From: Spirochaetia bacterium
GTDB taxonomy: Bacteria > Spirochaetota > Spirochaetia > UBA9216
DNA length: 64,000 nucleotides
Direction of reading: 5' to 3'
Assembly (NCBI GenBank): GCA_963677925.2
Contig: CAXXYH010000004.1
Span: forward strand, 1,088,001 to 1,152,000
Shown here: piece after piece, positions 1-64,000 of the stretch
How positions within the stretch are numbered: the first letter of the stretch is position 1
How the letters are laid out: each line of letters opens with the position of its first letter
Notes under the pieces: generated by a model
What the model was told of the DNA's origin: nothing
Databases searched by the model: none
Seen by the model: the letters and a program-made list of their open reading frames with translations, nothing else
Position numbers and translations under genes: made by a program

Positions 1-115
1 TTATGAAAAAGACTGAATTCTATGACCTGGTGAGAACTGAATTGTCAGCGCGTAAAACTTTTCAGGGGCGACTTTTTAAAACTGATCTGCTATAATATTT
101 TTCACGGAGAAGAGA

Positions 116-598
116 ATGGCGGCGAAAAATACACAGATTATTAATATTGTCGAAAGAATCAGCGAACACTACAAGCAGAACATAGGAAACCGCTATCTTA
201 GAAAGGCCTTTAACGACATTACAATTGAAAAGGGCGCCTGGGAAAAGATAGAAAAAATTACCGAGATTTCCGACTACGAGAGGATGCAGGGATACAGCTT
301 TGCCGAACTCTATGATGGAATCTACAATCTGGCTGTTTTTATCAGAAAGGTAAGAAAAGATGTTGCTCCGAACCTCAGGTTTATTCTTGGAAGCAGCAGG
401 GCTAGCGGAAATGAAAAACTGCTGATGGATATGGCAATCTGCAATTTTAATGATAATCTCGGAATTCTTGCCGATATGGTCAACGAGCTTTATATGAAAA
501 CTATAGAGGTGGATAAGCTGGAAGCAAAAGGGCGGATGCCTGTATATTCCAGGATGTCCGAGCTTCAGGAAGTCGGAAAGCTGCTGGTTCCGGAATAA
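116..598 (+). CDS. hypothetical protein
   Basis: 160-aa ORF with a purine-rich RBS (GGAGAAGAG) and a downstream hairpin; no recognised motif. Confidence 0.75.
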   Translation: MAAKNTQIINIVERISEHYKQNIGNRYLRKAFNDITIEKGAWEKIEKITEISDYERMQGYSFAELYDGIYNLAVFIRKVRKDVAPNLRFILGSSRASGNEKLLMDMAICNFNDNLGILADMVNELYMKTIEVDKLEAKGRMPVYSRMSELQEVGKLLVPE

Positions 599-640
599 AA
601 AAAAGCATCTCAGGAAAAGGGTTTTTTCATGAGATGCTCT
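597..640. terminator. hairpin/terminator between convergent genes
   Basis: AGCATCTCA...TGAGATGCT inverted repeat preceded by an A-run (U-tail for the minus strand). Confidence 0.55.
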
Positions 641-660
641 GAAGTTAATGCCGGATTTCT

Positions 661-1986
661 TTAAAGCTTTGCGGCTGCTGCAAATATCCTTGCGTAAAGA
701 TCATCAATATCTTCAATATCGACCGCAGAGAATGCGATTCTGAGATACTTATCCTGAATAGAAATAGTACCGATTCCCTCGCCGTCAAGCAGGTTTTTCC
801 GAAGCTGCTCGGCGCTTCCTTTTTTCATCATGAAACTCATGAAGTAGCCTGAGTTGAAAGGAAGTGCTTCGAGAACAGGATCGTCATTATGCTTTTCAAG
901 AATTCCCTTTATTTTGATATATCGTTCCTTGATCTCTTCTTCGTATGCTGCTTTTTCACTGCCGTAGGACGGGTTCTGCATGGCCTTGATCAGAAGGCTC
1001 TGAGCCGGTCTTGAACAGTTTGATACTGTGCATCTCAGGGATGCTGACAGTTTTGTTTCAATAGCCTTGCATGCCTCTGCACTCATTCCCTTTGCGCCGA
1101 AGGTCACAAAGCCCACTCTGAAACCCCATACAAAGTGCTCTTTTGTGGCACCGTCAACCTTGATCGCAAGGATGTTTTCATGGGCATCATAAAGTTCATT
1201 GAACAGTGAGCTTTTGTACGTATCCTCTTCAAAGAATAGTCCGAAGTATGCATCGTCGGTGATTACAGCAAGCTTGTATCCGTCTTCAGCAAGCTTCACC
1301 AGCTCATTCTTAAGTTCAGCCGCCTCAGCCTTGCTCGGAGAATATCCTGTGGGATTGTTCGGAAAGTTTACTATCATCACAGATTTTTTGTTTTTAGCGG
1401 TTTTCTTGATTGTTTCAACAAAGCCGGCAATATTCAGTCCGCCTTCAGCATTAAAGAATGGAAAGCCTGCTATGGAGGCAGATCTTCTTTCTTCAATCAT
1501 CAGCCTGTAGTTGCCCCAGAACATGTCAGGGATAACAACAGATTCCCCTTCATCCACAAAAAGATCCATAAGCTGGGATATTCCGTTTGTAAGTCCGGGG
1601 ACAACCACCGGATTTGATATCTTCTCAGGGTTTACGGCCGGATTCTTTCTGACCAGATCTTCTTTCCAGAGTTTGATGAGATTTGCGTCTCCTCCGGTCG
1701 GAGCATATGTAACAGCCTCTGCGGGGCTGAGTTCGGGAAGAAGTTTTCTCAAGGATGGTAATTCTATGGCTTCACCCTTGCTGATAGCCATACCGATAGT
1801 CGCATTATAGGTTTTAGCCTTTTTTCCTGCCTCTGCTGACTGGGCTGCAATGCCCGCCGGGAAGTACATCCTTTTCCCGTAGTCGGAAAGCAATTCATAT
1901 GCGCATGTTTTTTCCAGAATCTTATTCAATTCAACTGCCAAGTTATTCATATTACGGAGGATATCTTTCAGGATTTTATTTGTCAA
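661..1986 (-). CDS. PLP-dependent aminotransferase class I/II
   Basis: NFPNNPTG, DDAYFG and DGATKEHFVWGFRVG motifs; true start may be about 1950 (MNNLAVE). Confidence 0.9.
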   Translation of the reverse strand: MTNKILKDILRNMNNLAVELNKILEKTCAYELLSDYGKRMYFPAGIAAQSAEAGKKAKTYNATIGMAISKGEAIELPSLRKLLPELSPAEAVTYAPTGGDANLIKLWKEDLVRKNPAVNPEKISNPVVVPGLTNGISQLMDLFVDEGESVVIPDMFWGNYRLMIEERRSASIAGFPFFNAEGGLNIAGFVETIKKTAKNKKSVMIVNFPNNPTGYSPSKAEAAELKNELVKLAEDGYKLAVITDDAYFGLFFEEDTYKSSLFNELYDAHENILAIKVDGATKEHFVWGFRVGFVTFGAKGMSAEACKAIETKLSASLRCTVSNCSRPAQSLLIKAMQNPSYGSEKAAYEEEIKERYIKIKGILEKHNDDPVLEALPFNSGYFMSFMMKKGSAEQLRKNLLDGEGIGTISIQDKYLRIAFSAVDIEDIDDLYARIFAAAAKL

Positions 1987-2031
1987 TACAAGCCTGATTG
2001 ACTGAATCTCCTTTTATATCTATTGTAAACC

Positions 2032-2400
2032 GTGACTCTAAAAAAACTTAGCTTTATACTTTTTCTTGTCTGCCTTGCTTCAGTAACTGTTCTATCGTTG
2101 ATTCCGTCACCGCCGAAACTTCCCGGCTCGTTTGAATATATAGACAAGGCTGAGCATGCTGCGGCTTATGCTGTTTTGTCGATGCTTTTGTTTATGTCTC
2201 TTCCTGATTTCAGAAAAAAAATCACTGGAGTCCTGGTCTGTGTACTGATGCTTGCAGTTTATGGTATTTTAATAGAATTTATACAGTCTTTTACCGGTCG
2301 AAGTCCGGAGCTGGCCGATTTTGCGGCGGATCTTGCAGGGATAGTACTCGGAATTTTTGCATCTTCTCTTCTGACAAGAGTGTTTAGAGCCGGAACATAA
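2032..2400 (+). CDS. VanZ-family membrane protein
   Basis: DKAEHAAAY ... EFIQSFTGRSPELADFAADLAG pattern with hydrophobic helices. Confidence 0.8.
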   Translation: MTLKKLSFILFLVCLASVTVLSLIPSPPKLPGSFEYIDKAEHAAAYAVLSMLLFMSLPDFRKKITGVLVCVLMLAVYGILIEFIQSFTGRSPELADFAADLAGIVLGIFASSLLTRVFRAGT

Positions 2401-2468
2401 CAAAGGAAATTTTTCTGTGATTGACAGGGACCTCTTTTTAAAATAACATTACGCAGGAGGGTTCCCGG

Positions 2469-4001
2469 TTGAGCGATGGTTCCGGTTTTCTTGATAAAAT
2501 ACTGTCTCTTATAGGAAGATCCGCTGATCCTGAAAAAGAAAAAAAGCGGCTCCTGAAAGAAATTGACAAACAGCTTAAAAAGAGCAAATTCAAGTTTTAC
2601 AAACCTAAATCAGTAGAAGCACTCTCGGCTATGGCGAAGTTCTTTTATGATATTTACCGCGTTGTGGGACCCGCAAAACTTCTCCTCGATCATGCAGAAT
2701 CTTCTGTTGTCCTTAAAACCATTATTATCGAGAATTCTCTCAATGAAAAACAGGTTGAGATTCGCGACAGCTTTGATGAATCTGCTATTCGAGAGACAAT
2801 TAAGCAGAATAACGGCAATATAAAAGCTGTAGCCGATGAGCTTAAAAACAACCTTGTAAATTTCTTCTCATTCTTTGATACAGCGAAGGTGAAGTCTATC
2901 AATTCGACTTATAACCTTATGTCTGTCTTTATTGATTTCATTTCATTTGACTTTTATTTCTTTCTGCGTAAATTCGATTCCAGATTCCCTGAAAATGATT
3001 TCAATTACAGCCCCAGATTCGAAGATATTAACGGAGAATATGTATCCGAAGATCTCAAGGATTTTCTAACGCTGATACCCTTTCTTGAACTGGACGCTGA
3101 CTGGAATAACCTTTTTGACGTTCTAAGCGCATATAAGGGCGCAGAAGTTCTCAACAGAAGCGAATGGACAAAGCAGCTGAGAAAACTAAGGGATATCAGA
3201 ACATCAAAGGTTTTTGAACTGATCATAAAAAGCATTGATAGAAACCCCTCCTACAGCTATCAGGTTTCCCGTCCGGCTAATAGAATTGTTGAGGACTATC
3301 TAACCAAGCTTAAAAGTCAGGCTGAGCTGATAATTCAGAAAATAATGAAAGAGCAGCAGAAGAGTAAACTCGATGACCTTGCGTTCAAGGTTTTTGGAAC
3401 TTCTGCTGTATCAAGAATGAATCACTATACCGAAAAGGCCAACCTTGCATTTGAGAAAAAGATGCTGGGCGGGTTTATCTACATAGCTCCAATGAACTAT
3501 CTGAAAGCTTTCCTTGTCGATTACTGTAAAAAGGATATCAGAGAGGTAAGCGATGTCCTGATAATCAGGGGTAAGTGGACTACAAATATAAACTCGCAGC
3601 AGCTCTCTGAAGCTTTTTACGGACTGATGGCTGTTGCTGATGAGGTTGTCAAGTTTGATGAGAGTCTTTCTGAAGAAGGCGCAAAAGGCGCAGAACTGTC
3701 GAAGCTTCTTAAAAGGCGCGATGCGGATAATTCACACATAGCTAAACTCAGGAAGGAGCTTAAGGACGTAAATCAGGAAGCTGCCCGCATGATAAATGCA
3801 ACCGGTCTTCACCTTATAGCTCTTGCAAAAAGCCTGAAGATGGTGATCGAAGATTTCCATAAAAAGCCGCATGAACTTATCACAAACTGGAAAGAGATTG
3901 AAAATGCGATGGATGGTCTGGTTGATGAGCGTCTTTCGGCTATCTATAAGAAAAGTTACTATTTTGTTCAGCTGCTGCAGCATTACAGCAAGAAAAAATA
4001 A
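2469..4001 (+). CDS. conserved helical hypothetical protein (possibly spirochaete DUF5312-like)
   Basis: 510-aa ORF, AGGAGG RBS, TTGACA...TAACAT promoter-like sequence upstream; family assignment tentative. Confidence 0.7.
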   Translation: MSDGSGFLDKILSLIGRSADPEKEKKRLLKEIDKQLKKSKFKFYKPKSVEALSAMAKFFYDIYRVVGPAKLLLDHAESSVVLKTIIIENSLNEKQVEIRDSFDESAIRETIKQNNGNIKAVADELKNNLVNFFSFFDTAKVKSINSTYNLMSVFIDFISFDFYFFLRKFDSRFPENDFNYSPRFEDINGEYVSEDLKDFLTLIPFLELDADWNNLFDVLSAYKGAEVLNRSEWTKQLRKLRDIRTSKVFELIIKSIDRNPSYSYQVSRPANRIVEDYLTKLKSQAELIIQKIMKEQQKSKLDDLAFKVFGTSAVSRMNHYTEKANLAFEKKMLGGFIYIAPMNYLKAFLVDYCKKDIREVSDVLIIRGKWTTNINSQQLSEAFYGLMAVADEVVKFDESLSEEGAKGAELSKLLKRRDADNSHIAKLRKELKDVNQEAARMINATGLHLIALAKSLKMVIEDFHKKPHELITNWKEIENAMDGLVDERLSAIYKKSYYFVQLLQHYSKKK

Positions 4002-4020
4002 ATAACTGTAATATATTTAT

Positions 4021-6030
4021 CTAATCCATTATCTCTGAAATACCCGTCTTTCCTGCGGGCTTTCTGAACCAAGAGAATATAAACACAATAATCAGGCAGT
4101 TCAGTACCGAGACTGCGGCAAAAATATTCCAGGAAGGGGTACCTGATGCAATACTTCCTATCAGAGAGTATATTTTGATGCTGATGGTGTAGAGACGTTC
4201 CTCATTCAAAAAGATCAGCGGCACCATAAAGGAATTCCAGGCGGATATGAAGGCAGCCATAAAAGAGGTTACTATAACCGGAATGGACAGCGGAACGAGT
4301 ACCTTTATGAGATAACCGAACGGCTTCATTCCTTCCACCAGGGCTGCATCCCTGAAAGAGTCGGGCATACGATCAAGCCATGCTGTGATCGTGAATATTG
4401 CAACCGGAATTGCATGATAGGTACCGATTATTATCAATGGCGTGAAGGAATTAACCAGTCCTGCCTTTCTGAAAATCTCATAAAGAGGTATAAGGGAATG
4501 CATTCCCCCGGCAATACTTATCAGCTGTATTGCTGCAAGAACTGTTCCGGTAAAAATCTTTCCCCTGGTGTTCAGGTACATTGCCGCCGGGAAGCAGACA
4601 AGCGGAGTTAGAATCCCGGTGAGGGCTGAAACAATTATCGTATTTTTAAAGTAGTATATAATGTTATGCTCGCTGAAAGCCTCGCGGTAGCTTTCAATAC
4701 CCGGCGACGGCGGCAGAAACCCGTCTATGAAACAGGCGCTTATACCTGAAAAACTCATCCAAATAAGCAGGTAAATAATTACAGCAGACGAAACAATGAG
4801 CAGGCTTGAGGCTGCCAGCGATATACCGGCTGCAGGCAGTTTAATACGCCGGATTATCGGCTGTATTGAGGTCTTCCGGTTCTCCGGATCTCTTCTGTTC
4901 TGAAGTACCAGCCATACAGCTGTATAGACCGCCGGTATAATACCCGGATCAAAACCTGAAAGGAATCCGTTCTGAGCTGTTTTGATGCAGATAAAAATGA
5001 AATGAATAAAAGATGAAATATAAAAAAGTTTTCTGTTAATAAGGCCGGTAAGATAGCCCAGTGCCGGAAGCACACCTGAAAGACCGGAAAATATCAGCTG
5101 GATTAAGGCTGTGAATAATGAGAGTATTCTGAAGCGGAATGCTGCAGATTTCTTTGATGACCCCGAGATGTACCATACCGCAATAAGTACAATAATCAAA
5201 CCCGCCGTCATTACCGAGTATGCGGATGAAATTCCCATATCCTCTGTTGTATTGAAAATGTCGTAAATAAATACATCGAGGGTTGTGACTGCGCCGATAA
5301 TGAACCGGTCTGTGATACCGCTGAGCAGCGGCGGGCCGCCTGCAGTCATAAGGAAGGGAACCGAAAATTCCTTGAATGCCTTGATGAAATTGAGTATACC
5401 CATGGTAATAAGGACATTCTTAATCTGGGGCATTATGATGTAGAGGGAAACCGTTATCCGATCAGCACCGTCTATTTCAGCAGCTTCTTTCATTGTAACC
5501 GGAATACGGCTTATAGCTCCATGAATTATGAAAACCGTGAACGGCAGTGTCAGCCAGAGGTTAACGATAAGGCATGAGATAAATCCTGCAGCAGGGTCCA
5601 TCATCAGGTTGAAGCTCAGTCCGAATAGTTCCGTGAAGACTGAATTTCCCCCGTTCCCGTGTATAAGGGCCCGCCAGAGCGGTACGGCTATGTAAACCGG
5701 AATACCCCAGGGAATCAGCAGGGCCCCGTAGATTAGTTTTGAAAGTCTCTTTACCGATGACATCATTGATGCAAGAATGAAACCGGTAAAGATGCTTAAA
5801 AGCGCGGAGCCTACCGACCACAGCGCTGTGATATTGATGCTGAGCCTGAACCCGCTGTCCTGTCTGAGAAAGAAATAGTTTTCAAGTCCGGCGAATGTTT
5901 TCTGCCCGAAAATATCATGAAAGAAAGAGGTCTGAAAAGCTTCTATAAAGGGAGCAATCCCCGCCGCTGCCGTAAGAAGCAGGACGGGGATAAAGTAGTA
6001 TATGTTTTTTAATGAGCTGTCTTTATTCAA
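4021..6030 (-). CDS. ABC transporter permease, fused MalF/MalG-type (two TMDs)
   Basis: two EAA loops (MKEAAEIDGA, FRDAALVEGM) and many transmembrane segments. Confidence 0.9.
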   Translation of the reverse strand: MNKDSSLKNIYYFIPVLLLTAAAGIAPFIEAFQTSFFHDIFGQKTFAGLENYFFLRQDSGFRLSINITALWSVGSALLSIFTGFILASMMSSVKRLSKLIYGALLIPWGIPVYIAVPLWRALIHGNGGNSVFTELFGLSFNLMMDPAAGFISCLIVNLWLTLPFTVFIIHGAISRIPVTMKEAAEIDGADRITVSLYIIMPQIKNVLITMGILNFIKAFKEFSVPFLMTAGGPPLLSGITDRFIIGAVTTLDVFIYDIFNTTEDMGISSAYSVMTAGLIIVLIAVWYISGSSKKSAAFRFRILSLFTALIQLIFSGLSGVLPALGYLTGLINRKLFYISSFIHFIFICIKTAQNGFLSGFDPGIIPAVYTAVWLVLQNRRDPENRKTSIQPIIRRIKLPAAGISLAASSLLIVSSAVIIYLLIWMSFSGISACFIDGFLPPSPGIESYREAFSEHNIIYYFKNTIIVSALTGILTPLVCFPAAMYLNTRGKIFTGTVLAAIQLISIAGGMHSLIPLYEIFRKAGLVNSFTPLIIIGTYHAIPVAIFTITAWLDRMPDSFRDAALVEGMKPFGYLIKVLVPLSIPVIVTSFMAAFISAWNSFMVPLIFLNEERLYTISIKIYSLIGSIASGTPSWNIFAAVSVLNCLIIVFIFSWFRKPAGKTGISEIMD

Positions 6031-7417
6031 GAATCAGGGCTGAAATGTTTCTTACCGCCTTGATTCCGGCCGGAACAAGAGCAGCGTCCTGATCCCATAC
6101 GATAACAAGCGGGAATTCACTTTCAGAAAGTTCGCTTTCATCGCCGTAGAACATTGCAATAATTACATCATCGTTTCCTGCAAGTTCAGCAGCATCGAGG
6201 GTAATTGAGTATCCGTCAGCGGCCTGCACGGTTACAGTCTTGTAGCCGGTGTATCTTTCAAGAAGTACGTATACAGGTATGCCGAGGTATTCCACAGCTT
6301 CGCCTGCTTTTCTGTTGAAGTAGGCAACTTTTGTTCGTGAAGTAGTAACGCCGCTCTGAAGAGTCTGCCTGTCCATTACTTCGGTCTTACCGTTCTGTGT
6401 AAGATCGAGACTGAAATCCTTGAAGGCTACATCCTTGATGATAATCTTCTTTACCATTCTTGCAGAAACATGTCCGGTGATATTGGGATTGTTCGGTCCT
6501 ACCTTTACAAGCCGGATATAGCCTGGATCTTCCGGCATGTATTCGCCGTTTTCCTTGAAAGCAAGAATCCAGTCGCCGTCAGAGTTGTCCAGAAGCTGTG
6601 AAGCGCTATAACTCATGGCATAACCGTCCATTGCCTCAATTACTACTGTCATTTCAGGTGTCAGAGATGCATATTCTTCTATAAGATCGACAATTTTTAC
6701 TCCGCCCCAGATGTACTGGAAATTGTTGTCATAGCTGTTGGTGTAGTTTCCCTTGTCTTCAATGTAGTATGGAAGTTTTTCAAGCTCTGCGATTGTCCTG
6801 ACAGCATGATTTCCGCCGATGTCGAGGATTAGTTCAAAATTGTTCTCAGCAAGTGAAACCGGTTTAAGATCAGCTTTGATTGAAGCGAGTTCTTTAACCC
6901 AGAACTGGGTTGAGATGTTTCCGGTCAGCATTGGAGCTACTTTTTCACCCCTCATTGCATCTGCAATGTAGAGATCTTCAACGGCAAAATCTGCAGTATT
7001 GATTGTTGCGGAATAGCCGTCGGAGGCTGTAAGAGTAATCTGATATCCTGATTTCCAAAGTTCAGCATCAAATGCGTAGGGCATTGTTGCATCAGGATCA
7101 TCAACCATGGCAATGATGTTTTTAAAAGGAATGGCCATAAAGCTAGTATCTTCACCCTTAAGCTGGAACATGTATTCACCGTATTCCGAGCCTTCCATTT
7201 CTTTCCATTTTTCGAAATTGGATTCCCAAATTTCGTCTTCCCTGACGCCGCTGATACTGATCATCCATCCGGTTCCCTTGGGGGTTGCATGTGCGACTGC
7301 GTCAGCTTCTGTTTCTTCAATTACAAGTCCTGAGGGGCTTTGTGATGCTGTGGCGCAGCCGCTGATAAGCAGTACGGCAAGCATCAGAACTGATAATAAT
7401 TTTACAGTCAGTTTCAT
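6023..7417 (-). CDS. lipoprotein with three tandem molybdopterin-binding (sulfite-oxidase-family-like) domains
   Basis: lipobox LISGC; repeated ASDGYS/AMDGYA/AADGYS, WGGVKIVDLIE/YLGIPVYVLLE and ILAFKENGEYM..PGYIRLV motifs; no Cys other than the lipobox Cys. Confidence 0.7.
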   Translation of the reverse strand: MKLTVKLLSVLMLAVLLISGCATASQSPSGLVIEETEADAVAHATPKGTGWMISISGVREDEIWESNFEKWKEMEGSEYGEYMFQLKGEDTSFMAIPFKNIIAMVDDPDATMPYAFDAELWKSGYQITLTASDGYSATINTADFAVEDLYIADAMRGEKVAPMLTGNISTQFWVKELASIKADLKPVSLAENNFELILDIGGNHAVRTIAELEKLPYYIEDKGNYTNSYDNNFQYIWGGVKIVDLIEEYASLTPEMTVVIEAMDGYAMSYSASQLLDNSDGDWILAFKENGEYMPEDPGYIRLVKVGPNNPNITGHVSARMVKKIIIKDVAFKDFSLDLTQNGKTEVMDRQTLQSGVTTSRTKVAYFNRKAGEAVEYLGIPVYVLLERYTGYKTVTVQAADGYSITLDAAELAGNDDVIIAMFYGDESELSESEFPLVIVWDQDAALVPAGIKAVRNISALILE

Positions 7418-7431
7418 TCTATCTCCTTTTT

Positions 7432-8904
7432 TTACTGTAAATTGTTATTTATAATCTTCTGAGTCTGTTCCAGGACAGCTTCAGGAGTCATTCTTCCGGA
7501 AAGCGCGAATCTAAGCATTTTCCACATTGTATTCTTATAAATTCCGAAGGCCTGATCCGGGGGAATGATTGTTCCGGTTTCCGATCCGACGGTCAGCTGC
7601 TTCATGTATCTGTTTGCCTCTGCGGCAAGTTCCAGTGCCGCTTCTGATGCGGGTAATTTGGAAACTGCTGCCGTAAATCTCTGCTGAACTCCTGTTCCGC
7701 AGAGATATTCGATAAGTCTGACGGCTGCGGCGGTATTGCGGCTTTTTTTAGGCACTGCAAAACCCTTGAAATCAAGAAGTCCCGAAAGCCGGATTCCGGT
7801 TTCAGAGTTGATCGGCAGAGGTACTGCCTCAAAGGGGATTCCGAGCTTTTCAAAATAGGGAATGCTGTATGAGGCGCTTATGATCATTCCGACATCGCCT
7901 GATACAAACATTGATGTCATTGCATCACGTTCCATCGGCTCCATCAGCCCCCTCTCCTGCAGACTTAGAATATACTTCAGTGATTTGATATTAGCCTCAT
8001 CATTAATAATTACCGATCCGTCGGGTTCAATCAGCGTCTTTTTGCCGAAGCTTATCTGAAAGGGGATAAGAAAAGATGATGAGTAGGCATTCCATGCCGA
8101 CGGAATTATTTCCCGGTTTTTTAACTGCAGGGCGTATGTTTCATAGTCCTTCGTTGTCCAGCTGTTTTTAGGAGTCTCCATCAGTCCGGTGTTGATGAAC
8201 ATCATCTGGGCATCATAGTAAAAGGGAACCGCCCAGGTTTTTCCGTTAAGACTGAAGGCCTCCCTGCCTTCTTTTATAAGTCCTTCAGGATACATGTAAT
8301 CAAGATTCTGTATGCTTTCCGATTTTGAAAGACTTTCCATATATGTCGACTGAACCATTATTAAATCAGGGACGCTTCCGCCTCCGCCTGAAACAGCAAT
8401 GAGTTTGGAGTCGGGCCGGGGCACCGAAACCGTGTTTATGCTTATGTTATGCAGCTCTGCATATCTGCTGATTTCTTCTTTTAGAAGGTCTTCCCCTTCC
8501 CAGTTTGTCCATATTTCAAGCTTTGAAGTAATCAGCTTTTCACCCCGCAAATCGATGCCCTGCACATCCTCTACAGTCCATCCGGGACCTTTAAGTGCCC
8601 ATTCTGAATCTGTCTTGATCAAATATATCCGGGGAAGCTGATCGGCAAGCCGGGTTTCTTTTTTTTCTATCAGGCCGTCTTCTATTGAAATATTCATTTT
8701 CCAGGCGTCATACATGGGAGGGAAGAGTTCATCAATAGATATTCCAACCGCGTTATTACCCTCTGCAGGTACCGGATAGCTTAATGTCTGAAGCTTTTCA
8801 GATGTAAAAGATTTCCATGGTTTTCCATTCAGGGTGAAATCAAGAGCGTTAAGGCTTACGGAGGCTGAGACTAATAAGAGAAAAAGAATCGATTTTTTGG
8901 GCAT
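7432..8904 (-). CDS. extracellular solute-binding protein (family 1) with an extra N-terminal domain
   Basis: signal peptide; GSVPDLIMV, NGKTWAVPFY, FVSGDVGMII and GFAVPKKSRN motifs of sugar-type SBPs. Confidence 0.85.
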   Translation of the reverse strand: MPKKSILFLLLVSASVSLNALDFTLNGKPWKSFTSEKLQTLSYPVPAEGNNAVGISIDELFPPMYDAWKMNISIEDGLIEKKETRLADQLPRIYLIKTDSEWALKGPGWTVEDVQGIDLRGEKLITSKLEIWTNWEGEDLLKEEISRYAELHNISINTVSVPRPDSKLIAVSGGGGSVPDLIMVQSTYMESLSKSESIQNLDYMYPEGLIKEGREAFSLNGKTWAVPFYYDAQMMFINTGLMETPKNSWTTKDYETYALQLKNREIIPSAWNAYSSSFLIPFQISFGKKTLIEPDGSVIINDEANIKSLKYILSLQERGLMEPMERDAMTSMFVSGDVGMIISASYSIPYFEKLGIPFEAVPLPINSETGIRLSGLLDFKGFAVPKKSRNTAAAVRLIEYLCGTGVQQRFTAAVSKLPASEAALELAAEANRYMKQLTVGSETGTIIPPDQAFGIYKNTMWKMLRFALSGRMTPEAVLEQTQKIINNNLQ

Positions 8905-8907
8905 CCC

Positions 8908-9007
8908 ACTTCCTTTCCAAATACGGGAGGCTGCTCTGTTTCCGGAACAGCCCTTCGACCCTCATTCCTTAAATATTGTGATTCTTAGGTATCAGGGTTC
9001 GGAAGAA
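8908..9007 (-). promoter_or_regulatory. Moco (molybdenum/tungsten cofactor) riboswitch motif
   Basis: minus strand reads TTCCGAACCCTGATACCTAAG...GAGGGTCGAAGGGCTGTTCCGGAAACAGAGCAGCCTCCCGTATTTGGAAAGGAAG then ATG; GCCTCCCGTATTTGGAAAGG and the GAAA-capped stem are Moco RNA hallmarks; the RBS lies in the closing stem. Confidence 0.85.
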
Positions 9008-9060
9008 TAACGGGATTATTTTATATTCAATTTATGAAGGGGTCAAGGATTATATAAAAC

Positions 9061-9088
9061 GGGAGCTCCCTGAGTTAAGGGAGCTCCT
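9061..9088 (-). terminator. rho-independent terminator of the acyl-CoA synthetase gene
   Basis: GGAGCTCCCT-N6-AGGGAGCTCC hairpin with an A-run on its left. Confidence 0.7.
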
Positions 9089-9112
9089 GATATAATTAGT
9101 TAGCTGTTAGCT

Positions 9113-10750
9113 TTATTCGTAGAGGTAGCGTTTAATTTTTGCAGTAGGTGTTTTCTGGAATTCCTCTTTTCTTCTTTCTATGGCTACCAGAGTTGAATAG
9201 GAAGGAAGTTCTTTATTAAGTGTCTTCATCACATCATTGAGTGCTTTATCCACATCAGCATCAGAAAGATTTTTTGATTCGATGTAGTCAGGATCCGCAT
9301 AGACGATTGCTATGATCCGGTGATCACGTGATATTACTAAAGAGTCTGCAATAATGTCTGAATTATTCAGTTTGGCTTCTATTTCTTCGGGGTAGATATT
9401 CTGTCCTGCAGGTCCCAGCAGCATGTTTTTGCAGCGGCCCTTGATATAGACTGTTCCGTCCGGATCGAGGGTTCCCATGTCGCCGGTATGAAGCCATCCG
9501 TCCTTGTCGATGGACTGAGCGGTTGCCTCTTCATTTTTATAGTAACCGAGCATTACATTCTCTCCGCGAACGCATATTTCACCAAGGACGTTCTGCGGAT
9601 CCTCGGAGTCGATTTTACATTCAAGGTGATTTATAATCCGTCCGGCAGAGGCGCTTTTGTATACATCCCACGGCATATAGCTAATGAGCGGTCCGCATTC
9701 GGTCATCCCGTAGCCGACTGTGAATCTGAACTTAATCCTTGAAAGAAATGCTTCAACTTCAGGATTGAATGCTGCTGCTCCTATAACAATGGAGATGAAG
9801 TTTCCGCCGAAAGTAGCGGTGAGCTTCTTGTAAATGACCCTGTCGAGGATCTGTTTTATAAGCGGGAGTTTAGCATATGGTTTATTCAAAATCGGTTTCA
9901 GCTGTTTGAAGTAAATCTTTTCAATAACAAGCGGAACTGAAAGGATAAGCCTCGGGCTGATTTCCCCGAATGCCTTCATTATCAGCTGCGGTGAAACCCT
10001 CTTATGAAGGAAGGTTATATGACAGCCGGTGTTGAAGGGAAAAAGGAACTCGAATGCGCAGCCGAAGCTATGGGCTACCGGCAGAAAACTGACGATTTTG
10101 TCTCCGGCTTTGAGAGCAATATTATGCTGGGCATAGTCGACGTTTGCAATCATGCAGTTGTGGTTAAGCATTACACCTTTTGAAAATCCGGTTGTTCCTG
10201 ATGTATACACAATTGATTCGAGTTTATCATTTGAAATTTCTTCAAACTGTACCGATTCAGGAGTAAGACCGCCGGGGAATTTCTTCTCAAGCGCTGTACG
10301 GGCGTGAAGAAGTACCTCTGAATCATACTTTTCGCCGGCCTTTATTATTGCGAAATCTTCAAGGTTGATTACCAGTTCCAGATTCGGCATTTCTTCCGTT
10401 TTGAGATTTTTCCAGATATAATCGGCAGCAAAGAAGAAGCGGGCTTCAGAATGATTAATTATGTTAGTGATATCTGCTGCGGAAAAGTCCGGTAGCACCG
10501 GTACAATTACAGCGCCGTATGTCACAGCGGCAAGGTATGTCTTTGCCCAGTTGACGGAATTTCTTCCGCAGACTGCAATCTTATTGCCGGGCTCTATTCC
10601 ATTTATCCTGAAGGCTTCGTGAAAAGTGAGTATACTCTCGGCAACGTCACGGTAGTAAAAGATCTCTTCACCGTAATTTGAAAAGCAGGGCCTGTCCCAG
10701 TTCTCAGTCAGACTCTGTTTTATGGTTTCTACAAAATTTCTATTAAGCAT
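9113..10750 (-). CDS. long-chain-fatty-acid--CoA ligase (AMP-binding)
   Basis: YTSGTTGFSKG, GYGMTE and GWLHTGDMG motifs. Confidence 0.92.
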   Translation of the reverse strand: MLNRNFVETIKQSLTENWDRPCFSNYGEEIFYYRDVAESILTFHEAFRINGIEPGNKIAVCGRNSVNWAKTYLAAVTYGAVIVPVLPDFSAADITNIINHSEARFFFAADYIWKNLKTEEMPNLELVINLEDFAIIKAGEKYDSEVLLHARTALEKKFPGGLTPESVQFEEISNDKLESIVYTSGTTGFSKGVMLNHNCMIANVDYAQHNIALKAGDKIVSFLPVAHSFGCAFEFLFPFNTGCHITFLHKRVSPQLIMKAFGEISPRLILSVPLVIEKIYFKQLKPILNKPYAKLPLIKQILDRVIYKKLTATFGGNFISIVIGAAAFNPEVEAFLSRIKFRFTVGYGMTECGPLISYMPWDVYKSASAGRIINHLECKIDSEDPQNVLGEICVRGENVMLGYYKNEEATAQSIDKDGWLHTGDMGTLDPDGTVYIKGRCKNMLLGPAGQNIYPEEIEAKLNNSDIIADSLVISRDHRIIAIVYADPDYIESKNLSDADVDKALNDVMKTLNKELPSYSTLVAIERRKEEFQKTPTAKIKRYLYE

Positions 10751-10845
10751 CCGTACATTATCAACTGTCTATGAAAAAAATTCAATAAATAAATCGGCCG
10801 GAGACTGAAAAGTGCCTCCGGCCGGAATTATCTGGTTTATCGATT

Positions 10846-12429
10846 TTAATCCTGGAGCAGCTGATAATAGGCTTTGAGCACTGCATCGGCTCCGGCTCCG
10901 TTGTTGTCCAGCAGTTTTTTTGCAAGAACCTTACCCAGCTGAACACCTTCCTGGTCAAAGGAGTTGATATTCCAGGCAAGCCCCTGGAACATCACCTTGT
11001 TCTCGAAGTGAGCAAGCAGGGCGCCGAGTGATTCAGGGTTAAGATCCGATCCCCAGATAAGACTTGAGGGACGTTCGCCGCTGAAGTTTTTGTTGGGGTT
11101 GGAGTTTTCCTGGCCGAGGGCAAAGGCTGTTATCTGGGCGGCAAGGTTTGCGTTGAGCTTCTGCTGGCTGGTTGAACCTTCAATTTCAAGGTCAAATCCT
11201 CTCTGGGAGTTCTTAAAGCCGATAAACTGCAGGGGTACGATGTCTGTTCCCTGATGAAGCAGCTGGTAAAAGCTGTGCTGTCCGTTTGTACCCGGCTCAC
11301 CGAAGATTACCGGTCCTGTACTGTAGGATACGAGTTCGCCGTCTCTGTTGACAGATTTTCCGTTGCTTTCCATATCAAGCTGCTGAAGGTGAGCCGGAAA
11401 ACGGGAAAGTGCCTGAGAGTAGGGAAGTACCGCGGTAGACGGCAAGTCCATCACGTTTCGTTCAAAAAGTCCTATCATGGCATCCATCAGGGCTGCGTTT
11501 TCCCTGATATCAGCCTCAAGCGCCATAACATCGGCTTCATGAGCCCCGGCCAGCAGGGCTGCAAAACTGTCTGCGCCGTATGCCAGGCTCAGAACCACTC
11601 CTCCGACCGCACTGGTTGATGAGTATCTTCCGCCGATGTAATCATCGATATAAAAACTGTCGAGAAACATGTCAGAACCTGCCATCGGGCTGGTCTGGCT
11701 TGTAACTGCTATCATGTGCTTTGACGGATCCAGACCTTCTGCACCTGACTGCTTGATAATTTCTAAAACAAAGTCGCGGTTTGTAAGGGTTTCCTGGGTT
11801 GTTCCGCTTTTTGATACCAGAATGAACAGGGTTGTTTCCGGATCTATTGAGGAAGCAACCGCGGTTGCGTCATCAGGGTCCACGTTTGATATAAACAGGG
11901 CATCCATTACAGCCTTGTTGTTCACCTCGGCCCAGCCTTCAAGTGCAAGATAAAGAGCCCTTGGACCAAGATCCGAGCCCCCGATGCCAATCTGCACTAC
12001 GGTATCAAATTCTTTTCCTGTGGACCCCTTTATTTTTCCGCTGTGAACGGCCTTTGCAAAATCAGCAGTCTTTTTCTGCTGTTCAACGTAAAAATCAGCA
12101 AGATTCTGTTCATTCTCGGATACCGGTGCTACAGTGATTCCGCGGGTCAGGTGATGCAGAACCATCCGGTTCTCCCCGGTATTCATGCGCTCTCCCTTGA
12201 GGATGCTCATATACTTCTGAATGAGTTCCTGCTCAAGAGCCAGTTCTCCAAGGATGTCAATGATGTTTTCATCAACGGCTTTGGCCGAGTAGTTGTATGT
12301 CAGGCCCGATGCAGCCTTGATTGAATATGCTGCAATTCTTTCCGGGTTTATTACCGCCTTCAGTGACGGCGCCTTCAGCTTCATCAGTCTGCTGTAGGCT
12401 TTGGTCTTATCAAGGTTAATAAAATTCAT
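10846..12429 (-). CDS. pgi: glucose-6-phosphate isomerase
   Basis: GIGGSDLGP, SKSGTTQET, GGRYS, QQLDMESNGK, INSFDQEGVQLGK. Confidence 0.97.
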   Translation of the reverse strand: MNFINLDKTKAYSRLMKLKAPSLKAVINPERIAAYSIKAASGLTYNYSAKAVDENIIDILGELALEQELIQKYMSILKGERMNTGENRMVLHHLTRGITVAPVSENEQNLADFYVEQQKKTADFAKAVHSGKIKGSTGKEFDTVVQIGIGGSDLGPRALYLALEGWAEVNNKAVMDALFISNVDPDDATAVASSIDPETTLFILVSKSGTTQETLTNRDFVLEIIKQSGAEGLDPSKHMIAVTSQTSPMAGSDMFLDSFYIDDYIGGRYSSTSAVGGVVLSLAYGADSFAALLAGAHEADVMALEADIRENAALMDAMIGLFERNVMDLPSTAVLPYSQALSRFPAHLQQLDMESNGKSVNRDGELVSYSTGPVIFGEPGTNGQHSFYQLLHQGTDIVPLQFIGFKNSQRGFDLEIEGSTSQQKLNANLAAQITAFALGQENSNPNKNFSGERPSSLIWGSDLNPESLGALLAHFENKVMFQGLAWNINSFDQEGVQLGKVLAKKLLDNNGAGADAVLKAYYQLLQD

Positions 12430-12443
12430 GATGTCCTCCGGTT

Positions 12444-12659
12444 TTATAATTCAGATGTCAATGAAGCAAGAGCTTTCAGCTCAGCCTCGCTGAGAGTGAT
12501 ACCCTTGCCCATTTTCTGGTGATCGGGAGACCAGTCTCTGATATCATATTTAGGATCTCTTCCATTCCATGATACAAGATTAAGTTCTTTTCTCCATCCC
12601 TTTGCCGACTCTGATATGGTTCCAATATTTTTGACAATTTCATAGCTGAAATCAGACAT
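12444..12659 (-). CDS. YdbC/PC4-family ssDNA-binding protein
   Basis: GWRKELNLVSWNGRDPKYDIRDWSPDHQKMGKGITL signature. Confidence 0.9.
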   Translation of the reverse strand: MSDFSYEIVKNIGTISESAKGWRKELNLVSWNGRDPKYDIRDWSPDHQKMGKGITLSEAELKALASLTSEL

Positions 12660-12686
12660 GTTTTACTTCCTCCTGAAAAACCTTTG

Positions 12687-14069
12687 TCATACTTTATGAG
12701 GTTTTATTTTTCCGCTTTCAAGCCGGCTGATTGTCCTGTTTACAAAAATAATTGCAACAATCATTGATACAACGCTTCCTGCAGCAAGCCCCAGCCAGAC
12801 ACCCCAGATTCCCAGGTTGAAAACATATATAAGAATAAGCATAACCGGTATTGCTATAAGAAGCAAACGCAGAAGTGTCAGAAAAAGAGCCGGCAGCGGA
12901 TAACCGATTGCCTGGAAAAATGATCTGCCGATTATTCCTACAAGTGCTGTAAGATAGGAAATACCGAGAACCCTGTACTGCATTACCGCATACCAAAGGA
13001 CTTTGTCTACATCAGTAAAGGGTCTGAAGATCCATGGCGCAAATCCGACCATCAGTCCTGTAAGGACTCCGACTGCAATGAGTCCCATCAGCCATGCATC
13101 CTTCATGGTATCCCTGATTCTGCCGAAGTTTCCACGTCCGGAGTTCTGTCCGACGATAGTTACTATTGCCGCGCCAAGCGCAAAAGCCGGCATAAGCATA
13201 AGCTGCTCAAACCTGCCGCAGAGGGCAAATGCAGTAAGGGCAAGGGCATCGATGTTGATAACTATTCGATTAAATATCAGAAAACTCATGGACATTATAA
13301 TCATCGCAAAGGACTGGGGTATTCCAATTGCAAGGATATCCTTAATTGTGCCGCCTTTAATATTTGCTTTAGACCATTCAATTTTGATTGATGATTTATT
13401 CTTCAGAAAAACACTGACTATATAGACCATTGAGACTGCCTGTGCGATAACCGTTGCTATGGCTGCACCGCGAACATCCATTTTCAGCAGGAAGATGAAG
13501 ACAGGATCGAGGGCAATGTTGAGGACTGTTCCAATTACCATTGCGTTCATGACGTATTTCATCAGTCCCTCGCCCTGAAGTATTCCCTGAAAAATCATGG
13601 CAAAAAAGATAACGGGACCGGCTGGTATTATGTAGCGGAGATACTCAAGACCGTGGACGTAGTAATCGCCTTCCGCTCCCAGAATTCTGAGCAGCTGAGG
13701 TGCAAAGGGCAGTATAATTCCAAGTGAAAGTATTGAGAGTATGAGGCTGATGAACATGCCTGATTCTGCTGTTGTTCCAAGCACCTTTCCGTTTTTTTCG
13801 CCGATTGCTCTTGCAACCAGTGAACTTACTCCCACTGTAAGCCCGTTTCCTAGGGCCATAAAAAAGAATATAAGGGGGAATACAAGGGCTGTACCTCCCA
13901 TATACGAAGGGTCGGCAAGGTCTATTCTTGCAACCCAGAAGGTATCTGTAACATTATACAGAACCTGGACGATCATCCCGGCAAACATGGGGATAGACAG
14001 TTTGAGAAGCAGAGGCCGGATAGGGCCTTCAAACATCCCCGGGATTTCATTTACTTTTATATCGCTCAT
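12687..14069 (-). CDS. MATE family efflux transporter
   Basis: LYNVTDTFWV, NIALDPVFIF, GAAIATVIAQ, GIWGVWLG; about 12 TM segments. Confidence 0.92.
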   Translation of the reverse strand: MSDIKVNEIPGMFEGPIRPLLLKLSIPMFAGMIVQVLYNVTDTFWVARIDLADPSYMGGTALVFPLIFFFMALGNGLTVGVSSLVARAIGEKNGKVLGTTAESGMFISLILSILSLGIILPFAPQLLRILGAEGDYYVHGLEYLRYIIPAGPVIFFAMIFQGILQGEGLMKYVMNAMVIGTVLNIALDPVFIFLLKMDVRGAAIATVIAQAVSMVYIVSVFLKNKSSIKIEWSKANIKGGTIKDILAIGIPQSFAMIIMSMSFLIFNRIVINIDALALTAFALCGRFEQLMLMPAFALGAAIVTIVGQNSGRGNFGRIRDTMKDAWLMGLIAVGVLTGLMVGFAPWIFRPFTDVDKVLWYAVMQYRVLGISYLTALVGIIGRSFFQAIGYPLPALFLTLLRLLLIAIPVMLILIYVFNLGIWGVWLGLAAGSVVSMIVAIIFVNRTISRLESGKIKPHKV

Positions 14070-14194
14070 ATTTGAAGAATGTATTGATTAAAAATAAAGA
14101 TCAAGTAAATTAAGGCTGTAATTTTATAATAAAAAGCCCCCGAAGGCCTGAAGATTCGGCTCCGGAGGCTGATGTATTCTGCAGAAAGCGGATA

Positions 14195-14929
14195 TCAGTC
14201 GAAAAGAAGGCCGCCGTTCTGGTCTACAATTTCTCCGGTTATAAATCCTGCTTCTTCACCTGCAAGAAATGCCACAAGGGCGGCAACTTCAGAAGGTTCG
14301 CAGAAGCGCTTTACAGGGATTTTCTCTATGATTGCTGCACGTTCTGCTTCGGTCAGCTGTTCGGTTACCATCGGAGTTTTCACATAGGCGGGGGCGATTC
14401 CGTTTACAGTGACGCCTGTGCCTGCAGTTTCCATTGCAAGCGAGTAGGTCAGCGACATTACGCCTCCCTTGCTGGTGCTGTAGGCTGTTCCTGCGGTGAT
14501 TCCGCCTGATTTTGCAGCAAGGCTGCTTATATTGATAATTCTGCCCCAGCCCTTCTCAAGCATAGAAGGAAGCAGATATTTACACAGAAGGAAGGGGCCG
14601 GAGAGGTTTACTCCCATAACCTTCTGCCATTCTGCATAGCTTGTGGAAGCTATCTTGTTGTTTGTAAGTATCCCGGCATTGTTTACAAGGATATCGGGAC
14701 TGCCGGGTTCGGATTTAACCTTCGCGGCCAGTTCGATTACATCCTGTTCGTTTGATACGTCTACCTTGAAGGCGAAGCATTTTTCGGGGAATTTCGCTGC
14801 AAACTCATTGAGTTTCTCTTCATTCAAATCAACGGCAATTACCTTGTGTCCGTTTTCCATCAGTCTTTCGGCAAATGCCTGGCCCATCGGCCCTGCACAG
14901 CCTGTTACGAGTGCTGTTCTGCTGCTCAT
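14195..14929 (-). CDS. short-chain dehydrogenase/reductase (FabG-like)
   Basis: TGxxGxxG, NNAG and YSTSK motifs. Confidence 0.9.
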   Translation of the reverse strand: MSSRTALVTGCAGPMGQAFAERLMENGHKVIAVDLNEEKLNEFAAKFPEKCFAFKVDVSNEQDVIELAAKVKSEPGSPDILVNNAGILTNNKIASTSYAEWQKVMGVNLSGPFLLCKYLLPSMLEKGWGRIINISSLAAKSGGITAGTAYSTSKGGVMSLTYSLAMETAGTGVTVNGIAPAYVKTPMVTEQLTEAERAAIIEKIPVKRFCEPSEVAALVAFLAGEEAGFITGEIVDQNGGLLFD

Positions 14930-14982
14930 TTTTTGTCTCCTCTTCTGATCCTCATTTCCGGATCAAACATACAGTCATAATA

Positions 14983-15017
14983 TAAAAAAAGCATGGATTG
15001 AGTCATCCATGCTTTTT
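14983..15017. terminator. bidirectional terminator after the arg operon
   Basis: AAAAAAAGCATGGAT-loop-ATCCATGCTTTTT. Confidence 0.8.
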
Positions 15018-15035
15018 ATTCTTAAACTGAAAAAA

Positions 15036-15512
15036 TCAGTTCAAATCGGTATCTATCACCAGTGCTGTTTCATCACAGGCTTCCAGTTTAGGACACTCAA
15101 GACATTCACGCCAGAGTTTCCTGGGGAACTCGTTCTTGTCCACAATAGTAAACCCAAGCTTCTGAAAGAACTTCACCTGATAGGTCAGTGTTATAACCCT
15201 GGGTATTCTGATTCTTTTTGCTTCTTCAATCAGCTCCAGAACCAGCTTCTTACCCAGCCCCTTTCCCTGCCATACGGGGTGTACGGCAAGGGCGCAGACT
15301 TCACAGAGATCGGTCCACAGCGGAGCAAGCGACCCACAGGCTACAATTTTTTTGCTCTCCAGGTCCTCGGCTACAAAGTATGTAGTCAGTGTTGTAACTA
15401 TCTTGTACTTGCTTCTCATAAGCATCAGCCCCTGAGCAGCCATGCCTGATGTAAGATTATAGATGCTGTCGACATCATCGGCGGTTGCCCGCCGCATAAT
15501 GATATTTTCCAT
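15036..15512 (-). CDS. argA: short GNAT amino-acid N-acetyltransferase (N-acetylglutamate synthase-like)
   Basis: GNAT motif QGKGLG; KLWRECLECPK...CDETAL C-terminus; located in the arg operon. Confidence 0.75.
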   Translation of the reverse strand: MENIIMRRATADDVDSIYNLTSGMAAQGLMLMRSKYKIVTTLTTYFVAEDLESKKIVACGSLAPLWTDLCEVCALAVHPVWQGKGLGKKLVLELIEEAKRIRIPRVITLTYQVKFFQKLGFTIVDKNEFPRKLWRECLECPKLEACDETALVIDTDLN

Positions 15513-15526
15513 AGTTATTCCCTGGA

Positions 15527-16801
15527 TTATTTGTCGTGGAAGGTCGCCGCTGTGGCAACAATCTCCTCAACCTGTCCGCCGGAAACATTTACGTTCTTGT
15601 GCACCATGGCTGTTACACCTGTTGAAAGACCGTAAAGATTGATGAATCCGGTTGCATCATGATGATCGTAGGCACTCTCTCCGAATGAGGCAAGGTCCTC
15701 GATGTAGATGGAGTAGGGTGATTTCCTTCCGGCTATGATTACATTTCCCTTGTAGAGCACGAGTCTAACAGAACCGGTTGTGTACTCTGCAGCCTTATCC
15801 ATATAGGCGTCGATTGATTCCCTTACCGGGGTGAACCACTTTCCGCAGTATACGAGGTCCGCGTACTTAAGGCTGAGTGTGTCCTTCATGCTCAGGGTAT
15901 CATAATCCATTGTGAGCATTTCAAGTTCGCGGACAGCCTTGTAAAGGATTTCACCTGCCGGAGTTTCGTAAACACCGCGGCTCTTCATTCCGACAACACG
16001 GGTTTCAACCAGGTCGGAACGTCCGATTCCGTTTGCAGCGCCAATCTTATTGAGCTCAGCAATGATTTCAAATCCGCTCATCTTCTTGCCGTTGAGGGCA
16101 ACAGGGAATGATTTTTCAAAGTCGATTGTGATCTCTGTTTCAGCATCGGGTGCGTCAGCGGGTGACTTTGTAAGCTGGAACATTTCCTCTTTCGGTCTGT
16201 TCCACGGATCTTCCAGATCACCGCCCTCATGGCTCATATGCCAGATGTTCCAGTCGCGTGAGTAGATGTTCTTCTTTGTGATATTTCCAAGCGGAACGTT
16301 GTGTGCCTTTGCATAGTCGATGGCCTGTTCACGGCTTGTTATGTCCCAAATTCTCCAGGGAGCAATTACCTTGAGATGGGGCGCAAGTGCCTTGAAAGTA
16401 AGTTCGAAACGAACCTGGTCGTTACCCTTGCCTGTACAGCCGTGGCAGATTGCATCTGCGCCTTCTGCAAGTGCTACCTCTGCGATGTGCTTTGCCTGCA
16501 GCGGTCTTGCAATTGATGTACCCAGAAGGTACTTGCCTTCGTATTTTGCACCGGCACGGATGATTTTGAACAGGAAGTCCTCCGCAAACTCATCTTTAAT
16601 ATCTTTGATGTAGAGTTTGCTTGCGCCTGATTTGAGCGCTTTTTCTTCCATTCCGTCCCAGTCTTCATCCTGGCCGACGTTTGTGCAGCAGCCGATGATC
16701 TCAGCATCGTTGTAGTTTTCCTTCAGCCAGGGGATAATTATTGATGTGTCGAGTCCGCCGGAGTAGGCGAGAACTATTTTCTTTATTTCTTTGTCAGCCA
16801 T
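15527..16801 (-). CDS. argG: argininosuccinate synthase
   Basis: [33 protein letters not shown]. Confidence 0.97.
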
Positions 16802-18026
16802 TCTGAATCTCCTTTAAAATGCTTTCAATTATATTAAGACCTTTGTCTATTTCTTCCTTTGTTATTACAAGCGGAGGAGCTATACGCAGGATGTTTTTTC
16901 CTGAACGAAGCAGCAGAAGCCCCTTCTCCTTGCCTTCAGATATCACCTTGCCGCAGAGTGCCATACCTTCCTCGTCGGCTGTCCCGATTGCCAGACCCCG
17001 AAGCATTCCAAGACCCTTCACTTCGCCGGCCGCTTCGTATTTGTCGGAAAGAGCTTTCAGACCCTCTGCAAGGTAGTCGCCTTTGGCCTGTACATCAGCA
17101 AGAAAATCGGGAGTAAAGATGATATCCAGAACCTTGTTTGCAACCGCACAGGTTACAGGTCCGCCTCCGAAGGTGGTTCCATGCTCTCCCGCATGTATGA
17201 TCTTGTTCACCTTTTTGGGAATGAGCGTTGCAGACAGGGGAAGTCCGCCTGCAAGCGGTTTGGACAGGGTAATGATGTCCGGTTCAAGCCCGACGATTGA
17301 TGAGGCGTATGGAAAGCCTGTACGTCCTATTCCTGTCTGAACCTCGTCTGCAATAAGAATTACATCAAACTTTTTGCACAGTTCGTTGAGTTTTGCCGCA
17401 AACTCCGCAGACATCACGGTCAGTCCGCCCTCGCCCTGAACCGGTTCAACAATTACGGCTGCAAAGCTGTCATCGAGGATTTTCTCAAGCTCAGCCGCAT
17501 CGTTATATGTGCAGGTTTCAACTCCCGGTACAAGCGGTCCGAAGGGTTCCTGGTACTTGGGGGTCGGAGTACAGCTGAGCGCACCGAGGGTTCTTCCGTG
17601 GAAGGCGTTTGTGAATGACAGCAGCTTGTGATGCCCCTCGCCCTTAGTCCGCAGTGAATAGACCCTTGCGTACTTGATTGCCGCCTCGTTGGCCTCCGAG
17701 CCGCTGTTTCCGAAGTGAACTGCGTCGAAATTGCCTGAGGATGTCAGCTTGAATCCCAGTTCGAGGGTCGGTTCGGTTGTATAGAGGTTTGAAACGTGAA
17801 TCAGTTTCTTCATCTGCTCATAGGCAGTAAGCGCAAGGTCGTCCCTTCCGTGTCCGAGAGCGTTTACCGCTATCCCGCTTCCGAAATCAAGGTATTCCTT
17901 CCCTGCCTTGTCGTATACATAACAGCCCTTTCCATGTTCAAAGATGTGGAAGGGGACTGTGTAGTTGTTGGGGTAGGGAACATCGTATGTTTCCGTTGTT
18001 ACTTCATATTTTTCCATGTGTTCCAT
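16794..18026 (-). CDS. argD: acetylornithine aminotransferase
   Basis: [47 protein letters not shown]; start moved to 18026 (AGGA RBS). Confidence 0.93.
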
Positions 18027-18048
18027 ATTATATATTCCTGTATCAGTT

Positions 18049-18810
18049 TTACTTATGTATATTTGTGCCCGCACTGCGTTCAAGAAGCTTAGCGAGATCA
18101 CCGCTTTCATTGTATCCGCCGATAGTTACCGAGCCTACTCCCTCTGCCAGAGCTCCGGCCGATGAACGGACCTTCGGTATCATGCCTCCGGCAATAACCC
18201 CTGCATCTATCTCGGCCTCAGCCTGCGCGGGTGTAAGGTTTGTTATAACCTCTCCGTCTTTCAGTATTCCGGGGATGTCCGATATGAACACCAGCCGGTC
18301 CGCAGGCATTGAGCAGGCAACCGCAAGCGCAGCGTCATCGGCATTGATATTGAGGGCTGTTCCCTCAGCATCCATCGAAACCGACGACATTACCGGCATG
18401 TATCCGCCTTCCATCAGAAGCTTAAGCAGTTCGGGTGATGTTCCGGTTACAGCCCCGGTTCTGGATCCGGCCGCAACAGATTTACCGGTAAACACCGCGC
18501 CGTCGCAGCCGCTGACTCCTACAGCCTTCACCCCGATAGAGGCGAAGAGCCTTACAATGTATTTATTCATCTTGCCGGCCAGGACCATATCCACGATGTC
18601 CATCTCCTCCGGCGTTGTCTTTCTTACTCCGTTTTCAAAAACAGCCTTCAGGCCGAAGACTTCCGACACCTTTGTAACCTCGGCGCCTCCTCCGTGTACG
18701 AGTATGAAGCTGTATTCCGATGACAGCCCGGCCATCTCTGATGCCAGAGCCTTAAGCGCCGCAGTCTCAGAAGCCGCCCTTCCGCCTATTTTGATGAGTA
18801 CTGTTTCCAT
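18049..18810 (-). CDS. argB: acetylglutamate kinase
   Basis: IKIGG, VHGGG, NINAD, GGMIPKV. Confidence 0.95.
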   Translation of the reverse strand: METVLIKIGGRAASETAALKALASEMAGLSSEYSFILVHGGGAEVTKVSEVFGLKAVFENGVRKTTPEEMDIVDMVLAGKMNKYIVRLFASIGVKAVGVSGCDGAVFTGKSVAAGSRTGAVTGTSPELLKLLMEGGYMPVMSSVSMDAEGTALNINADDAALAVACSMPADRLVFISDIPGILKDGEVITNLTPAQAEAEIDAGVIAGGMIPKVRSSAGALAEGVGSVTIGGYNESGDLAKLLERSAGTNIHK

Positions 18811-19850
18811 TAAAGTTCTCCGTAGATCTTGAGACCTGCAGTTTCATTTAATCCGAAGCGGATGTTCATGTTCTGCACGGCCTGTCCCGATGCACCCTTT
18901 ACCAGGTTGTCGATAACCGAGAAAAGCATCAGTACTCCGTCCTCAACCTTCCAGCTTATCCGGCATGAGTTTGATCCCCAGACATCACGGCTCTGCGGCA
19001 GCCTGCCGCCGTCAGCCTCAACGAAGGGGCTGTTGCCGTAGTACTTCTCATAGACCGCGGCAATGTCCGCATCTGAAAGCTGCTTCGCAGGTTCTACAAT
19101 TATAGTTGATTCCATGCCCCGTTTCAGCGGAACAAGGTGCGGTGTAAAAAGAACCGGCAGAGCCTCATCGGCATTGCGGTCAAGCTCCTGCTTGATCTCG
19201 GGCTGATGCCTGTGGGAAGTGCCCGGAGCGTATGCACCGCAGTTTTCGGTTCTTTCCACAAAAAGGTTGTTCACAGCAGCCTTTTTCCCGGCACCTGAAA
19301 CTCCCGAGAGCGAATTGATTATCACCCTTCCTTTAAGCCCGAACTCCTTAACAATTGGAAGAGTAGGAAGCAGTACAGATGTAGGGTAGCAGCCCGGGTT
19401 TGCGACCAGGTCGGCTTTTTTTATCTCATCGGTATAAATTTCAGACAGTCCGTATACCGCCTTCTCAAGCAGGTCCGGGCGTTCGGGAGCAACCCCGTAG
19501 GCCTTGAAGAATGTATCGTGATTCTTGATTCTGAAGTCGGCTGAGAGGTCGATTATGACTGCCTTGCCGAAAAATGGTTCGCATATCTTTGCAGACTCAA
19601 GATGCGGAAGCGCCGCAAACACAACATCCGGTGCCGCCTTAACTGCCTCGGCTACGGTGGTCGTGCATCCGCCGGTTGCCGCGGTCTTTGCAGCAAGGGC
19701 AGTGTATACGCCCGGGTCGATTTCTTTTATATGCTTTCCGGCGCTAGATGATGAGACCGGTATGATTTCTGTAATATCCGGATGATCTGCAAGAAGCCGC
19801 AGCAGAATCATTCCTGTATAGCCTGTTGCTCCGAGTATCGCTGCTTTCAT
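18810..19850 (-). CDS. argC: N-acetyl-gamma-glutamyl-phosphate reductase
   Basis: GATGYTG, DLSADFR, ANPGCYPT, DNLVKGASGQAVQNMN. Confidence 0.97.
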   Translation of the reverse strand: MKAAILGATGYTGMILLRLLADHPDITEIIPVSSSSAGKHIKEIDPGVYTALAAKTAATGGCTTTVAEAVKAAPDVVFAALPHLESAKICEPFFGKAVIIDLSADFRIKNHDTFFKAYGVAPERPDLLEKAVYGLSEIYTDEIKKADLVANPGCYPTSVLLPTLPIVKEFGLKGRVIINSLSGVSGAGKKAAVNNLFVERTENCGAYAPGTSHRHQPEIKQELDRNADEALPVLFTPHLVPLKRGMESTIIVEPAKQLSDADIAAVYEKYYGNSPFVEADGGRLPQSRDVWGSNSCRISWKVEDGVLMLFSVIDNLVKGASGQAVQNMNIRFGLNETAGLKIYGEL

Positions 19851-20308
19851 TCTATCCCCCTGAAAAAATCTTCAATTTCCCTGCGGTCGCTGCCCTCCGA
19901 CAGTACCGCCATGATTGTATCGTCACCGGCCAGAGTTCCCAGTATCCCCGGGACTTCGATATTATCGATGGCCGAAGCCACGCTGTTCGCATGACCTTCA
20001 AGTGTTGAAATTACACATATATTGCCTGAAAAGGCAAGTGATACAAAGCCTCTCCGCAAATCTTCTATATATACAGAGGCGGCTCCTGCCTCCCTCTGCG
20101 GTTTCTGGTACTCGGGTATTGTATACTTGTAGCCCGATACTCCGTCGGGAACCTTTGCAACCTTCAGCTGTTTGAGGTCTCTGGACAGGGTAGCCTGGGT
20201 TACATCAAAGCCCTTCCGGTGCAGCTCGTTAAGCAGCTGTTCCTGACTTTCTATCCGTTTTTCGCGAATGATCTTTCTTACCGCCTCAAACCGCTGTGTT
20301 TTCTGCAT
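19847..20308 (-). CDS. argR: arginine repressor
   Basis: SQEQL, TQATLSRDL, GTLAGDDT; ATG at 20308 preferred as start. Confidence 0.95.
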   Translation of the reverse strand: MQKTQRFEAVRKIIREKRIESQEQLLNELHRKGFDVTQATLSRDLKQLKVAKVPDGVSGYKYTIPEYQKPQREAGAASVYIEDLRRGFVSLAFSGNICVISTLEGHANSVASAIDNIEVPGILGTLAGDDTIMAVLSEGSDRREIEDFFRGIE

Positions 20309-20318
20309 AAACAACCCC

Positions 20319-20356
20319 AATGTATAAATATACCAAAGTGTGCATAAATATACGCC
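20319..20356. promoter_or_regulatory. tandem ARG boxes (ArgR operator)
   Basis: AATGTATAAATATACCAA and TGTGCATAAATATACGCC, 18-mers 2 bp apart resembling WNTGNATWWWWATNCANW, directly upstream of argR. Confidence 0.7.
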
Positions 20357-20424
20357 TATTATCGGTTTGTATCAAGTAGTATTTATAGAAAAAAGATGAG
20401 ATAATCGCGGCATCGGAGGATAAG

Positions 20425-20685
20425 ATGGAATGCCGTAAGGGCTGTGCCGCATGCTGTATTGAAGCTTCAATTTCCCAGGCAATACCCGGAATGCCCGGCG
20501 GCAAACCCGGAGGCGTCCGCTGCGTCAATCTTGATGAGCACGGACTCTGCACTATCTGGAACACCCCCGATTACCCCTCAGCCTGCCGCAACTTCACTCC
20601 GACCCCGGAGTTCTGCGGTTCCACCAATGAAGAAGCAATGTCCATCCTCCGAGCCTTTGATAAGGCAACTACCCCGGATAAATAA
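20425..20685 (+). CDS. YkgJ-family cysteine-cluster protein
   Basis: CRKGCAACC...GKPGGVRC..LD...LC.....PSAC. Confidence 0.85.
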   Translation: MECRKGCAACCIEASISQAIPGMPGGKPGGVRCVNLDEHGLCTIWNTPDYPSACRNFTPTPEFCGSTNEEAMSILRAFDKATTPDK

Positions 20686-20751
20686 TATGGATGGGGGAAG
20701 TATCCCCCCGGCTTCAGCCCGGCTGTTTCCGCCGCACTGCTTCCGGCTTGC

Positions 20752-21129
20752 TCACGCGCCGCCGGGTGCGTCGGGCCGGTCTTCCGCCACCCCCTCGGGG
20801 GCCCCTTCGGGGAAATCTTCAAGAGTTGAGAATTTAACCGCAAAGTAGGCTGGTACTTCATACGGATGGGTATCTACAAGGGCTTTAAGCGCCGGTTTAA
20901 TGTACTCATCAAGACACATCATTTCAACACGCATTTCCGGAATCCTTGAAAGGCTGTTTCGCTCGCCGATGAAGGGAGTGCTCTCTGAAAGCGGCTTGAA
21001 CTGGCCGGTTCCTTCAATTTCCCAGCTGCAGTTTGAGTACTCACCCATCGCACCGGCACCCGCCGCAAACATTGCCTCTTTGACCTCTTCGGCCTGCTCT
21101 TTGGGTACAAAGAAAGTTATCTGATACAT
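20752..21129 (-). CDS. YqfO/NIF3-related PII-like small protein
   Basis: VKEAMFAAGAGAMGEYSNCSW...GQFKP...HPYEVPAY; start MYQITFF at 21129. Confidence 0.85.
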   Translation of the reverse strand: MYQITFFVPKEQAEEVKEAMFAAGAGAMGEYSNCSWEIEGTGQFKPLSESTPFIGERNSLSRIPEMRVEMMCLDEYIKPALKALVDTHPYEVPAYFAVKFSTLEDFPEGAPEGVAEDRPDAPGGA

Positions 21130-21252
21130 GGGGAGAGTATAACTCCTGTAAAGGGAATGTACCAGTAATCTGATGCTGAAAATGGAGGAGCCCATGATGA
21201 CAGTTAAAAACAGGAGTGAAGATATACAAGGTTAATAAATATATTGTTGTTA

Positions 21253-22461
21253 CTATTTCTCTTCAACGATGAAGCTGTAAGTGCCCAAGGCATCTGAAAT
21301 TTTAATATAGTAAGTTCCGGTTCCGGGACAGGTCCATTCGTAGCCCCAGTATGGAGAAATATCTACTGAAGAAGATAAATCAGAAGAATACAGTTTGAAA
21401 TCGGACAGTCCGGTTAAGGTATTACCTGTATTGATAAACCAGCTCAGTGTAGTGTCATTCCCAGACATCGATACGGTATAAGTGACTCCGTCTGATGCCG
21501 GGAATTTAAAATAATCAATATCTGAAAATGAATGCAGACTCCCCGAAACGGATTCACCGACAGTTATCAGTACAGCAGCAGCCGGGCTCTCATTGCTTTC
21601 ATATTCATCAGCGGGGACTGTATAACTCTGCAGGTACAATATCCGATCTTTTTCATCAACCTCGGATTCACTCAGGCGCAAATACATAGTTTCATTACTG
21701 TCGGAAGCGTAGCAGCGATATTCCGAATCTATTGAACCTCCTATACCCGAACCAGAGAAGTAAACATTCTCACCTGCCGGATCAACAGCTGTAAAATCAA
21801 CAGACTGGTACAGCCAGTAATCGTACCGGATTGCTCCGCTGTTTATCCCGATGGAATAGCAGGTATCCTGTAGCACTGGAAATGAAAACCAATCTGTCTG
21901 CCCCGACGAATTGAAAGTAATATAATATGGAGTATTAAGTGACAGCGGAGTACTTAAATCTCTCTCATCATTTGGTTCATATTTATCATCCTGCACTTCG
22001 TAATCTGACCAGAGATTTTCGATATAGTACCCATCGTATACGGTTCCGGATTTTGATATCACATTCATTATCATTGAATTTGGAAAATTTGTGTAGTCGA
22101 TTTCATCCAGATTTAATTCAACTGCGGTACTATCCAGCATATAAACAAGACTTTCGGTCACTGCAAATGAATTTGGCAGTAATAGAACACCTGCCTCTTC
22201 AGTTATATACTCTGTGCCTATATGTTGGGAAAAGGTGGAATAATCATCAGTATGATTAATGGGCATCGAAGCTGTCCATATCTGAATTCTTATCTTATCT
22301 GTCTCACGGATTTCAACCGGAGTATCCCAGGTAATATAGATTTTTTCTAAAGAGGCTTCTACCGCAACATTGGTTAGCTGTAGCCCCTCCGATGAAGAGG
22401 GATCGTGGCAGGCCATTGATAGAATTACTACTAAAACAAGAATAAAATTTTTTACTTTCAT
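21253..22461 (-). CDS. lipoprotein with PPC-like (pre-peptidase C-terminal) beta domains
   Basis: lipobox SMAC; DDKYEPND/DEYESNES..A, DWFSF/DYFKF and GTYYIKI motifs. Confidence 0.7.
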   Translation of the reverse strand: MKVKNFILVLVVILSMACHDPSSSEGLQLTNVAVEASLEKIYITWDTPVEIRETDKIRIQIWTASMPINHTDDYSTFSQHIGTEYITEEAGVLLLPNSFAVTESLVYMLDSTAVELNLDEIDYTNFPNSMIMNVISKSGTVYDGYYIENLWSDYEVQDDKYEPNDERDLSTPLSLNTPYYITFNSSGQTDWFSFPVLQDTCYSIGINSGAIRYDYWLYQSVDFTAVDPAGENVYFSGSGIGGSIDSEYRCYASDSNETMYLRLSESEVDEKDRILYLQSYTVPADEYESNESPAAAVLITVGESVSGSLHSFSDIDYFKFPASDGVTYTVSMSGNDTTLSWFINTGNTLTGLSDFKLYSSDLSSSVDISPYWGYEWTCPGTGTYYIKISDALGTYSFIVEEK

Positions 22462-22600
22462 TTCTAAATTCCATTTAAATATATAATTTTAACTAATAAT
22501 TAATGAACAAGGCTATAATCAGATATATTTCTTGTCAATTATTTTTTTCCATGCTTATAATATATCTGCATTAAAAAAAATATTTCAAATGGTAAATTTA

Positions 22601-23779
22601 ATGAAAAATAAAATTACAGTCCTTTTTCTTTTATTAGCTGTATTAAGCTGCTCTGACAATCCGGATGAACCTGAATACATGTTTGAATATGAACAGTATG
22701 TAATTACAGACAGCTTCCCCGGTGTAACTAATATAGAGATTACAGATATCGACAATGACGGCGATATTGATATCATCGGGTCATCGTATTCGGCAAACTG
22801 CATCACCGCTTGGCTGAACGACGGCGAGCAGAATTTCAGCAGTTTAGCTCTTGTTACATATCTTGAAGATGCTTATGGGATTTTTCCGGCGGATTTCAAT
22901 AACGACAGCCTGAATGATATTCTCTGTACCGATTACAACTCAGACAGGATTATAGTTCTGATCAATACCGGAGGATTGACCTACAGTCAGATCACTGTAG
23001 CAGATGATTCAGACTCTTTCGGTGCATGCTGTGTAACTGATTATAACGGTGACGGGTATTATGACATACTCCGTGCAGGCTCATCAGTTGACATATTTAT
23101 AAACAACAAGGACCAGAGTTTCACAAAAAGCACAGTCATGGACGATACCGGAACTGCCGTCTCTGTTTTTGAGTTCGATCATAACAATGACGGGTATACT
23201 GATTTCATCTATTCAGACAGAACAAACGATTGCCTTAAAATATTATCAAACAACGGAGATGGTACATTCAGCCTCCTTAAAATAGGAACAACCACCTATG
23301 TTGAAGGTCTTTTTCTTTCAAAACCGGTTGATTTTAATTCGGATGGTAATACAGACCTGATTGTATCCCATGTAAAGAATGTAATGTTTCTGGAGAATAA
23401 CGGAGAAAGCGACTATGAATCCAATCCTTATAATGATAGCAATTATACAAAGAATTTCCTTTTCCATGAGTGCACTTCCTACTCTGAAACCGGTTTTCTG
23501 AATAACATAAACTCAATGGCTGTCATAGATTTTGATGATGATGAAGACTATGATATAATCTGTTCCGGGTACCTCGATACTACTGTCGAAGTACTTATAA
23601 ATAAAGGGGCGAATGTGTTCTCAAGTACAATCATCTCATCAGATTATCAGGAACCGTATAAAAGCATTCCGGTTGATCTGGATAATGATGATGATCCCGA
23701 TATCGTTTCCTGTTCTCAAACAACCAATTCAATAGTCTGGTTTGAAGCGAAAGCTGTTCCTGTGGAAGAGGTATTCTGA
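22601..23779 (+). CDS. FG-GAP/VCBS-repeat lipoprotein
   Basis: lipobox VLSC; repeated D(I/F)(D/N)NDGDxD motifs; start at 22601 preferred. Confidence 0.85.
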   Translation: MKNKITVLFLLLAVLSCSDNPDEPEYMFEYEQYVITDSFPGVTNIEITDIDNDGDIDIIGSSYSANCITAWLNDGEQNFSSLALVTYLEDAYGIFPADFNNDSLNDILCTDYNSDRIIVLINTGGLTYSQITVADDSDSFGACCVTDYNGDGYYDILRAGSSVDIFINNKDQSFTKSTVMDDTGTAVSVFEFDHNNDGYTDFIYSDRTNDCLKILSNNGDGTFSLLKIGTTTYVEGLFLSKPVDFNSDGNTDLIVSHVKNVMFLENNGESDYESNPYNDSNYTKNFLFHECTSYSETGFLNNINSMAVIDFDDDEDYDIICSGYLDTTVEVLINKGANVFSSTIISSDYQEPYKSIPVDLDNDDDPDIVSCSQTTNSIVWFEAKAVPVEEVF

Positions 23780-24891
23780 TGAAAAAAGTACTCCTTCTTT
23801 TGTTAATTATTTTAGTATTCACATGCTCTGATAATACTGGCACCGGTAATGCAGAATCCGAAAACAGCTTTTTCTACACATCCAGTCTGTCTTTTGAAGA
23901 AATAGTGGTATGTTCCGACCTTACTTTTCCTCCGACGCTGGCGGTTGGAGATCTTGACAATGATGGTGATACGGATATCGTTTCAGGGATTTCATATCTT
24001 GAACATAAAATATACTATTATTTAAATGATGGCACCGATAAAAACTTCTCCAGAAAAAGTATGAATGATGATATTCCATATAACAATTTCAGAACATGGA
24101 TCTTTGATTTCAACAAGGACGGCTACAACGACTGCCTGGCTATTTCCACCAGTTCGGAACATGCAATTTATTTAAACAACAAGAACGGATCCTTCACTGA
24201 GACTTCACTATCCGAAACCTATCATAGTTATGTCCTGGCTGATGACAGGGACAATGACGGTGACATAGATCTTTTTCTAAATAATGTTTATCTGGAAAAT
24301 GATGGAAGCTGTAATTTTTCTGAAACAGCAATGTCGTATTATTTCAATTCAGCAGATCAGATGGAAACAGCTGATTTAAATTCAGACGGAACAAAGGATA
24401 TCGTCGTGCTCCAGGATGATCATAAAAACATAAGTTATTTTTTAAATAACACTTTGACGACGTTCTCTTCAGAAGTATCGATCGCAGACGCTACCGAATT
24501 TTTTAAAGAGATCAGGCTTGAAGATCTCGATAAGGACGGCGATGTTGATATCATTGGAACGGAAGACTACTCTGATTTAATTTACTGGTGGGAAAATGAT
24601 GGCAGCCTCGGGTTTACAAGACATACAATATCTTTTGAAATCACAGGCCCCTACGGTATAGAAACATCAGACATAGATAATGATAATGACATCGACATTA
24701 TTGCAACCTACGAAGAAGATAGCAAGACTGCAGTTTGGCTCAACGACGGTTCAATGAATTTTCATATGGAAACAGTTTCAAATGAATATGGAGCAAGTCT
24801 GGTTAATGTAACAGATTTTAATAGCGATGGCTATGATGATATCATAGTTACTTACTATAACGGGGTCGTTATTTTTTTGAATACAATGTAA
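23779..24891 (+). CDS. FG-GAP/VCBS-repeat lipoprotein
   Basis: lipobox-like VFTC; about seven DLDxDGDxDI repeats; start overlaps the previous stop. Confidence 0.85.
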   Translation: MKKVLLLLLIILVFTCSDNTGTGNAESENSFFYTSSLSFEEIVVCSDLTFPPTLAVGDLDNDGDTDIVSGISYLEHKIYYYLNDGTDKNFSRKSMNDDIPYNNFRTWIFDFNKDGYNDCLAISTSSEHAIYLNNKNGSFTETSLSETYHSYVLADDRDNDGDIDLFLNNVYLENDGSCNFSETAMSYYFNSADQMETADLNSDGTKDIVVLQDDHKNISYFLNNTLTTFSSEVSIADATEFFKEIRLEDLDKDGDVDIIGTEDYSDLIYWWENDGSLGFTRHTISFEITGPYGIETSDIDNDNDIDIIATYEEDSKTAVWLNDGSMNFHMETVSNEYGASLVNVTDFNSDGYDDIIVTYYNGVVIFLNTM

Positions 24892-24972
24892 TCCCTTTGA
24901 TAAATATCTGTTGTTTCTAAATACGGATTAATTTTATTTAATTAATAAATTTGACTGTAAATAAAGCTTAAA

Positions 24973-25170
24973 ATGACTCCTGGAGTAGATGAACTTTTGG
25001 TAAAAGCAGATAAATGGAATGCCGAGTTTTCAAGGTTGCATGAAATAATTCTGGAATGCAGTTTTTCTGAAAATTTTGAATGTGGACAACCAAAGGAGCA
25101 GAAGATACTTTAAGCATGAGCTACTCATGTTCATAGGTAGTTTATTTTTATTGCTAAAAAAGCCGGAAAC
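24973..25170 (+). pseudogene. YdeI/DUF1801-family gene remnant
   Basis: 46-aa ORF MTPGVDELLVKADKWNAEFSRLHEIILECSFSENFECGQP resembles the YdeI N-terminus (NPKVDEFL.KA.KW..EF..LR.IIL.C.L.E.FKW..P), then degenerates. Confidence 0.6.
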
Positions 25171-25217
25171 GGAAAACCGCTTCCGGCTTGAAGGGGATCT
25201 AAATCCTTCAAAAAGCT

Positions 25218-26738
25218 TTAGATTTTATCAGCGGGAACCAGCCTTCCTCCTCCGGCAAGGCTTATCGTTTTTCCATTCAGAAATTTATTCGATTCAGTAT
25301 CATAGGTAATGGTATGACCATTATCCTTAATCAGCAAGGAGATGCTGTCTTCTGATGGAACAGTGAGAGTGTTCACTGACGAGTTCCCTGTCACAACCCA
25401 GATGCTTGTTTCATCAAGTGCAACAGATGCGTTGTCTATACTGCCCTTCAGTTCCGAATTATCATTCAGAACAATATTAATACTGCTGGTATCGTCAGCA
25501 GTAATGATGCCGTTTAAAAACTGATTTCTGGCAGTAAGGCTTACCTTTCCGCCGTTGCTGCCTTCTGTGCCCCATCTGTCAGGTCCGGCCTTAAGCAGGA
25601 TTCCGGATGCCGAGCTGAGTTCCGCGTTATCAAGATTAATTTCCGCTCTTGTGTTTGTAATGTAGAAAATCGGACCTTCTTCCGCTCGCAGAGAGCCGCC
25701 ATCCATGCTGAATACAGCAGTTCCTGTCTCTGCATCTCCGGAGAAGCTCTGATAAAGCATAACTCCGCTTTTTATAAAGCCTTTAGCTTCAACACTTTCA
25801 AAGCTGATAGAGTTTCGCCCTTCTACAACCGCGGCTTCGGAACCCTTTGATACTATCGTAGCGTTTTTCAGGCTGATATTTCCGGTAGAGTACACTCCGG
25901 GCGAGCCTTCACCTTCTGTTTTGAGAACAGCATCAGTGACTGTTATAGTTCCCTCGCCCCGGTCTGTTGCAACAGCGGCGCAGTGAGCTCCTGATGTTGT
26001 GATTCTTATATCCTGCGCTTCAATAGTTCCGCCCATTGTTGCATCAAGTCCGCGGCTCGAATCTTCTGTGGTAACAATATTTATACTTTTAAGGCTTATA
26101 TTTGAACCTTCACCTGTGGAGAATACAGCATTGGCACCATCAGCCCCGGTTTTTATATCAGTGGCTGACATTACAAGTGATGAGCCGTCGGCTGCAAGAA
26201 CGGCTGCGTTCAGACCGTAAAACTCGCTTCCTTCCGTGTTTGTTGCAGCCCCTGTTTTATACAGTTTTGAATCTTTGAGTTCGAGGGATGCTCCGTTTAA
26301 AAGATAAATAACAGACTGGTTTTCACCAGATGCTGTCATATCCTCTCCGCTGCGTGAATCTTCACCACCGTCAAGCGTATACAGTCCTTTGAGAAGAGCG
26401 GTAACCTGCATCGCATCAGTGTGATCTCCCGGTGGAGGTCCCTGCATGCCGTCCTGCGGAGGCTGCTGCATCTTCCCGCCCGGCGGAGGCCCCATCATTT
26501 TACCCTCAGGCGGCGGTCCCGGAGGCGAGCCTTCAGGCCGTTCTCCCTGCGGAGGCTGTCCCTCAGGGGGCATGCCCTGCATAGAGCGTGAATCTCCGTT
26601 CTGTCCCGGGGGCTGCTGCATGGACAGCTGATTATTTTTTTCTTCTTTGTCTGTCAGGCATGATGTAAACAGCACAGCTGAAGCCGTAAAAAGAAGAAGC
26701 AGAATGTATTTCGGATTAAAGTGTGATTTCTTTTCCAT
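25218..26738 (-). CDS. lipoprotein with Gly/Pro/Gln-rich linker and beta-helix (autotransporter-passenger-like) domain
   Basis: lipobox FTSC; GPPP repeats; FYGLNAAVLA, RGLDATMGG, ATDRGEG beta-solenoid repeats. Confidence 0.75.
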   Translation of the reverse strand: MEKKSHFNPKYILLLLFTASAVLFTSCLTDKEEKNNQLSMQQPPGQNGDSRSMQGMPPEGQPPQGERPEGSPPGPPPEGKMMGPPPGGKMQQPPQDGMQGPPPGDHTDAMQVTALLKGLYTLDGGEDSRSGEDMTASGENQSVIYLLNGASLELKDSKLYKTGAATNTEGSEFYGLNAAVLAADGSSLVMSATDIKTGADGANAVFSTGEGSNISLKSINIVTTEDSSRGLDATMGGTIEAQDIRITTSGAHCAAVATDRGEGTITVTDAVLKTEGEGSPGVYSTGNISLKNATIVSKGSEAAVVEGRNSISFESVEAKGFIKSGVMLYQSFSGDAETGTAVFSMDGGSLRAEEGPIFYITNTRAEINLDNAELSSASGILLKAGPDRWGTEGSNGGKVSLTARNQFLNGIITADDTSSINIVLNDNSELKGSIDNASVALDETSIWVVTGNSSVNTLTVPSEDSISLLIKDNGHTITYDTESNKFLNGKTISLAGGGRLVPADKI

Positions 26739-26919
26739 TTCAACTCCCTGTTCTTGTATGTATTTAATGTAGATCCGGGGAGTGTAAAAAGAATCTATGC
26801 AGTGTAAAAAGCCGGTAAACTGTATGTAAAATTAAAGTGAGCAGAAACTCATTTGTTTTCTGTGAAAAGGGTGTTATATTAATCGATAAAAGAATAAACG
26901 TTTTTTTAAGGAGAAATAT

Positions 26920-27537
26920 ATGAAACGATTTCTTATATTAACAAGTGTAGTTGCAATAATCCTGGGATTGTCATCCTGTGGTAATATCGATGAAAGCAGT
27001 GCGGAAGAAGTTGCTCAGGTGATATCTGCGCCGGTAAATATGGGAATGCAGAATTCAACCACATCCAGAGCATGGAGCTTTTCGTCTTCTTTGTCTTATA
27101 CACATACTCAGGAAGATGGGGGTACTGCTGTATTTAGCTTTACTTCAGGTTCTTTAGAATTATCAGGTTACACATATAATGCAACTGCGGTATACACTGA
27201 TTACATCGTTACCTATACAAATGAAGATGGAATTGAGACTGAATACTTACTTGACGGTGAGGTCGGATATACTGTTACATACTCATTCCTCTCAACCAGT
27301 CTAACTTATGAACTTGTAATTGATAATACTGAATCGGATAATACACTTCATATTACCGGTGGAGGTATTGATTCAGACGTTGCGCTGGATATTACTAACA
27401 GCATGACTTTAGAATATACTTACTCCGAAACAGGAGGCTCAGCTACAGGAAATTATGATGTAAGCGGTACGGTAAACGGTGTAGAGATAGATGGAAAAAC
27501 CGGAACGTTTGATGTTTCTTATTCATCAACTCCATAA
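26920..27537 (+). CDS. hypothetical lipoprotein
   Basis: AAGGAG RBS, lipobox LSSC, Ser/Thr-rich beta sequence. Confidence 0.8.
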   Translation: MKRFLILTSVVAIILGLSSCGNIDESSAEEVAQVISAPVNMGMQNSTTSRAWSFSSSLSYTHTQEDGGTAVFSFTSGSLELSGYTYNATAVYTDYIVTYTNEDGIETEYLLDGEVGYTVTYSFLSTSLTYELVIDNTESDNTLHITGGGIDSDVALDITNSMTLEYTYSETGGSATGNYDVSGTVNGVEIDGKTGTFDVSYSSTP

Positions 27538-27558
27538 TGATTTTTTTTCTCCCCAGCA

Positions 27559-27588
27559 GGCGGCTGTTTTTACAGCCGCTTTTTTTTT
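27559..27588 (+). terminator. rho-independent terminator
   Basis: GCGGCTGT-loop-ACAGCCGC followed by a T-run. Confidence 0.8.
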
Positions 27589-27614
27589 GTCTCTATTAAT
27601 ACTATATTTGAAAG

Positions 27615-28717
27615 ATGATAACTGCTGTAGCAATGAGCGGCGGGGTGGATTCAAGCGCTGCCGCCTGGCTTCTTAAAAATGATCCCGGTTTCCGTGAGAT
27701 GTATCCTGACAACAAAATTTTCGGAGTAACCCATTGGTGGGATGAGCTGAGGCTGTCGAGTCCGGGGCTTCAGGAAAGGGCGGGCAATGTCTGCAGCAGA
27801 CTCGGGATGAATTACCATATAGTTGATCTTGAAAGCCTTTTCCGTAAAAGCGTAATGGATGATTTTGCCGGAAACTATCTTTCCGGGATGACCCCCAACC
27901 CCTGTGTACGCTGTAATGAACGGGTACGCTTCAGTGAGTTTTACCGCAGCTGCCTTGATATTGCCTGTGAAAAGGAAGGCGCAACGGCCGGGGACTTTCA
28001 CTTCTGCACAGGTCATTATGTACGGACTGCAGAATCCGGAGGAAGGCTCTTTTTACGAAAGGCTGCCGACCTCTCAAAGGATCAATCCTACATGCTTTAC
28101 CGGATAAAAAGGGATGTTCTGCAGCACTGTATCTTTCCTCTTGGAGAATATACAAAGGATAGAATCAAGATGATTGCGGATGAACACGGATTCTTCGGCA
28201 AGGCCATCAAGGAAAGCCAGGATATCTGTTTTATAGATGATGACTATATAAAATTCATGAAGCGTTATCTGCCCTCAGAAGTTCTTAAGGCTAAAGACCG
28301 TCCGGGTACAATCTGTGATACGGACGGAAAAAAGCTGGGAGCCTCCAGAGGTTTTCTGCACTATACAATCGGCCAGCGCAAGGGCCTGGGACTTGGAAAC
28401 GGCCCCTGGTATGTTGTCTCGATTGACCCTGCGGATAACCGTGTTGTTGTAGGCCGGAAGGAAGAGCAGGGCACTGATAATTTTGTTATTTCCGACACAA
28501 ACTGGTTTATAGACAAACCTGAAAAGCAGCTGGAATGTCGAGTTCAGGTACGTTACAATTCAACAGAATATGCAGCACAGTTACGCCTTCCGGTGATGAC
28601 AGGTTTGAGGTTCGTCTTGAATCTCCGGCCGTAGCCACGCCCGGCCAGTCAGCAGTCTTTTATGACGGAGAGCTCGTCATTGGCGGCGGCATTATTCAGA
28701 GACCCGATAATGTATGA
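27615..28717 (+). CDS. mnmA: tRNA 2-thiouridylase MnmA, frameshifted near 28575
   Basis: [43 protein letters not shown]; the C-terminal [21 protein letters not shown] is in another frame ending at 28717. Confidence 0.92.
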
Positions 28718-29567
28718 GCTTATTCCCGATATAATTAACCCTTTCTCTGTTAAGGGTAAACGTTCCCCGGTCTGGTACATCGATGAAACTGAATCAACCA
28801 TGAGCGATGCCCGTGTCCTTGCGCGTGATGAAGCGCCTTCCGGTTCGGTAATTGCGGCAGGATACCAGAACAGCGGCCGCGGCAGAATAGAGGGCAGACG
28901 CTGGGAATCGGAGCACGGCGGCAGTCTTCTTTTTACAGTGATATTTCATCAGGATCATATTAAATCTGCCATGGGGGATAAGCCGTTTACTCTTTTGCCC
29001 CTTCTGTGCGGTATTGCCGCGGCTGAAGCAATCGAAGAGTCTGCTGAAACTCCGAAGGGAACTGTTTCAATCAAGTGGCCTAATGATGTTCTTGCGGACG
29101 GCCGTAAAATATGCGGAATACTATGCGAGGCTTCGGGCCGGTTCATTTACGCCGGTGTCGGTATCAACCTCAGGCTTGAAAAACATGATGATGGATTCAG
29201 AAGGCCTGCAACCAGCATGGAGCTTCTTGCCTCTTCCGGAAATTCCATGACTTCGGGCGCTGCATTGGTCTCTGAATCAGCAGACGGCCCCGGATACGGA
29301 ACTTACGGTAACCGGCTGCTTCAGCTGTTTCTTGAAAAACTTAAGAGTGCTGTTTCCGACGAGCGGTGGCAGCCCAGGCTGGAGAAGCGTCTTTACCGCA
29401 TCGGGGAAAAAGTTGAGTTCAGAACAGGAATGCCTGATGATTTCTCCGCGGGAGCACCGGGTTCTGTAGTAAGCGGAGTCCTTACAGGGGTAAGTTTAAA
29501 CGGTGCTTTACTGATTGATGTGAACGGCAAGTTCTGTGAATACTCCAGCGGTGAGCTGATTATTTAA
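28710..29567 (+). CDS. birA: biotin--protein ligase (no HTH domain)
   Basis: ETESTM, QNSGRGR...[20 protein letters not shown]; ATG 28710 overlaps the corrected mnmA stop. Confidence 0.9.
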
Positions 29568-31031
29568 TCAGATTTCAAAGGCTTTGAAGCTGAACTGTAT
29601 GTGATCGCGGCGTCCGCTGTAGAACCAGGCAGGAACCGGATAGTAGTTACCGCCCGGGTTAATGAAAAAGAACCGCCTGCCCCTGTGGTCGGCAATTTTC
29701 ACCGGCAGTCCGGGGTTTGTTCCGCTTTTATCATCTGAATAACTGATTTCAACAAGGCGCTTTCCCGATTTGAGTGTGAACCTGTTTCCGGGAATAAGCC
29801 ATTTACCGAACTCTCTGCCCGGTTCTGCAGAACCTGAACTTCCATCGGAAGATGAATATTCGATTTTAATTTCTCCGCGTCTCAGATCGAAGAGAGGTAT
29901 TTCGCAAAGCGAGGCCTCATAAATTATAGAATCATCCGGAAGCTGCGGGTAATCAGCAAATAGTGATATAAGAGGATCTTCAAAATTATCTGAAAAATAA
30001 AAATCCGTGATGATGCGTTTTTCCTGGCCGAGTTTTTCGGGATACTGCAGGGTCCGCATTCCGTACTCATCTTCGTCTTCGAATGAAAAAGCGCTTTCAT
30101 TTGTATACTTGAAAACCCCTTCCGAGGATTTTATTGAGGCGCCGCCTCCGGTCCAGTTGAGAATACTGAGCTTTGAACAGGAAACTCCAGTCGGTCTGCC
30201 TCTGTAAAAGTGAAGATTCATCTTCTCTCCGGCAAGCTGGGTCTGTCCGCTCATGTTGGCAACGAGTGTTCTTGCTCCGGCTGCAGATGCGGCAGATGAA
30301 ACGCTGTTCTCGGGAATCATTCTGCTCCGAAAAAGCGGAGTTGAAGCCGGTCCGGAACAGGGGAGCATCCTGGTTTCTGAAAATGTTTCAGTGCTGATCT
30401 GCTCAAGAGCCTCAGGCGTAATAAAGTTAATCCTGTTTTTTCTGAGGAATTTAAATTTAAGAAGATTAAGGAATTCCGAAAATTTTTCATCATTTCCGGG
30501 GTAATAATCAAAAATCAGAGCTGCAGTTCTTCCTGTATTCTTCAGTTCTGAAAGAACAGCTGTGAGTTTTCCTGATTCGGCTGCTGCATTTACAATTAAG
30601 GCAGGAATGCTGACTTCCTTGTCGGCATCTGTCAGTGTCAGAACCGGTTTGTTTCCGATTTTCCTTATACAGAGCAGTCTCAGTTTTTTTTCTGATAGCT
30701 TATTTAAAAGTGCGGTATTGCTGCAGTCTGCTGCTGCCGGCATGATGTAGGAGGCCGGTACATCAATCTCACTGTCAATATCCCCTGCAGGCAGGTTTAG
30801 AAGAGGCAGTCCCTTCTTTCCCGACGGCAATATATGGAAGCCTGCCTTTTCTGAAACGGCAAGCGTTTCCGGATCAGCTGGTATATTGAGTGCCACCGAC
30901 TCCGGAATCAGCCCTGAAGTATCTTCAGTAAGCAGATCCGACAGTTTCTCAGTCATTTCCGGCAGCTTTTCTTTGAATTCTGAGAAGAATCTTACAATTA
31001 AAAGTATATTTTCCGGATTTTTAACAGCCAT
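29568..31031 (-). CDS. hypothetical protein
   Basis: 487-aa ORF with no recognised motif. Confidence 0.65.
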   Translation of the reverse strand: MAVKNPENILLIVRFFSEFKEKLPEMTEKLSDLLTEDTSGLIPESVALNIPADPETLAVSEKAGFHILPSGKKGLPLLNLPAGDIDSEIDVPASYIMPAAADCSNTALLNKLSEKKLRLLCIRKIGNKPVLTLTDADKEVSIPALIVNAAAESGKLTAVLSELKNTGRTAALIFDYYPGNDEKFSEFLNLLKFKFLRKNRINFITPEALEQISTETFSETRMLPCSGPASTPLFRSRMIPENSVSSAASAAGARTLVANMSGQTQLAGEKMNLHFYRGRPTGVSCSKLSILNWTGGGASIKSSEGVFKYTNESAFSFEDEDEYGMRTLQYPEKLGQEKRIITDFYFSDNFEDPLISLFADYPQLPDDSIIYEASLCEIPLFDLRRGEIKIEYSSSDGSSGSAEPGREFGKWLIPGNRFTLKSGKRLVEISYSDDKSGTNPGLPVKIADHRGRRFFFINPGGNYYPVPAWFYSGRRDHIQFSFKAFEI

Positions 31032-31283
31032 CGCTTTATTTTTTGCACCGAAAAGGATATAAAGTCAAGCATATATTTACTAAATACAATTGCATCAAAA
31101 ATTTTTTAATTTTTCTGTTGATGATCAGTATTAATATTTGTATCTTAATACCAGAAAATTCATACAGAAAATAAACCTCCACAATGTCAGGGGGTATTTG
31201 CGGAGTTTTATCAGACAGAAGGCAGATATCTGCTTCTTTGTCATCCGCAGCTGGTAAAACCAAAAATAAGAGAGGTAATATAA

Positions 31284-32924
<1,641 letters not shown>

Positions 32925-33004
32925 TCAAAAGAGCGGAGCTCTTTTGATTCTGCAGTTTCACCTAAGAAGGTGAAACATGCATATGTTTCAATGATTATTT
33001 ATAC

Positions 33005-33034
33005 AGCCCTGCCCGGTTTTGGGCGGGGCTTTTT
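33005..33034 (+). terminator. groL terminator
   Basis: AGCCCTGCCC-loop-GGGCGGGGCT followed by a T-run. Confidence 0.85.
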
Positions 33035-33051
33035 ATTAAAAGGGTAAAAGT

Positions 33052-33348
33052 ATGACCAGAGAAGAATTTGTGTTTTCAATCGGGTTCCAGGGTGAATCGG
33101 CAATCATCGACGGAAAGGCTAAAAAGGAATATGGACGGCTCGGCACTAAAGAGCTGGCCGATAAGGGCCTGTACCGTGCCGCTTTCTGTTCAGCGCTTTA
33201 TGAGGATAACGGGGACGATCTTAAATATGTCCTGAATGCCTACAACGAAAAAAGCGGAGCTACCCTTACAGAAATTGATGATATGAAGAAACTGCTTGGT
33301 GTTTATACCGTTCCCGACGGTATAAAGAAGATTTCTGTTATCAGTTAA
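33052..33348 (+). CDS. hypothetical protein
   Basis: 98-aa ORF with RBS. Confidence 0.7.
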   Translation: MTREEFVFSIGFQGESAIIDGKAKKEYGRLGTKELADKGLYRAAFCSALYEDNGDDLKYVLNAYNEKSGATLTEIDDMKKLLGVYTVPDGIKKISVIS

Positions 33349-33350
33349 GT

Positions 33351-35042
33351 TCAGATTCGCTGGTTATAGGTTCCCAGATTGAGCCGGATGATACATGAAA
33401 AGTGAACATCGTCCGGAAATATAAGATTTCCGTTAAGCTGAGATGTTACAAGATTATTAATTATTGACAGGCCGAGCGATTCGGTTTTTTCTATATCAAA
33501 TCCGGCAGACAGCCCCTGTCCGTTATCCCGGTACCGGACTTCCAGAATGTTATCTTCGCAGATTTTTACCTCTATCTCTATCAATCCATTATCTGTTTCA
33601 TCAAAAGCATATTTAAGACTGTTCATAGTCAGCTCATTAATTACCAGTCCAAGCGGAATGGCGTAATCAATGAGCAGCTGCAGCTCTTCCGAATTAATAT
33701 GATACTTTATCTGCTTTGCCGGTGGGGTAAAGCTGTAAATCAGAATGGGAACAAGCTCTGTGATATAGTTTTTAAAATTTATATGAGAAAGCTCTGCTGA
33801 ATTATAAAAATTTTCATGTACAAGGGCTATGGATTCAATTTTGGATTTTACTTTTTTCAGAATCTGCTGAGGATCTGCATCAGGGTACTGATTTTCATAG
33901 AGCTGCATCAGTGCTATTATCATCTGCATGTTATTCTTTGTCCGGTGATTCAGCTCTGAAAGCAGTGTTTCTCTTTCTGAGATTGCCTCATTAAGCGAAG
34001 TTTCCCTGCTTTGAATTTTACTAATCATTTTTGAGAAACTGTCGGCCAGGGACTGAAATTCCCTGTAGGCTGCGGGTTTCATCTGATCGTATCTGCCTGA
34101 GGCGGCGCTGCTCATCGAGGCCTGAAATTCTGAAAGAGGCAGAAAAAATCTCCTTATAATAAGAAGTGCTATAGTTGTAAAGACTGCTGCAATGAAAATA
34201 ATTGATAGGAGCAGTGAGGTCGTAACGATATATATTTTACGGTACATCAGATCATAATCCTTGAAGACAAGGATCATATATCCGCTGATATCTGCCTTTT
34301 TTACACTGACCAGACCTTTTTTATTGAAGAGATAGTTAATTGAGGTTCCATAATTCCCCCTTATTGAGTTCTGGATCGCAGGCAGGTTGTTAAGGTTTCC
34401 GATAAGTTTGTCTGAATTCTTTGACTGGGTAACAATATTCCCCCTGCTGTCAAGGATAGCAATGAAATCAGACTCATATTCGACCTGTATGGATATATAC
34501 TGCTCCAGCTGTTTCATATTATAGAAGGCTATCAGGATGCCGGCATCACATCTTGTGGACATGGCAATTGTAGGGGCTCCGGAAATAAGTGATAGAAAGC
34601 TGCCCGACCAGTATACTTCATCGGGTTTAAGGTTCTTTTTGTAGAAGGGCTGGTTGGTAATATCAATTCCGAGATAGTTCTCTTCAAAGGGCCACATATC
34701 AGATACTTTTCCGTTCTCATCTACAAGAGCAATTGCCTCAAAAGTCTGCGTATATTCTATCATGTCTGAAATAAAGCAGGGTTCATTGGAACTCCGACCA
34801 GCCTCATTATGATCATTGAAGTAGGTCCTGATTCCTCTAAGATAATTGACCGGTATATAAAAGTTATGATCAATACTTTGAGTCACTATTTCAGTCAGAC
34901 TGTCGATTTCAGACATCATCCGCTTTTTATAAATCCTGTCTGTTGAAATTACCAGCACAAGTGAGATTAGAACTGCAAAAAATGAGAACAGTATCATTCC
35001 TGTCAGAAGCTGAAGCCTGAAACTTTTTACGATTCTTTGCAT
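33351..35042 (-). CDS. sensor histidine kinase (Cache + HAMP + HisKA_2 type)
   Basis: two TMs, ELNHRTKNNMQ H-box, NELTMNSLKYAF, DNGQGL, SLGL. Confidence 0.92.
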   Translation of the reverse strand: MQRIVKSFRLQLLTGMILFSFFAVLISLVLVISTDRIYKKRMMSEIDSLTEIVTQSIDHNFYIPVNYLRGIRTYFNDHNEAGRSSNEPCFISDMIEYTQTFEAIALVDENGKVSDMWPFEENYLGIDITNQPFYKKNLKPDEVYWSGSFLSLISGAPTIAMSTRCDAGILIAFYNMKQLEQYISIQVEYESDFIAILDSRGNIVTQSKNSDKLIGNLNNLPAIQNSIRGNYGTSINYLFNKKGLVSVKKADISGYMILVFKDYDLMYRKIYIVTTSLLLSIIFIAAVFTTIALLIIRRFFLPLSEFQASMSSAASGRYDQMKPAAYREFQSLADSFSKMISKIQSRETSLNEAISERETLLSELNHRTKNNMQMIIALMQLYENQYPDADPQQILKKVKSKIESIALVHENFYNSAELSHINFKNYITELVPILIYSFTPPAKQIKYHINSEELQLLIDYAIPLGLVINELTMNSLKYAFDETDNGLIEIEVKICEDNILEVRYRDNGQGLSAGFDIEKTESLGLSIINNLVTSQLNGNLIFPDDVHFSCIIRLNLGTYNQRI

Positions 35043-35095
35043 AATCTAAATTATCATACTATTATTAAAGTAAATCTACGTTAAGGAATGTATTT

Positions 35096-36190
35096 ACGAA
35101 AAAGTTAACAATTTTTATAATTCTGATTCTTCTGTTCTCAGGCTGTTCCGGTGAACGGACTCTAAATATTGGAATGGTTGTAAGCTTGAGCGGAAAATAT
35201 TCATCCCTGCTGACCTCTGCCAGAAACGGGGCTCTGCTTGCAGTAGAAGAGATAAACAATGAAAATGAACTGAAAATTGCATTGACTATTAAAGATGACG
35301 AAAGTGATTGGGATATTATTGAAGGCAGGGTTAAAGAGCTTCTTGAAGAGGATGTTAAGTTGCTGGTTATGGCGGTTGTAAGTTCAAACTATGGAGAGGC
35401 CGCCGATCTGATTGACCGAAGCGATGTTCTGGCGCTTTCATCAACGGTGTCTTCAGAGGTCTTTACAGGAAAGGATGATAATCTTATACGAACAGAGGTT
35501 TCGTCTTCTACCTTTGGTACTGTTCTTGGAAAGTATGCTTCAGAGAAAGGAGTCTCACACGCATTAATAATTGCTGACGGCAGTAATCAGATGTATTCAC
35601 AAAGCCTTTCCGACAGCTTTGTCAAACAGCTGAATGGTTCAGGACTCCCAAAAACGATATCCCGGATTAACTACAATACGCTGAACAATCCGAATTTTAA
35701 AAATATTGCTGCAGAGGCCTCCGATATTTTGCCGGATGCTGTTCTTGTTATCGCCAATCCATTTGATTCAGCCCTGATTTTTCAGCACCTGAGTCCCCGC
35801 CCCAGGCTTAAGCTGATTGCCCCCTGGGGCTTTTCCCATGAATTTATTGAAAACGGCGGTCAGGCAGTAGAAGGGGTTGTTGCGATTGTTTCGAACGGCG
35901 GCGATTCGGAATCTGATGCATATGCCGATTTTGTGAATGCATACCATGAAAGATTCGGTACAGAACCGACCTTTCAATCTGTTAAAAACTATGATCTGGT
36001 AAAGCTTCTTTACCAAACAGCGGTTTCTGAAAAAAAGATGGAGCCCGGCAGGATTAAGAGTGAAATAATCAGTAAAGGTCGATACAGCGGTGTGAATCTT
36101 GAATACTTTTTCGATAGGTATGGTGATTGCACAAGCGGAATGACTGCCTACACAATAATTGACGGTGAGATTCAGCTTCTGGATTATTGA
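35096..36190 (+). CDS. branched-chain-amino-acid-type periplasmic binding lipoprotein
   Basis: LSGKYS...ARNGALLAVEEIN, IKDDES, FDRYGD; the in-frame signal peptide KKLTIFIILILLFSGC extends upstream of the listed ATG 35174. Confidence 0.8.
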   Translation, partial: TKKLTIFIILILLFSGCSGERTLNIGMVVSLSGKYSSLLTSARNGALLAVEEINNENELKIALTIKDDESDWDIIEGRVKELLEEDVKLLVMAVVSSNYGEAADLIDRSDVLALSSTVSSEVFTGKDDNLIRTEVSSSTFGTVLGKYASEKGVSHALIIADGSNQMYSQSLSDSFVKQLNGSGLPKTISRINYNTLNNPNFKNIAAEASDILPDAVLVIANPFDSALIFQHLSPRPRLKLIAPWGFSHEFIENGGQAVEGVVAIVSNGGDSESDAYADFVNAYHERFGTEPTFQSVKNYDLVKLLYQTAVSEKKMEPGRIKSEIISKGRYSGVNLEYFFDRYGDCTSGMTAYTIIDGEIQLLDY

Positions 36191-36231
36191 TTGTCTTGAC
36201 ACTTTGGATTCAAATGAGCATATTATAAATA

Positions 36232-36600
36232 ACAGCACAGACGGAGACGAGTAAGCGGTTACAGCTGCCAATAGAGAAAGCGCCCAAAGGCTGGAAGGTG
36301 CTGATAGCTGCCCGCCCAAAACCACTCCCGAGCTGCCCGCAGGAACGCGGAAAAATTCGGCAAAAGTCCTTAGAGACTCAGCCCTTTTATTTCTGTAATT
36401 ATTCCGGGCCGTGGACGACACGTTAAAATCTTCCATAAGGTGCGTGGATAAAAACAAGTTTTCTTAAACCTGTTTTTATCTGTCGAAGTAAGGTGGAACC
36501 GCGGATGGCGCAAAAGCAATTAAGCTTTACGGCTTAAAGAGCTCTTATGCTTTTCGTCCTTGCATAATAAGTAAGGATGGCAGGCGTAAGGGCTTTTTTA
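36232..36600 (+). promoter_or_regulatory. T-box riboswitch, Thr (ACC) specifier, upstream of thrS
   Basis: stem I with GAGTA, AGAGA and GCTG motifs; ACC-A specifier at 36321; T-box AAGGTGGAACCGCG at 36490-36503 with partner CGTCCTT near 36555; alternative hairpin CGTCCTTGC/GTAAGGATG. Confidence 0.85.
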
Positions 36601-36633
36601 AATTTTATACCCTTGCCTGCCGGGGAGATAAAT

Positions 36634-38376
36634 ATGGCAGAAGAAAAAAATGAAAAACTTGAATTAATAAGGCACTCTACAGCGCATGTCATGGCCGAGG
36701 CAGTTTTAAAGCTGTTTCCCGAAGCCAAAATAGCAATCGGACCGTCAATAGAAAACGGATTCTATTATGACTTCGATCTGCCGCGCTCAATCGGTCCGGA
36801 TGATCTTGAAGAAATCACCAAGGTCATGCAGGAAATAATCAAAGAGAAAAAAGAGTTTGTACGCGCTGAAGTTTCTAGAGCGGAAGCCCTTGAGCTTTTC
36901 AAGGATCAGCCCTACAAGGTTGAGCTGATCAATGACCTTCCTGAAGATGCAGTCATTACAACCTACAACCAGGGCGGATTTACAGATCTTTGCCGCGGAC
37001 TCCATGTTGAAAATACAGGCAAACTCAATCCTCAGTCATTCAAGCTTCTTTCCATAGCCGGTGCGTACTGGCGCGGCGATGAAAGCAGGCCCATGCTTCA
37101 GCGTGTATACGGTACGGCCTGGAGCAATCCGAAGGAACTGAGGATGCATCTGCAGCATCTTGAAGAGATGGAAAAACGGGACCACAGAAAGCTCGGAAAA
37201 GAACTGGAACTGTTCAGTCTTCATGAAGAGGCTGGCCCGGGAATGGTTTACTGGCATCCGAAGGGCGCACGCATCAGGCTTGCAATAGAGGATTTCTGGA
37301 GACGGGAACACTACAAAAACGGCTATGAGATGATCTACACTCCGCATATCGGTAAATCCTGGCTCTGGGAAACCTCCGGCCATCTTGATTTCTATAAAGA
37401 GGGGATGTTCAACTCCATGGAAATGGATGCAAGCGATTACTACGCCAAGCCGATGAACTGTCCCTTTCATATTATGATCTACAACAACAAGAAGCACAGT
37501 TACCGTGATCTTCCCTGCAGATGGGCGGAGCTTGGAACTGTTTACCGTTATGAGAAATCAGGAGTTCTTCACGGACTGATGCGTGTCCGCGGATTTACCC
37601 AGGATGATGCGCACATTTTCTGTACACCGGATCAGATGGAAGATGAGATTGCAGAAACTCTGCGCTTCTCGCTTTACATGCTTAAATCTTTCGGCTTTAC
37701 CGAGTTCAAAGCCTACCTGTCTACCAAGCCGGGAGGCGGAAAGAGCGTCGGTGATGAATCCAAATGGGAAGCAGCAACTGAATCACTGCGGAAGGCTATT
37801 GTCAAAGAAGGTCTTGAGTATGAGGTTGATGAGGGCGGCGGAGCATTCTATGGTCCGAAAATCGATATCAAAATTAAGGATGCGATGGGACGCGCCTGGC
37901 AGCTGTCAACAATTCAGTTTGACTTCAACCTTCCTGAAAGGTTTAAAATGACCTTCGTAGATCAGGATGGAAAAGAAAAACAGCCCTACATGATTCACCG
38001 TGCACTGCTGGGTTCAATCGAAAGGTTCTTCGGCGTGCTTATCGAACACTTCGGCGGAGCCTTCCCTGTATGGCTTGCTCCAGTCCAGGTTGAAGTTATT
38101 CCTGTAGCTGAGGCCTTTGATGCTTATGCGAAGAAGATTACAGCTGAACTGAAGGCTGCCGGAATCAGGGTTGAGGCGGATCTCTCCGACGACCGCATGA
38201 ATGCCAAAATCAGAAATGCCCAGAACCAGAAGATTCCGTACATGCTTGTTCTTGGCGAGAAGGAAGAGGCTGAAGGTGCTGTCTCCGTCAGACTGCGCTC
38301 AGGAAAGCAGACCAATGGTGTTCCTTTTGCCGATTTTATGAGTCAGCTGAATGAGGCAATTGAGAGTAAGAGCTGA
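36634..38376 (+). CDS. thrS: threonine--tRNA ligase (short form without TGS domain)
   Basis: RHSTAHVMA, DLCRGLH, RDHRKLG, KPMNCP, RVRGFTQDD, IHRALLGSIERF; start at 36634 after GGAG. Confidence 0.97.
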   Translation: MAEEKNEKLELIRHSTAHVMAEAVLKLFPEAKIAIGPSIENGFYYDFDLPRSIGPDDLEEITKVMQEIIKEKKEFVRAEVSRAEALELFKDQPYKVELINDLPEDAVITTYNQGGFTDLCRGLHVENTGKLNPQSFKLLSIAGAYWRGDESRPMLQRVYGTAWSNPKELRMHLQHLEEMEKRDHRKLGKELELFSLHEEAGPGMVYWHPKGARIRLAIEDFWRREHYKNGYEMIYTPHIGKSWLWETSGHLDFYKEGMFNSMEMDASDYYAKPMNCPFHIMIYNNKKHSYRDLPCRWAELGTVYRYEKSGVLHGLMRVRGFTQDDAHIFCTPDQMEDEIAETLRFSLYMLKSFGFTEFKAYLSTKPGGGKSVGDESKWEAATESLRKAIVKEGLEYEVDEGGGAFYGPKIDIKIKDAMGRAWQLSTIQFDFNLPERFKMTFVDQDGKEKQPYMIHRALLGSIERFFGVLIEHFGGAFPVWLAPVQVEVIPVAEAFDAYAKKITAELKAAGIRVEADLSDDRMNAKIRNAQNQKIPYMLVLGEKEEAEGAVSVRLRSGKQTNGVPFADFMSQLNEAIESKS

Positions 38377-38407
38377 TTGAGCAGCTTTAGATAATGCATA
38401 ATAATCA

Positions 38408-38437
38408 CCGGGTCCAAAATGGACCCGGTTTTTTTTT
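38408..38437 (+). terminator. thrS terminator
   Basis: ACCGGGTCCA-AAA-TGGACCCGGT followed by a T-run. Confidence 0.88.
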
Positions 38438-38481
38438 GATTTGATGAACGGTGTATTCTGAAGTATATTTGATTAATATCC

Positions 38482-39126
38482 GTGAAGGATATTACCAAGG
38501 AGATAAAATTGTCAGTACCTGTTTTTGAAGTTGGACCCATTGATCATACCATTGTATATTCCTTTGCTGTCGGGTTTATTCTTGCCTGGCTGATATTCGG
38601 AATCAGGATACTGGTACTCAAATCCCGCAGTAAAAAGGCAATCCGGGGGCTTAAACATACGCTTACCAGCAGAATTGACCTTGATTCCGAGTCGATCGAC
38701 CGGATGCGGAAGGAAATTGAATTACTGCGGAAGAAGAATGCAAACCTTCAGTCTTCTATTTCAAACCTTTCACAGAAGTCCGGCCGGAAGGAAAACCTCC
38801 AGCTTAGGATTTATCAGGATGCTGTGGAGAAGATGTCACTTCAGGCTCCCGGCTTTGCGCCGGCCTGGCAGATAGTGCTTCGTGAATGTGAAGAGGAAAA
38901 CGGCCGAAGCCTTGACGGTTCAAAGGTTTTTACAAAAAGGATTACTCCGGCCGCCGGAAGCGGCTGGATAACTGATGCCGGCAGCCGGGAACCTCGTGAG
39001 GCCCGTTCCGCAGAGACTGTAATTGAGCATGATTCCCAGCTTTCCGGTTCACCGTCGGCGGGTGCTTCAGCTAAACCGGAAAAGGCTGCAAAGCAGGGCC
39101 TTCTTGCTAAGCTGCGGAATCGATGA
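38482..39126 (+). CDS. hypothetical membrane-anchored coiled-coil protein
   Basis: N-terminal TM, coiled coil, APGFAPAWQ motif. Confidence 0.7.
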   Translation: MKDITKEIKLSVPVFEVGPIDHTIVYSFAVGFILAWLIFGIRILVLKSRSKKAIRGLKHTLTSRIDLDSESIDRMRKEIELLRKKNANLQSSISNLSQKSGRKENLQLRIYQDAVEKMSLQAPGFAPAWQIVLRECEEENGRSLDGSKVFTKRITPAAGSGWITDAGSREPREARSAETVIEHDSQLSGSPSAGASAKPEKAAKQGLLAKLRNR

Positions 39127-39139
39127 ATACGATCAGTCT

Positions 39140-39865
39140 CTATGAGACGAAACTCATTACAAAGCCGATAAGGCCGCCGAATACTCCGCCCCAGACTACA
39201 AGCCATCCAAGATGCCTTCTCATCATTTCTTTTACAAGTTCCTTAACCATCTTCGGTGTAAGTTCATCCAGTCTGCCCTGAACGATACCGTCAACCTTGT
39301 CTTTTATTACTGCGGAGAGGTCGAAATTCCCGGATTCGAGAATACCCTTGATAAACTTGGGATGTGCAACTTCTTCAAGAAGATATTCCCTGATTTTTTC
39401 CTTAAATTTGCCCCGGTATTTCTCAAACAGACCGTCGCCCCCGAACATTGAGAGCATGCTGCCGAATCCGCTTGAGAGAATCTCTTTCTTAACTGTGTCG
39501 TAGATCTTGTCATAGTCGACCTTGTCAACTGCAGACTCAAAGTCTATCGATTCAAGGATCATATCCTGACCCTCGCTGAAATACTTGTGGAGATTTTCAG
39601 TCGTAAAAAACTGGTCCATCACAAGTTCCTTGATCCATACCTTTATCTCGATAAAATGGGCCGGGATTACACCGGAACCGTAGAGTCCGGGAACCTTTTC
39701 AAACAGCATGAAAATCGCAAGCCAGTTTGTAAGAGCTCCAGAAAGAGCAAAGAAGCCTATGCTTCTGATTCTTTCACCCCACACCGGATCAAGGCGGGCG
39801 GCTATGATGTATCCCGCAGCAATTACAGCTGCAGCAATAAGGTTTGTTACAGAGCTTTTGTTCAT
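39140..39865 (-). CDS. DUF445-family membrane protein
   Basis: GALTNWLAIFMLFEKVPGLYGSGVIP and HLGWLVVWGGVFGGLIG. Confidence 0.85.
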   Translation of the reverse strand: MNKSSVTNLIAAAVIAAGYIIAARLDPVWGERIRSIGFFALSGALTNWLAIFMLFEKVPGLYGSGVIPAHFIEIKVWIKELVMDQFFTTENLHKYFSEGQDMILESIDFESAVDKVDYDKIYDTVKKEILSSGFGSMLSMFGGDGLFEKYRGKFKEKIREYLLEEVAHPKFIKGILESGNFDLSAVIKDKVDGIVQGRLDELTPKMVKELVKEMMRRHLGWLVVWGGVFGGLIGFVMSFVS

Positions 39866-39985
39866 TAATACCTCTAAAAATTTGTATTTTTACGAATTTA
39901 TCAGTAAAATATACATACGCTTCAGCCCTCCGGCAATACCTATTTGAGAATACCGGAAAAGAGGGCATGTGTATCGGAGATTGAG

Positions 39986-41509
39986 ATGAAAGAGAGCCTG
40001 TCAAACCTTAAACAGCTAGGGCGAGAGATTTATTTAATGCAGCATGCCCAGGCCGTACTTGAATGGGACATGGAAACCCAGATGCCTGAAGACGGCGCCG
40101 AAGAACGTGCCGAACAGCTTGCACTTTTTGAAGGATTAACACACAGAAAAATAACTTCCCCTGAAATTGGACGTCTGCTGTCGTTTCTCGGCGCAGAGGA
40201 AGGTAAACCCGAGGGAAAGGGTGATTTCGATACCGCAGACAAGGCCTTCGTCCGTGAAATGTTCCGGATGTACAGTCATGCTTCCAAGCTGCCTGAAAGC
40301 CTTGTAACTGAACTTGCAAAACAGACCGGAATTTCCCACCAGGTATGGGTTGAGGCGAGAAAGAAGGCTGATTTCAGTATATTTGAAGATTCTCTTACAA
40401 AGATATATGAACTGAACCATCAGAAGGCTGAGAAACTCGGCTATAAAGAACATCCCTATGATGCCCTGCTTGATGAATATGAACCCTGGATGACTGCGTC
40501 CGAGGTTGAAAAGGTTTTTACCCCCCTTGCTGCTGAACTTTCCGCCCTGGTTGCGGATATTAAAAAGGCGGGTGCTCCTGACTCATCGTTTCTGGAAAAA
40601 AGCTACCCGACAGACCTGCAGGATAAGTTCGGCCGTATGCTTATCGACCGGATGGGATACCCGGAAAAGAGGGGCAGGCTGGATATATCGGCACATCCGT
40701 TTACAACGACCCTGGGTGCAGATGATGTAAGAATAACCACCCGCTACGATGAAAAACTCGTAATGAGCGGGGTATTCAGTAATATTCACGAATGCGGACA
40801 CGCCCTCTATGAGCTCGGTGTAGGAGATAATCTGAAAGGCGGAATCCTCGGTACCGGTGTGTCGCTTGGTATCCATGAATCACAGTCACGTTTCTGGGAA
40901 AACCTTGTAGGCCGCAGCCTTCCGTTCTGGAAGCATTTTTATCCTGAGTTTTCAAAGCTCTTTCCAGAGCAGACTAAGGGTGTCGATGTGGAAACCTTCT
41001 ATAAAGCCGTTAACAAGGTGACTCCGTCATTCATACGTATTGAAGCCGACGAGGTTACTTACAGTCTCCATGTGGTTCTCCGCTTTGAGCTTGAAAAGGA
41101 AGTTCTTTCCGGAAACCTCAAGGTTTCAGATCTTCCTGATGAATGGAACAGAAGGATGAAGAAATTTCTGGGTATAACCCCTGCCAACGATTCCGAAGGC
41201 GTGCTCCAGGATGTACACTGGTCTGCGGGGCTGATAGGTTATTTTCCGACCTATGCTCTTGGAAACCTCTACGGCGCCCAGTTTCTCAACAGCATGAAAA
41301 AGCAGCTGGGAGATGTGGACGGAATATTAGAATCAGGCGATCTGGGTACAATACTCGGGTGGCTGCGTGAGAATATCCACAGTCACGGTATGGTTTACCC
41401 CGCCTCCGAGCTCTGCAGAAGAGTCACAGGAGAGGATTTGAACGCCGCCTACTTTACAGACTACCTTCGGGATAAATTCGGCGGAATATATGGACTTCGC
41501 GGGAATTAA
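39986..41509 (+). CDS. carboxypeptidase M32 (Taq-type)
   Basis: HPF, DVRITTRY, HECGH, HESQSRFWEN, IRIEADE, QDVHW, GYFPTYALG. Confidence 0.95.
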   Translation: MKESLSNLKQLGREIYLMQHAQAVLEWDMETQMPEDGAEERAEQLALFEGLTHRKITSPEIGRLLSFLGAEEGKPEGKGDFDTADKAFVREMFRMYSHASKLPESLVTELAKQTGISHQVWVEARKKADFSIFEDSLTKIYELNHQKAEKLGYKEHPYDALLDEYEPWMTASEVEKVFTPLAAELSALVADIKKAGAPDSSFLEKSYPTDLQDKFGRMLIDRMGYPEKRGRLDISAHPFTTTLGADDVRITTRYDEKLVMSGVFSNIHECGHALYELGVGDNLKGGILGTGVSLGIHESQSRFWENLVGRSLPFWKHFYPEFSKLFPEQTKGVDVETFYKAVNKVTPSFIRIEADEVTYSLHVVLRFELEKEVLSGNLKVSDLPDEWNRRMKKFLGITPANDSEGVLQDVHWSAGLIGYFPTYALGNLYGAQFLNSMKKQLGDVDGILESGDLGTILGWLRENIHSHGMVYPASELCRRVTGEDLNAAYFTDYLRDKFGGIYGLRGN

Positions 41510-42227
41510 TCCCGAAAATCAGTACCTGTGGCTGACTCTGGCCGGTTTTGCTCTGGGCAGCGGAATCAGTTTTTTCAGCCACAGAAAGCCGCGCAGGCAT
41601 CCGGCGGCGGCTGTACTATTTATCAGTTTATCAATTCTCTTTCTTACTTTCGGAATATTTTTAAGCAGCTACAGCTTCTGGAATTACAAGGTGCTGCTTG
41701 TATGGTTCGGAGCACTCACAGTTTCCGGCTTCCTCTGTGTCAGGTTCTGGCGCTTTGTAGGTATTCCTGTATTCTCCCTGTTTTTTGCGGCTCTTTTTAT
41801 TTTTTATTACAGTTTCGCCTCCTGGTCGCCGGTTCAGCCGGGACAAAATCTGTGCAGTTTTACACTTCTTTCAGGCGGCGGCGATAAAACTACAATTTTG
41901 AGTGAAGATACGCAAAATAATCAGGATGTACTTGAATTCGGCGCCGGAGGGATCTATCCTGAAATCAGGATGCTTGAACTTCCGCACTGGTTTTTCCTGT
42001 CCAGAACAGGGGCCATATATGAGCCTCTGCATTCACAGTTTGCAGCAGAGGAAAACGGAGATTCTGAGAGCGCTCCGGCGGTTAAGATCAGGCAGCTTTT
42101 CGGACGGATTCCGGGCTTTATTTTTGTAACTGAAAGTGCAGGACCCCTCTATCCGGTTCCCGGAGTCCGATATGATTTGTCATTCAATTCCGACGGTCTG
42201 CCGGCCATAAAAAAAAGAATTGACTGA
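41490..42227 (+). CDS. hypothetical membrane protein
   Basis: four N-terminal hydrophobic helices; overlaps the M32 stop. Confidence 0.65.
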   Translation: MDFAGINPENQYLWLTLAGFALGSGISFFSHRKPRRHPAAAVLFISLSILFLTFGIFLSSYSFWNYKVLLVWFGALTVSGFLCVRFWRFVGIPVFSLFFAALFIFYYSFASWSPVQPGQNLCSFTLLSGGGDKTTILSEDTQNNQDVLEFGAGGIYPEIRMLELPHWFFLSRTGAIYEPLHSQFAAEENGDSESAPAVKIRQLFGRIPGFIFVTESAGPLYPVPGVRYDLSFNSDGLPAIKKRID

Positions 42228-42274
42228 TAAAATGATGCTCACGCTATTGAGGAGCGTGCCCGATACAGTAATAT

Positions 42275-42568
42275 ATGCTGATAACATTCTACAAACCAGA
42301 AGAAGACGGAAGTCTCAGATACTACTCGGTCCATGACCGTCAGCCTACATTGTTCAGTAAGTATTCATTCACTTCGATCTACGGTATGAATCAGGGAAGC
42401 GGACGCGAACGCGTTTATTCTTTTACAACCCGGCGTGAAATGGATAAAAAGATGAGAGAAATATTCAACGAAAGAGTGAAAGACGGCTACAAGGTCCTGT
42501 ACTCGTTTGCAAGAAACAAGAAGTACGTCAGCATGTTCGATGAAGTCTCGAAGATGAACGCCGGATAG
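42275..42568 (+). CDS. small WGR-like domain protein
   Basis: RYYSV...Q.TLF...YG....GR...R.KDGY pattern. Confidence 0.6.
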   Translation: MLITFYKPEEDGSLRYYSVHDRQPTLFSKYSFTSIYGMNQGSGRERVYSFTTRREMDKKMREIFNERVKDGYKVLYSFARNKKYVSMFDEVSKMNAG

Positions 42569-42602
42569 AGTATACTGCTCAACCGGTTTTCTGGCTCTCC
42601 GC

Positions 42603-43379
42603 TCAGATACTCCCGATATTCTTTGCAATTTCCTCTGCGGTTTTAATAGTAGCTTTTTTCAGCTCTTCCGTTTCAAGAGCCCTGTTCAGCTGCGACTCTA
42701 TGCAGCATAGCGAAAGCGCCGCTTTCAGCGGGGCAGAATCAGAACCTATGATAACCGCAATATCCGTAACTCCGGCTGTTAGAGTGCTTTTTCTAACTAT
42801 ATAGCGGTTTTTATTGATCTCGTCTATCAGCTTAAGCTCTTGCAGCTTTGCTTCTTCGGACATGTTCTGATATTCATTTAACTGTTGGAGAATTTGTAAT
42901 CGGTTTTCCGGATTGTACTGGGCCAGGAGAGTTCTGCCTGAGGTTGTAGCCAGAAGCGGATATGTTCTTCCTTCTTCCATCGATACGGAAATCGGTCCCG
43001 GGCTCAGTGTAGGGGCTACAATCATAATCTGATTTTCATGCATGACTGTAATGTGACTGGCCTGATTTGCAAATGCTGAAAGTTTTTTCATCAGCGGTCT
43101 GGCCGCTTCTCTAAGTTTTTCAATAGGTGAGTGGCAGTGCGAGAGGTTGTACAGTTTGAGCGTCATCTGGTAGCAGCCTGTTGCCGAATCCCTGCTTATG
43201 TATCCCCGCTCATCAAGACACATCAGCATTCTGTAGATTTCGTTAGGATTGCGGTTTGTGCCCTTTGCTATATCGGTCTGTGTAAGGGGTTCGGCTGATG
43301 ACGCCAGGAACTCAAGGATTTCCAGGCCCTTCTCAAGGGCGGGAGCGCTGTACTTCATCTTCTTATCATCTGTACTCAT
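42603..43379 (-). CDS. IclR-family transcriptional regulator
   Basis: APALEKGLEILEFLA HTH; TTSGRTLLA effector domain. Confidence 0.92.
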   Translation of the reverse strand: MSTDDKKMKYSAPALEKGLEILEFLASSAEPLTQTDIAKGTNRNPNEIYRMLMCLDERGYISRDSATGCYQMTLKLYNLSHCHSPIEKLREAARPLMKKLSAFANQASHITVMHENQIMIVAPTLSPGPISVSMEEGRTYPLLATTSGRTLLAQYNPENRLQILQQLNEYQNMSEEAKLQELKLIDEINKNRYIVRKSTLTAGVTDIAVIIGSDSAPLKAALSLCCIESQLNRALETEELKKATIKTAEEIAKNIGSI

Positions 43380-43467
43380 GCTTCATGATATCCGGTTACT
43401 GCAATATTGAAAATAGCTGATTGACAGGAATCAAATTAGAAGTCAATATTTGTAAATAAAAATATTA

Positions 43468-43479
43468 TTCATATATGAA
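43468..43479. promoter_or_regulatory. candidate IclR operator palindrome
   Basis: perfect palindrome TTCATATATGAA between the divergent regulator and operon. Confidence 0.5.
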
Positions 43480-43505
43480 ATATGTATAATTACCCAGGAG
43501 CTGCT

Positions 43506-44546
43506 ATGAAAGCATTCAGAATATTTGAACCGGGGATAACAGGCATTACTGAAGAGCCTGAAATTGATATAATTGAAGATGATGAAGTTCTTCTGAGGCT
43601 GGTTAAGGTCGGGTTCTGCGGAAGCGATTTGAGCACCTTCAGGGGGCTGAACCCTAATGTAAGTTATCCGCGAATTCCCGGGCATGAGATAGCCGCAGTG
43701 GTCATCAGGAAAGGGAAGGATGTGCCGGACTCAATAACCGGTGGGCAGCGGGTTTCTGTTCTTCCATACACAAGCTGCGGAAAGTGTTCATCCTGCCTGT
43801 GCGGCCGGACTAATGCCTGTAAAGACAATCAGACCCTCGGCGTCCAGCGTGAGGGAGCTATGACAGAGTACATCACCGCCCCGTATACAAAATTGATAAC
43901 TGGTGTGGATGAACTGAGTTTTTCAGATATCGCACTTATTGAACCCCTGTCGGTCGGTTTTCATGCGGCCAGGCGGGCAGAAGTAAGCTCCGGTGAATAT
44001 GTCCTGGTTTTCGGCTGCGGCCTTGTCGGTCTGGGCGTAATTTCCAGAGCTGCAGGTGCGGGAGGCCGGGTAATAGCAGTCGATATTGATGATGACAAGC
44101 TGAAGCTGGCTGAAGCGATGGGTGCATCCTATGTGATCAACAGCAGAACTGAAAAACTTATAGGACGGGTTTCGGCCATAACAGGCGGGCATGGACCTGC
44201 CGCTGTTATTGAAGCCATTGGACTTAATGAAACCTATCTTGCATCTATAGAACTCGCTGCATACTGCGGGAGAGTCGTCTATGTGGGATATGCGAAGATG
44301 CCGATTGAATATGACACAAAGCAGTTTATACTCAAGGAGCTTCAGATTCGGGGCTCACGAAATGCCGAACGTAAAGATTTTGAGGATGTCCTTTCATATA
44401 TTGCCGATGGAAAGATTCCGGTAAATAAACTGGTTTCAGATGATGTTACAATGGAACAGGCTGGAAAAGCCCTGGTAGACTGGTCTGCGGATCCCGGGTC
44501 TGTTTCAAAGATCCTGGTAACAATAGCCGATGAGAAAAGCATTTGA
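43506..44546 (+). CDS. zinc-dependent dehydrogenase, L-galactonate 5-dehydrogenase-like
   Basis: CGSD, GHE, CGKCSSC, GCGLVG, KELQIRGSRNA; upstream of uxaB-uxaA. Confidence 0.8.
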   Translation: MKAFRIFEPGITGITEEPEIDIIEDDEVLLRLVKVGFCGSDLSTFRGLNPNVSYPRIPGHEIAAVVIRKGKDVPDSITGGQRVSVLPYTSCGKCSSCLCGRTNACKDNQTLGVQREGAMTEYITAPYTKLITGVDELSFSDIALIEPLSVGFHAARRAEVSSGEYVLVFGCGLVGLGVISRAAGAGGRVIAVDIDDDKLKLAEAMGASYVINSRTEKLIGRVSAITGGHGPAAVIEAIGLNETYLASIELAAYCGRVVYVGYAKMPIEYDTKQFILKELQIRGSRNAERKDFEDVLSYIADGKIPVNKLVSDDVTMEQAGKALVDWSADPGSVSKILVTIADEKSI

Positions 44547-46035
44547 GGTTATACAAATGGATTTCCTGAACAGAAAAGATCTGAATATATCACAGCATCC
44601 AGAGAGGATTCTTCAGTTCGGCGAGGGTAATTTCCTGCGCTGCTTTTTCGACTGGCAGATAGATATCCTCAACGAGAAGTGCGGACTTGATGCCGGGGTT
44701 CTTGTAGTAAAGCCCCGGAATACTCCGCGTCCGCTTGATCTGAACAGCCAGGACGGACTCTATACATCCATTATCAGGGGATATGATGATGAGGGTTTGC
44801 TTCGCAATGAAAAGCGTCTTATTACCTGTATAAACCGGGAGATTTCAGTCTACAGTCAGTTTGATGAATATCTTGCAGCAGCGGCCAATCCAAAGCTTCG
44901 CTTTATCATTTCAAATACCACCGAGGCTGGAATTGTTTTCAATCCTGATGACAAATATGAGGACCGGCCCCAGTCTTCTTTTCCGGCAAAACTTACAAGG
45001 TTTCTGCATCAGCGGTATCTTGATTTCAAAGGTTCCGCAGGGTCGGGACTTATCCTGATACCCTGTGAACTGATTGATTATAACGGAGAAGCGCTTAAGG
45101 AAATTGTGCTTAAATATGCCGGTATATGGGAATTAGAAAAAGGATTCACAAACTGGCTTTTAAGCTCAAATACATTCTGTTCGACTCTCGTAGACCGTAT
45201 TGTAACAGGATATCCGGATGACGAGGTTCAGGTACTCACGGATGAGCTTGGATATAAAGATAATTTCATAACGGCCGGCGAATATTTTCATCTTTTTGTT
45301 ATACAGGGGCCGGCAGAGGTCCAGGAAGCACTTAAACTTTCAGGCAGCGGACTTGATGTAAGGTTTGCGGATGATTTAAAGCCTTATAAACAGAGAAAGG
45401 TTGGAATTCTAAACGGATGTCATACTGCCCTGGTTCCGGTTGCCTGGCTTTGCGGCTTTGAGACCGTAGGGGCCGCGGTTGCAGACAGCAGACTTTCAGA
45501 GTTTTTAAGCCGCCTTCTTGAAGCTGAAATCATCCCCGGACTCGTCTCTCCGGTTGCAGGACTGACTGAAGCGGAGCTGATGCAATACGCGGAGAGTGTG
45601 ATTGCCAGATTCAAAAACCCGTTTATAAACCATCAGCTTCTATCCATTTCACTTAATTCAATGACCAAGTTCAAGACGAGGCTTTTACCGCAGTTTCTTG
45701 AATACAACCTTACGAACGGCAAGCTTCCGCCTCTTATCTCCCTGTCTCTTGCTGCACTTGCCGTGTTTTACAGGGGAGAACTTGACGAAAGGACATGGCC
45801 GGTAAGCGATGATGAGGAGTTTATTGAGCTTTTCAGCCGCCTATGGAAGGATGGTGCTCAGCCGAATGAAGATCCCTCACTCAGGGCGGCTTCTGTTGCT
45901 TCCGGTATACTTGGACTCGATGCACACTGGGGGGTATCTCTAGGAAGCATGGCCGGACTGCAGGAAAAGTTGACTGAGAATATACTGAGCATATTGCGCA
46001 ATGGAATGCGGGAAACCCTGGAGGCCTGCCTGTGA
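44530..46035 (+). CDS. uxaB: tagaturonate reductase (altronate oxidoreductase)
   Basis: QFGEGNFLR, SNTTEAGI, PCELIDYNG, TLVDRIVTG, ILNGCHT, RFKNPFINH. Confidence 0.93.
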   Translation: MRKAFEVIQMDFLNRKDLNISQHPERILQFGEGNFLRCFFDWQIDILNEKCGLDAGVLVVKPRNTPRPLDLNSQDGLYTSIIRGYDDEGLLRNEKRLITCINREISVYSQFDEYLAAAANPKLRFIISNTTEAGIVFNPDDKYEDRPQSSFPAKLTRFLHQRYLDFKGSAGSGLILIPCELIDYNGEALKEIVLKYAGIWELEKGFTNWLLSSNTFCSTLVDRIVTGYPDDEVQVLTDELGYKDNFITAGEYFHLFVIQGPAEVQEALKLSGSGLDVRFADDLKPYKQRKVGILNGCHTALVPVAWLCGFETVGAAVADSRLSEFLSRLLEAEIIPGLVSPVAGLTEAELMQYAESVIARFKNPFINHQLLSISLNSMTKFKTRLLPQFLEYNLTNGKLPPLISLSLAALAVFYRGELDERTWPVSDDEEFIELFSRLWKDGAQPNEDPSLRAASVASGILGLDAHWGVSLGSMAGLQEKLTENILSILRNGMRETLEACL

Positions 46036-47510
46036 AAAAGGAGCTGTTCATCCTTGATAAATCCGACAATGTCGGGGTAACCTTCACAGCTCTGCAGTCG
46101 AGGCAGGAGTCTTCAGCCATAATCCCTGCAGGACATAAAGTTGCTTTATGTGACATTCCCGCCGGCGCCGCCGTAATAAAGTACGGGGCAGTTATAGGCT
46201 ATGCGACTGTCGATATATATGAAGGCGGCCACGTTCATATCCATAACCTGAAAACCGGACTGTCCGACAAATCAGTCTATGAAAAACATGACTACCGTCA
46301 GCCCGACGCAGCCCTTCCCGTATCAGGCCGTCCGCTCATGCTTTACCGACGCGGCAAGACGAAATGTGGAATACGAAATGAGCTCTGGGTTGTTCCGACA
46401 GTCGGCTGTGTCAACGGAACTGCCGCCAGTATTGTCCGCAGGTTTATTGACCGGTACAATGAAAACGGGCTGCCGGGAATTGACGGGGTTTTCAGCTTCC
46501 CCCATCCCTATGGCTGTTCCCAGCTTGGTGATGATCATACCCGTACCAGAACACTGCTTCAAAACCTGGTTCTGCACCCTAATGCGGGAGGAGTTATTGT
46601 GCTGGGGCTCGGCTGTGAGAATAACCAGATAAAAACTTTCAGGGAAACCCTGCCGGATGATGCCGATTTTGAGCGGCTTGAGTTTCTTGAATCACAGTCG
46701 GTGGAGGATGAGATTGAGGCCGGAGTTGAAGCGCTCAGCCGCCTGTATGAGAAGGCCAAAGATGATAAAAGAACCCAAGGGCAATGGTCTGATCTTGTCA
46801 TCGGTCTTGAATGCGGGGGGTCGGATGCACTCTCGGGAATTACGGCTAACCCCTTAATCGGAAGAGTCAGTGACAGGATTATTGCCTCCGGCGGCAGCAC
46901 TGTACTCACCGAAGTTCCGGAGATGTTCGGAGCTGAAAATGTACTGTTAAAACAGTGTCCTGATGATGAACTGTTCAGCCGTACTGCAGAAATGATAAAT
47001 CAGTGGAAGACTTATTATACCGCGCACAATCTGCCTGTTTATGAAAACCCCTCTCCGGGCAATAAAGCCGGCGGAATTACCACGCTTGAAGAGAAATCGC
47101 TTGGATGCATCAGAAAAGCGGGAAGTTCTGCAATAGTGGATGTAGCAGGAATGGAGGAACGGATTTCAAGGCAGGGACTTAATCTTCTGCATGCTCCGGG
47201 GAATGACATAGTTGCAACCACCCTGCTCGGCACCGCGGGCTGCCAGCTTGTGCTTTTTTCAACAGGAAGAGGAACTCCGCTTGGCGGGTTTATTCCCACC
47301 CTCAAGATTTCAAGCAGCACTGAGCTATATGGGCGTAAAAAACACTGGATAGATTTTAATGCCGGCATAATTGCCGAAGGAATCCCCGCCGAAAAGGCTG
47401 CAGAACTCCTGCTTGACCGGCTGGCTGCAGTTGTAAACGGAGAAGAAACAGCCGCCGAGCAAAACGGAATCAGGGAAATTGCACTGTTCAAAGACGGCGT
47501 TACTCTTTAA
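46032..47510 (+). CDS. uxaA: altronate dehydratase
   Basis: SAF domain GHKVA..IKYG; PTVGCVN, HPYGCSQLG, CGGSD, NPSPGNKAGG. Confidence 0.93.
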   Translation: MKKELFILDKSDNVGVTFTALQSRQESSAIIPAGHKVALCDIPAGAAVIKYGAVIGYATVDIYEGGHVHIHNLKTGLSDKSVYEKHDYRQPDAALPVSGRPLMLYRRGKTKCGIRNELWVVPTVGCVNGTAASIVRRFIDRYNENGLPGIDGVFSFPHPYGCSQLGDDHTRTRTLLQNLVLHPNAGGVIVLGLGCENNQIKTFRETLPDDADFERLEFLESQSVEDEIEAGVEALSRLYEKAKDDKRTQGQWSDLVIGLECGGSDALSGITANPLIGRVSDRIIASGGSTVLTEVPEMFGAENVLLKQCPDDELFSRTAEMINQWKTYYTAHNLPVYENPSPGNKAGGITTLEEKSLGCIRKAGSSAIVDVAGMEERISRQGLNLLHAPGNDIVATTLLGTAGCQLVLFSTGRGTPLGGFIPTLKISSSTELYGRKKHWIDFNAGIIAEGIPAEKAAELLLDRLAAVVNGEETAAEQNGIREIALFKDGVTL

Positions 47511-47577
47511 CGCAGAAGTAACACAGCAGCCCGCCCCCCGCGTTGACAATATATGAAAATACGAATACCCTCATATC

Positions 47578-48159
47578 ATGAATCTTCCAACTAAAATAAC
47601 CGTTTTCAGAATCATATTAGCGCCGGTATTTATCATTATCTACATGCTCCCCGAACAGACCGGCAGTTTCATGGGATTATCGGTTGCAATTATGCTTCCG
47701 CTGTTTGTCCTCATGGAGATATCCGATGCTCTGGACGGACACATCGCCAGAAAATACAACATGGTTACAGATCTCGGCAAGATCCTCGACCCGTTTTCGG
47801 ACGTAATAAGCCGGGTAACCTTCTTTATATGCTTTACCTTTACCGGAATCATGCCCCTCTGGGCCTTTGTAATTATCATCTACCGTGAGCTCGGAATCAC
47901 ATTCCTTCGTATGATGATGATGGGCAAGGGAACTGCAATGGCGGCAAGCATCTGGGGCAAGGCCAAGGCAATCACCTATACAATAGCCGGTATAGCAGGA
48001 CTTCTTGTTACATCGTTCAACAGGCTTGAATACTATCCCGACTGGATGCCTCTGTTCGGAACTGTAACCTATATACTTTTTGCGCTGGCAGCTATCTCCT
48101 CAGCTCTTTCTTTTCTTACCTATTTTGCAAGTGCCCGGAAAGTCCTGAAGGGCAGCTGA
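47578..48159 (+). CDS. pgsA: CDP-diacylglycerol--glycerol-3-phosphate 3-phosphatidyltransferase
   Basis: DALDGHIARKYNMVTDLGKILDPFSD CDP-alcohol phosphotransferase motif. Confidence 0.9.
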   Translation: MNLPTKITVFRIILAPVFIIIYMLPEQTGSFMGLSVAIMLPLFVLMEISDALDGHIARKYNMVTDLGKILDPFSDVISRVTFFICFTFTGIMPLWAFVIIIYRELGITFLRMMMMGKGTAMAASIWGKAKAITYTIAGIAGLLVTSFNRLEYYPDWMPLFGTVTYILFALAAISSALSFLTYFASARKVLKGS

Positions 48160-48276
48160 AGCACAAGGGCTGAACAGCTGCAGAGCAGCAGCCGTCCAGT
48201 CCGGAACACTGAACCCGCAGCCCTGCATCGCTGCGGGGAGCTGGGTACAAATCCCTGCACAAGGAAATGCATCAAA

Positions 48277-49065
48277 GTGAAAAATGTAAAAGAGTTTCTT
48301 TCAGACTGCCCTCAAAAGATAAAGTATGTACTTACCGATATCGATGATACCCTGACAGAGGAAGGAAAACTTGGCGCAGATGCATATTCAGCCCTGTGGA
48401 GGCTGCATGATGCGGGCTTTACAGTGATCCCTGTAACCGGACGTCCGGCAGGCTGGTGCGATATGATAATCCGCCAGTGGCCTGTTGATGCAGTAATAGG
48501 TGAGAACGGCGCCTTTGTCTACTATTTTGAAGACCATCAGCTTAAGACCTACACACACCCCTCAGTTGCTGATACCGATGTGAGAAAGAAGCTTGATGAT
48601 GTATACGATGCAGTAAAGACTGAAATTCCCCTGGTCCGGAAGGCAAAAGATCAGTTTGCAAGAATCTATGATCTTGCAATTGATTTCAACGAGGATCCTC
48701 CGCGGCTCGGCTATGAAGCGGCCGGACGGATTAAGGATATATGTGAGGCCCAGGGCGCGATAGCCAAGGTCAGCTCGATTCATGTAAACACCTGGTTCGG
48801 TGATTATTCAAAGATAGGAATGGCAGAGCTCTTTATGAAATACCGCTACGGCCTTGATTCTGATGCTTTTAAACAATCCTCCGTCTTCTGCGGTGACTCT
48901 CCCAACGATGAGCCTATGTTCAACTTCCTGCCTTACTCCTTCGCCGTAGCCAATATCCGCGACTTTGATGATATGCTCGTCCACCGTCCTGCCTACATCG
49001 CAGACTCAAGAGGAGGAAGCGGCTTTGTAGAAATTTCTGATGTGCTTATAAACAGCATCAGCTGA
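48277..49065 (+). CDS. HAD-IIB family hydrolase
   Basis: DIDDT, TGRP, GDSPND. Confidence 0.9.
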   Translation: MKNVKEFLSDCPQKIKYVLTDIDDTLTEEGKLGADAYSALWRLHDAGFTVIPVTGRPAGWCDMIIRQWPVDAVIGENGAFVYYFEDHQLKTYTHPSVADTDVRKKLDDVYDAVKTEIPLVRKAKDQFARIYDLAIDFNEDPPRLGYEAAGRIKDICEAQGAIAKVSSIHVNTWFGDYSKIGMAELFMKYRYGLDSDAFKQSSVFCGDSPNDEPMFNFLPYSFAVANIRDFDDMLVHRPAYIADSRGGSGFVEISDVLINSIS

Positions 49066-49067
49066 CT

Positions 49068-50000
49068 GTGACGGGAGGATATGAAGTGGATGAGATAATC
49101 AGATGGCTTCTTGAAGGCGATGCCTCGATCGCGTATCAGACCTGCCGTGACCTTCTTGATACAGACAGACCTGAACTTCAGATAAAAGCCGCTGGCGAGG
49201 GGTGGGGTAAAATTCTTCTTGATGCACAGCGTCCCGACGGTCACTGGGGCCTGAAGTTCTATCAGCCCAAATGGACATCTACCCACTATACGCTGCTGGA
49301 TTTACGCAACCTGTGCATTCCTGCTGAAACTCCAGCAGTGCAGGAAACTGTTGAAATGCTTCTGGAGCAGGAGAAGGGTGTGGATGGAGGAATAAATCCG
49401 CCCGGATCTGTAAAACAGAGTGACGTCTGTTTAAACGGAATGTTTCTGAATTATGCCTGCTATTTTAATGCTGATCCTGAAAAGCTTGTATCAGTAATTG
49501 ATTATATGCTTGATCAGAGACTTCCAGACGGCGGATATAACTGTCAGTTTAACCGCAAAGGTGCTGTTCACAGCTCACTGCATTCCAGTCTTTCCGTAGC
49601 CGAAGGCTTCACCGAATACCTGAAAAACGGCTACTCCTACCGAGCCGATGAAATCAAAAGCTCTCTCGGCGGGATTCGTGATTTTATCTTTCGGCACAGA
49701 CTGTTCCGTTCAGATCGAACCGGTGAAATAATTAAGAAAGATTTCCTCCGTTTTCCGTATCCGCCGAGATGGCGTTATGACATTCTGCGGGCAATGGATT
49801 ATTTCAGGTATTCGGAAACGCTTTACGCCCCGGCTATGGATGAAGCAATAGCTATAATCAAAAGCAAGCAAAAACCTCCCGGTCACTGGAACGCCCAGGC
49901 CTCCCTGCCGGGGCAGGTTCACATTCATTTTGAACAGGCTGGCACCCCCGGCAGGTGGAATACGCTGCGGGCTCTTCGTCTACTTAAATTTTATTGCTGA
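49068..50000 (+). CDS. prenyltransferase/squalene-cyclase-fold hypothetical protein
   Basis: QRPDGHW and QRLPDGGYNC repeats; WRYDILRA; RWNTLRAL. Confidence 0.7.
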   Translation: MTGGYEVDEIIRWLLEGDASIAYQTCRDLLDTDRPELQIKAAGEGWGKILLDAQRPDGHWGLKFYQPKWTSTHYTLLDLRNLCIPAETPAVQETVEMLLEQEKGVDGGINPPGSVKQSDVCLNGMFLNYACYFNADPEKLVSVIDYMLDQRLPDGGYNCQFNRKGAVHSSLHSSLSVAEGFTEYLKNGYSYRADEIKSSLGGIRDFIFRHRLFRSDRTGEIIKKDFLRFPYPPRWRYDILRAMDYFRYSETLYAPAMDEAIAIIKSKQKPPGHWNAQASLPGQVHIHFEQAGTPGRWNTLRALRLLKFYC

Positions 50001-50042
50001 TTCGTCACAGGTCTGCTAATATAAAATAAAACGGATAAAGTA

Positions 50043-51116
50043 TTGGCAGTTGAAATCGTTTATGAAGAAAATAATAAAATTGGTATAATTTTCCCTTTTG
50101 ATGCCCAGATTCTGGATATTGTACGCACAATACCCGGAAGACAATGGCAGCCCGCAAATAAAAAATGGACATTTCCGGATACTGATGCAAATATGCAGCA
50201 TTTTCTCTTATCATTATATAAAACCGGCAGGTTTAATGTGGATGAGAAGGCTCTCGAAAATCAGGAACCGTCTCATAGCCGCTATTTGGAAAAAATGCTT
50301 CAGTATCTAAAGCTTAGAGACTATAGTCCTCATACTATTGAAACGTATAAGATGCAGCTCAAGTGGTTCTTTGATAGAACAGAACTTTCTCCTTCAGAAG
50401 TCACGACCGAGGATATCAAATTATATCTGGAGAAAATGCGGACACTGGCGGGGTGTTCAAGAACATACTTTGTACAATGTGTGAGCGCCCTGAAAAGCTT
50501 CTATAAGTATGGTTATCCCGGCGGTCTGTTTAATCCTGCAGCATCGATTCCCATGCCGAAAAAAGAAAAGAAGTATCCGGATATTCTATCCAGGGAAGAA
50601 GTGAAGAAGATAATAACATCTCCGTCGAATATTAAGCACCGATTGCTATTATCATTAATATACTCTGCAGGTCTCCGAGTAAGCGAAGCCGTTATAATAC
50701 AGTTGCAGGATATTGATACCGATAGGAAAGTAATTCATATCAGGCAGGCAAAAGGACGAAAAGATAGATATGTAATGCTTTCAACTGAGATTATTAATAT
50801 GATTAATCAATACAGATCCAAAGTGATGGTGCATACATGGCTTTTTCCTGGCAGTGCAGGTGCGGATACCCATCTTGCTACAAGATCTGCACAGAATGCC
50901 TTTTATAAAGCTATAGAAGCAACAGGTATCGAAAAAAATGTAAGTATACATTCTTTAAGACATGCCTTTGCCACTCATCTGTTGGAAAACGGTACAGACC
51001 TGAGATATATTCAGGAGCTCTTAGGTCACCGTGATCCAAAAACAACACAGATTTATACACATGTAAGTACTAAAGACCTAAAAAATATAAATAGTCCACT
51101 GGACGGGTTATTATGA
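50043..51116 (+). CDS. tyrosine recombinase associated with the cassette array (HARP-like + SAM-like + catalytic domains)
   Basis: GLRVSE, AKGRKDR, HSLRH, LGH, IYTH catalytic residues intact; LRDYSPHTIETY SAM-like domain; directly upstream of the first cassette. Confidence 0.93.
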   Translation: MAVEIVYEENNKIGIIFPFDAQILDIVRTIPGRQWQPANKKWTFPDTDANMQHFLLSLYKTGRFNVDEKALENQEPSHSRYLEKMLQYLKLRDYSPHTIETYKMQLKWFFDRTELSPSEVTTEDIKLYLEKMRTLAGCSRTYFVQCVSALKSFYKYGYPGGLFNPAASIPMPKKEKKYPDILSREEVKKIITSPSNIKHRLLLSLIYSAGLRVSEAVIIQLQDIDTDRKVIHIRQAKGRKDRYVMLSTEIINMINQYRSKVMVHTWLFPGSAGADTHLATRSAQNAFYKAIEATGIEKNVSIHSLRHAFATHLLENGTDLRYIQELLGHRDPKTTQIYTHVSTKDLKNINSPLDGLL

Positions 51117-51190
51117 ATAACAGGTTTATAAGGATTTAAGCTGGAGGGTTATATGAATGATATACCAGTTTATAATTCTGAGTTTATATG
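51117..51190 (+). other. candidate primary integration (attI-equivalent) site
   Basis: between the recombinase stop and the cassette 1 start (TTATATGC at 51184); TATAA-TTCTGAGT-TTATA core and a GGGTTATATGA box complementary to TCATATAACCC of the long attC-like sites. Confidence 0.45.
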
Positions 51191-51265
51191 CAATGGACCC
51201 GACAAGAGGAAGACGCCCGGACCTCCGGCCGACGGGCGAAGAGACATAAAGGTGGGGGATTTTTT

Positions 51266-52735
51266 ATGCAAGATTTATATATAAAATATAATAAGAAAGA
51301 TAATAAAATTGATTTTGGGCAAACAAAAGGCTCAATAATCGAGATTACTATAAAGCCACCTTCAATCGTTAAAGAAACAAAAGAAACAGGCATAACGAGA
51401 ATATCTGCTATTCAAGAAGATTTTGATAATCTAATTTCGGGAAAGAAGATGATTGACGTTAATAAAACGACTCTCGAACATTGTTATATCTTGGATAAAA
51501 AGGATCCTTACCGATTAGCGGCGACAAATTTTATTTTAAAAAATGAAAAGGATATTGAAGAATATAGTGAAATTCCAAAAGAAAATGATGCTGGTATATA
51601 TAAAAACTATGTAAAAGCATTTTTAGAAGAATTTACAAGATGTACGAAACACATTCCGTTTGCTGAAAAAATTAAAGTCTATCCTTTACCATTGTTGACT
51701 CCATGTAATGTGGAAGTATTAGTAGGTAAAGATGGTGTGTGCTTTATTTTCTCATCAGAAAGTAGACCTGAAAAAGTAAGTGTTTCCTTAGATATAAATA
51801 AAATAATAGAGGAACTTCTTCTGCCTCATCCTACTAATAGAAGATATTCATCATATGGACCTAATACTATTTTTAATTTTATCTGCTCAGATGAGAATTT
51901 TATACATGTGGTAGGGGATGGGAATGCGTTTTTAGATTCTATGCTAGGGAATCCAGTATTTTTGATTTTTGAAAAATCGTTTCATGGTTATTATTCCAAT
52001 ATGAATTTTATAAGAAATTATCCTGATACGGGACTTCAAGTTAAAAAGAAAGTTGAATATTGTGAAATATTTGGTAATAACCATATCTCTAACTTTTCAC
52101 TTGAAAACGCAAGGAGTAGAGCTAGGATAGTTGCGTATAAATCAATTTTGAGTAGTGTTACAGGAAATGTTAATAAAGTAGAAGAACTTAAAAATGTCTT
52201 GATAGAATTGAAAAACAAAATAAACAATGATGTCGGTGAAATAGAAATTGAGAAATTTATTGATTCAAATAAATGGATTTTAGAGAAAGGGATAGGGTGT
52301 CAAAAATATTTTTCACAAATTTCGATACCGAAAGATTTATTATATGATGCTGATGGTGGAATTAAACCTGATAAATATATGATGAATAATGACGGATATT
52401 GTGATATTTTAGATTTAAAAAAACCATCAGCCAAACTAATTGTAATAAAGAATAACCGCAGTCATCAATCTAGTTCTTTAACCGAAGCGGAGGCACAAAT
52501 TGATAAATATATTGATTTCTCTCGTGAACCAAAGGTTAGAGATTATTTATTAACGCTTAATATAAAAATTACGAAACCTGATGGAATTGTATTGATTGGG
52601 AGAACCCCGAAGGAATATTTAAAAGAATGGATTGATATAAAAAAGAGATTACAAATAAAAGTATATACTTATGATGATTTAGTTAATAATTTGGATAATT
52701 TAATTGATTGGATAGATAAGATTCTTACAATTTGA
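51266..52735 (+). CDS. cassette 1: Shedu-like (DUF4263) anti-phage nuclease with long N-terminal region
   Basis: C-terminal E.EIEKFI..N.WIL, KPD, ILDLKKP, LTEAEAQIDKY, P.GIVLIGR, VYTYDDL; start moved to 51266. Confidence 0.75.
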   Translation: MQDLYIKYNKKDNKIDFGQTKGSIIEITIKPPSIVKETKETGITRISAIQEDFDNLISGKKMIDVNKTTLEHCYILDKKDPYRLAATNFILKNEKDIEEYSEIPKENDAGIYKNYVKAFLEEFTRCTKHIPFAEKIKVYPLPLLTPCNVEVLVGKDGVCFIFSSESRPEKVSVSLDINKIIEELLLPHPTNRRYSSYGPNTIFNFICSDENFIHVVGDGNAFLDSMLGNPVFLIFEKSFHGYYSNMNFIRNYPDTGLQVKKKVEYCEIFGNNHISNFSLENARSRARIVAYKSILSSVTGNVNKVEELKNVLIELKNKINNDVGEIEIEKFIDSNKWILEKGIGCQKYFSQISIPKDLLYDADGGIKPDKYMMNNDGYCDILDLKKPSAKLIVIKNNRSHQSSSLTEAEAQIDKYIDFSREPKVRDYLLTLNIKITKPDGIVLIGRTPKEYLKEWIDIKKRLQIKVYTYDDLVNNLDNLIDWIDKILTI

Positions 52736-52788
52736 ATTAAGAATCCAGACCTAACTCCGTTGAACGGTCTGGATGTCGGGTCCAAAGC

Positions 52789-52882
52789 ATAAAACAGGGG
52801 CTATGTGTATCGTCGCTATGCGCTCCTCGGGCTGCGCCACATACGGCTACGCCGTACGTCACATAACACCGGGACGTTATGA
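52789..52882 (+). repeat. attC-like site 1 (short, 94 bp)
   Basis: ATAAAAC-AGGGGCTATGTG...CACATAAC-ACCGGGAC-GTTATGA. Confidence 0.85.
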
Positions 52883-52993
52883 GCAATAAGCCCGACAAGT
52901 AAAAGACGCCCGGACCTCCGGCCGACGGGCAAAGAGAGACAGTGTGATAAAATATTATACTAAAAAAGTAAATATAGAATTAAGGGTTTTCAT

Positions 52994-53587
52994 ATGAAAA
53001 AAATAATATGTGTTCTAATCCTTTACATATTATCTATTTTTAGTTGTGTTACAACAGAAACTGTAAATATCAAGAAAGATAGTATGGAAAAGAGTGATTC
53101 TGTCTCTAAAGAAGAATTCAAAATTAGCATAAAAGAATTTGATGATATTTCAAAATATAAAAAGCTTATAAATTTATATGCATTTAAATATAGTGATGAG
53201 AGCAATACAGAATTTCGAGTTTTTACAGGTAGATGTTCAGCTTTTGTCAGGGACAATGGATATTCATCAATATTGCTGAACAATTCTGATGAGAGAGAAA
53301 TAATAAATAGTTATGAAGGTGATTATGAAAAAATTGCTATTATAAATGTCCATACAGTTGATTTAGATAAAGAAAATGGGAAAATTATAATAATCATGTT
53401 TGGAATAAATGATGATGATAAAGAAAAAATATTGTATGTACCTTTTTGGATTGCTACAGCAGAAGGTAAAAGTGTTGAGATTTTGAAATTAAAAAGTAGA
53501 GAAGAAGTTGGAAAATACATGATAGATTGTTTTTTTAATAATATGGAAATTTCTAATGAGTTGATTTATACATTAAGTGGAAATTAG
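52994..53587 (+). CDS. cassette 2: hypothetical lipoprotein
   Basis: MKK...IFSC lipobox; AT-rich. Confidence 0.75.
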   Translation: MKKIICVLILYILSIFSCVTTETVNIKKDSMEKSDSVSKEEFKISIKEFDDISKYKKLINLYAFKYSDESNTEFRVFTGRCSAFVRDNGYSSILLNNSDEREIINSYEGDYEKIAIINVHTVDLDKENGKIIIIMFGINDDDKEKILYVPFWIATAEGKSVEILKLKSREEVGKYMIDCFFNNMEISNELIYTLSGN

Positions 53588-53660
53588 ATTATTCATAACA
53601 ATGAAGGATAAAGAATCCAGCCCTAACTCCGTTGGACGGTCTGGATGTCGGGCTTAAAGC

Positions 53661-53755
53661 TCATAACAGGGGCTATGTGCTTCGTCGCTATACGCTCCTC
53701 GGGCTGCGCCACATACGGCATTCGCCGTACGTCACATAACCCCGGGACGTTATAG
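53661..53755 (+). repeat. attC-like site 2 (short, 95 bp)
   Basis: TCATAAC-AGGGGCTATGTG...CACATAAC-CCCGGGAC-GTTATAG. Confidence 0.9.
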
Positions 53756-53848
53756 CGCAATGAGCCTGACAAGATGAAAATCGCCCGGACCTCCGGCCGA
53801 CGGGCGAAGATATATATATGCTAAGTATCCAAAAAAGGTGATATGTAA

Positions 53849-54385
53849 ATGAATTATCAAACAGTCTATGATATTTCTAAATCTTCTTATAATTGGGTAT
53901 TCCCCTTTTTAGGAATACTTATAACCATTTTATTAATAATTTTTACTAAAGTGGTAAGAAGAAACTTGAAAGTTTTAAATAGGATAGAGGCAGAAAAAGA
54001 AAAAAAGGAAATTTTCTATAATTTTAATAATCCATATGTGAGTAATATGTTGAGACGATTACCCATGGTTTTCACGATATTGGCTTCTATAGCGACCGTT
54101 TTTATAACTTATGGATCTATAAATTATTATGTGAAATTAAATGAAGTGATTCAAAATCAAGAGTATTCAGTTGTTGAAGATAAAATAAAAATTATTAATA
54201 AGTTTGAAACAAATAGAATTCAAAATTTCAAAGTTGGAAAATTTATTTTTAATGTTGCGGATATAAACTCCATCAGAATCTCATTTTGGAAATCTGGAAC
54301 ATATGAAGATTTTTTAGTTGAAGGTCAAGATGTTAAAGTTTATTTTTATGGAAAGTATATTTTGCGTGTTGATTTAATGAAATGA
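53849..54385 (+). CDS. cassette 3: two-TM hypothetical protein
   Basis: AGGTG RBS; two hydrophobic helices plus a soluble C-terminal domain. Confidence 0.75.
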   Translation: MNYQTVYDISKSSYNWVFPFLGILITILLIIFTKVVRRNLKVLNRIEAEKEKKEIFYNFNNPYVSNMLRRLPMVFTILASIATVFITYGSINYYVKLNEVIQNQEYSVVEDKIKIINKFETNRIQNFKVGKFIFNVADINSIRISFWKSGTYEDFLVEGQDVKVYFYGKYILRVDLMK

Positions 54386-54520
54386 ATATGCATGCAAAAT
54401 TTCTATTCATATAGTTACTATTAAAGAGTAATTACTAAGAAATTTGAGTATTATTTTAGCATATAAGAGTGGGAATCCAGACCTAACTCCGTTGAACGGT
54501 CTGGATGTCAGGCTCAAAGC

Positions 54521-54843
54521 GCATAACAGGGGCTATATGCTCGTCGCTAAACGCTCCTTGGGCTTCGCCACATTTTTATTTTCTGAATTGGGTAATTGGG
54601 TACAGCATTTAACAAGAGATTTGGAGTAGTCAAAACCTTTGTCACAGTTCTGGCTAAAGACACTCCGCGCTGATCGCGCTACGTTCCAGAACTGCGCCAA
54701 GCCTCGGAGACTCGGCCGGTTTCGCTACTCAAATCGTCGTTAAATGCACAGAAATGTGCCAATAGTTTATGATTGAGAAATACGGGTAAGTGGTGGTAAA
54801 ATTAAGAAAAATAAAAACGTCATATAACCCCGGGGCGTTATGA
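54521..54843 (+). repeat. attC-like site 3 (long, 323 bp)
   Basis: same ends as the short sites, with an approximately 240-bp structured arm replacing the ACGGC..GCCGT hairpin. Confidence 0.85.
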
Positions 54844-54960
54844 GCAATGAGCCCAACAAGAGGAAGACGCCCGGACCTCCGGCCGACGGGCGAAGAATCG
54901 ATTGGTTTGATTTTTATAACTGATAAGTGATGTCAAAAGTAATATAAAGAATAGGTTGGT

Positions 54961-55680
54961 ATGGATATACAAGAGGATAAAGTAAATAATAATTTGATTG
55001 CGCAAGATTTAGAATTAGGAGTAATAACTATGGGGGCAGCAACGATTGATCAAAGACATAATTTTGCATACCAACATATGCACTCAGCTATTGAATTTAG
55101 GAATCAAACTTATAAAATTGAAGAAGATAATAAAAACGAAAAATTTGGATATTTTTTTGAGTTGATTAGAACATATGTAAGTGGTTGTATATTCTTTTCA
55201 GTGGCTTCAGTAGAGGCAAATATAAATGAAATTATATGTGATATTATTGAAAATAAAATAAAATTAGGTGAGTTTGAAAAAAAGAAAATTATTGAAATAA
55301 ATGATAGAGAGTCTACTCTTAAAAAATACGAAATCATATTAAACGAGGTAATGAAGTTTGAATTATCAAAAGATAAAGAAATTTATCAAAATATGAAAAT
55401 TTTAATAGATGTAAGAAATGCTTTTACTCATTTCAAACCAGAATGGGAATCAAATCAGAAATGGCATGATAAAATTGGAAGAAAATTATCTGGGAAAATC
55501 AAGATGACTCCATACATAGAAGATAGCAGTCCGATTTTTCCGATGCGTTGCATGACTTATGATTTTTGTTGTTGGTCCACAATATCAAGTTATAATTTTA
55601 TGAAAGAAATTTTTAGTTTACTATCAATAAGAAATAAATTTGAGAAATTTGAAGAAACAATTTATAAGGGTAGTAATTAA
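54961..55680 (+). CDS. cassette 4: HEPN-like protein
   Basis: ASVEANINE helix and RNAFTH (R-X4-H) motif. Confidence 0.6.
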   Translation: MDIQEDKVNNNLIAQDLELGVITMGAATIDQRHNFAYQHMHSAIEFRNQTYKIEEDNKNEKFGYFFELIRTYVSGCIFFSVASVEANINEIICDIIENKIKLGEFEKKKIIEINDRESTLKKYEIILNEVMKFELSKDKEIYQNMKILIDVRNAFTHFKPEWESNQKWHDKIGRKLSGKIKMTPYIEDSSPIFPMRCMTYDFCCWSTISSYNFMKEIFSLLSIRNKFEKFEETIYKGSN

Positions 55681-55761
55681 TATAATTATATAGCTTATTT
55701 TTATAGTGTAAGGGAATCCAGACCTATCTCCGTCGAACGGTCTGGATGTTGGGCTCAAAGC

Positions 55762-56085
55762 GCATAACAGGGGCTATATGCATCGTCGCTAAATGCTCCT
55801 CGGGCTGCGCCACATTTTTATTTTGTAATTGGGTTAATAGGGTATAGCATTTAACAAAAGATTTGGAGTAGTCACAACCTTTGTCACAGTTCTGGCTAAA
55901 GACACTCCGCGCTGATCGCGCTGCGTTCCAGAACTGCGCCAAGCCTCGGTGACTCGGCCGGTTTCGCTACTCAAATCGTCGTTAAATGCACAGACATGTG
56001 CCAATAGTTTATGATTGTGAAATACGGGTAAGTGGTGGTAAAATTAAGAAAAATAAAAACGTCATATAACCCCGGGACGTTAGCT
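55762..56085 (+). repeat. attC-like site 4 (long, 324 bp)
   Basis: near-identical to site 3. Confidence 0.85.
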
Positions 56086-56213
56086 GCAATTTCGGTCATG
56101 GTAATTATCTAATTAGTAGGAGCCCGCCTTCCATGGCGGTCAGGATAGAAGAAGTAAATATCTACATTTTGATACATTTTTTAAATAAACAATCTAAATA
56201 ATAAGGAATTTTA

Positions 56214-56933
56214 ATGAAAAAAAAGAGAATTATATCAATACTTCTATGTCTTTTTTCAACATCGGTCTATGCAGAAACAAATGATGTTCCAAATGGAATG
56301 ATCATAGAATCATCTTCTAATAATGGACAATCAATTCTTGTAAGAAAACATGACCAAGTTTTGACGATTGATTACTCTGCGCACGATTTTCAAATGGTTA
56401 TTTATGATTCTCCAATAAATAAAGAAAAAATTGGGGAATTGAAAAAGAAGGATGTAATACGAATAAAAGAAATACATATTATTGATGATAACGAAATGTG
56501 GTTTAAAATTTCTGCTTCTGAGAAAAATGGTTATATCTTATTTAAAATTGGTGAAAATATTTATGATTTCTACGCTGATAATTTATGGCAACCAGTAGAA
56601 ACTATTCAGAGTGGGGAGCAAACTTGGCATACATTAAAATGTAATCAGAGTTTTATTGTTTATACTAATTTGTTTATTCGTGATAAACCTGGATTTGGTG
56701 GGGAAAAAATAGGAATGATAACTGCAAATAATAGCAATTCCGAAATAGTAAGCACTTCAGAAGTTACTGTTGAAAAAGAGAAGATTGATGGAAAAACTGA
56801 ACGCTGGGCTAAAATTGAATATTAAGGACTAATTGGTTGGGTATTTGCAGGTTATTTGAGTTATGAAAGAGGTGGGCCTAGGTTTAATACTCCCGAATCA
56901 ATGATAGCAATGAGTCTTGGCGCAGGTATTTAA
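56214..56933 (+). pseudogene. cassette 5: secreted SH3-domain protein with an in-frame stop at 56823-56825
   Basis: signal peptide; NLFIRDKPG...WAKIEY*GLIGWVFAGYL is an SH3b-like motif split by TAA; the frame continues to 56933. Confidence 0.7.
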
Positions 56934-57040
56934 ATTTTTAGATATTATTATAATTCGTGGAAATTTAAATTGTTTTACAGAGTCAAATACATCCTTGTAT
57001 TTGACAGAATTAATCACTTGACAACCATGACGGAAACAGC

Positions 57041-57367
57041 AGCTAACAGGGGTTATTTGCTTCGTCGCTATGTGCTCCTCGGGCTTCGCAACATTTTTAT
57101 TTTTGTAAATGGACGATATGACAAAAGGCATTTAACAATGATTTGCAGCAGTCCTGGCTATTTTCACGGTTTTAGCTAAAGACGTTCCGCGCTGATCGCG
57201 CTGCACTCTAAAACCGAGCCAATGCCGTAGGAGACTACGGCCGCCAGGCAGCTGAAATCGGCGTTAAATGCACAGACATGTGCCAATAGTTTATGATTGA
57301 GAAATACGGGTAAGTGGTGGTAAAATTAAGAAAAATAAAAACGTCATATAACCCCGGGACGTTATAC
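57041..57367 (+). repeat. attC-like site 5 (long, 327 bp, divergent arm)
   Basis: AGCTAAC-AGGGGTTAT...CATATAAC-CCCGGGAC-GTTATAC. Confidence 0.85.
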
Positions 57368-57399
57368 GACATATCACATATCTAAAATGGAGTAAAAAA

Positions 57400-57807
57400 G
57401 TGAGTGAAAGACCGTTTAAAGAAAAATCGAATGAACCTACAAACGAAAAAATAAATGAAGCACTCGGTGCTGTTTCCGAATATTATCATGATTTAAATAA
57501 ATTGACAAAAGATTTTCAACACACCTGGAATCATTCAAAATCCAGTGGCTGGATGGAAAAAGTAGAAGATAATAAAAAAGCTCTTTACTATTTTATTCCG
57601 TTGAATGATTCCTTTATTCTGAGTATGGCTATTAGAGAAAATGAAAAAGAATATTTTGAGTCTAAAGAGGGTATGGTAAAATATAAAGATATAGTATCAA
57701 CCGCCAGAAAATATTCGGAAGGATATAATATAAAATTTGAGGTAGAAAACTCTGAGCAATACGATTTTTCAAAAGAGTTTGTAAAAGAAATAATTGCTCA
57801 AAGGTAG
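57400..57807 (+). CDS. cassette 6: DUF3788-like hypothetical protein
   Basis: P..E.I.EALG...W...K.SGW..K....KK.L.Y..P....F, ARKYSEG pattern; GGAG RBS with GTG start. Confidence 0.6.
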   Translation: MSERPFKEKSNEPTNEKINEALGAVSEYYHDLNKLTKDFQHTWNHSKSSGWMEKVEDNKKALYYFIPLNDSFILSMAIRENEKEYFESKEGMVKYKDIVSTARKYSEGYNIKFEVENSEQYDFSKEFVKEIIAQR

Positions 57808-57821
57808 ATATGTGAAACGTC

Positions 57822-57915
57822 GTATAACAGGGGCTATGTGCTTCGTCGCTATACGCTCCTCGGGCTGCGCCACATACGGCTTCGCCGTACGTCACATAAC
57901 CCCGGAACGTTATCT
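57822..57915 (+). repeat. attC-like site 6 (short, 94 bp)
   Basis: GTATAAC...GTTATCT; body nearly identical to site 2. Confidence 0.9.
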
Positions 57916-57977
57916 GACATACCCAGAAAAGTTCCGACCCTCACCATCCGTGGTTCGGGTTTTAAGAAGAAGAGAAA

Positions 57978-58724
57978 ATGAATATTGAATGTATTATTAA
58001 AGAAGCTGGAAGAAAGTTAAAGAACGAATATTTGGAAACGCCTCTTGTCTCAGTTAAAGAAAGATATGATTTAGTAAGTCAAAGTGATAAGAGGATTGAA
58101 GAGGAATTAATAAAAGAGATTATAAAGTTGTTTCCAAATGATGATATTTATTCAGAAGAAATTGGAGAAATTAAGAATGAAGGAAGATCAAGATGGATTA
58201 TAGATCCAATTGATGGAACCGCTGATTTTATTTTTGGAGTCCCGTACTTTGCAATATCAATCGCAAAAGAAGTAGATGGGATAATTGAAGAAGGTTATGT
58301 ATATAATCCAATATCGGAAGAGTTTTATAAATCAATTAAAAATGAAAGAAAATCCTACCTCAATGATGTAGAAATAAAAGTTTCAGAAAAAAATGTAATT
58401 GAAGAATCTTTAATTGCTTTCGGATTTAGTGCCAATGAAGAGAATATGAATTTATATCTTTCTGAATGGTCTAATCTCATGAATGATTGTAGAAAGGCAA
58501 TGCCATTAATCACTCCTGCATTAACAATTTGTAATGTCGCAAGAGGAAGGATCGACGCTTACATAGATTTTGGTTCAAGTATGGAAGGAAAAGCTGCTGC
58601 CAGTATGATATTGCTGAATGCAGGAGGAAGTATTCGGAATTATTATAGAGAGGGTTTTGATCATAGAGAAAAAGGACATATATGTAGCAATGGAAGATTG
58701 GATCTTGAAGAAGGAAGAGGTTAG
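57978..58724 (+). CDS. cassette 7: inositol monophosphatase family protein
   Basis: DLVSQSD, SEE, WIIDPIDGT, VARGRIDAY. Confidence 0.88.
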   Translation: MNIECIIKEAGRKLKNEYLETPLVSVKERYDLVSQSDKRIEEELIKEIIKLFPNDDIYSEEIGEIKNEGRSRWIIDPIDGTADFIFGVPYFAISIAKEVDGIIEEGYVYNPISEEFYKSIKNERKSYLNDVEIKVSEKNVIEESLIAFGFSANEENMNLYLSEWSNLMNDCRKAMPLITPALTICNVARGRIDAYIDFGSSMEGKAAASMILLNAGGSIRNYYREGFDHREKGHICSNGRLDLEEGRG

Positions 58725-58783
58725 GAAGAAAAATAAGTACATCCCTGTACTTATTTTAGAGGTATAATAAAAATGGGTACGTC

Positions 58784-58875
58784 AGATAACAAGGGTTACA
58801 CGCTCCGGCCATACGGCCTGCGGGCTGAGCCACATTCGGCTACACCGAACGTCGTGTAACCCTGGAACGTTATCT
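58784..58875 (+). repeat. attC-like site 7 (short, 92 bp, divergent)
   Basis: AGATAAC-AAGGGTTACACG...CGTGTAAC-CCTGGAAC-GTTATCT; compensatory stem changes relative to the other sites. Confidence 0.85.
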
Positions 58876-58990
58876 GCAATGTTTCCGCCAAGAGGAAGAT
58901 GCCCGGACCTCCGGCCGACGGGCGAAGAAGAATGAGGTTTGAATATACTAATTAGTGAGATAAGATAAAATAAAAAAATGAGGTAGCATT

Positions 58991-59560
58991 ATGAAAGTGT
59001 TTATTTTAACTGTTTTAGGAGTAGTCTCAACAAGAATTTTGGATTTATTCACTACATATAAAATTACTCCGGATTTAGAGAAAGAAAGTAATTTATTTGT
59101 AAAGTTGCTTGGGGAAACTGGAGGTTGGGCAGCGATTTGGATATTTCAAGCAATTGTAGTAATTTTACTTCTCTATTTAGAATATTTAAGAATAAAAAGT
59201 CCAACCGTCGAATATGTAGAAGATGAGGGTTTGAAATTTAAAGAATATTTTTCATTAAATTATTCGAGTAAGAAAGATGATTTAATAAAATCAGTAATGA
59301 ATTTACCATTAAAGAAGAGGTTGATGATCGATCTATTAGGATATATTGGTACAAGAACTTTACTATTTGGAACAATTCCTGTCTGTTTATCAAGTCTGTT
59401 TGCGATTTTAAACTCTTCTTATCGAAGTTTCTATGTAGATAATAGTTTATGGAGAATACTGTATTTAATAATGGCAGTAGTATTAGTGAGTTTTTATATA
59501 AGATTTTTTTGGATAAGATTTAAGGATTATGAGAAGAAAGATATTTTAAAGAAAATGTAA
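58991..59560 (+). CDS. cassette 8: hypothetical membrane protein
   Basis: four TM segments; DLFTT....PDL.KESN motif. Confidence 0.75.
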   Translation: MKVFILTVLGVVSTRILDLFTTYKITPDLEKESNLFVKLLGETGGWAAIWIFQAIVVILLLYLEYLRIKSPTVEYVEDEGLKFKEYFSLNYSSKKDDLIKSVMNLPLKKRLMIDLLGYIGTRTLLFGTIPVCLSSLFAILNSSYRSFYVDNSLWRILYLIMAVVLVSFYIRFFWIRFKDYEKKDILKKM

Positions 59561-59637
59561 GAAAGAGAGAAAGAGAGAAAGAGAGAAACCAGCCCTGGCT
59601 CCGCCGTACGGTCTGGCTGAAGAGGCGGAAACACAGC

Positions 59638-59816
59638 AGATAACAGCGGCTATGTGCGGCGTCGCTAAACGCTCCTTGGCCTACGGCATATTTTGTTTTG
59701 GCATCGCTTTTGCGAAGAGGTAGAAAAATATAGGGTAAAGGCGTCGAATGCAAAAGTGCTGCCAATCGGCCTGTAGGGCCGACCACAAAACATCACATAA
59801 CCGCGGGACGTTATAG
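59638..59816 (+). repeat. attC-like site 8 (intermediate, 179 bp)
   Basis: AGATAAC-AGCGGCTATGTG...CACATAAC-CGCGGGAC-GTTATAG with a different inserted arm. Confidence 0.85.
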
Positions 59817-59930
59817 GAAATATTTTGGCTAAGAGAAAGACGCCCGGACCTCCGGCCGACGGGCAATAAGGAAAAAAAGAATAAATTTTAAAATTGATAT
59901 ATTATGTCAATATATAAGAAATGAAACGTA

Positions 59931-61057
59931 TTGAAAAGGATTCTATTATTTTTATTATTATTAGGAATAACCTCATGTAAAAACTTTTTTCCATATTATC
60001 AAAATGGATACCATTTCAATCAAATATTTTCTAAAGATACAAAACTTATTTTAGATGAAAAAGCAGATTCATTCTCTGCGTTTATATCTGAGACTTCTAA
60101 AGTTTTAGTATATTATAGTACTGATGGGATGGTGCACTTGATAGATTTGGAAGGATTGATTGAAGTTTCCACCATCCCTTGGGTTGATAATTCAAATTAT
60201 TATAATGATATTGTTCCTGATTTTAAACAATTGTATATTTATGAAAATTATTTGTATCTTCTAGGGTCAACAGATTGTCTGGTATATTTGATTGAGGATA
60301 TATCAAATCCATCTTTTAAATATTCTATTAGTGAAAATAATACCTATAATTTAAACACTACCTATTATTTAAGTTTAAGATGTATGGATAATAAAATATA
60401 TATTTTAGATTCTAATTCATTTTCATACTATAAACTATTATTAATTTTGGATGCAGATAATATGCTAGAAATTGAAAGACATTATTTAGATTCTTTTGAA
60501 GGAGTAATTGATAAAGAAATTTACTTAAATTCAAATTATTTATACACTTTTTCAAGTGAGCTTAAAATTGATAAAGATGGTAATCCTTTTACAATAACAA
60601 ATCAAATGATTGTTTATGATATTACTGATATTTCTAATAATTATGAATTGGTCGATATAAATTCTATCAGTTTAGAGGACAATGGATTTAATATATATAA
60701 TGATATTATAGTAAGTGATGGAGCAATAGGTTTAAATTCAGAAGAGTATTTTTGGAGCATAATAAAATTAGATAGTGAAAAAAATATGAATTTCTACAAA
60801 AATGTAATTCAACAGATGAAATAAACTTGTTTAGTTATTTTGATTTAGATTTTGATTTTAATAATATTTTAATCGGGAATTATTTTGTTTATGATATAAG
60901 AGAGTTAAATAGTCCAAGATGGATTGGGACTATTGATGAGGATTTGAAAGACATCGAAGTTGTAAGAAAACTTCAAACTGGAGATAACTTATTTTTATTT
61001 GAAAAAGGTAGTGATAGTGAGAATGAAATAGCTTTAGTGAAGTATGCTTTTAATTGA
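59931..61057 (+). pseudogene. cassette 9: LVIVD-like beta-propeller lipoprotein, frameshifted near 60800
   Basis: lipobox ITSC; IEDISNP, VYDITDISN, VYDIRELNSP repeats; the two ORFs join if one A is added to the A5 run at 60798-60802. Confidence 0.65.
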
Positions 61058-61156
61058 TAAAGTTTGTTTTGGGATACTGTTAAAGTTGAAAGTTGTATGT
61101 TTAAGAGTCCAGCCCTATCTCCGATGTACGGTCTGGCTCAAGAGCCAAAATACTTC

Positions 61157-61479
61157 CTATAACAGGGGCTATATGCTCAGCCCATTCGGGCTTCGGGCTG
61201 CGCCACATTTTTATTTTATGGATTGGGCTATTTGGGTATAGCATTTAACAAAAGTTTTGGAGCAGTCCTGGCTATTGTCATGATTCTGGCAGAGACGTTC
61301 CGCGCTGATCGCGCTGCACTCCAGAATCACGCCAATGCGCGCGAAGACACGCGCCGCCATGCAGCTCAAAACGTCGTTAAATGCACAGACATGCGCCAAT
61401 AGTTTGTGATTGGTAAATACGGGTAAGTGGTGGTAAAATTAAAAAAATAAAAACGTCATATAACCCCGGGACGTTATGC
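61157..61479 (+). repeat. attC-like site 9 (long, 323 bp)
   Basis: CTATAAC-AGGGGCTATATG...CATATAAC-CCCGGGAC-GTTATGC. Confidence 0.85.
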
Positions 61480-61950
61480 GGACATCGCCGGAGCATGGTT
61501 ATGGGGTGGAGAAAGTTCCGAACAAGAAGTGATTACCAAATAGTTTGCAATATTCAATTCGCCCTAGATTGAGGAAGATTTTTGATTTTGATTTGGATGT
61601 TGTTGGAAGAAGGTCGTTAAAATTGACGAAGCTTGTTCTGGCGTGAAAGAAAAAGTATTGTCTTAAAATTATCAAAATCTTTTTTGAAGATGGAGCAGGT
61701 TTTACCATTTTGCAAGTCTGATTCACTCGCATAGCTCGTTGACTTGCGACTTAATAAAAATGATTGTTTTACTTGCAAAGGGCGAATAGAATATTGAGAA
61801 GAAATAGAAAGAGAAGATTGTATAGATTATTTGATTGATCGGAATCTTTCTCTAATAAAGGCGACGTCGCATAACAGGGCACATGCGGCTACGGGGTCAA
61901 GCCCCTTCGCCCAAATTGGCCTGCGGCCAACTTCGCATATGCCCGGGACG
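61474..61950 (+). other. cassette 10: ORF-less structured cassette (includes attC-like site 10, 61869-61956)
   Basis: no credible ORF; nested long-range complementary segments; paralog of cassette 11. Confidence 0.75.
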
Positions 61951-62426
61951 TTATGCGGACATCGCCGTAGCATGATCTTGGGGTGGAGAAAGTTCCGAAC
62001 CAGAAGTGATTACCAAATAGTTTGCAATATTCAATTCGCCCTGGATTGAGGGAGATTTTGGATTTTGATTTTGTGGTTGTCAGAAGAAAGCCGTTGCATC
62101 TGACGAAGTTTATTCTGACGTGGAAAAAAGTATTGTTTTATAATTATCAAAATCTGCTTCGTGGACTTGGCAGGGTTTTCCGTTTGGCAAGTCTGCCTCA
62201 CTCGCTTTGCTCGTTGACTTGCAGGTGAAATAAAAATGATTGTGAAAGTCGCAAAGGGCGAATAGAATATTGGGTAGAAATGGTAAGAGGAGATTTGTTA
62301 GGTCATTTGATTGATCGGAATCTTTCTCTAATAAAGGCGACGTCGCATAACAGGGCACATGCGGCTACGGGGGCAAGCCCCTTCGCCCAAATTGGCCTGC
62401 GGCCAACTTCGCATATGCCCGGGACG
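61951..62426 (+). other. cassette 11: ORF-less structured cassette (includes attC-like site 11, 62345-62432)
   Basis: diverged tandem copy of cassette 10 that keeps the paired segments. Confidence 0.75.
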
Positions 62427-62535
62427 TTATAGGAAATGCCCATCAAAATCTTTGAAAGATCCTCGCCATCCATGGCTCGGTTTAGAAGAATAGAAAGAAG
62501 TTGACAATCCACTACAATGTAATTACAGTATAAAT

Positions 62536-62820
62536 ATGGAACATATCCAGTTTGAATGGGATAATAAGAAAGATGAGCTAAATCAGAAGAAGCATAAGAT
62601 AGGTTTTGACGAGGCAAAAACTGTATTTTATGATCCATCTGCATTGTTGATTCATGATCCAGATCATTCTGAAGATGAAGAAAGATTCATAATTATGGGG
62701 ATGAGTCAAAGCTTGAAGATCTTAGTTGTTTGTCATTGTTATAGATCTAATGATGAAGTTATACGAATAATATCTGCTAGAAAAGCAGAGAAAGAAGAGA
62801 TTAGGCAATATGGAGGATGA
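62536..62820 (+). CDS. brnT: cassette 12: BrnT-family toxin
   Basis: FEWDNKK...N..KH.I.F..A..VF.D...EERF...G...IRIISARKA; candidate own promoter TTGACA at 62501. Confidence 0.9.
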   Translation: MEHIQFEWDNKKDELNQKKHKIGFDEAKTVFYDPSALLIHDPDHSEDEERFIIMGMSQSLKILVVCHCYRSNDEVIRIISARKAEKEEIRQYGG

Positions 62821-63040
62821 AGATATGAGAGATTCATATGATTTTTCGAATGCAAGAAAGAATCCTTACATTACAAAATTAAAGAAGCAAATCACAATCA
62901 GATTGGATGAAGAAACCATAGATTATTTTAAAGAGATGTCAGAAGAATCAGGGATAAAATATCAGCAATTAATAAATCTTTATCTGGCTGATTGTGCAAA
63001 GAAAAATCTAAAATTAAATATAAATTGGAAAGCCTCTTAA
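62810..63040 (+). CDS. brnA: cassette 12: BrnA-like (RHH) antitoxin
   Basis: YDFSNARKNPY...KKQITIRLD...IDYFK...GIKYQQLIN. Confidence 0.85.
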   Translation: MEDEDMRDSYDFSNARKNPYITKLKKQITIRLDEETIDYFKEMSEESGIKYQQLINLYLADCAKKNLKLNINWKAS

Positions 63041-63093
63041 AGCCCAAAGTACGTCCTGTACTTTGGGTAAATAATAAAAGTGATGGGCACTTC

Positions 63094-63188
63094 CTATAAC
63101 AGGGGCTATGTGCTTCGTCGCTATGCGCTCCTCGGGCTGCGCCACATACGGCTTACGCCGTACGTCACATAACCCCTGGACGTTAGCT
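63094..63188 (+). repeat. attC-like site 12 (short, 95 bp)
   Basis: CTATAAC...CACATAAC-CCCTGGAC-GTTAGCT. Confidence 0.9.
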
Positions 63189-63313
63189 GAAATGCCCCCG
63201 CGAAGAGAAAGACGCCCGGACCTCCGGCCGGCGGGCGATAAGGAAATTATAATATGCATAATTGATTTACAAGTCTAAATATAGTACTATATAAGCACTA
63301 ATAGGAGTTTATT

Positions 63314-63598
63314 ATGAATTTAAGAGAAGATATTAAGCCGATTTCATATATTAAAACAAACGCAGCAGACATGTTAAAACGTGTTAATGATACTCACAAC
63401 CCGATTGTAATAACCCAGAATGGTGAAGCAAAAGCAGTTTTGATGGATACTGAATCATATCAAGAAATGAGGAATAGTCTTGGAATTTTAAAATTGCTTG
63501 CAGAAGGTGAACGTGATATCGAAAAGGGAGATATCTATACACAAGATGAAGTTTTTGAAGAAATTGAAGCAAAACTGTTAAATATGAAGAAGAAATAA
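63314..63598 (+). CDS. cassette 13: Phd/YefM-family antitoxin
   Basis: IKPISYIK...PIVITQNGEAKAVLMD. Confidence 0.9.
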   Translation: MNLREDIKPISYIKTNAADMLKRVNDTHNPIVITQNGEAKAVLMDTESYQEMRNSLGILKLLAEGERDIEKGDIYTQDEVFEEIEAKLLNMKKK

Positions 63599-63602
63599 TG
63601 AT

Positions 63603-63917
63603 ATGGAAGTTATTTGGACTAAAACAGCAAAAAATGATTTAAATGAGATAGTTGAATATATAGCAAATGACTCTGTAGAAATAGCATTAAATAAATTTTA
63701 TGAAATTAGAGAAAGTACTAAACCCTTAGAGAAATTTCCTGAACAAGGAAGACTGATTCCAGAATTAAGAAATGAAAACATCTTGCGATATAGGGAAATT
63801 ATAATAAACCCATGGCGGATAATGTATAAAATAGAAGATAAGAAAGTTTATATTATAGCAGTCATAGATGGAAGAAGAAATGTTGAAGATGTTTTAATGA
63901 AAAGGCAACTTCGTTAA
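63603..63917 (+). CDS. cassette 13: RelE/ParE-family toxin
   Basis: WTKTAKNDL.EI.EYIA...FPEQGR..PEL...YRE....WRIMY...IAVIDGRR. Confidence 0.9.
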   Translation: MEVIWTKTAKNDLNEIVEYIANDSVEIALNKFYEIRESTKPLEKFPEQGRLIPELRNENILRYREIIINPWRIMYKIEDKKVYIIAVIDGRRNVEDVLMKRQLR

Positions 63918-63982
63918 AGAAACATTAAAAGAATCCAGACCTAACTCCGTCGAACGGTCTGGATGAAGAGCGGGGGCACTAC

Positions 63983-64000
63983 AGCTAACAGGGGCTATGT
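63983..64000 (+). repeat. attC-like site 13 (5' part, cut by the window end)
   Basis: AGCTAAC-AGGGGCTATGT. Confidence 0.8.

Follow-up and report, generated by a model that had tools for sequence, protein, structure and literature searches.

The window that we analyzed (64,000 nucleotides of a Spirochaetia genome) holds a riboswitch-controlled transporter operon that we propose imports a preformed tungsten- or molybdenum-pterin cofactor, or a late pterin precursor, a reading to which we assign a probability of about two in three. The most likely substrate would be the metal-loaded tungsten or molybdenum cofactor, and a late intermediate such as MPT would be a less likely one. Considering that the operon combines riboswitch control with three pterin-fold domains, and is almost always retained by genomes with tungsten enzymes and no cofactor pathway, it is probably the first bacterial uptake system to be recognized for the ready-made cofactor. 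An earlier note on this DNA had suggested an importer for Moco, Wco or a pterin precursor, and that suggestion is supported by a covariance model match, by the molybdopterin-binding (SUOX) fold and by the joint occurrence of riboswitch and operon at 9/9 loci; none of the outcomes that the note had named as refuting it was observed. The unit and its upstream boundary comprise the following features, listed 5' to 3' along the minus strand:

9062..9087, minus strand: intrinsic terminator of the upstream acyl-CoA ligase gene (10-bp stem with 7 GC pairs, then a T-run)
9018..9046, minus strand: promoter-like site, TTGACC-17 nt-TAAAAT (10/12 consensus matches; ends 2 nt before the aptamer)
8894..9016, minus strand: Moco/Tuco riboswitch aptamer RF01055, P3-less type (cmscan, E 3.7e-16)
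7432..8904, minus strand: secreted family-1 MalE-like solute-binding protein, 490 aa (Pfam SBP_bac_8/1)
6023..7417, minus strand: lipoprotein, 464 aa, with three tandem PruR-like truncated SUOX-fold domains (model pLDDT 87.8)
4021..6030, minus strand: fused MalF-like and MalG-like ABC permease, 669 aa (two BPD_transp_1 stretches)

The leader gives a complete match to RF01055 (model positions 1-135; 74.5 bits, gathering score 36), except that it lacks the P3 hairpin (positions 61-76 of the model). RNAs with a P3 stem have been assigned to a Moco type and those without one to a proposed Tuco type, and the P3-less RNAs correlate with use of the tungsten cofactor (PMC2408646). In Escherichia coli, repression by the Moco RNA requires mogA, moeA and modC, indicating that the RNA ligand is the metal-loaded cofactor (PMC2408646). 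In the minimum free energy fold of the window leader (z -2.31), the 5' UCCCGUUAUUCUUCC pairs with the 3' GGAAAGGAAGUGGGA, and this pairing takes in the Shine-Dalgarno stretch and extends into the beginning of the AUG at 8904. In other words, the 3' strand of P1 contains the ribosome-binding site and abuts the start codon. The aptamer therefore reads as a translational OFF switch, which by this geometry would be shut at high cofactor. The terminator of the acyl-CoA ligase gene sets the 5' boundary of the riboswitch-operon unit; the promoter-like site between them is a consensus match only, and such sites are no more numerous in the region than in shuffled sequences. In all 9 of the spirochaete loci fetched, a Moco RNA lies just upstream of or overlaps the binding-protein ORF, so that riboswitch and operon are kept together throughout. 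The Moco RNA that the earlier note had placed at 8908-9007 thus falls inside a strong covariance match, the closing stem that it drew over the ribosome-binding site is recovered in the fold, and its question of whether homologous operons sit under Moco RNAs is answered positively by these nine loci.

The three ORFs are tightly linked, with a 14-nt gap between the binding-protein and lipoprotein genes and an 8-nt overlap between the lipoprotein and permease genes, and the operon is flanked by the acyl-CoA ligase gene and a gene for a DUF5312 protein. The Pfam families SBP_bac_8 and SBP_bac_1 cover only residues 138-425 of the binding protein, which therefore has an N-terminal extension; in the structural model (pLDDT 93.1), this is an all-beta domain of about residues 20-125. 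The best Foldseek match of the model is MalE of T. maritima (2gha; E 7.7e-28, TMt 0.82), and as identity in the MalE-like structure matches is 18-21%, the sequence leaves room for a sugar ligand. The N-terminal domain shows a weak likeness to lipoprotein domain 2 (hhalign P 0.0028), and its nearest Atlas cluster is PF00174 (19%, score 0.75, likewise weak); with signals of this strength we do not claim a fold shared with the lipoprotein domains. The permease comprises a MalF-like half (residues 42-274) and a MalG-like half (455-652), as delimited by NCBIfam. A family-1 binding protein and two MalF/MalG-type permease domains together make up a CUT1-type set, while the NCBIfam equivalog scores of the operon proteins are all far under their cut-offs (MalE, 41.8 against 291 bits). 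No ABC ATPase ORF is present in or beside the operon within the window. A single OB_MalK-bearing ORF of the MalK/MsmX type occurs elsewhere in the host genome (G000:C3:1739418), and it is this one gene that suggests a shared ATPase partner for the permease. These results bear out the earlier note, which had described exactly these three linked ORFs without an ATPase, an extra N-terminal domain on the family-1 binding protein and a fused MalF/MalG permease.

The lipoprotein consists of three domains (about residues 46-188, 189-334 and 335-464) that are mutually homologous (hhalign E 9e-8 to 8e-17), each with an A.DGY motif (131-135, 262-266 and 399-403) and in all three domains the D-G-Y/F part is shared by 46-51 of the 51 homologues. 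Pfam detects Oxidored_molyb (PF00174) at residues 234-331 (42.5 bits). At the structural level, domain 2 (model residues 187-330) aligns with PruR 7kp2 over 133/138 residues, and domain 3 (model residues 333-464) with PruR 7rkb over 127/146, both with a VIA-align Z of 15.7 and an rmsd of 2.5-2.6; the model aligns with sulfite oxidase at Z 15.9, and domain 1 is assigned to the truncated SUOX fold through its hhalign homology only. At the sequence level, phmmer found no real match among PDB sequences, and the only PDB sequence match of the lipoprotein profile was PruR 7kom (E 0.07). This profile alignment sets the window AMDGY against ALNDY of PruR, the site of its pterin-contacting Asn and Tyr; the pterin-stacking Tyr is kept in the D-G-Y of all three domains, while the Asn is replaced by an invariant Asp. 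In PruR of A. tumefaciens these two residues are N102 and Y104, and Trp160 is the second residue that stacks on the pterin. The PW motif of PruR is missing, as domain 2 reads YTNSYDN where PruR reads YTTMLPW. The sole Cys of the protein is C21, in the lipobox LISGC. The three A.DGY-containing, sulfite-oxidase-like repeats of the earlier note were thus located and found to be homologous, and two of its claims required adjustment: the predicted fold is indeed the molybdopterin-binding one, although closer to the truncated PruR form than to full sulfite oxidase or YedY, and the absence of Cys other than the anchor holds for the window protein and its clade, whereas domain 3 has Cys-His or CxxC-H in 25/51 aligned homologues.

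The fold match points to a pterin-type pocket without specifying which pterin is bound. PruR is itself periplasmic and free of Cys, and its structure was solved with neopterin between a Tyr and a Trp (PMC11194511); the pocket has been described as not long enough to hold Moco (PMC11194511, PMC13259868). The lipoprotein domains are PruR-sized and have neither the PW motif nor a metal-ligating Cys, all of which counts against the cofactor-import reading. PruR proteins (Agrobacterium, Vibrio, Klebsiella; PDB 7kos, 7kom, 7kp2, 7rkb) share with the lipoprotein domains the truncated, extracytoplasmic SUOX fold of about 130-140 residues, the lack of a Mo-ligating Cys and the conserved Tyr of the N/D-x-Y motif. 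However, PruR is a single domain with the PW motif, paired with the diguanylate cyclase/phosphodiesterase DcpA in monapterin-type pterin signalling, whereas the lipoprotein fuses three domains and is encoded in an ABC importer operon under a Moco/Tuco riboswitch. The SUOX-family enzymes (sulfite oxidase, SorA, SoxC, YedY/MsrP) have the core fold and the PF00174 match in common with it, but about 139 residues align of their roughly 190-residue Moco domain, and the lipoprotein has no dimerization or haem domain. Cofactor-loaded periplasmic enzymes are exported via Tat. The N-terminus of the lipoprotein, MKLTVKLLSVLMLAVLLISGC, has a Sec/lipoprotein signal instead, with a lipobox and no RR when read by eye. 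The reading as a periplasmic enzyme is disfavoured, given the missing Cys ligand, the lipobox signal without a twin-arginine motif and the lack of a redox partner.

The strongest support for cofactor import comes from the distribution of the lipoprotein gene across 201 Spirochaetia genomes, in which tungsten aldehyde oxidoreductase (AOR) was called at E<=1e-110. AOR occurs without MoaC and MoeA in 18 of these genomes, and 17 of the 18, spanning 9 families, encode the lipoprotein. By comparison, it is found in 18/41 AOR genomes with both MoaC and MoeA, and in 7/140 genomes without a strict AOR match. The enrichment in pathway-less AOR genomes gives a Fisher p of 3.5e-4 with kinship ignored, and the AOR cut-off is strict and was relaxed for lipoprotein-bearing genomes only, so that 17/18 is the unbiased count. 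Among 16 operon-bearing genomes tested, 6 lack MoaA, MoaC and MoeA jointly, and each of these 6 has 5-9 AOR matches, mostly intact. No orthologue was found in them with the TupA of the window's host (G000) as query, and ModA was found in 0/5 pathway-less genomes tested. Four pathway-less genomes (G005, G022, G024 and G027) have 3, 2, 2 and 1 Moco RNAs, respectively, which precede only the lipoprotein operon and (ferredoxin-)AOR genes. Nearly all genomes called pathway-less are MAGs of 55-97% completeness, and as moa, moe and tup genes form one operon in G000, a single missing contig could remove all of them at once. The one exception among the 18, G059 (88% complete), shows no lipoprotein homologue even at E 1e-3, while G044 and G056 have partial lipoprotein matches and no AOR match. 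All 5 pathway-less genomes tested for them also encode PF00384 proteins, whose activity, if they have any, would depend on a cofactor modified further.

The host of the window is itself not pathway-less. It has moaA, moaC and two moeA genes, as well as tupA-like genes under another Moco RNA; salvage is therefore not needed there and would be at most facultative. The earlier note's question of whether hosts lack moaA-E was taken up through MoaC and MoeA in the AOR genomes, and this host does have moaA and moaC. MoaE was not found in the host genome by Pfam, by tblastn with MoaE of relatives or by a custom HMM with --max (best E 0.21), and its syntenic slot is empty. As the MoaE-like proteins of relatives are divergent (22-36 bits) and MoaE is not anticorrelated with the operon, we left this absence out of the case.

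Relatives of the lipoprotein outside the spirochaetes occur beside another type of transporter. Homologues in Thermotogae (32-35% identity) lie beside genes for an ECF transporter and for a regulator of the HTH-TOBE type; the TOBE domain of this regulator most resembles those of WtpC and ModC. The ECF S component, which is YkoE-like and of the vitamin type, is fused to a lipoprotein-type domain (hhalign E 3e-8 to 6.5e-7). No Rfam match was found at these loci (0/3).

We propose the following mechanism for cofactor import. The lipoprotein would take the Sec/lipoprotein route in an unfolded state, and would therefore leave the cell interior cofactor-free; once it is anchored in the membrane, its three PruR-like domains could capture extracytoplasmic pterin. 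The ligand would be handed to the MalE-like binding protein and imported by the fused MalFG-type permease, powered by an ATPase encoded elsewhere, possibly the one MalK/MsmX-type gene. Once abundant in the cytoplasm, the cofactor would bind the leader RNA, P1 would close over the ribosome site and translation would stop. NEAT domains of the Isd haem relay and BtuG for B12 are known surface capture-and-relay proteins for large cofactors. Like the lipoprotein, they place tandem extracytoplasmic binding domains beside an ABC binding protein; their folds are unrelated, and the relay is an analogy only. The regulatory logic is that of other riboswitch-controlled importers (BtuFCD for B12; ECF and ABC systems for thiamine, riboflavin, folate and queuosine), in which a cofactor-sensing leader represses the importer of the cofactor or its precursor. 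The transporter classes of a survey of such importers include none for Moco, and no counterpart of a capture protein with PruR-like domains (PMC3766115).

Several other functions could be imagined for this operon. It might import another pterin or a breakdown product (of the neopterin or monapterin type), or sense periplasmic pterin as PruR does, with the Moco RNA reflecting regulatory coordination only. The closest solved structure, PruR, does bind small pterins other than Moco in its short pocket, and the lipoprotein domains match it in size. We nevertheless judge this unlikely, as the lipoprotein is encoded next to a binding protein and a permease rather than to a GGDEF/EAL partner of the DcpA type, a Moco/Tuco aptamer is the regulator at 9/9 loci, and the Thermotogae version adjoins a regulator with a WtpC/ModC-type TOBE domain; nor does a generic pterin role predict a lipoprotein gene that tracks AOR and is near-universal where the Moco pathway is missing. 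That TOBE domain, being of the molybdate type, could also hint that the metal itself is imported (as tungstate or molybdate, or in chelated or thio form) by a non-canonical transporter whose SUOX-like domains bind the oxyanion, as could the absence of TupA and ModA matches from pathway-less genomes and the fact that Moco RNAs mostly control Mod/Tup/Wtp transporters (PMC2408646), a regulon to which the host tupA-like genes also belong. However, ModABC, TupABC and WtpABC have ModA-, TupA- or WtpA-type binding proteins, their own ATPase and no pterin-fold protein, whereas the binding protein here is MalE-like, and the SUOX-like domains have a pterin-binding fold with its pterin-stacking Tyr conserved. 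Metal alone would moreover be useless without MoaA, MoaC and MoeA, and yet genomes lacking these almost always keep the operon, which makes metal uptake very improbable.

We give least credence to an ordinary CUT1 importer of sugars or oligosaccharides, with the lipoprotein as either a redox enzyme of the periplasm or an accessory without relation to the importer, and with expression merely tied to cofactor supply for AOR fermentation. The binding protein and permease are of the MalEFG class, in which operons without an ATPase gene are common, and MalEFGK2/CUT1 systems with a shared MsmX-type ATPase resemble the operon in binding-protein fold, MalF and MalG halves and an ATPase encoded elsewhere. 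The extra N-terminal domain, the fused permease, the lipoprotein partner and the Moco RNA set the operon apart from them. The P1-over-RBS geometry would give repression at high cofactor, whereas a system that feeds substrate to a cofactor-dependent enzyme would need the reverse; the enzyme variant meets the same missing Cys ligand, Tat signal and redox partner as above, and another phylum has an ECF S component of the vitamin type fused to a lipoprotein-type domain.

Owing to their extreme lability, Moco and its tungsten counterpart are generally regarded as made by each user. This lability is marked both for free Moco and for its intermediates, of which even the most stable, cPMP, has a half-life under 1 h (PMC2408646). 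In the literature searched, which left most subscription journals outside its reach, we found no published Moco/Wco importer and no PruR-like domains associated with transporters. At its broadest, the cofactor-import reading would make this the first dedicated bacterial importer of the intact tungsten or molybdenum pyranopterin cofactor; true auxotrophy would extend to many spirochaetes among the anaerobes and, through the ECF version, to some Thermotogae and Bipolaricaulota, all of which would run several tungsten AORs on their neighbours' cofactor, ABC and ECF importers would have recruited PruR-like capture modules independently, and the riboswitch would sense imported rather than home-made cofactor. 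On this extended version we are evenly divided. If the operon does import the cofactor, the Mo/W-pterin would join the cross-fed "vitamins" of anoxic communities, and genomes with 5-9 AOR genes and neither biosynthetic pathway nor metal transporters would be explained. The labels "molybdopterin-dependent oxidoreductase" and "sugar ABC transporter" would be corrected on hundreds of proteins, and the newly recognized PruR class would include nutrient capture besides signalling. The operon, with its leader RNA and two soluble proteins, would then give direct experimental access to the old question of bacterial uptake of free or protein-bound Moco.

Two further observations concern the occurrence of the lipoprotein domains. 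Of the genes that follow the second Moco RNA linked to a transporter, the first encodes a protein whose N-terminal part is unlike them (E 0.2 or worse). In their wider family, up to 9 such domains are combined with SLH, PKD or Big_2 domains in large surface proteins.

The operon consists of three minus-strand genes 3' of an aptamer, the first pair separated by a 14-nt gap and the second overlapping by 8 nt. As the earlier note had proposed, these genes encode a binding protein with an N-terminal extension, a lipoprotein and a fused MalF/MalG-like permease, and a Moco RNA precedes them with its stem over the ribosome-binding site.

Features of the operon and its leader
9087-9062, minus: intrinsic terminator that closes the acyl-CoA ligase gene upstream of the aptamer
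Ending 2 nt 5' of the aptamer, minus: upstream promoter-like site TTGACC-17-TAAAAT
8894-9016, minus: RF01055 (Moco RNA motif) aptamer, 74.5 bits (gathering score, 36), full model matched
7432-8904, minus: family-1 solute-binding protein, 490 aa, Pfam SBP_bac_8/1 match starting only at residue 138
6023-7417, minus: lipoprotein, 464 aa, lipobox LISGC, Pfam Oxidored_molyb at residues 234-331
4021-6030, minus: permease with fused MalF-like and MalG-like parts, 669 aa

RF01055 was the sole Rfam family that cmscan detected in the 64-kb window; this aptamer lacks model positions 61-76, which form the P3 hairpin. In the minimum-free-energy fold, the 5' end of the aptamer pairs with the 3' strand of P1, GGAAAGGAAGUGGGA, which is itself the ribosome-binding stretch and continues into the AUG at 8904. 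This geometry would make the leader a translational OFF switch, with the direction of control deduced from the modelled pairing. No ATPase gene adjoins the operon, again as proposed, and one MalK-type ORF was found elsewhere in the host genome (G000). The plus strand of the window also holds a 510-aa DUF5312/PDZ-like protein convergent to the operon (2469-4001) and a 160-aa ORF that matches no family (116-598).

Among 8,000 candidates scored, we found 134 homologues of the lipoprotein, which where named come from Spirochaetales and Oceanispirochaeta; for the binding protein, 144 homologues were found among the candidates scored. Twelve loci were fetched from species-representative genomes (nine spirochaete, three Thermotogae), with spirochaete gene order judged by ORF size. 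The order binding protein, lipoprotein, fused permease is kept in 9/9 spirochaete loci, and all nine have an RF01055 match (60-79 bits) whose 3' end lies at the binding-protein ORF or within about 20 nt before it, which bears out the suggestion that homologous operons stand under Moco RNAs; the three Thermotogae loci have no riboswitch (0/3). In one relative, the permease gene ends within a 167-aa NTPase_1 (PF03266) ORF (locus L014, 7091-7594), whose product is no ABC ATPase. In one spirochaete MAG, a second, divergent Moco RNA adjoins the operon (locus L013, 2337-2460, minus) and precedes a 4Fe-4S dicluster protein of 233 aa.

The AlphaFold model of the lipoprotein, built on an alignment of 51 homologues, is confident (pLDDT 87.8) and shows three beta-rich domains (residues about 46-188, 189-334 and 335-464), whose mutual homology is supported by hhalign (E 9e-8 to 8e-17) and which have the sulfite-oxidase (SUOX) Moco-binding fold according to Foldseek and VIA-align. 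The molybdopterin-binding fold that the earlier note had expected was therefore recovered in the model, but the closest full-length likeness is to PruR, with YedY scoring lower (Z 11.8). Small PruR proteins are the best full-length structural matches of the domains (7kp2 against domain 2, Z 15.7, rmsd 2.6, 133/138 residues; 7rkb against domain 3, Z 15.7, 127/146 residues), while chicken sulfite oxidase matches the model at Z 15.9 over 139 residues of its larger domain. PruR 7kom is also the sole PDB sequence match of the family profile (E 0.07), in an alignment that sets AMDGY of the window protein against PruR ALNDY; all three domains retain a D-G-Y motif, with Y or F at the last position in domain 3, in 46-51 of the 51 homologues. 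In the available part of its description (PMC11194511), PruR is a periplasmic, Cys-less SUOX-fold pterin binder that holds the pterin ring between Tyr104 and Trp160, with a hydrogen bond to Asn102. The only Cys of the window lipoprotein is its lipid anchor, as the earlier note had read from the sequence. In 25/51 homologues, Thermotogae included, domain 3 carries SGVSC-H, SCVSC-H, GINCTAH or GIGC-PCH close to the position of the SUOX Cys loop; SGVTT-SR takes this place in the window clade (residues 355-362 of the lipoprotein, at about 6334-6357). The Cys-His, CxxC-H or C-PCH group is a possible metal ligand absent from the window protein. Cofactor-loaded periplasmic Moco enzymes use Tat export. 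On inspection, the window lipoprotein has no twin-arginine signal, and since it carries a lipobox signal, it should be exported to the periplasm in an unfolded state with no cofactor bound, as would not be expected of a Moco enzyme.

The model of the binding protein (pLDDT 93.1) is MalE-like from about residue 128, with Thermotoga maritima MalE as the best structural match (2gha, E 7.7e-28, 18-21% identity). Residues 20-125 are modelled as an all-beta N-domain, which weakly resembles domain 2 of the lipoprotein (hhalign P 0.0028); PF00174 occurs in 19% of the proteins in its nearest Atlas cluster (score 0.75).

In a first set of 16 operon-bearing genomes (13 spirochaetes and three Thermotogae), tungsten aldehyde oxidoreductase (AOR) genes were present in all 16, at 4-16 per genome, while MoaC, the MoaA C-domain and MoeA were jointly absent from the same six: G005 (97% complete), G022 (92%), G024 (96%), G027 (94%) and two Thermotogae of unknown completeness. 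The idea that operon hosts lack the Moco pathway holds for 6/16 and fails for G000, which has moaA, moaC and moeA. No orthologue of the G000 TupA was found in the six pathway-less genomes and ModA was found in 0/5 pathway-less genomes tested; the MoaE match of G022 holds two in-frame stops. Moco RNAs number three in G005, two each in G022 and G024 and one in G027, and they precede only this operon and ferredoxin-AOR or AOR genes, so that in these pathway-less genomes the putative importer comprises the only non-enzyme genes under a Moco RNA. In G022, no intact binding-protein ORF was found 3' of a Moco RNA. Where the RNA and several mostly intact AORs are kept without MoaA, MoaC, MoeA, TupA or ModA, the cofactor must come from outside.

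The second set consisted of 201 evenly sampled Spirochaetia genomes, of which 43 were positive for the lipoprotein (E<=1e-20), 61 for AOR at a strict E<=1e-110, 85 for MoaC and 82 for MoeA. The lipoprotein is present in 17 of the 18 genomes that have AOR but neither MoaC nor MoeA, spanning nine families (the exception, G059, is 88% complete), in 18 of the 41 with all three, and in 7 of the 140 that are AOR-negative at the strict cut-off. A looser AOR cut-off, applied to lipoprotein-bearing genomes alone, recovered AORs in G027, G028, G074 and G200 and none in G044 and G056 (G167 left out). Fisher's exact test of 17/18 versus 18/41 gave p 3.5e-4, uncorrected for kinship. Most of the genomes are incomplete MAGs and Moco pathway genes are clustered. 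Mere assembly gaps would predict the lipoprotein at no more than its rate in all AOR genomes (36/61), against the 17/18 observed.

Because of the pathway-less AOR genomes, the riboswitch targets and the extracytoplasmic pterin-binding fold, we consider import of preformed W/Mo-pterin to be the best explanation of the operon, with a probability of roughly two in three. The available passages of the 2008 Moco RNA paper report that repression in E. coli needs mogA, moeA and modC, so that the RNA's ligand is the metal-loaded cofactor, and that P3-less variants track tungsten-cofactor use (PMC2408646). The lipoprotein would hand its ligand to the binding protein, and the permease would work with a partner ATPase; in pathway-bearing hosts, G000 among them, the operon would serve as a facultative salvage route, off when cofactor is sufficient. 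Against cofactor import, the binding protein belongs to a sugar-binding class, and the lipoprotein domains are of the size of PruR, whose pocket is described in the excerpted accounts as too short for Moco. The import reading is also weakened by the presence of PF00384 proteins in pathway-less genomes, by the missing Cys in the window clade, by the lability of free cofactor, by the incomplete MAGs with their clustered pathway genes and by an AOR cut-off that was loosened for lipoprotein-bearing genomes alone.

Five RF01055 copies were found in the host genome, whose completeness is 99.6%.

Loci of the RF01055 copies in G000 (C3 and C4, contigs; L numbers, fetched loci)
Window, copy 1: precedes this operon
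C4:666404-671000 (L006 505-5070): 70.9 bits, about 150-nt gap to a gene for a 440-aa protein
C4:793660-795225 (L007 561-2125): immediately 5' of an NAD-type aldehyde dehydrogenase gene (PF00171)
C3:343877-344055 (L004/L008): before tupA-like genes, moeA, moeA-PBP, moaA, moaC, MOSC and mog-like genes
Remaining copy: before ferredoxin and AOR

The 440-aa protein is cytoplasmic, with no signal peptide, and part of it resembles the tungstate-binding WtpA (TIGR03730, 109 bits); 3' of its gene lie genes for a BtuF/IsdE-like binding protein, a FecCD permease and an ABC ATPase, and the locus is another unusual transporter within the Moco/Wco regulon. The RNA-linked aldehyde dehydrogenase appears to be a backup for AOR that needs no tungsten and is repressed in the presence of cofactor. 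The L004/L008 RNA has 179 nt and contains, at the P3 position, about 55 nt that the other four (123-126 nt) lack; this one genome therefore has both types of aptamer. Six AOR, four PF00384 and three PF02738 genes (13 Mo/W-pterin enzyme genes), together with the moa and moe genes, mark G000 as a heavy pterin-cofactor user that can make at least cPMP and insert metal; its sole PF00174 match is this lipoprotein. MoaE was not found in G000 by Pfam, tblastn or a custom HMM. In relatives, a divergent MoaE-like gene is flanked by genes for a patatin and a 141-aa protein, and the syntenic slot in G000 (C4:1697925-1698003) is empty, though moaA, moaC, moeA and five ThiS/MoaD-like genes are present.

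In the excerpts of the literature searched, neither a Moco/Wco importer nor a transporter-linked PruR-like domain was found, and a 2026 review, in its available part, calls pterin passage across the membrane unknown, with no pterin efflux system identified (PMC13259868). A riboswitch-repressed cofactor importer would be a familiar kind of system; its substrate class and capture module would be unfamiliar. In Syntrophomonas wolfei, genes annotated 'sulphite oxidase' stand behind two P3-less RNAs, an arrangement left unexplained in the passages available (PMC2408646), and they may share a theme with this operon.

At the three Thermotogae loci, a three-domain protein with 32-35% identity to the lipoprotein is encoded beside a regulator and ECF transporter components. 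The regulator is of the XRE-HTH type, with a TOBE domain closest to that of WtpC/ModC, and the ECF S component (PF09819, YkoE-like) is fused to one further such domain, with an AEDGY motif and homology to the lipoprotein domains (hhalign E 3e-8 to 6.5e-7); the neighbourhood further includes genes for an ECF A-A' ATPase and a T component of the CbiQ type. Since the ABC locus and the Thermotogae ECF locus share this domain, the same binding module is joined to two unrelated importer classes, and both are under Mo/W-related control. Of 8,000 candidates scored, 477 are related to the fused S component at E<=1e-5, one of them named Candidatus Bipolaricaulota. The domain profile matches 966 cluster representatives, among them very large proteins (P0247-P0302) that reach 3139 aa, with up to nine domain copies; these multi-copy proteins are cell-surface proteins and carry PKD, Big_2, SLH, CARDB, CBM96 or NosD modules.

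Follow-up and report, generated by a model that had tools for sequence, protein, structure and literature searches.

Can an integron-type cassette array be served by a tyrosine recombinase without the I2 insertion, the segment that defines integron integrases (IntI) and their detection by software? The question is raised by the end of a 64,000-nt stretch of a Spirochaetia genome (here, the window), for which an earlier note had claimed a distinct, possibly convergent platform: 13 recombination-site-like repeats, with cassettes starting about 70 bp after a co-oriented, catalytically intact recombinase without I2. The head of this locus comprises the following features.

50043-51116, + strand: tyrosine recombinase X, ORF of 357 aa with a TTG start; HARP-like N-terminal domain, SAM_4-type core-binding domain and catalytic domain, without I2
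50043-50222, + strand: HARP-like N-terminal domain of X, residues 1-60, beta-beta-alpha-beta-beta-alpha
51117-51184, + strand: attI-like insertion site with four GTTTATA/GGTTATA boxes; crossover G|TT at 51182|51183

A recombinase without I2 beside the IntI clade

Residues R212, K237, H303, R306, H329 and Y338 of X are invariant in an alignment of 33 sequences, and exactly 23 residues separate its KGRKDR and WLFPG patches (KGRKDR-YVMLSTEIINMINQYRSKVMVHT-WLFPG). Pairwise alignment with the canonical IntI of the same genome leaves a 31-residue gap at MPQALSSKYTNASKSWIWFWVFPS, and the match to VchIntIA (2a3v) is split, pairing query residues 79-252 and 277-354 with chain residues 3-175 and 241-318 and skipping chain residues 176-240. 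The gap and the split match indicate that I2 is truly absent from X, so that the description of a catalytically intact enzyme without this insertion held. The IntI model TIGR02249 gives X 194.2 bits in two stretches, below its curated cut-off of 265, with the stretches on either side of the missing segment scoring 97.5 and 98.9 bits; NF040815 gives 232.5 bits against a curated cut-off of 220 over residues 84-348, the N-terminal 83 residues falling outside that model. The Pfam families found are PF00589 and PF13495. A full-length AF2 model (pLDDT 88) has 2a3v (the best, E 4.5e-15) and XerA as its best PDB fold matches, the best PDB sequence match being the archaeal Xer 4a8e (2e-40), and the C-terminal ...SPLDGLL tail aligns with the end of IntI.

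The N-terminal domain matches Pfam HARP (PF07443) with E 9.3e-5 and 22.3 bits, under the gathering cut-off of 25; 17 of 33 X relatives match HARP at E<=0.01, the best at 4.1e-8. Modelled alone by AF2 (pLDDT 88), the domain has as its top PDB Foldseek match 4o66, the HARP domain of SMARCAL1 (E 0.05, prob 0.99, TM 0.57-0.60). In this predicted fold the domain offers a plausible means by which X might read DNA structure.

In two trees (20 and 16 IntI rows) the IntI clade was monophyletic with 100% support, and X fell in a separate clade, supported at 98%, of 45 I2-less proteins from several phyla that excludes the IntI clade (support values are SH-like). X is evidently not an IntI, since it scores below the TIGR02249 cut-off and lies outside this monophyletic clade. 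Its claimed distinctness was thus borne out, but "convergent" proved too strong, because the X and IntI groups are sisters in the tree and X does not belong to a distant recombinase lineage. With IntI (TIGR02249; 2a3v) X has in common the tyrosine-recombinase fold, the SAM_4-type core-binding domain and the C-terminal tail; it differs in the absence of I2, the score below the family cut-off, the position outside the clade and the extra HARP-like domain. Like XerA, XerC and XerD (NF040815, "site-specific tyrosine recombinase/integron integrase") X lacks I2 and passes the NF040815 cut-off, but unlike them it has the HARP-like domain and a conserved place heading attC arrays. The genome carries two separate Xer-like genes (C4:2273281 and C4:2277991), both in the XerC/D outgroup clade.

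Compared with its orthologue in the congener G001, X has a dN/dS of 0.07 and a dS of 0.22, and the flanking core gene has a dS of 0.13. X is evidently under purifying selection and functional, and also vertically inherited, because its dS is similar to that of the flanking core gene.

An insertion site directly downstream of X

The X gene stops at 51116 and the crossover lies at 51182|51183, so that the first cassette begins 66 nt past the gene, close to the spacing first described. This genome (G000) and G001 are 94% identical over 49998-51184 and unrelated beyond; their first cassettes differ, almost no cassettes are common to the two arrays, and content thus differs from the crossover onward. 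Because homology stops at 51184 and the arrays hardly share cassettes, the attI next to X is evidently an active insertion site, and the comparison of the two congeners shows cassettes entering directly 3' of a vertically inherited, I2-less X. As a single strand the attI-like site does not fold (-2.6 and -4.5 kcal/mol, z -0.3 and -1.1), and the R'' of the first cassette (GCATAAAAC) pairs with bases just past the crossover. The GC content drops at 50000 from 0.48 to 0.24-0.43. A consensus scan for promoter-like sites, in which Pc was sought, returned 15 against 14.0 expected from shuffles.

A genuine array of folded attC sites

The window holds 12 complete attC sites and a 13th (from 63981) cut by the window end, which accounts for the 13 repeats; all are on the + strand, so that X is indeed co-oriented with a true attC array. 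The array continues past the window to about 72260 (window coordinate). With at least 22 attC sites over about 21 kb, it is a sedentary chromosomal array of integron type, whose head lies in the window. Its cassettes within the window are listed here, R1 being a repeat model.

51183-52879, + strand: cassette 1, ORF 51188/51266-52735 with a Shedu SduA_C nuclease domain (Pfam 1.7e-12); attC1 52787-52879 (R1 match 52788-52883, 81.9 bits)
52880-53752, + strand: cassette 2, ORF 52994-53587 of no family; attC2 53659-53752 (R1 match 53660-53756, 93.4 bits)
53753-54840, + strand: cassette 3, ORF 53849-54385; long attC3 54519-54840
54841-56082, + strand: cassette 4, ORF 54961-55680; long attC4 55760-56082 (partial R1 match 55761-55840)
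56083-57364, + strand: cassette 5, ORF 56214-56825 with a weak SH3_3 match (Pfam); long attC5 57039-57364
57365-57912, + strand: cassette 6, ORF 57400-57807 (DUF3788); attC6 57820-57912 (R1 match, 95.9 bits)
57913-58872, + strand: cassette 7, ORF 57978-58724 of the inositol monophosphatase family (Pfam 1.8e-39); attC7 58782-58872 (R1 match, 90.5 bits)
58873-59813, + strand: cassette 8, ORF 58991-59560; attC8 59636-59813 (185 nt; R1 match 59637-59817, 55.9 bits)
59814-61476, + strand: cassette 9, ORFs 59931-60824 and 60827-61057; long attC9 61155-61476; copy in the C3 array
61477-62429, + strand: cassettes 10 and 11, two tandem 477-nt ORF-poor cassettes; attC10 ~61866-61953, attC11 ~62342-62429
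62430-63185, + strand: cassette 12, BrnT/BrnA toxin-antitoxin pair 62536-62820 and 62810-63040 (Pfam 9.8e-28 and 2.4e-7); attC12 63092-63185 (R1 match, 89.3 bits)
63186-64000, + strand: cassette 13, Phd/ParE toxin-antitoxin pair 63314-63598 and 63603-63917 (Pfam 2.1e-17 and 7e-17); attC13 from 63981, cut by the window end

The remainder of attC13 lies at C4:1151982-1152076. Cassettes 10 and 11 carry repeat families D10, D11 and D13 (R1 matches 61868-61957 and 62344-62433), and they have relatives at no fewer than seven places (at least 7) in the compared 20 kb of the G001 array.

For the attC search we used a covariance model built here from such attC sites. In the 5.04-Mb genome (150 of 628 first-pass candidates scored) it gave 17 matches, solely in two arrays, with 16 in C4:1140788-1160258 (+) and one in C3 (-), and zero in window 1-50000. 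The TAAC/GTTA R boxes are invariant, 8 of 11 predicted L-box pairs show compensatory changes, and every cassette has the G|TT crossover signature. Cassette start and R'' were compared by eye in cassettes 2-13. In 10 of the 12, the 4-5 nt preceding TAAC in R'' form the reverse complement of the first bases that follow G|TT in that cassette, in full or with a single departure at the outermost base (in cassette 2, R'' GCTCATAAC and start GTTATGAGC; in cassette 5, start GTTAGCTGC pairing with R'' GCAGCTAAC); in the other two, start and R'' differ by a single internal base or by an additional base. In attC6, the one site folded, the bottom strand reaches -19.9 kcal/mol (z -3.0) as compared to -13.6 (z -0.3) for the top, and a 4-nt bulge is confined to the bottom strand. 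The attC sites are shown, by their predicted pairing, to behave like canonical folded bottom-strand sites, with paired L boxes, R boxes and a bottom-strand bulge of 4-5 nt. Given the pairing of R'' with the cassette start, the compensatory changes in the L boxes and the better-folding bottom strand, the cassette array is genuine. The integron-type platform as a whole is real and active.

X-headed arrays in other genomes

The earlier note had proposed to check whether homologues in other genomes adjoin similar arrays. Relatives of X head co-oriented attC arrays at all nine loci of clades 1 and 2 whose downstream flank reaches 3 kb or more (G000, G001, G004, G006, G007, G234, G237, G261 and G177; 39-96% identity, four taxonomic families), and all model matches downstream of X at these loci are on the strand of the X gene. 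G261, a single contig that is 98% complete, has 156 model matches, all +, over 332 kb behind an intact X (about 8% of the genome), and its sole intI match is broken in pieces with 3 stops. The large arrays of G007 and G237 are likewise headed by X; G007 has no model match within 20 kb upstream of its canonical intI, and in G237 the nearest reported match is about 290 kb from the canonical intI. G012 has one model match.

Model matches were found in 39 of 151 sampled genomes, including the X-less G054 (19), G102 (21), G136 (9) and G032 (8), so that this type of attC is not confined to genomes with X. Other I2-less recombinases adjoin arrays in G136, G054, G018 and G102. Among loci of the wider X family in other phyla whose downstream flank reaches 3 kb or more, five of 54 have five or more repeat sites, and one of these five is a true IntI. 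Of the 32 genomes that encode X-like proteins (E<=1e-60), 18 have an IntI above the cut-off, as compared to 109 of 369 others, and three more of the 32 have fragments or a frameshifted copy.

Which enzyme moves the cassettes

A canonical IntI with I2 is encoded at C3:128199-129458 (TIGR02249 382.9 bits; IntI was assigned by this model and pairwise alignments). It is without a HARP-like N-terminal domain and adjoins its own array, whose attC type is that of the X array. Two whole cassettes are common to the C3 and C4 arrays, with 98.4% and 99.76% identity; the 98.4% match, that of cassette 9, pairs window 59787-61386 with C3:120890-119291 and extends over 1601 nt. The C3 IntI and its G001 counterpart are 79% identical, with a dS of 1.39 and a dN/dS of 0.095. 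The presence of this IntI, the shared cassettes and the common attC type mean that one enzyme, most simply IntI, could serve both arrays. A true intI elsewhere in the genome, which the earlier note had named as a threat to its reading, is thus present and may account for the X array. The attI sequences of C3 and C4 are not clearly alike; attI sites are normally specific to their own integrase, according to PMC2095811.

We put at roughly 0.5 the probability that X is the platform's own recombinase, taking part in attI x attC insertion. X would bind and cut its cognate double-stranded attI and join in attI x attC insertion, alone or as a partner. It could act alone, the HARP-like domain serving for structure recognition in place of I2, or it could be the attI-side partner of the canonical C3 IntI, which uses the same cassette pool; transcription of X would read into the first cassettes via the co-oriented layout. 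The broadest form of this idea, which we consider rather doubtful, is that the X type is a second class of integron integrase without need for I2, either a pre-I2 survivor or a parallel solution, whose HARP-like domain recognises folded attC and which alone builds and maintains arrays of up to 332 kb in Spirochaetia, such platforms being filed as integrase-less clusters by detectors of the IntI signature.

A serious possibility, if somewhat short of even, is that the C3 IntI services the X array in trans, making it a CALIN in the terms of IntegronFinder, with X kept at the array head for another array-linked role than cassette recombination, such as regulation, transcription of the first cassettes or other double-stranded recombination. 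The IntI is present with its I2 and under purifying selection, the C3 and C4 arrays agree in attC type and carry near-identical cassettes, and IntI is found together with X in the proportions given above. The attC hairpins belong to the sort for whose recognition the studied IntIs use I2. Cury et al. 2016 report 50 recombinases other than IntI in the vicinity of attC sites, 29 of which came from genomes that carry IntI elsewhere, and judged these recombinases not to be IntI (PMC4889954); deletion of I2 in IntI1 kills all activity (Messier and Roy 2001, as cited in PMC7790495), which speaks against X as a recombinase of cassettes. So do the lack of X-specificity of the attC type, the wider X family being mostly without downstream repeat arrays, and the G261 array, which could predate the decay of its intI. 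An IntI acting in trans, however, leaves unexplained why an I2-less recombinase is kept, co-oriented, directly upstream of the insertion point in four families at 39-96% identity, why the largest arrays are headed by X with intI far off in G007 and G237, how the 332-kb array persists with a dead intI, and why the C3 and C4 attI sites are not clearly alike.

That X is instead the integrase of a mobile genomic island, moving the whole block rather than single cassettes, is improbable. X does sit exactly at the border between core DNA of GC 0.48 and an AT-rich block, and the genes upstream of it are common to G001 alone, not being found at the loci of 10 other tested genomes; yet comparison of the left boundary with the distal array end revealed no flanking direct repeats (best match 13 nt, E 0.026), the dS of X is the same as that of the neighbouring core gene, and turnover proceeds cassette by cassette from the crossover on, not by whole-block replacement. 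Least credible is X as a decayed, now inert IntI with its I2 deleted. The matches of the segments flanking the missing part to the IntI model, together with the ...SPLDGLL tail, would fit such an origin, but the 98%-supported I2-less clade excludes the 100%-supported IntI clade, the HARP-like domain is present in X and absent from the C3 IntI, and X retains a low dN/dS and all catalytic residues; the tree and the selection test thus contradict an inert decayed IntI.

Relation to known integrons

The nearest known systems are the sedentary chromosomal integrons of Treponema denticola and T. succinifaciens, in which, like at the X locus, recombinase, attI and cassettes are read the same way; this co-oriented ("inverted") integrase is described for Treponema integrons in PMC3607928 and PMC4889954. 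Their arrays belong to the same bacterial class and are likewise long, AT-rich and chromosomal, with toxin-antitoxin cassettes. The Treponema enzymes are, however, canonical IntI: on TIGR02249, those of G043, G335 and similar genomes reach 416-508 bits, as compared to 194 for X, which has no I2. Our attC model had 0 matches in G043 and G335 (150 of ~300 candidates scored).

A CALIN is a cluster of attC sites lacking an integron integrase (IntegronFinder; PMC4889954), and a complete integron has in that program an adjacent recombinase matching both PF00589 and the IntI-specific region (intI_Cterm). X matches PF00589, and the IntI-specific segment is absent. Since no adjoining protein has the IntI-specific region, the X array would be filed as a CALIN, in line with the earlier expectation that IntI-based detectors would call it integrase-less. 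The usual reading of a CALIN is a fragment of an array, or an array with a decayed intI; the X array differs from these in that its insertion site is active and a conserved recombinase heads it.

According to a 2020 eLife paper (PMC7790495), no direct proof ties I2 to single-strand recombination, because IntI1 is simply dead once I2 is deleted. The lineage of X, a natural sister group that has no I2, is kept at the insertion end of attC arrays in several families, and X with its sites provides concrete material for studying the need for I2 and the activity of the IntI ancestor. Should X be active, surveys undercount complete integron platforms, and very large arrays would have an unrecognised driver. 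Should X be no more than a partner or a bystander, its conserved pairing with the arrays would still call for an explanation, and would suggest that the labour is split between one recombinase on the attI side and another on the attC side.

The arrays also carry a conserved hairpin of repeat family D8, about 30-40 nt past the crossover.

51214-51238, + strand: conserved 25-nt hairpin, CGCCCG-GACCTCCGGCCGA-CGGGCG

More copies lie at 52907, 53782, 54868, 58900, 59841 and 63213. The hairpin has a near-invariant core across 182 copies in six arrays, and an exact 15-mer of it is found in 22 of 401 genomes of the class.

The array and its attC sites

At position 50000 the GC content falls from about 0.48 to 0.24-0.43, and a 357-aa ORF (50043-51116, + strand) encoding the tyrosine recombinase X is followed by an attI-like site and by co-oriented ORFs with related repeats between them. 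The 13 recombination-site-like repeats described in the earlier note proved to be attC sites, 12 of them complete and the thirteenth cut at 64000. On the 5' side these sites read xxxxTAAC and then a box such as AGGGGCTATGTG; on the 3' side the complementary box precedes 5 nt (GGGAC or GGAAC) and a final GTTA. Eight sites measure about 90-100 nt and one measures 178 nt, and four reach about 322-326 nt because of a conserved insert, about 230 nt long, in their central loop:

54519-54840, long attC site
55760-56082, long attC site
57039-57364, long attC site
61155-61476, long attC site

Read as their reverse complement, the bases preceding TAAC are those with which the same cassette opens past the G|TT crossover, which is a hallmark of integrons; the cassette at 56083, for example, starts with GTTAGCTGC and has GCAGCTAAC as its own R''. 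This pairing was full, or off only at the outermost base, in 10 of the 12 cassettes that could be checked. The 22 nt ending in R'' of cassette 2 show 91% complementarity to its first 22 nt, and the R-box stem is therefore longer here than the usual 7 bp. When 26 sites from six genomes were aligned, 8 of the 11 pairs predicted for the L boxes showed compensatory changes. The bottom strand of attC6, the only strand with the bulge, folds at −19.9 kcal/mol (z −3.0); the top strand reaches −13.6 (z −0.3).

A covariance model built from such attC sites (R1) had 17 matches across the genome of 5.04 Mb (150 of 628 candidates scored), one on contig C3 and 16 at C4:1140788-1160258 (+), so that the array extends about 8 kb past the window. 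A generic attC finder (TAAC...GTTA plus minimum free energy) recovered 6 of the 12 sites with 22 false matches in a 50-kb control and was dropped, and an Rfam scan of positions 49000-64000 (E≤1) returned no matches. The cassette content is typical of chromosomal integrons:

Cassette 1: Shedu-type nuclease domain
Toxin-antitoxin cassettes: a BrnT/BrnA pair and a Phd/ParE pair
Further products: an inositol-monophosphatase-family protein, a DUF3788 protein and several ORFs without a family

The recombinase is not an IntI

X matches the Pfam models PF00589 and PF13495, and among NCBIfam models NF040815 fits it best (232.5 bits, cut-off 220). TIGR02249, the model for integron integrases, matches it in two stretches with 194.2 bits, under the cut-off of 265. 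The alignment of X with VchIntIA (2a3v) omits chain residues 176-240, and the alignment with the genome's own IntI leaves a 31-residue gap at the MPQALSSKYTNASKSWIWFWVFPS segment; the earlier count of about 23 residues between KGRKDR and the WLFP patch was exact in this ORF. Trees rooted on XerC/D (FastTree with 107 rows and IQ-TREE in quick mode with 77 rows; SH-like support only) bore out the placement of the recombinase outside IntI, with IntI monophyletic (support 100) and X in a separate clade of 45 proteins lacking the I2 insertion (support 98). On each of the three features open to testing, X differs from an IntI. All 33 relatives keep its catalytic residues R, K, H, R, H and Y unchanged.

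Residues 1-60 of X form a separate beta-beta-alpha-beta-beta-alpha domain, on which the Pfam HARP model scored slightly under its cut-off; HARP was matched in 17 of the 33 relatives. For the isolated domain, the best fold match in the PDB was the HARP substrate-recognition domain of SMARCAL1 (E 0.05, probability 0.99). HARP domains bind DNA that is branched or forked. According to the accessible text of PMC4035279, they confer annealing-helicase activity on other SNF2 proteins to which they are fused.

A canonical integron elsewhere in the genome

One protein of the genome exceeds the TIGR02249 cut-off (C3:128199-129458, + strand, 419 aa, 382.9 bits), and it carries the I2 signature. Its array lies upstream on the opposite strand, in the classical divergent layout, with R'', L'/R' and hairpin motifs as in the C4 array. 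Alignment of the C4 attI with the C3 attI showed no convincing homology. A stretch at 64049-64880 in window coordinates is 99.76% identical to C3:126573-125742, and since the match stops at the GTTA of its own attC an exact cassette unit was copied; another cassette (59787-61386) is 98.4% identical to C3:120890-119291. With two cassettes common to both arrays, one cassette pool therefore feeds both. The earlier note had named a true intI elsewhere in the genome as something that might account for the array. The gene is there, with I2, and it may account for the C4 array.

Comparison with the congeneric genome G001 showed 94% identity over 49998-51184, ending at the predicted crossover (...TTCTGAG|TT), past which the first cassettes differ and the arrays have almost nothing in common. 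The integron platform formed by the array with its attI is real and has recently been active. X and the flanking core gene are each 96% identical between the two genomes; dN/dS for X is 0.07 and its dS 0.22, which is close to the dS of the adjacent core gene (0.13). The canonical IntIs of the two (G000:C3:128199-129458 and G001:C6; L001, L056) are 79% identical with a dS of 1.39, and the IntI locus seems to have a history separate from that of the chromosome backbone. Of the two, X is inherited stably, and the IntI locus is the more changeable. A mobile-island reading of X and its array was also considered, and a search for island att repeats gave nothing significant.

X-headed arrays across the class

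Of 401 sampled genomes of the class, 32 have an X-like protein (E≤1e-60) and 127 have an IntI over the cut-off; 18 of the 32 X-bearing genomes also have IntI. In the trees, clade 1 (support 100) holds G000, G001, G004, G006, G007, G010, G020, G225 and G234, and clade 2 holds G237, G261 and G177. The expectation that homologs are array-associated held in both, with R1 matches, all on the strand of the gene, in 9 of 9 loci with at least 3 kb downstream; the remaining clade-1 contigs stop about 1 kb or less from the gene.

The single-contig genome G261 has 156 R1 matches, all on the + strand, at C1:1848868-2180714 (332 kb; loci L158, L198-L213). This array exceeds the Vibrio cholerae superintegron in size and accounts for about 8% of the genome; it lies behind an intact X-type recombinase, and the only intI match of the genome is split with three stops. 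GC content is 0.29-0.35 within the array as compared to 0.40 in the flanks, and no R1 match was found in 20 kb on either side. The array also holds 26 near-identical pairs (at least 500 nt at ≥99%); these were set aside as evidence of an integrase, being mostly a 1.28-kb element, probably an IS, with the other pairs possible without an integrase.

In G007 and G237 the large arrays begin at X; the 20 kb upstream of the canonical intI of G007 contain no R1 match, and in G237 the nearest reported match is about 290 kb from it. The intI of G004 (L194 6568-7831, C45) has a frameshift in an A-run inside its I2-coding region, which could be a sequencing error, and it heads an array too, as indicated by hairpin elements upstream on the opposite strand.

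X-like clades 3 and 4 show no clear array link (no matches in 6.5 kb in G365 or 3.3 kb in G039; five on the opposite strand in G293), and relatives outside the class (30-41% identity) mostly lack repeats downstream, with at least 5 repeat sites in 5 of 54 loci, one of them a true IntI. Among non-spirochaete full-length relatives (L060-L097), the contig runs out 2 kb or less from the gene on its downstream side at 11 of 21 loci, and on its upstream side at 2 of 21, an asymmetry that would fit unassembled repeats downstream. Other I2-less recombinases lie beside R1 arrays, co-oriented in G136. A distinct third I2-less clade of about 270 aa is divergent from R1-type arrays in G054, G018 and G102 (L219 2919-3749, L220 1363-2220 and L218 6099-6959), whose canonical intI lies elsewhere in the genome; one in-frame TAG lies within the matches reported for G018 and G054.

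Which recombinase serves the array

We argue that X works on the array, given that its position is conserved and that it is under selection, and given what is seen in G261. We put the probability that X is catalytic at attI, alone or together with IntI, at about 0.5. That the canonical IntI does everything in trans is a possible, if less probable, explanation of the same data. In its favor are the shared cassettes and attC motifs of the C3 array, and the accessible text of PMC7790495 reports that deletion of I2 inactivates IntI1; on the other side stands G261, with its broken intI. Minor alternatives take up the remaining probability.

Five complete genomes with IntI only have 0, 0, 0, 1 and 2 R1 matches. 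R1-type attC sites were considered as a possible marker of X-bearing genomes, and this was rejected, as matches occur in 39 of 151 sampled genomes of the class, X-less ones included. For three arrays (G007 at 3.9 Mb, G054 at 0.6 Mb and G237 at 3.12 Mb), no gene of the Xer/IntI type lies closer than about 6 kb to the head. Three sequencing runs from one study (Logan contigs) were uninformative on excision, as contigs break at repeats and joints are short-sided at repeated elements. Non-IntI recombinases near attC sites, judged not to be IntI, figure in the accessible text of Cury et al. 2016 (PMC4889954). The published literature, as far as its text was accessible, yielded no account of recombinases without I2 that are conserved at the heads of arrays, and the 50 cases of Cury et al. 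may include relatives of X.

Repeated elements within the cassettes

Most cassettes carry near their 5' end, about 30-40 nt past the crossover, a near-invariant 25-nt hairpin, CGCCCG-GACCTCCGGCCGA-CGGGCG, with a purine-rich stretch after it:

51214-51238, 25-nt hairpin
52907-52931, 25-nt hairpin
53782-53806, 25-nt hairpin
54868-54892, 25-nt hairpin
58900-58924, 25-nt hairpin
59841-59865, 25-nt hairpin
63213-63237, 25-nt hairpin

Six arrays hold 182 copies, 154 of them in G261. The exact hairpin 15-mer occurs in 22 of the 401 genomes, mostly in families f1 and f17, and is absent from the X-bearing G234, G020, G056 and G225. The hairpin has no Rfam match; its loop contains ACCTCC, which resembles the 3' end of 16S rRNA. 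A role as arm site for the HARP domain was left as speculation, the hairpin being also present in the arrays that IntI heads in G000 (C3) and G004 (C45).

The insert of about 230 nt in the long attC sites holds a 139-140-nt hairpin of its own with TAAC...GTTA ends, and is overlapped by short conserved minus-strand ORFs (MAQFWN...) that may be due to chance. A further stem-loop family, D7 (ATCCAGACC...GGTCTGGAT), lies upstream of R'' in seven cassettes (52726-52780 and six further copies). Finally, an ORF-poor cassette of 477 nt is present as two tandem copies at 61477-62429, with related copies in at least 7 places of the G001 array (20 kb compared).

Follow-up and report, generated by a model that had tools for sequence, protein, structure and literature searches.

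The window analysed here, a stretch of 64,000 nt from a Spirochaetia bacterium, carries in its last part an array of gene cassettes that follows, in the same orientation, the gene of a tyrosine recombinase (P0001) and an attI-like junction (Table 1). Thirteen cassettes, c1 to c13, lie within the window, each taken to begin with the G of GTT and to end with the C of AAC. They are separated by sites of a type denoted R1, tens of which are found in one array. Hairpin modules adjoin both arms of the cassettes.

Table 1. Recombinase gene, cassette arms, site cores and nested sites in the window
Feature	Position (nt)	Strand	Evidence or remark
Tyrosine recombinase P0001, 357 aa	50043..51116	+	HARP-like residues 1-60, no IntI insertion, IntI-like C-terminal SPLD tail
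attI-like junction	51117..51182	+	window identical to same-genus G039 up to ctgaG|TT, then different first cassettes
c1 arms	5' 51182..51204; 3' 52774..52795	+	arm alignment
c2 arms	5' 52876..52897; 3' 53646..53667	+	arm alignment
c3 arms	5' 53749..53771; 3' 54506..54527	+	arm alignment
c4 arms	5' 54837..54858; 3' 55747..55768	+	arm alignment
c5 arms	5' 56079..56102; 3' 57024..57047	+	arm alignment
c6 arms	5' 57361..57384; 3' 57805..57828	+	arm alignment
c7 arms	5' 57909..57925; 3' 58774..58790	+	arm alignment
c8 arms	5' 58869..58889; 3' 59624..59644	+	arm alignment
c9 arms	5' 59810..59830; 3' 61143..61163	+	arm alignment
c10 arms (402-nt cassette, ORF-less)	5' 61473..61489; 3' 61860..61875	+	arm alignment
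c11 arms (c10 duplicate)	5' 61950..61966; 3' 62336..62351	+	arm alignment
c12 arms	5' 62426..62445; 3' 63081..63100	+	arm alignment
c13 arms	5' 63182..63201; 3' 63970..63989	+	arm alignment; site core continues beyond window end
R1 core 1	52795..52876	-	C of AAC to G of GTT
R1 core 2	53667..53749	-	
R1 core 3, composite, R2 nested in loop	54527..54837	-	
R1 core 4, composite	55768..56079	-	
R1 core 5, composite	57047..57361	-	
R1 core 6	57828..57909	-	
R1 core 7	58790..58869	-	
R1 core 8, long loop	59644..59810	-	
R1 core 9, composite	61163..61473	-	
R1 core 10	61875..61950	-	
R1 core 11	62351..62426	-	
R1 core 12	63100..63182	-	
Nested R2 (IntI-type site) in core 3	54597..54755	-	
Nested R2 in core 4	55839..55997	-	
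Nested R2 in core 5	57120..57279	-	
Nested R2 in core 9	61233..61392	-	

When the 5' arm of each cassette is aligned to the reverse complement of its own 3' arm, all 13 window cassettes show pairing, with 15-22 matches over 17-24 nt; a 1-nt indel is required in four of these alignments (c1, c3, c10 and c11). For the 156 combinations of non-own arms, scores average 5.25 and do not exceed 12, the highest being due to the c10/c11 duplicates and to the related cassettes c2-c4; scores of 3-11 are reached by physically adjacent arms, which together make up the chimeric site of the array. None of 100,000 trials in which the 3' arms were shuffled among the 13 cassettes reached the observed sum of 171. 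The same pairing scan yields 17 matches in the 23.5-kb array and, in 40 stretches of 23.5 kb taken at random from that genome, 9 matches with a score of at least 11, none of them as high as 13.5. Related arms differ by paired changes (...CCCGACA, ...CCTGACA, ...CCCAACA and ...GGGCTCAACA), with a matching partner each time, and the pairing is present in ORF-less cassettes also. The first-pass annotation, whose arm strings for c1, c2, c5-c9, c12 and c13 agree with the sequence, had proposed that every cassette possesses its own covarying terminal inverted repeat and that ends match inside a cassette but not across neighbours; both proposals are borne out by these data.

Between the ends of integron cassettes, R-box pairing of about 7 bp is expected; this is exceeded by the 64 distinct R1 arm pairs from 10 arrays, for which the median length is 21 nt. 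The outer helix ranges from 16 to 30 nt across arm pairs, which counts against a strict ruler. Own-end pairing has a median of 10 nt in the cassettes with R2 sites that belong to the true IntI of the same genomes (n=36) and spans 7-12 nt in five class 1 cassettes read by eye, and a total of 587 kb surrounding 80 IntI genes from metagenomes contained 7 matches in 4 loci, none convincing. In the sequences compared, own-end pairing of such length is not routine outside R1, in agreement with the original suggestion that the pairing extends well beyond that of ordinary cassettes.

Individual positions were compared in 55 distinct ungapped arm pairs (10 arrays, 9 genomes), many of which come from related cassettes and are not independent; because the arms of related cassettes reflect common ancestry, all such counts, the 55 pairs included, overstate independence. 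Position 11 is a Watson-Crick pair in none of the 55: the 5' arm invariably has A, which faces C in 46 pairs and A in 9. Read on the bottom strand, the top-strand A.C or A.A becomes a T.G wobble or, rarely, T.T. Position 12 is paired in 98% of the arm pairs and is T-A in 48 of the 55. A mismatch near position 11 followed by T-A had been noticed before, and the rule turns out to be stricter than was claimed. At positions 6-9 and 13-21 all four bases are used and pairing is 89-100%, and the outer helix has 53% G+C compared to 28% in the cassette bodies. The outer stem of an attC-like hairpin site, type R1, is divided in two, and each cassette carries one half at either end. Outside the crossover, this stem consists of an R box of approximately 10 bp, an obligatory non-Watson-Crick position 11, and a conserved T-A at position 12 that leads into a G+C-rich helix of approximately 5-15 bp with a sequence private to the cassette.

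The R1 sites retain the AAC/GTT triplets along with the R box/L box hairpin, and in an alignment of 11 sites, 7 of the 21 consensus pairs show compensatory changes. The bottom strand folds in the order R box, G.T, 4-nt bulge and 11-bp L box; this L box is helical throughout and free of extrahelical bases, and the bulge between the two boxes contains the sole unpaired bases. A conceivable alternative is that these are ordinary double-stranded Xer-type sites with arms that are alike due to a shared protein-binding consensus, as might be suggested by the Xer-like scores of the recombinase (see below) and by the 5' arm consensus TTATnnnnAAT, which we take to resemble the 11-bp Xer arm of dif. We consider this explanation very improbable, given that a shared consensus cannot produce positions (6-9 and 13-21) that vary between cassettes yet are complementary within each, and given the compensatory changes in the L box.

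Crossover occurs at G|TT, deep within the stem. The copies of a MazEF cassette in the C4 and C3 arrays are identical as far as GTTAT of the following site, and the first cassettes of genomes G000 and G039 diverge immediately past ctgaG|TT. With the crossover located inside the stem, integration puts one half of it at the 5' end of the cassette and the other half at the 3' end, so that cassettes start with TT and the arrayed sites are chimeric. In the chimeric sites, 5-9 of the 12 inner pairs are kept, along with mostly 0-5 of the 10 outer pairs. Nearest-neighbour folding with DNA parameters, which yields predictions for naked DNA, favours the bottom strand over the top strand at each of 17 sites, by 6.6 kcal/mol on average, and the circle junction over the array context at 16 of the 17 (mean 11.7 kcal/mol); the R box of site 6 is absent from the minimum-energy fold in the array context.

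A crossover inside a long stem gives complementary ends even without selection, and the pairing could then be a historical by-product with no present function, left over when each cassette arose out of a long palindrome or through repair on a hairpin template. Several observations make this improbable. When the MazEF cassette is compared with its copy from another family, the arms are identical (21/21 and 21/21), as opposed to 483/566 identities in the ORF region and 54/82 in the site core, suggesting that the arms are constrained. The paired substitutions in related arms and the difference in G+C content between the outer helix and the cassette bodies point in the same direction, as does the position that is unpaired in 55 of 55 arm pairs, a mismatch that homogenising repair would erase.

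The first-pass annotation had invoked a single-stranded intermediate, either circular DNA or RNA. The DNA form fits the strand bias, since the constant mismatch reads A.C on the coding strand but T.G on its complement, and all 17 sites fold better as the bottom strand; a sense RNA intermediate finds no support, A.C being atypical of a selected RNA helix. The further proposals made there, that the pairing secures the excision of single cassettes or records the way in which cassettes arise, would be logical consequences of it. More generally, the ends might pair in RNA, with a sense transcript closed by a long-range stem that serves processing or stability, or with an antisense RNA that folds, and the arrays are indeed co-transcribable and have hairpin modules next to both arms. 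We nevertheless give this explanation hardly any chance: the constant position on the sense strand is A.C or A.A and never G.U, with G.T found on the complementary strand; the pairing is bounded by the point of DNA crossover; cassettes without ORFs are paired as well; and no Rfam family matched at E<=1.

The adjacent recombinase exceeds the cut-off of NF040815 ('XerA / integron integrase'; 232 bits, cut-off 220). It scores 194 bits, in two stretches, with the curated integron-integrase model TIGR02249, below the cut-off of 265, 205 bits with XerC (cut-off 335) and 201 bits with XerD (cut-off 330). Residues 176-240 of IntI4 have no counterpart in P0001, that is, P0001 is without the insertion (the I2 helix, or 'additional domain') that is specific to IntI. 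The spacing between the KGxKxR and HxLRH motifs is 64-66 residues in 20 of 20 members of the P0001 family, and 106 residues in 13 of 17 listed IntIs (among the rest, both motifs were not found in three, and one gave an unusable figure). In the predicted model, residues 1-60 of P0001 have block-mean pLDDT values of 90-95 and the order strand-strand-helix-strand-strand-helix; 10 of the 20 family members match Pfam HARP (PF07443) at E<=0.01 (best 5e-7), with P0001 itself at 22.3 bits, under the Pfam cut-off of 25. In a quick tree P0001 adjoins the IntI clade, with which it has the SPLD tail in common. Homologues of P0001 adjoin R1 arrays in 9 of the 10 loci examined; among 15 genomes with at least three R1 sites, four have no P0001-like match at E<=1e-40. 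The array belongs to a system that resembles integrons but has a recombinase of another kind; it is not a canonical integron, which went unrecognised in the earlier annotation, as did the coexistence of R1 with an IntI-type site family, R2.

A true IntI gene is present on contig C3 of the same genome (TIGR02249, 382 bits), and IntI genes are found in all five relatives tested, being split in two of these. The true IntI arrays of these genomes use R2 sites (12 were detected by the R2 model in G091 and 13 in G039), and copies of R2 are nested in some R1 loops. R1 cassettes also occur in the IntI array on C3, where one is identical in sequence to c14 of the C4 array, and thus IntI could serve R1 too. 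Under such an explanation, with which the AAC/GTT triplets and the R/L box hairpin of R1 agree, the system is an ordinary integron: the C3 IntI would act on R1 in trans, the long stem would simply be a form of attC peculiar to this lineage, and the neighbouring recombinase would do something else, for instance work on the attI-like site only or serve as a Xer paralogue. We regard this as rather unlikely. An I2-less recombinase adjoins 9 of 10 R1 loci, whereas no R1 sites were found in the surroundings of the true IntI in the three relatives G091, G066 and G039; the R1 L box has no extrahelical bases, with a 4-nt bulge between the boxes instead; and the R1 cassettes of the C3 array form one block flanked by two R2 sites, as if IntI moved them via the nested R2 sites and not via R1.

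On balance, we favour as fairly probable the reading in which the ends of the cassettes are the split outer stem of R1 hairpin sites, recombined at G|TT most likely by the adjacent I2-less recombinase. Because each end matches the other end of its own cassette but not those of neighbours, and does so over a long stretch, the full stem would form only once the own ends of one excised cassette are joined. Compared to the chimeric sites in the array, it would stabilise the folded bottom strand by about 12 kcal/mol, which would favour re-insertion of single, complete cassettes while arrayed sites would stay poorly folded. The I2 helix of IntI docks extrahelical bases, as described in the available part of PMC7790495; in P0001, what is recognised instead of such bases may be the end of the long stem, read by the HARP-like domain, whose fold binds junctions in other proteins. 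The wobble at position 11 would lie one helical turn from the cleavage point and, together with the second G.T beside AAC and the 4-nt bulge, would bias folding and recognition to the bottom strand.

Among known systems, Xer/dif employs one site of 28-30 bp per replicon, for dimer resolution, in contrast to the tens of R1 sites in one array. The attC/IntI systems of integrons (class 1, Vibrio and others) share with R1 the unidirectional cassette arrays beside a tyrosine recombinase, the imperfectly palindromic sites that have AAC...GTT triplets along with R and L boxes, the bottom-strand bias (in integrons, recombination of the folded bottom strand only; in R1, a bias of predicted stability) and a cargo of toxin-antitoxin and defence genes; crossover at G|TT and chimeric arrayed sites are likewise part of the description of integrons in PMC4889954, as far as the available text goes. 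The differences are the stem outside the crossover (17-24 nt in R1 compared to 7-12 nt), the constantly unpaired position 11, the replacement of extrahelical L-box bases by a 4-nt bulge between R and L box, and a neighbouring recombinase that has a HARP-like N-terminal domain, lacks the I2 insertion and is co-oriented with the array. Co-orientation of the integrase gene and the cassettes is also characteristic of the 'reverse' integrons of Treponema (accessible parts of PMC3607928 and PMC4889954), which, compared by description, share spirochaete hosts with the R1 array but are reported to have IntI-type integrases and attC with a protruding G (PMC3607928). P0001 is comparable to the 'integron-like' subgroup of simple tyrosine recombinases (Smyshlyaev et al., 2021), in that it has the SPLD tail of IntI and lies close to the IntI clade in the quick tree; in the available portion of that survey, the insertion-less members come without described sites, arrays or N-terminal domain. 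Finally, in the IMEX CTX-phi, according to the accessible part of PMC7790495, the folded single strand of attP(+) mimics a double-stranded Xer-type site and is used by XerCD, which has no I2 helix. The R1 hairpin resembles attP(+) in that its pairing is almost complete and TTAT-type arms flank a short central region with a bulge, but whereas CTX-phi is one phage genome, R1 sites serve a many-cassette array with private stems and a dedicated adjacent recombinase.

In the window, the tyrosine recombinase gene for the protein P0001 heads an array of short cassettes that share its orientation; 13 cassettes (c1 to c13) lie in the window, and the array runs on for about 8 kb past the window end. The window cargo includes a Shedu SduA_C protein, BrnT/BrnA, Phd/ParE and an inositol-monophosphatase-like protein. 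The Shedu gene occupies the slot nearest the recombinase and encodes a 515-aa protein with the SduA C-terminal domain (Pfam E-value 1.9e-12), making it a candidate anti-phage defence gene. An ORF-less cassette of 402 nt is present in two copies, and its arms (cassette ends) recur in many cassettes of the array of G039, a genome of the same genus. Between the cassettes lie imperfect palindromes that start with ...ATAAC-A and end with ...GRAC-GTTA; an Rfam scan of window positions 44000-64000 yielded zero matches at E of at most 1.

Coordinates of the recombinase gene, cassettes, end modules and composite sites of the window and of related loci elsewhere
Feature	Location	Strand	Description
P0001 gene	50043-51116	+	tyrosine recombinase, 357 aa
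c1 ORF	51188-52735		Shedu SduA protein
ORF-less cassette, one copy	61473-61875		
ORF-less cassette, other copy	61950-62351		
End modules, examples	51209-51240, 52740-52772		
Composite R1/R2 site, ~310 nt	54528-54836		R2 in R1 loop
Composite R1/R2 site, ~310 nt	55769-56078		R2 in R1 loop
Composite R1/R2 site, ~310 nt	57048-57360		R2 in R1 loop
Composite R1/R2 site, ~310 nt	61164-61472		R2 in R1 loop
C3 IntI gene	L046:4200-5459		integron integrase, 419 aa
R1-like sites with P0001-like gene	G009:C2:561400-571231		another genus
R1-like sites with P0001-like gene	G046:C1:2493288-2505757		another genus

With the cassette limits set at the G of GTT (5' end) and the C of AAC (3' end), the 5' arm matches the reverse complement of the 3' arm of the same cassette at 15-22 positions over 17-24 nt in all 13 window cassettes. 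Non-own arm combinations in the window have a mean score of 5.25, arms that are physically adjacent in the array score 3-11, and the observed sum was reached in none of 100,000 partner permutations, which bears out the proposal of the first-pass annotation that ends match within each cassette and not with the neighbours. The identical scan of 940 kb of the remaining genome gave nine weak matches, none with a score of at least 13.5. Pooling the arms of ten arrays (this one, the other one of the genome and eight related ones) gave 77 arm pairs (64 distinct, 55 ungapped) that scored at least 13.5, with a median length of 21 nt (range 16-30). In the 55 ungapped pairs, which are not independent events because the cassettes are related, position 11 (counted from the G of GTT) is never Watson-Crick paired: the 5' arm invariably carries A (55/55), opposite C in 46 pairs and A in nine. 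Position 12 is T-A in 48. The conserved A-C or A-A mismatch near position 11 followed by T-A, also described in the first-pass annotation, is thus retained in the pooled set. At positions 6-9 and 13-21 the bases vary freely and are 89-100% paired, and the arms of close relatives differ by paired substitutions.

A copy of the MazEF cassette in another family has identical arms (21/21 and 21/21) and an identical 35-nt 3' end module (35/35), against 483/566 identities in the ORF region and 54/82 in the site core. The conservation of these arms, together with the G+C content of the outer helix (53%, compared with 28% in the cassette bodies), supports the view that the arms are under selection.

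Eleven short sites of the R1 type, i.e., the attC-like hairpins of the window array, align well and in the bottom-strand fold present, in this order, the R box, a G.T beside AAC, a 4-nt bulge and the L box, an uninterrupted helix of 11 bp; compensatory changes are found in 7 of 21 pairs. The MazEF cassette is identical in the window array with its continuation (the C4 array) and in the array of a second contig of the same genome, C3, from GTTAGACG through the next site core to GTTAT, after which the two diverge. Similarly, the window and G039 are identical 3' of the recombinase up to ctgaG/TT (the slash marks the crossover) and then continue into different first cassettes. These two sequence comparisons place the R1 crossover at G/TT, so that the arms are the part of the site stem lying beyond it, halved by integration. 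The chimeric nature of arrayed attC sites as such has already been published, as stated in an excerpt of PMC4889954; the unusual aspect of R1 is how far the stem extends outward.

Paired end modules of two kinds lie beside both arms in most window cassettes, and their 5' and 3' types co-occur in a given cassette. Type A combines a 5' hairpin GCCCGG...CGGGC and a 3' hairpin CCAGNCC...GGTCTGG with AAGAR adjoining the helix, and type B consists of hairpins with ATCC-containing loops. Out of 64 cases, the AAGA motif follows the 5' arm in 21 and precedes the 3' arm in 16, an enrichment beside the helix over the background of 6.7%; because it is limited to one end-module class, it lies outside the core site and was rejected as an element of it.

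A comparison with canonical integrons had been suggested in the same annotation, and the R1 median of 21 nt stands well apart in it. Own-end pairing in 36 consecutive cassettes with sites of the IntI-type family, R2, has a median of 10 nt (interquartile range 9-14), and in five class 1 cassettes on plasmids, inspected by eye, pairing extends over 11, 7, 12, 9 and 10-of-12 nt. In the surroundings of 80 metagenomic IntI genes, 587 kb in all, seven matches of at least 13.5 lie in four loci, compared with 14 in the single 23.5-kb array at the same settings; these loci were chosen by the IntI gene and some may lack an array, so the negative is a weak one. The metagenomic matches were discarded, as they came from a palindrome scored on each strand, a repeat rich in GTTCAA and a single weak case. 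As far as tested with these controls, long own-end pairing is not routine in IntI integrons. In about a quarter of the R2 cassettes (loci L135, L045 and L131), pairing resumes for 3-9 nt beyond a single extra A at 5' arm position 10-12, which hints weakly, each single case being near chance, at a helix irregularity near position 11 common to R1 and R2. A generic attC finder that folds every AAC...GTT pair was dropped, given its many false positives and its preference for inner hairpins; its output led to the nested R2 sites described below.

P0001 scores as Xer-like (232 bits with NF040815, cut-off 220) and falls below the cut-off of the IntI model (194 vs 265 bits, in two stretches). Aligned with Vibrio IntI4, it has no counterpart of the IntI-specific insertion segment, which contains the I2 helix. 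The KGxKxR and HxLRH motifs lie 64-66 residues apart in each of the 20 family members, compared with 70-73 in the Xer proteins of the genome and 106 in 13 of 17 listed IntIs (of the other four, three did not yield both motifs and one gave an unusable figure). P0001 also shares the C-terminal SPLD motif of IntI. In a maximum-likelihood tree from a quick search only, with the rows IntI_L116, oth_L004, oth_L003 and Yrec_C3 left out, the IntI clade has a support of 100 and the insertion-less spirochaete clade 90, and the node joining them is weak (55). Ten of the 20 members match Pfam HARP over their first ~60 residues, with a best E-value of 5e-7; P0001 itself falls short of the cut-off. In the AlphaFold model of P0001 (mean pLDDT 85.6, pTM 0.53), this HARP-like region has block-mean pLDDT values of 90-95 and the order strand-strand-helix-strand-strand-helix. 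Residues 1-80, compared by sequence with solved structures, gave nothing meaningful, and an Atlas look-up of residues 1-78 was uninformative (best score 0.80). Close relatives are named only 'tyrosine-type recombinase/integrase' or 'XerD' in the databases. According to PMC7790495, the I2 helix docks the extrahelical bases of attC, and CTX-phi is a hairpin that imitates double-stranded dif for Xer enzymes, which lack I2; a passage of Smyshlyaev et al. (PMC8138268) describes the insertion as not fully conserved in an 'integron-like' subgroup.

Contig C3 of the same genome encodes a genuine integron integrase (TIGR02249, 382 bits vs a cut-off of 265), which is 48.6% identical to IntI1 and carries an N-terminal extension of ~105 aa without a Pfam match. 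Its gene and its own array, with 15 R2 sites, are divergent. The arrays beside IntI on C3 and in two relatives use R2, a hairpin of ~127-160 nt in which 17 of the 51 consensus pairs are compensatory. IntI could act on R1 sites too, its gene being present in the same genome. The arrays recognised by an R1 covariance model adjoin P0001 homologues (35-96% protein identity) in 9 of 10 loci examined, the tenth being a 4.4-kb contig end; the model finds zero sites beside the true IntI in three related genomes (G091, G066 and G039) and one in the C3 array. R1 matches are present in 30 of 151 sampled genomes of the class, and among the 15 with at least three, a P0001-like match (E of at most 1e-40) is present in 11 and absent in four. 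Viral contigs contain only general Xer-like relatives and two weak matches to the R1 model. Two genomes of another genus (G009 and G046) have R1-like sites upstream of a shorter P0001-like gene, in divergent orientation to it; the gene matches residues 83-357 and has one in-frame TAG. Such a divergent arrangement is the classical integron layout.

The two site systems are physically intertwined. Four R1 sites in the window (see the table) carry, nested in the terminal loop, an R2 copy with ~170 nt of flanking sequence, in which the complementary flanks TTTTTATTTT and AAAATAAAAA lengthen the R1 stem. R2 copies are also present in three related R1 arrays (scored for presence, position relative to the loops aside). 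In the C3 array (L045/L046), two R1 cassettes, one identical to c14 of the C4 array, form a block between two R2 sites with half R1 sites, an arrangement suggesting that blocks of R1 cassettes are mobilised by IntI via the nested R2 sites.

The geometry and covariation of the R1 sites, their fixed unpaired position and their association with an I2-less recombinase are direct observations. The long stem would form only when the own ends of a cassette are joined, i.e., in the excised single cassette. When folded with DNA parameters, 16 of 17 sites gain stability as a circle junction relative to their chimeric state in the array (mean 11.7 kcal/mol), the exception being the site beside a duplicate cassette; chimeric sites keep 5-9 of 12 inner pairs and mostly 0-5 of 10 outer ones, and the R box is absent from the minimum-energy fold of site 6 in the array context. 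The two public runs consist of assembled contigs whose joints coincide with repeats, and so carry no information on circles or excision. The bottom strand would be the folded one: with the same parameters, it is more stable in all 17 sites (mean 6.6 kcal/mol), and the fixed position is T.G on this strand and A.C on the other, with a second conserved G.T beside AAC. Position 11 would sit roughly a helical turn away from the cleavage point, where the 11-bp arm ends on its outer side, and the 5' arm consensus TTATnnnnAAT may resemble a Xer arm of dif. By analogy, the HARP-like domain would be a candidate for binding the junction at the stem end.

These features are compatible with a second, IntI-independent cassette-capture system in which an I2-less tyrosine recombinase would act on almost fully paired hairpins. 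For recognition, the enzyme would rely on its HARP-like domain, which would bind the junction where the long cassette-private stem ends, and on the T.G wobble fixed one turn away from the cut; cassettes would be exchanged with the co-resident classical integron via IntI-type sites nested in the hairpin loops. We put this reading forward tentatively, as a possibility falling a little short of even; the variable length of the outer helix, the sub-threshold HARP match of P0001 and the presence of an IntI that could act on R1 as well count against it.

Our literature search found no report of long pairing between cassette ends or of a HARP-recombinase fusion; the published 'Spirochaetes-type' attC set, in the portion of PMC8352920 available, may contain such sites with the feature unremarked. 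If such a system exists, it would represent another way of reading folded DNA sites and be relevant for the design of orthogonal, structure-specific recombination sites. A cassette-private stem that forms only upon clean excision of a single cassette would amount to a built-in identity check, which bears on how array stability is combined with mobility. Tools that require the IntI insertion would miss or misfile such arrays and their recombinase. In integron theory, the I2 helix and the extrahelical bases are the innovation that enabled hairpin recombination, and a natural array system seemingly without either would offer a direct test of it. In its operation and in the logic of its sites, the window system resembles an integron, but it lacks the IntI insertion, a score above the IntI model cut-off and the extrahelical bases of the L box that characterise IntI with attC, and it has, unlike the integron controls, an outer helix private to each cassette and a wobble at a fixed position.

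Follow-up and report, generated by a model that had tools for sequence, protein, structure and literature searches.

Class-matched hairpin pairs in the cassettes of an integron-like array and the likeness of one class to the TD-2 inter-gene element

The origin of integron cassettes is a long-standing question. REP/BIME and Correia elements are short, hairpin-rich intergenic sequences, present in many copies and co-transcribed with genes. The TD-1/TD-2 motifs of Treponema denticola (Rfam RF03162, clan CL00124; Weinberg et al., 2007, PMC1950547) were published, as they stand in the description of that paper, without an assigned function; the same description places TD-1 usually in a 5' regulatory position and presents some TD-1 copies as reverse complements of TD-2. 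In the Treponema integrons described in PMC3607928, the integrase gene is oriented like the cassettes.

The array described here lies in a window of 64,000 nucleotides of spirochaete DNA. As in integrons with attC cassettes, such as sedentary chromosomal integrons, a recombinase gene adjoins a co-oriented array, the sites contain AAC...GTT and inner paired boxes, the cassettes shift as units cut at G|TT, and the cargo is typical (Shedu-like, toxin-antitoxin pairs). Unlike in integrons, the recombinase lacks the integron-integrase insert, the R-box pairing is extended to 20–21 bp, two conserved hairpins stand between site and cargo, and two site classes are found, with nesting possible. With TD-1/TD-2 the locus shares the outer hairpin sequence and loop, as in the class B hairpins defined below, and the placement at gene boundaries, whereas the cassettes have a recombination site where TD-2 has its middle hairpin, and the class A hairpins stand outside that family. 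Furthermore, TD-2 elements are short, hairpin-rich, intergenic and multi-copy, like REP/BIME and Correia elements, but the hairpins of the cassettes stay within the arrays of this genome, occur as one matched pair per cassette, and have an orientation and spacing locked to the recombination site.

The recombinase and its sites

The gene at 50043..51116 (forward strand), co-oriented with the cassettes, encodes a tyrosine recombinase with a Xer-like core and an N-terminal HARP-like region. The protein matched Pfam Phage_integrase (2.3e-42) and scored 232.5 bits against NCBIfam NF040815 (cut-off 220), while the HARP-like region reached 22.3 bits here and 27.5 bits in the homologue of genome G010 (cut-off 25). 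Its assignment as an IntI was rejected, the IntI-specific extra domain being absent: the integron integrase model TIGR02249 gave 194 bits against a cut-off of 265, and query residues 253–276 (24 aa) were aligned opposite residues 176–240 (65 aa) of VchIntIA (2A3V). Since the insert is lacking, the system is an integron look-alike, and it supplies a further case, on a bacterial chromosome, of integron-like organisation based on a Xer-like recombinase of this kind.

The recombination sites are imperfect palindromes with AAC/GTT boxes and inner paired boxes, located between co-oriented cassettes. In the array regions fetched, the half-sites were found on one strand, with 0–2 on the opposite strand, and the R-to-L box spacing in the present array was 1 nt on one side versus 5 nt on the other (extra unpaired bases). 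Two site classes were present, one of which may nest in the loop of the other, and in type-I cassettes a stem of 20–21 bp joins the cassette's own two ends.

Hairpin classes and their matching within cassettes

Thirteen cassettes, all on the forward strand, follow the recombinase gene. Two pairs of sub-terminal hairpins were distinguished, class A being a GC-rich 5' hairpin (H5A) with a CCAGACC..GGTCTGG 3' hairpin (H3A), and class B a second pair, likewise 5' and 3'. Seven cassettes carried class A, three class B (5, 7 and 12) and three no hairpins (6, 10 and 11); none was mixed, and the class matched at both ends in 10/10 hairpin-bearing cassettes, as the first-pass annotation had claimed for its matched types.

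Among the class A cassettes, cassette 1 (51183..52876), with a Shedu-like cargo, comprises a 5' stem arm (51182–51203), H5A (51215–51237), H3A (52743–52774) and a 3' stem arm (52775–52795). In cassette 2 (52877..53749), H5A (52908–52930) and H3A (53615–53646) are flanked by stem arms at 52876–52896 and 53647–53667. Long attC-like sites with a nested second-type site were observed in cassette 3 (53750..54837; H5A 53783–53805, H3A 54475–54506, nested site 54605–54747) and cassette 4 (54838..56079; H5A 54869–54891, H3A 55716–55747, nested site 55847–55989), and cassette 9 (59811..61473; H5A 59842–59864, variant H3A 61107–61138) also has a long attC-like site with a nested site (61241–61384). Cassette 8 (58870..59810) carries H5A at 58901–58923 and a variant H3A at 59587–59618. 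Cassette 13 (63183..64000), with phd/parE cargo, extends beyond the window end and contains H5A at 63214–63236 (one mismatch) and H3A at 63933–63964.

The class B cassettes are cassette 5 (56080..57361; hairpins 56122–56141 and 56982–57005), cassette 7 (57910..58869; inositol-monophosphatase-family cargo), with hairpins at 57934–57959 and 58730–58757, the latter beginning directly after a TAG stop codon, and cassette 12 (62427..63182; brnT/brnA cargo), with hairpins at 62461–62480 and 63043–63067 and stem arms at 62426–62445 and 63081–63100. The three remaining cassettes lacked sub-terminal hairpins: cassette 6 (57362..57909) is filled by the ORF of its DUF3788 cargo, and cassettes 10 and 11 (61474–61950 and 61951–62426) are two copies of a repeat-cassette without an ORF.

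The 23-mer GCCCGGACCTCCGGCCGACGGGC stands without mismatch at 51215, 52908, 53783, 54869, 58901 and 59842, and a copy at 63214 differs by one mismatch; the window thus has seven matches, versus none in 100 shuffles. The 32-mer of the 3' hairpin, with up to three mismatches, was detected at 52743, 53615, 54475, 55716 and 63933 (five matches versus none in shuffles), and further-diverged copies at 59587 and 61107. These motif matches bore out the earlier assignment of the class A pair to cassettes 1, 2, 3, 4, 8, 9 and 13; the second pair, reported for cassettes 7 and 12, was recovered in both, and cassette 5 had been overlooked. The hairpins had also been said to lie outside the TAAC...GTTA site, and every one of them is placed between that site and the cargo.

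The matching extended to other genomes. Five genomes together gave 105 unique cassettes, of which 92 were concordant (A/A 32, B/B 9, none/none 51). In the array listing for a type-II array of G010, all 11 cassettes opening with a class A 5' hairpin closed with a class A 3' hairpin, and the scripted table of the same array gave 10 unique A/A cassettes and none with A paired with no hairpin. The non-coding backbone of many cassettes is structured, conserved and matched per cassette. The 27 unique class A 3' hairpins showed at least two Watson-Crick pair types at 9 of 12 pair positions, and their paired fraction was 0.892, compared with 0.733 ± 0.016 when the 3' arms were shuffled, a value of 0.892 being attained in none of 1000 shuffles. 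The hairpin stems are thus supported by compensatory changes.

Read on the cargo-sense strand, every hairpin loop has TCC. In the arrays of this genome, perfect hairpins with a TCC loop were found 11 times in cargo sense versus 0 in antisense, the class A architecture 30 times versus 1, and GCCNTCCNTGGC 8 times versus 0. In class A, the 3' hairpin directly adjoins the stem and the 5' hairpin begins 31–33 nt from the crossover; for type-II cassettes, the distance from this 5' hairpin to the site is 75–81 nt, with a promoter-like leader in front of the hairpin.

The mismatches in the stems bear on a role at the DNA level. On the sense strand, the transition mismatches of class A were A.C in the inner (8) and outer stems (2) and never G.T; a fixed A.C also stands in the 5' hairpin of class A, where two variants restore a Watson-Crick pair, and in non-A type-I cassettes position 11 of the terminal stem has a conserved A.C, which reads T.G on the bottom strand. 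The bias seen in class A favours folding of the other strand, on which these mismatches are G.T. The hairpins could then be accessory arms of an enlarged recombination site formed by single-stranded bottom-strand DNA (terminal stem plus two flanking GGA-loop mini-hairpins), a role that we regard as unlikely without being far-fetched; of the same standing is the suggestion that they aid folding or binding of the site, perhaps through the HARP-like N-terminus in place of the absent IntI insert. The fixed spacing between the hairpins and the AAC/GTT boxes also points this way. Read from the bottom strand, the loop of class A is C-GGA-G, a GNA triloop closed by C-G, and such triloops are unusually stable DNA mini-hairpins; moreover, HARP binds forked DNA. 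Nevertheless, hairpins are absent from 51/105 cassettes, and hairpin-free type-II cassettes fill entire arrays; the distant position of the class A 5' hairpin in type-II cassettes, behind a promoter-like leader, also speaks against an arm of the site, as does evidence from TD-2 elements given below.

Class A was found only in cassette arrays, with no counterpart outside them; within the family 7 of 11 genomes have it, and 400 other genomes of the phylum yielded no instance. In this genome, 16/16 class A 5' and 10/10 class A 3' matches fell within the two arrays, TCC/GGA-loop hairpins outside the arrays were at background level (146/2267), and only 3 class B-like perfect hairpins were found outside them. 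A REP-like genome-wide repeat, which had been named as the finding that would overturn the capture idea discussed below, was therefore discarded for the backbone in this genome.

Class B hairpins and the TD-2 element

Compared by eye, the hairpins of class B agree with the outer pair of the three hairpins in the Rfam TD-2 element (RF03162). The TD-2 consensus outer hairpins, ccgccAuGGAuggcgg (also given as ccgccAUGGAUggcgg) and gcAcGgAUgc, correspond to the class B hairpins on the opposite strand; likewise by eye, the reverse complements of the 5' hairpins of class B (GCCCGCCTTCCATGGCGG and similar) and of its 3' hairpins (..ACATCCNTGT.. and GGCATCCGTGCC) equal the TD-2 outer hairpins. An Rfam search of 50000–64000, the TD-2 model included, gave no match at E ≤ 1, and no TD-2 match was obtained in this genome among the 150 of 577 candidates scored. 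As the full model is silent in the window, it is the outer hairpins, and where they are placed, on which the likeness of class B is based.

Within the family, 96 TD-2 matches were obtained in 8 of 11 genomes, and intergenic elements of genus g5 scored 67.5 and 54.9 bits (gathering score 48.7). The G010 arrays that were fetched contained no TD-2 match. In the sister genus the parts of class B are scattered in the form of TD-2, and arrays of three further families of the class have class B hairpins right beside their AAC/GTT sites. Among 25 TD-2 elements, a same-strand ORF ended just upstream in 19 and a same-strand ORF started just downstream in 19; in the sister genus, the neighbours were housekeeping genes. 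There, hairpin 1 directly follows the upstream stop codon and is followed by the middle hairpin, and hairpin 3 lies about 20 nt ahead of the ribosome-binding site of the next gene. Since class B equals the TD-2 outer hairpins, the cassette backbone looks like the usual inter-gene module of the lineage and not like a dedicated capture device. The homology of the class B backbone to an element between ordinary genes provides a testable lead on cassette building, and the TD-1/TD-2 motifs, without an assigned function since 2007, acquire a defined context.

The TD-2 data also bear on the bottom-strand role, because class B hairpins stand at elements that have no recombination site, and because hairpin 1 of TD-2 has more G-U pairs on the sense (17) than on the antisense strand (3). 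This excess argues equally against an antisense function, in which antisense transcripts of the array would bind or sequester CsrA or a similar regulator through GGA-loop hairpins, a proposal with only a slight chance of being correct. The CsrA SELEX consensus is RUACARGGAUGU, and the antisense of the class B 3' hairpins, RUACANGGAUGUAY, matches it at 11–12 of 12 positions; the Rfam TD-2 model was built on that strand, a weak match to the TwoAYGGAY motif (E = 0.4) was obtained, and a csrA gene is present in this genome (90.8 bits). Nevertheless, the fit is confined to the strand opposite to every cargo gene, and the C-GGA-G triloops of class A do not suit the consensus.

Additionally, the dispersal of TD-2 (33 copies in G010, 26 in G007), its tandem copies (L053, L065) and the duplication of the ribosome-binding-site region at both of its ends would suit a selfish or relic repeat, that is, a TD-type MITE-like element and an array-bound cousin with no role in cassettes, the matching reflecting backbone ancestry. 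The occurrence of the hairpin-plus-cargo unit with either site class, and of cargo with or without hairpins, would fit the same account. Against it, class B stems vary between cassettes while loops and top pairs are constant, the class A 23-mer is identical in 3/5 genera, stem pairing is kept by compensatory changes and the orientation is invariant. These features argue for selection on structure and loop sequence, and a repeat without function seems fairly improbable.

A proposed three-hairpin module and the building of cassettes

The first-pass annotation had offered RNA processing or stability signals as its alternative, and this ranks first among the readings. We give about an even chance to the view that this spirochaete lineage places a module of three hairpins between its genes, and that the sub-terminal hairpins, as the outer two of these stem-loops, likely punctuate expression and are dispensable for recombination. 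A cassette would then consist of one cargo and one such module, opened within the middle hairpin. In the arrays, the attC-like recombination hairpin occupies the middle slot, lengthened by the 20–21 bp stem in type-I cassettes, with the crossover (G|TT) in the 3' foot of the middle hairpin. With a crossover at this point the linear cassette reads [half stem + hairpin 3] ... [hairpin 1 + half stem + site], which would explain why hairpin types match within a cassette and not across a junction. Class A may represent an array-restricted variant of the same design. That the outer hairpins are not needed for recombination is the most likely conclusion, since they are absent from 51/105 cassettes and yet cassettes move.

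Regarding expression, we infer that the 3' hairpin may end or protect the upstream message on the cargo-sense transcript, and that the 5' hairpin may prevent the extended structure of the recombination site from reaching the translation start that follows. A scan of 50000–64000 gave 10 terminator-like sites, none of them a sub-terminal hairpin; the class A 3' hairpin lacks a T-run, which counts against a role as intrinsic terminator, and only the cassette 7 hairpin is flanked by A- and T-runs. Cassettes 12 and 13, whose cargo is a toxin-antitoxin pair, each have a promoter-like site (TTGACA-17-TACAGT at 62501–62529 in cassette 12) downstream of the 5' hairpin, so that this hairpin would be missing from the cargo's own message.

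The module would also suggest how cassettes arise. If the attC-like site were interchangeable with a TD-type middle hairpin, any chromosomal gene followed by a TD element could become a cassette, the middle hairpin being replaced by, or evolving into, a recombination hairpin and the outer hairpins remaining as a footprint. This step is improbable on present evidence; if true, it would be a concrete lineage-specific route to new cassettes.

An earlier proposal, in which cargo enters a structured scaffold that already exists in empty form, stood only in part. Near-identical non-coding backbones (terminal stem and two hairpins) do surround unrelated cargo, and cargo is separable from them: brnT/brnA cargo has class B hairpins around it in cassette 12, but its counterpart in the second array, 78% identical in DNA, has none, and the homology ends at the inner edges of the hairpins. 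Nevertheless, class B hairpins are not specific to cassettes, and none of the 41 matched cassettes was empty, the smallest (632 nt) containing a 159-aa ORF. No class A 5'-then-3' hairpin pair less than about 600 nt apart was found in the examined arrays, and no insertion mechanism or target duplication was identified. Capture by insertion is therefore very unlikely.

The two arrays of this genome share one class B/B cassette at 99.8% identity, and G002 contains it too (89.9%); its neighbours differ in all three contexts, and the homology stops at the crossover. The cassettes are mobile units bounded at G|TT, and the hairpin-plus-cargo unit was found with either site class.

Sub-terminal hairpins and their distribution

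A tyrosine recombinase gene (50043-51116) adjoins the cassette array of the window, in which all cassettes from position 51183 on are co-oriented and set apart by imperfectly palindromic sequences bearing ..TAAC and GTTA.. boxes. The two motifs that the first-pass annotation had placed just inside the 5' and 3' repeats (for example at 51215-51237 and 52743-52774) were found at those positions, with seven and five matches, well in excess of chance, against none in shuffles. This pair of hairpins between recombination site and cargo (class A) was present at both ends of seven of the 13 window cassettes (1, 2, 3, 4, 8, 9 and 13) when diverged copies were counted. A second pair (class B) had been attributed to cassettes 7 and 12; it was found in both, and the list had to be extended by cassette 5 (three of 13). 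Sub-terminal hairpins were absent from three of the 13, cassettes 6, 10 and 11.

Both class A hairpins follow a common design, with an outer stem of 6-9 bp, 1-2 nt, an inner stem of 3 bp, the loop TCC, the inner stem, 3-4 nt and the outer stem. In the 3' hairpin, at least two Watson-Crick pair types occurred at nine of 12 pair positions (27 unique stem sets), and the paired fraction was 0.892, compared with 0.733 ± 0.016 when the 3' arms were shuffled (0 of 1000 shuffles as high). These pairs were counted by script; a MAFFT alignment placed the length difference at the end, shifting one arm. In the 5' hairpin, a core of 23 nt was nearly invariant and the base of the stem covaried (AGCCCG/CGGGCT, CGCCCG/CGGGCG and CAGCCCG/CGGGCTG). 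A peptide encoded across this hairpin was ruled out, as the reading frames differ among cassettes. Class B stems were long, mostly perfect and cassette-specific, with fixed tops (5' ..GCC-NTCCNT-GGC.. and 3' ..RTACA-TCCN-TGTAY..). TCC was always on the cargo-sense strand.

In the window array, the hairpin class was the same within cassettes and not across junctions. The matching was followed in 105 unique cassettes from both arrays of this genome (G000) and from arrays of the related family genomes G002, G005, G008 and G010. Their 5'/3' classes were A/A in 32, B/B in nine, none/none in 51 and other in 13, the ends being called by a script that left several rows mis-bounded. Several of the 13 discordant rows are due to rows that span two cassettes, where diverged sites were missed. 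Class A was combined with class B only once among the 105, over a span of 5.8 kb.

Throughout this genome (5.04 Mb in four contigs, 40-43% G+C, with a Spirochaetia MAG as nearest named relative), the class A 5' motif (at most five mismatches) had 16 matches and the 3' motif (at most seven) had ten, every one of them inside the two arrays. The class A architecture was counted 30 times in the arrays versus 41 outside, where the copies were unrelated, random-looking and on both strands. Perfect hairpins with a TCC or GGA loop outside the arrays were at background (146 of 2267), and in a loose scan for TCC-loop hairpins the signal was drowned by background. Because class A is confined to the arrays and outside hairpins remain at background, the hairpins are not generic genome-wide REP elements in this genome, the alternative that had been raised earlier. 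The 23-mer (at most two mismatches) occurred in seven of 11 family genomes, always clustered and in four with a recombinase gene directly adjoining; a sample of 400 other genomes from the phylum had none.

Recombinase and recombination sites

The window array extends beyond the end of the window (C4:1088001-1152000), up to about C4:1160300. A second, larger array, dominated by type-II sites, lies on the minus strand of contig C3 (about 53-127 kb) and has at least two cassettes in common with the first. The search of this genome gave one recombinase match genome-wide and none beside the C3 array. The recombinase passes the NCBIfam 'XerA / integron integrase' model and fails the integron-integrase model; its best solved relative is an archaeal XerA, and it has about 40 residues fewer than VchIntIA where the IntI-specific domain lies. 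The system therefore resembles an integron in the way it works, but differs in a recombinase without the IntI insert, one defining feature of membership. The N-terminal 75 or so residues gave a HARP match that was weak in G000 and exceeded the cut-off in the homologue from G010. Of 301 genomes sampled from the class, 58 had relatives of the recombinase (E <= 1e-40).

Two classes of attC-like site were distinguished, type I (AGGGGCTATGTG...CACATAACCCCGGGAC) and type II (AAGAGATTTGGAGTAGTC...GCTACTCAAATCGTC); class A pairs were found with both. The type-I terminal stem runs 20-21 bp outward from GTT/AAC and is formed across the cargo by a cassette's own 5' and 3' ends (for example 62426-62445 with 63081-63100), not by the two flanks of one site. 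Its sequence varies between cassettes and both arms change in step. An irregularity at stem positions 10-11 is conserved, as AA opposite AA in class A; in most class B and hairpin-less type-I stems, an A faces a C at position 11 of the top strand, a conserved mismatch that reads T.G on the bottom strand. The R-to-L spacers are unequal, with 1 nt on one side against 5 nt on the opposite side. Both ends were located in 27 type-I cassettes, and in 14 of these they paired with each other, without gaps, at no fewer than 12 of 17 positions; part of the remainder had a one-base indel shift or mis-bounded ends. Only three of 27 reached this level when the 5' end was paired with the neighbouring cassette's end. 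Generic attC finders, which rely on outer-stem pairing across the site, failed because the long stem joins a cassette's own ends and not the flanks of one site; half-site matching, which diverged sites escape so that some of the 105 rows span two cassettes, was used instead.

The length of four type-I sites of the window (54523-54840, 55764-56082, 57043-57364 and 61159-61476), about 300 nt, comes from an entire type-II site that nests in the apical loop, with GCATTTAAC at 54605, 55847, 57128 and 61241 and GTTAAATGC at 54739, 55981, 57263 and 61376. In the C3 array, the inner and outer crossover points both appear to be used, leaving hybrid junctions. A promoter-like TTGAGA (or TTGTGA), 18 nt, TAAAAT, with TG just before, points at the next cassette from inside the long sites (54773-54802, 56015-56044 and 57297-57326), and the conserved leader of type-II class A cassettes resembles this motif.

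The TD-2 element and the cassette backbone

The class B pattern RTACATCCNTGTAY gave 34 matches in nine of 11 family genomes versus one with the reversed control, and all five in G000 were inside arrays. In two related genomes, G010 and G007, several lay between housekeeping genes (ClpP/PurC, Ldh_2/malic enzyme, E1-beta/E2 and FGGY kinase/FAD oxidase), where the RTACATCCNTGTAY hairpin leads a series of three. Hairpin 1 directly follows the stop codon, the middle hairpin is GAAGTTTG..CAAACTTC, and hairpin 3, (C)YGCC-WTCCRT-GGCRG, lies about 20 nt 5' of the next start. The pattern of middle and third hairpins recurred in five genomes of the sister genus (29, 26, 9, 3 and 2 copies) and was absent from G000 and G002, against one control match. 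Rfam identified the three-hairpin element as TD-2 (RF03162; 67.5 and 54.9 bits versus a gathering score of 48.7), on the strand opposite the flanking genes. At E <= 0.01, TD-2 had 96 matches in eight of 11 family genomes, with none in G000 among the 150 of 577 candidates scored there and none within the G010 arrays fetched; the Rfam search gave no match in the window (positions 50000-64000, E <= 1) or in other families' arrays. Of 25 TD-2 elements examined, 19 were directly preceded by the end of an ORF on the same strand (80 aa or longer) and 19 were directly followed by the start of one; an opposite-strand ORF alone was listed upstream of two and downstream of four. Three further families of the class likewise have class B hairpins next to AAC/GTT sites, in arrays that adjoin related recombinases.

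The passages on these motifs in Weinberg et al. (2007; PMC1950547) describe TD-1 and TD-2 in Treponema denticola only, give no function, and report that seven TD-1 copies overlap TD-2 reverse complements and that the TD-1 position is usually 5' regulatory. Among the papers listed by the literature searches made, none linked integrons or cassettes to TD-1/TD-2 or cassettes to sub-terminal hairpins, and the passages searched in PMC3607928 and PMC6557892 do not mention such hairpins. The middle TD hairpin was rejected as an attC, having GTT on the 5' arm and AAC on the 3' arm, the reverse of attC. In TD-2 elements of G010 (L050-L069) and G007 (L045, L047), the ribosome-binding-site region, e.g. 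TAGGAGGAATGAT, is repeated at both ends; elements stand in tandem at L053 and L065, and one is even within an operon (E1-beta/E2). These traits suggest a mobile element that targets ribosome-binding sites.

The modularity of the cassettes was seen in three comparisons. One B/B cassette occurs in both G000 arrays (99.8% identity) and in G002 (89.9%), with different neighbours each time and homology that stops at the crossover. A brnT/brnA cargo (78% DNA identity) is enclosed by class B hairpins in cassette 12 and sits in a hairpin-less type-II cassette of the C3 array, the homology coinciding exactly with the interval that the hairpins enclose. In the third comparison, a cargo and its class A hairpins are joined to a type-I site in G002 and, in G000, to a type-II site; only hairpin-cargo-hairpin is homologous. 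The earlier proposal of a preformed scaffold was right in outline as to a shared backbone, which would be better read as a module of three hairpins that this lineage sets between genes, its central member here being the recombination hairpin, split by the crossover; the structural and homology part of this reading is highly probable. The capture of cargo into empty scaffolds, also part of that proposal, is very unlikely, since no backbone without cargo was seen among the tabulated cassettes.

Acting strand of the hairpins and array cargo

The evidence on acting strand and function was mixed. The hairpins may punctuate sense-strand expression, a tentative reading that we consider slightly doubtful. 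In its favor, their orientation is locked to the genes in arrays and in TD elements, they stand directly behind stop codons or ahead of start regions, and G-U pairs in TD hairpin 1 numbered 17 sense versus three antisense. Type-II class A cassettes also carry a conserved promoter-like leader (AATAAAAATnTTAG, 18 nt, TAAAAT) ending about 12 nt 5' of the 5' hairpin (19 sequences aligned), and attC stem-loops hinder ribosomes according to a passage of PMC6557892. In cassettes 12 and 13, the 5' hairpin is followed by a promoter-like site, which argues against this hairpin being the cargo's own 5' untranslated region.

Other observations favored the opposite strand, on which Rfam's TD-2 model lies relative to the flanking genes. 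Class A stem mismatches were A.C in ten cases and G.T in none, with a further fixed A.C in the 5' hairpin, and an A.C is conserved in the terminal stem, as would be expected if the hairpins acted as bottom-strand DNA. This is nevertheless unlikely, and a core role in recombination is opposed by the half of cassettes that lack hairpins. Class B hairpins, read antisense, agree with 11-12 of the 12 positions in the CsrA consensus, which would suit antisense GGA-loop protein sites, an explanation that seems most improbable. That the hairpins are a selfish or relic repeat is somewhat less probable than action as bottom-strand DNA. Taken whole, the explanation by a split three-hairpin module with sense-strand punctuation is evenly poised between right and wrong.

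The cargo of the window array comprised a Shedu-like SduA_C protein, BrnT/BrnA, Phd/ParE, an inositol-monophosphatase-family protein, a DUF3788 protein and several ORFs without family match, kinds typical of chromosomal cassette arrays. A tandem pair of cassettes of about 476 nt (61474-61950 and 61951-62426) has neither ORF nor sub-terminal hairpins. In the sister genome G002 this cassette recurs about ten times, and both it and a second ORF-less family are interspersed with coding cassettes. In the G010 array (L027-L029), an identical 385-aa ORF lies on the opposite strand in three different cassettes. These were the only reverse ORFs in the cassettes tabulated, and the ORF is probably an insertion sequence targeting cassettes.
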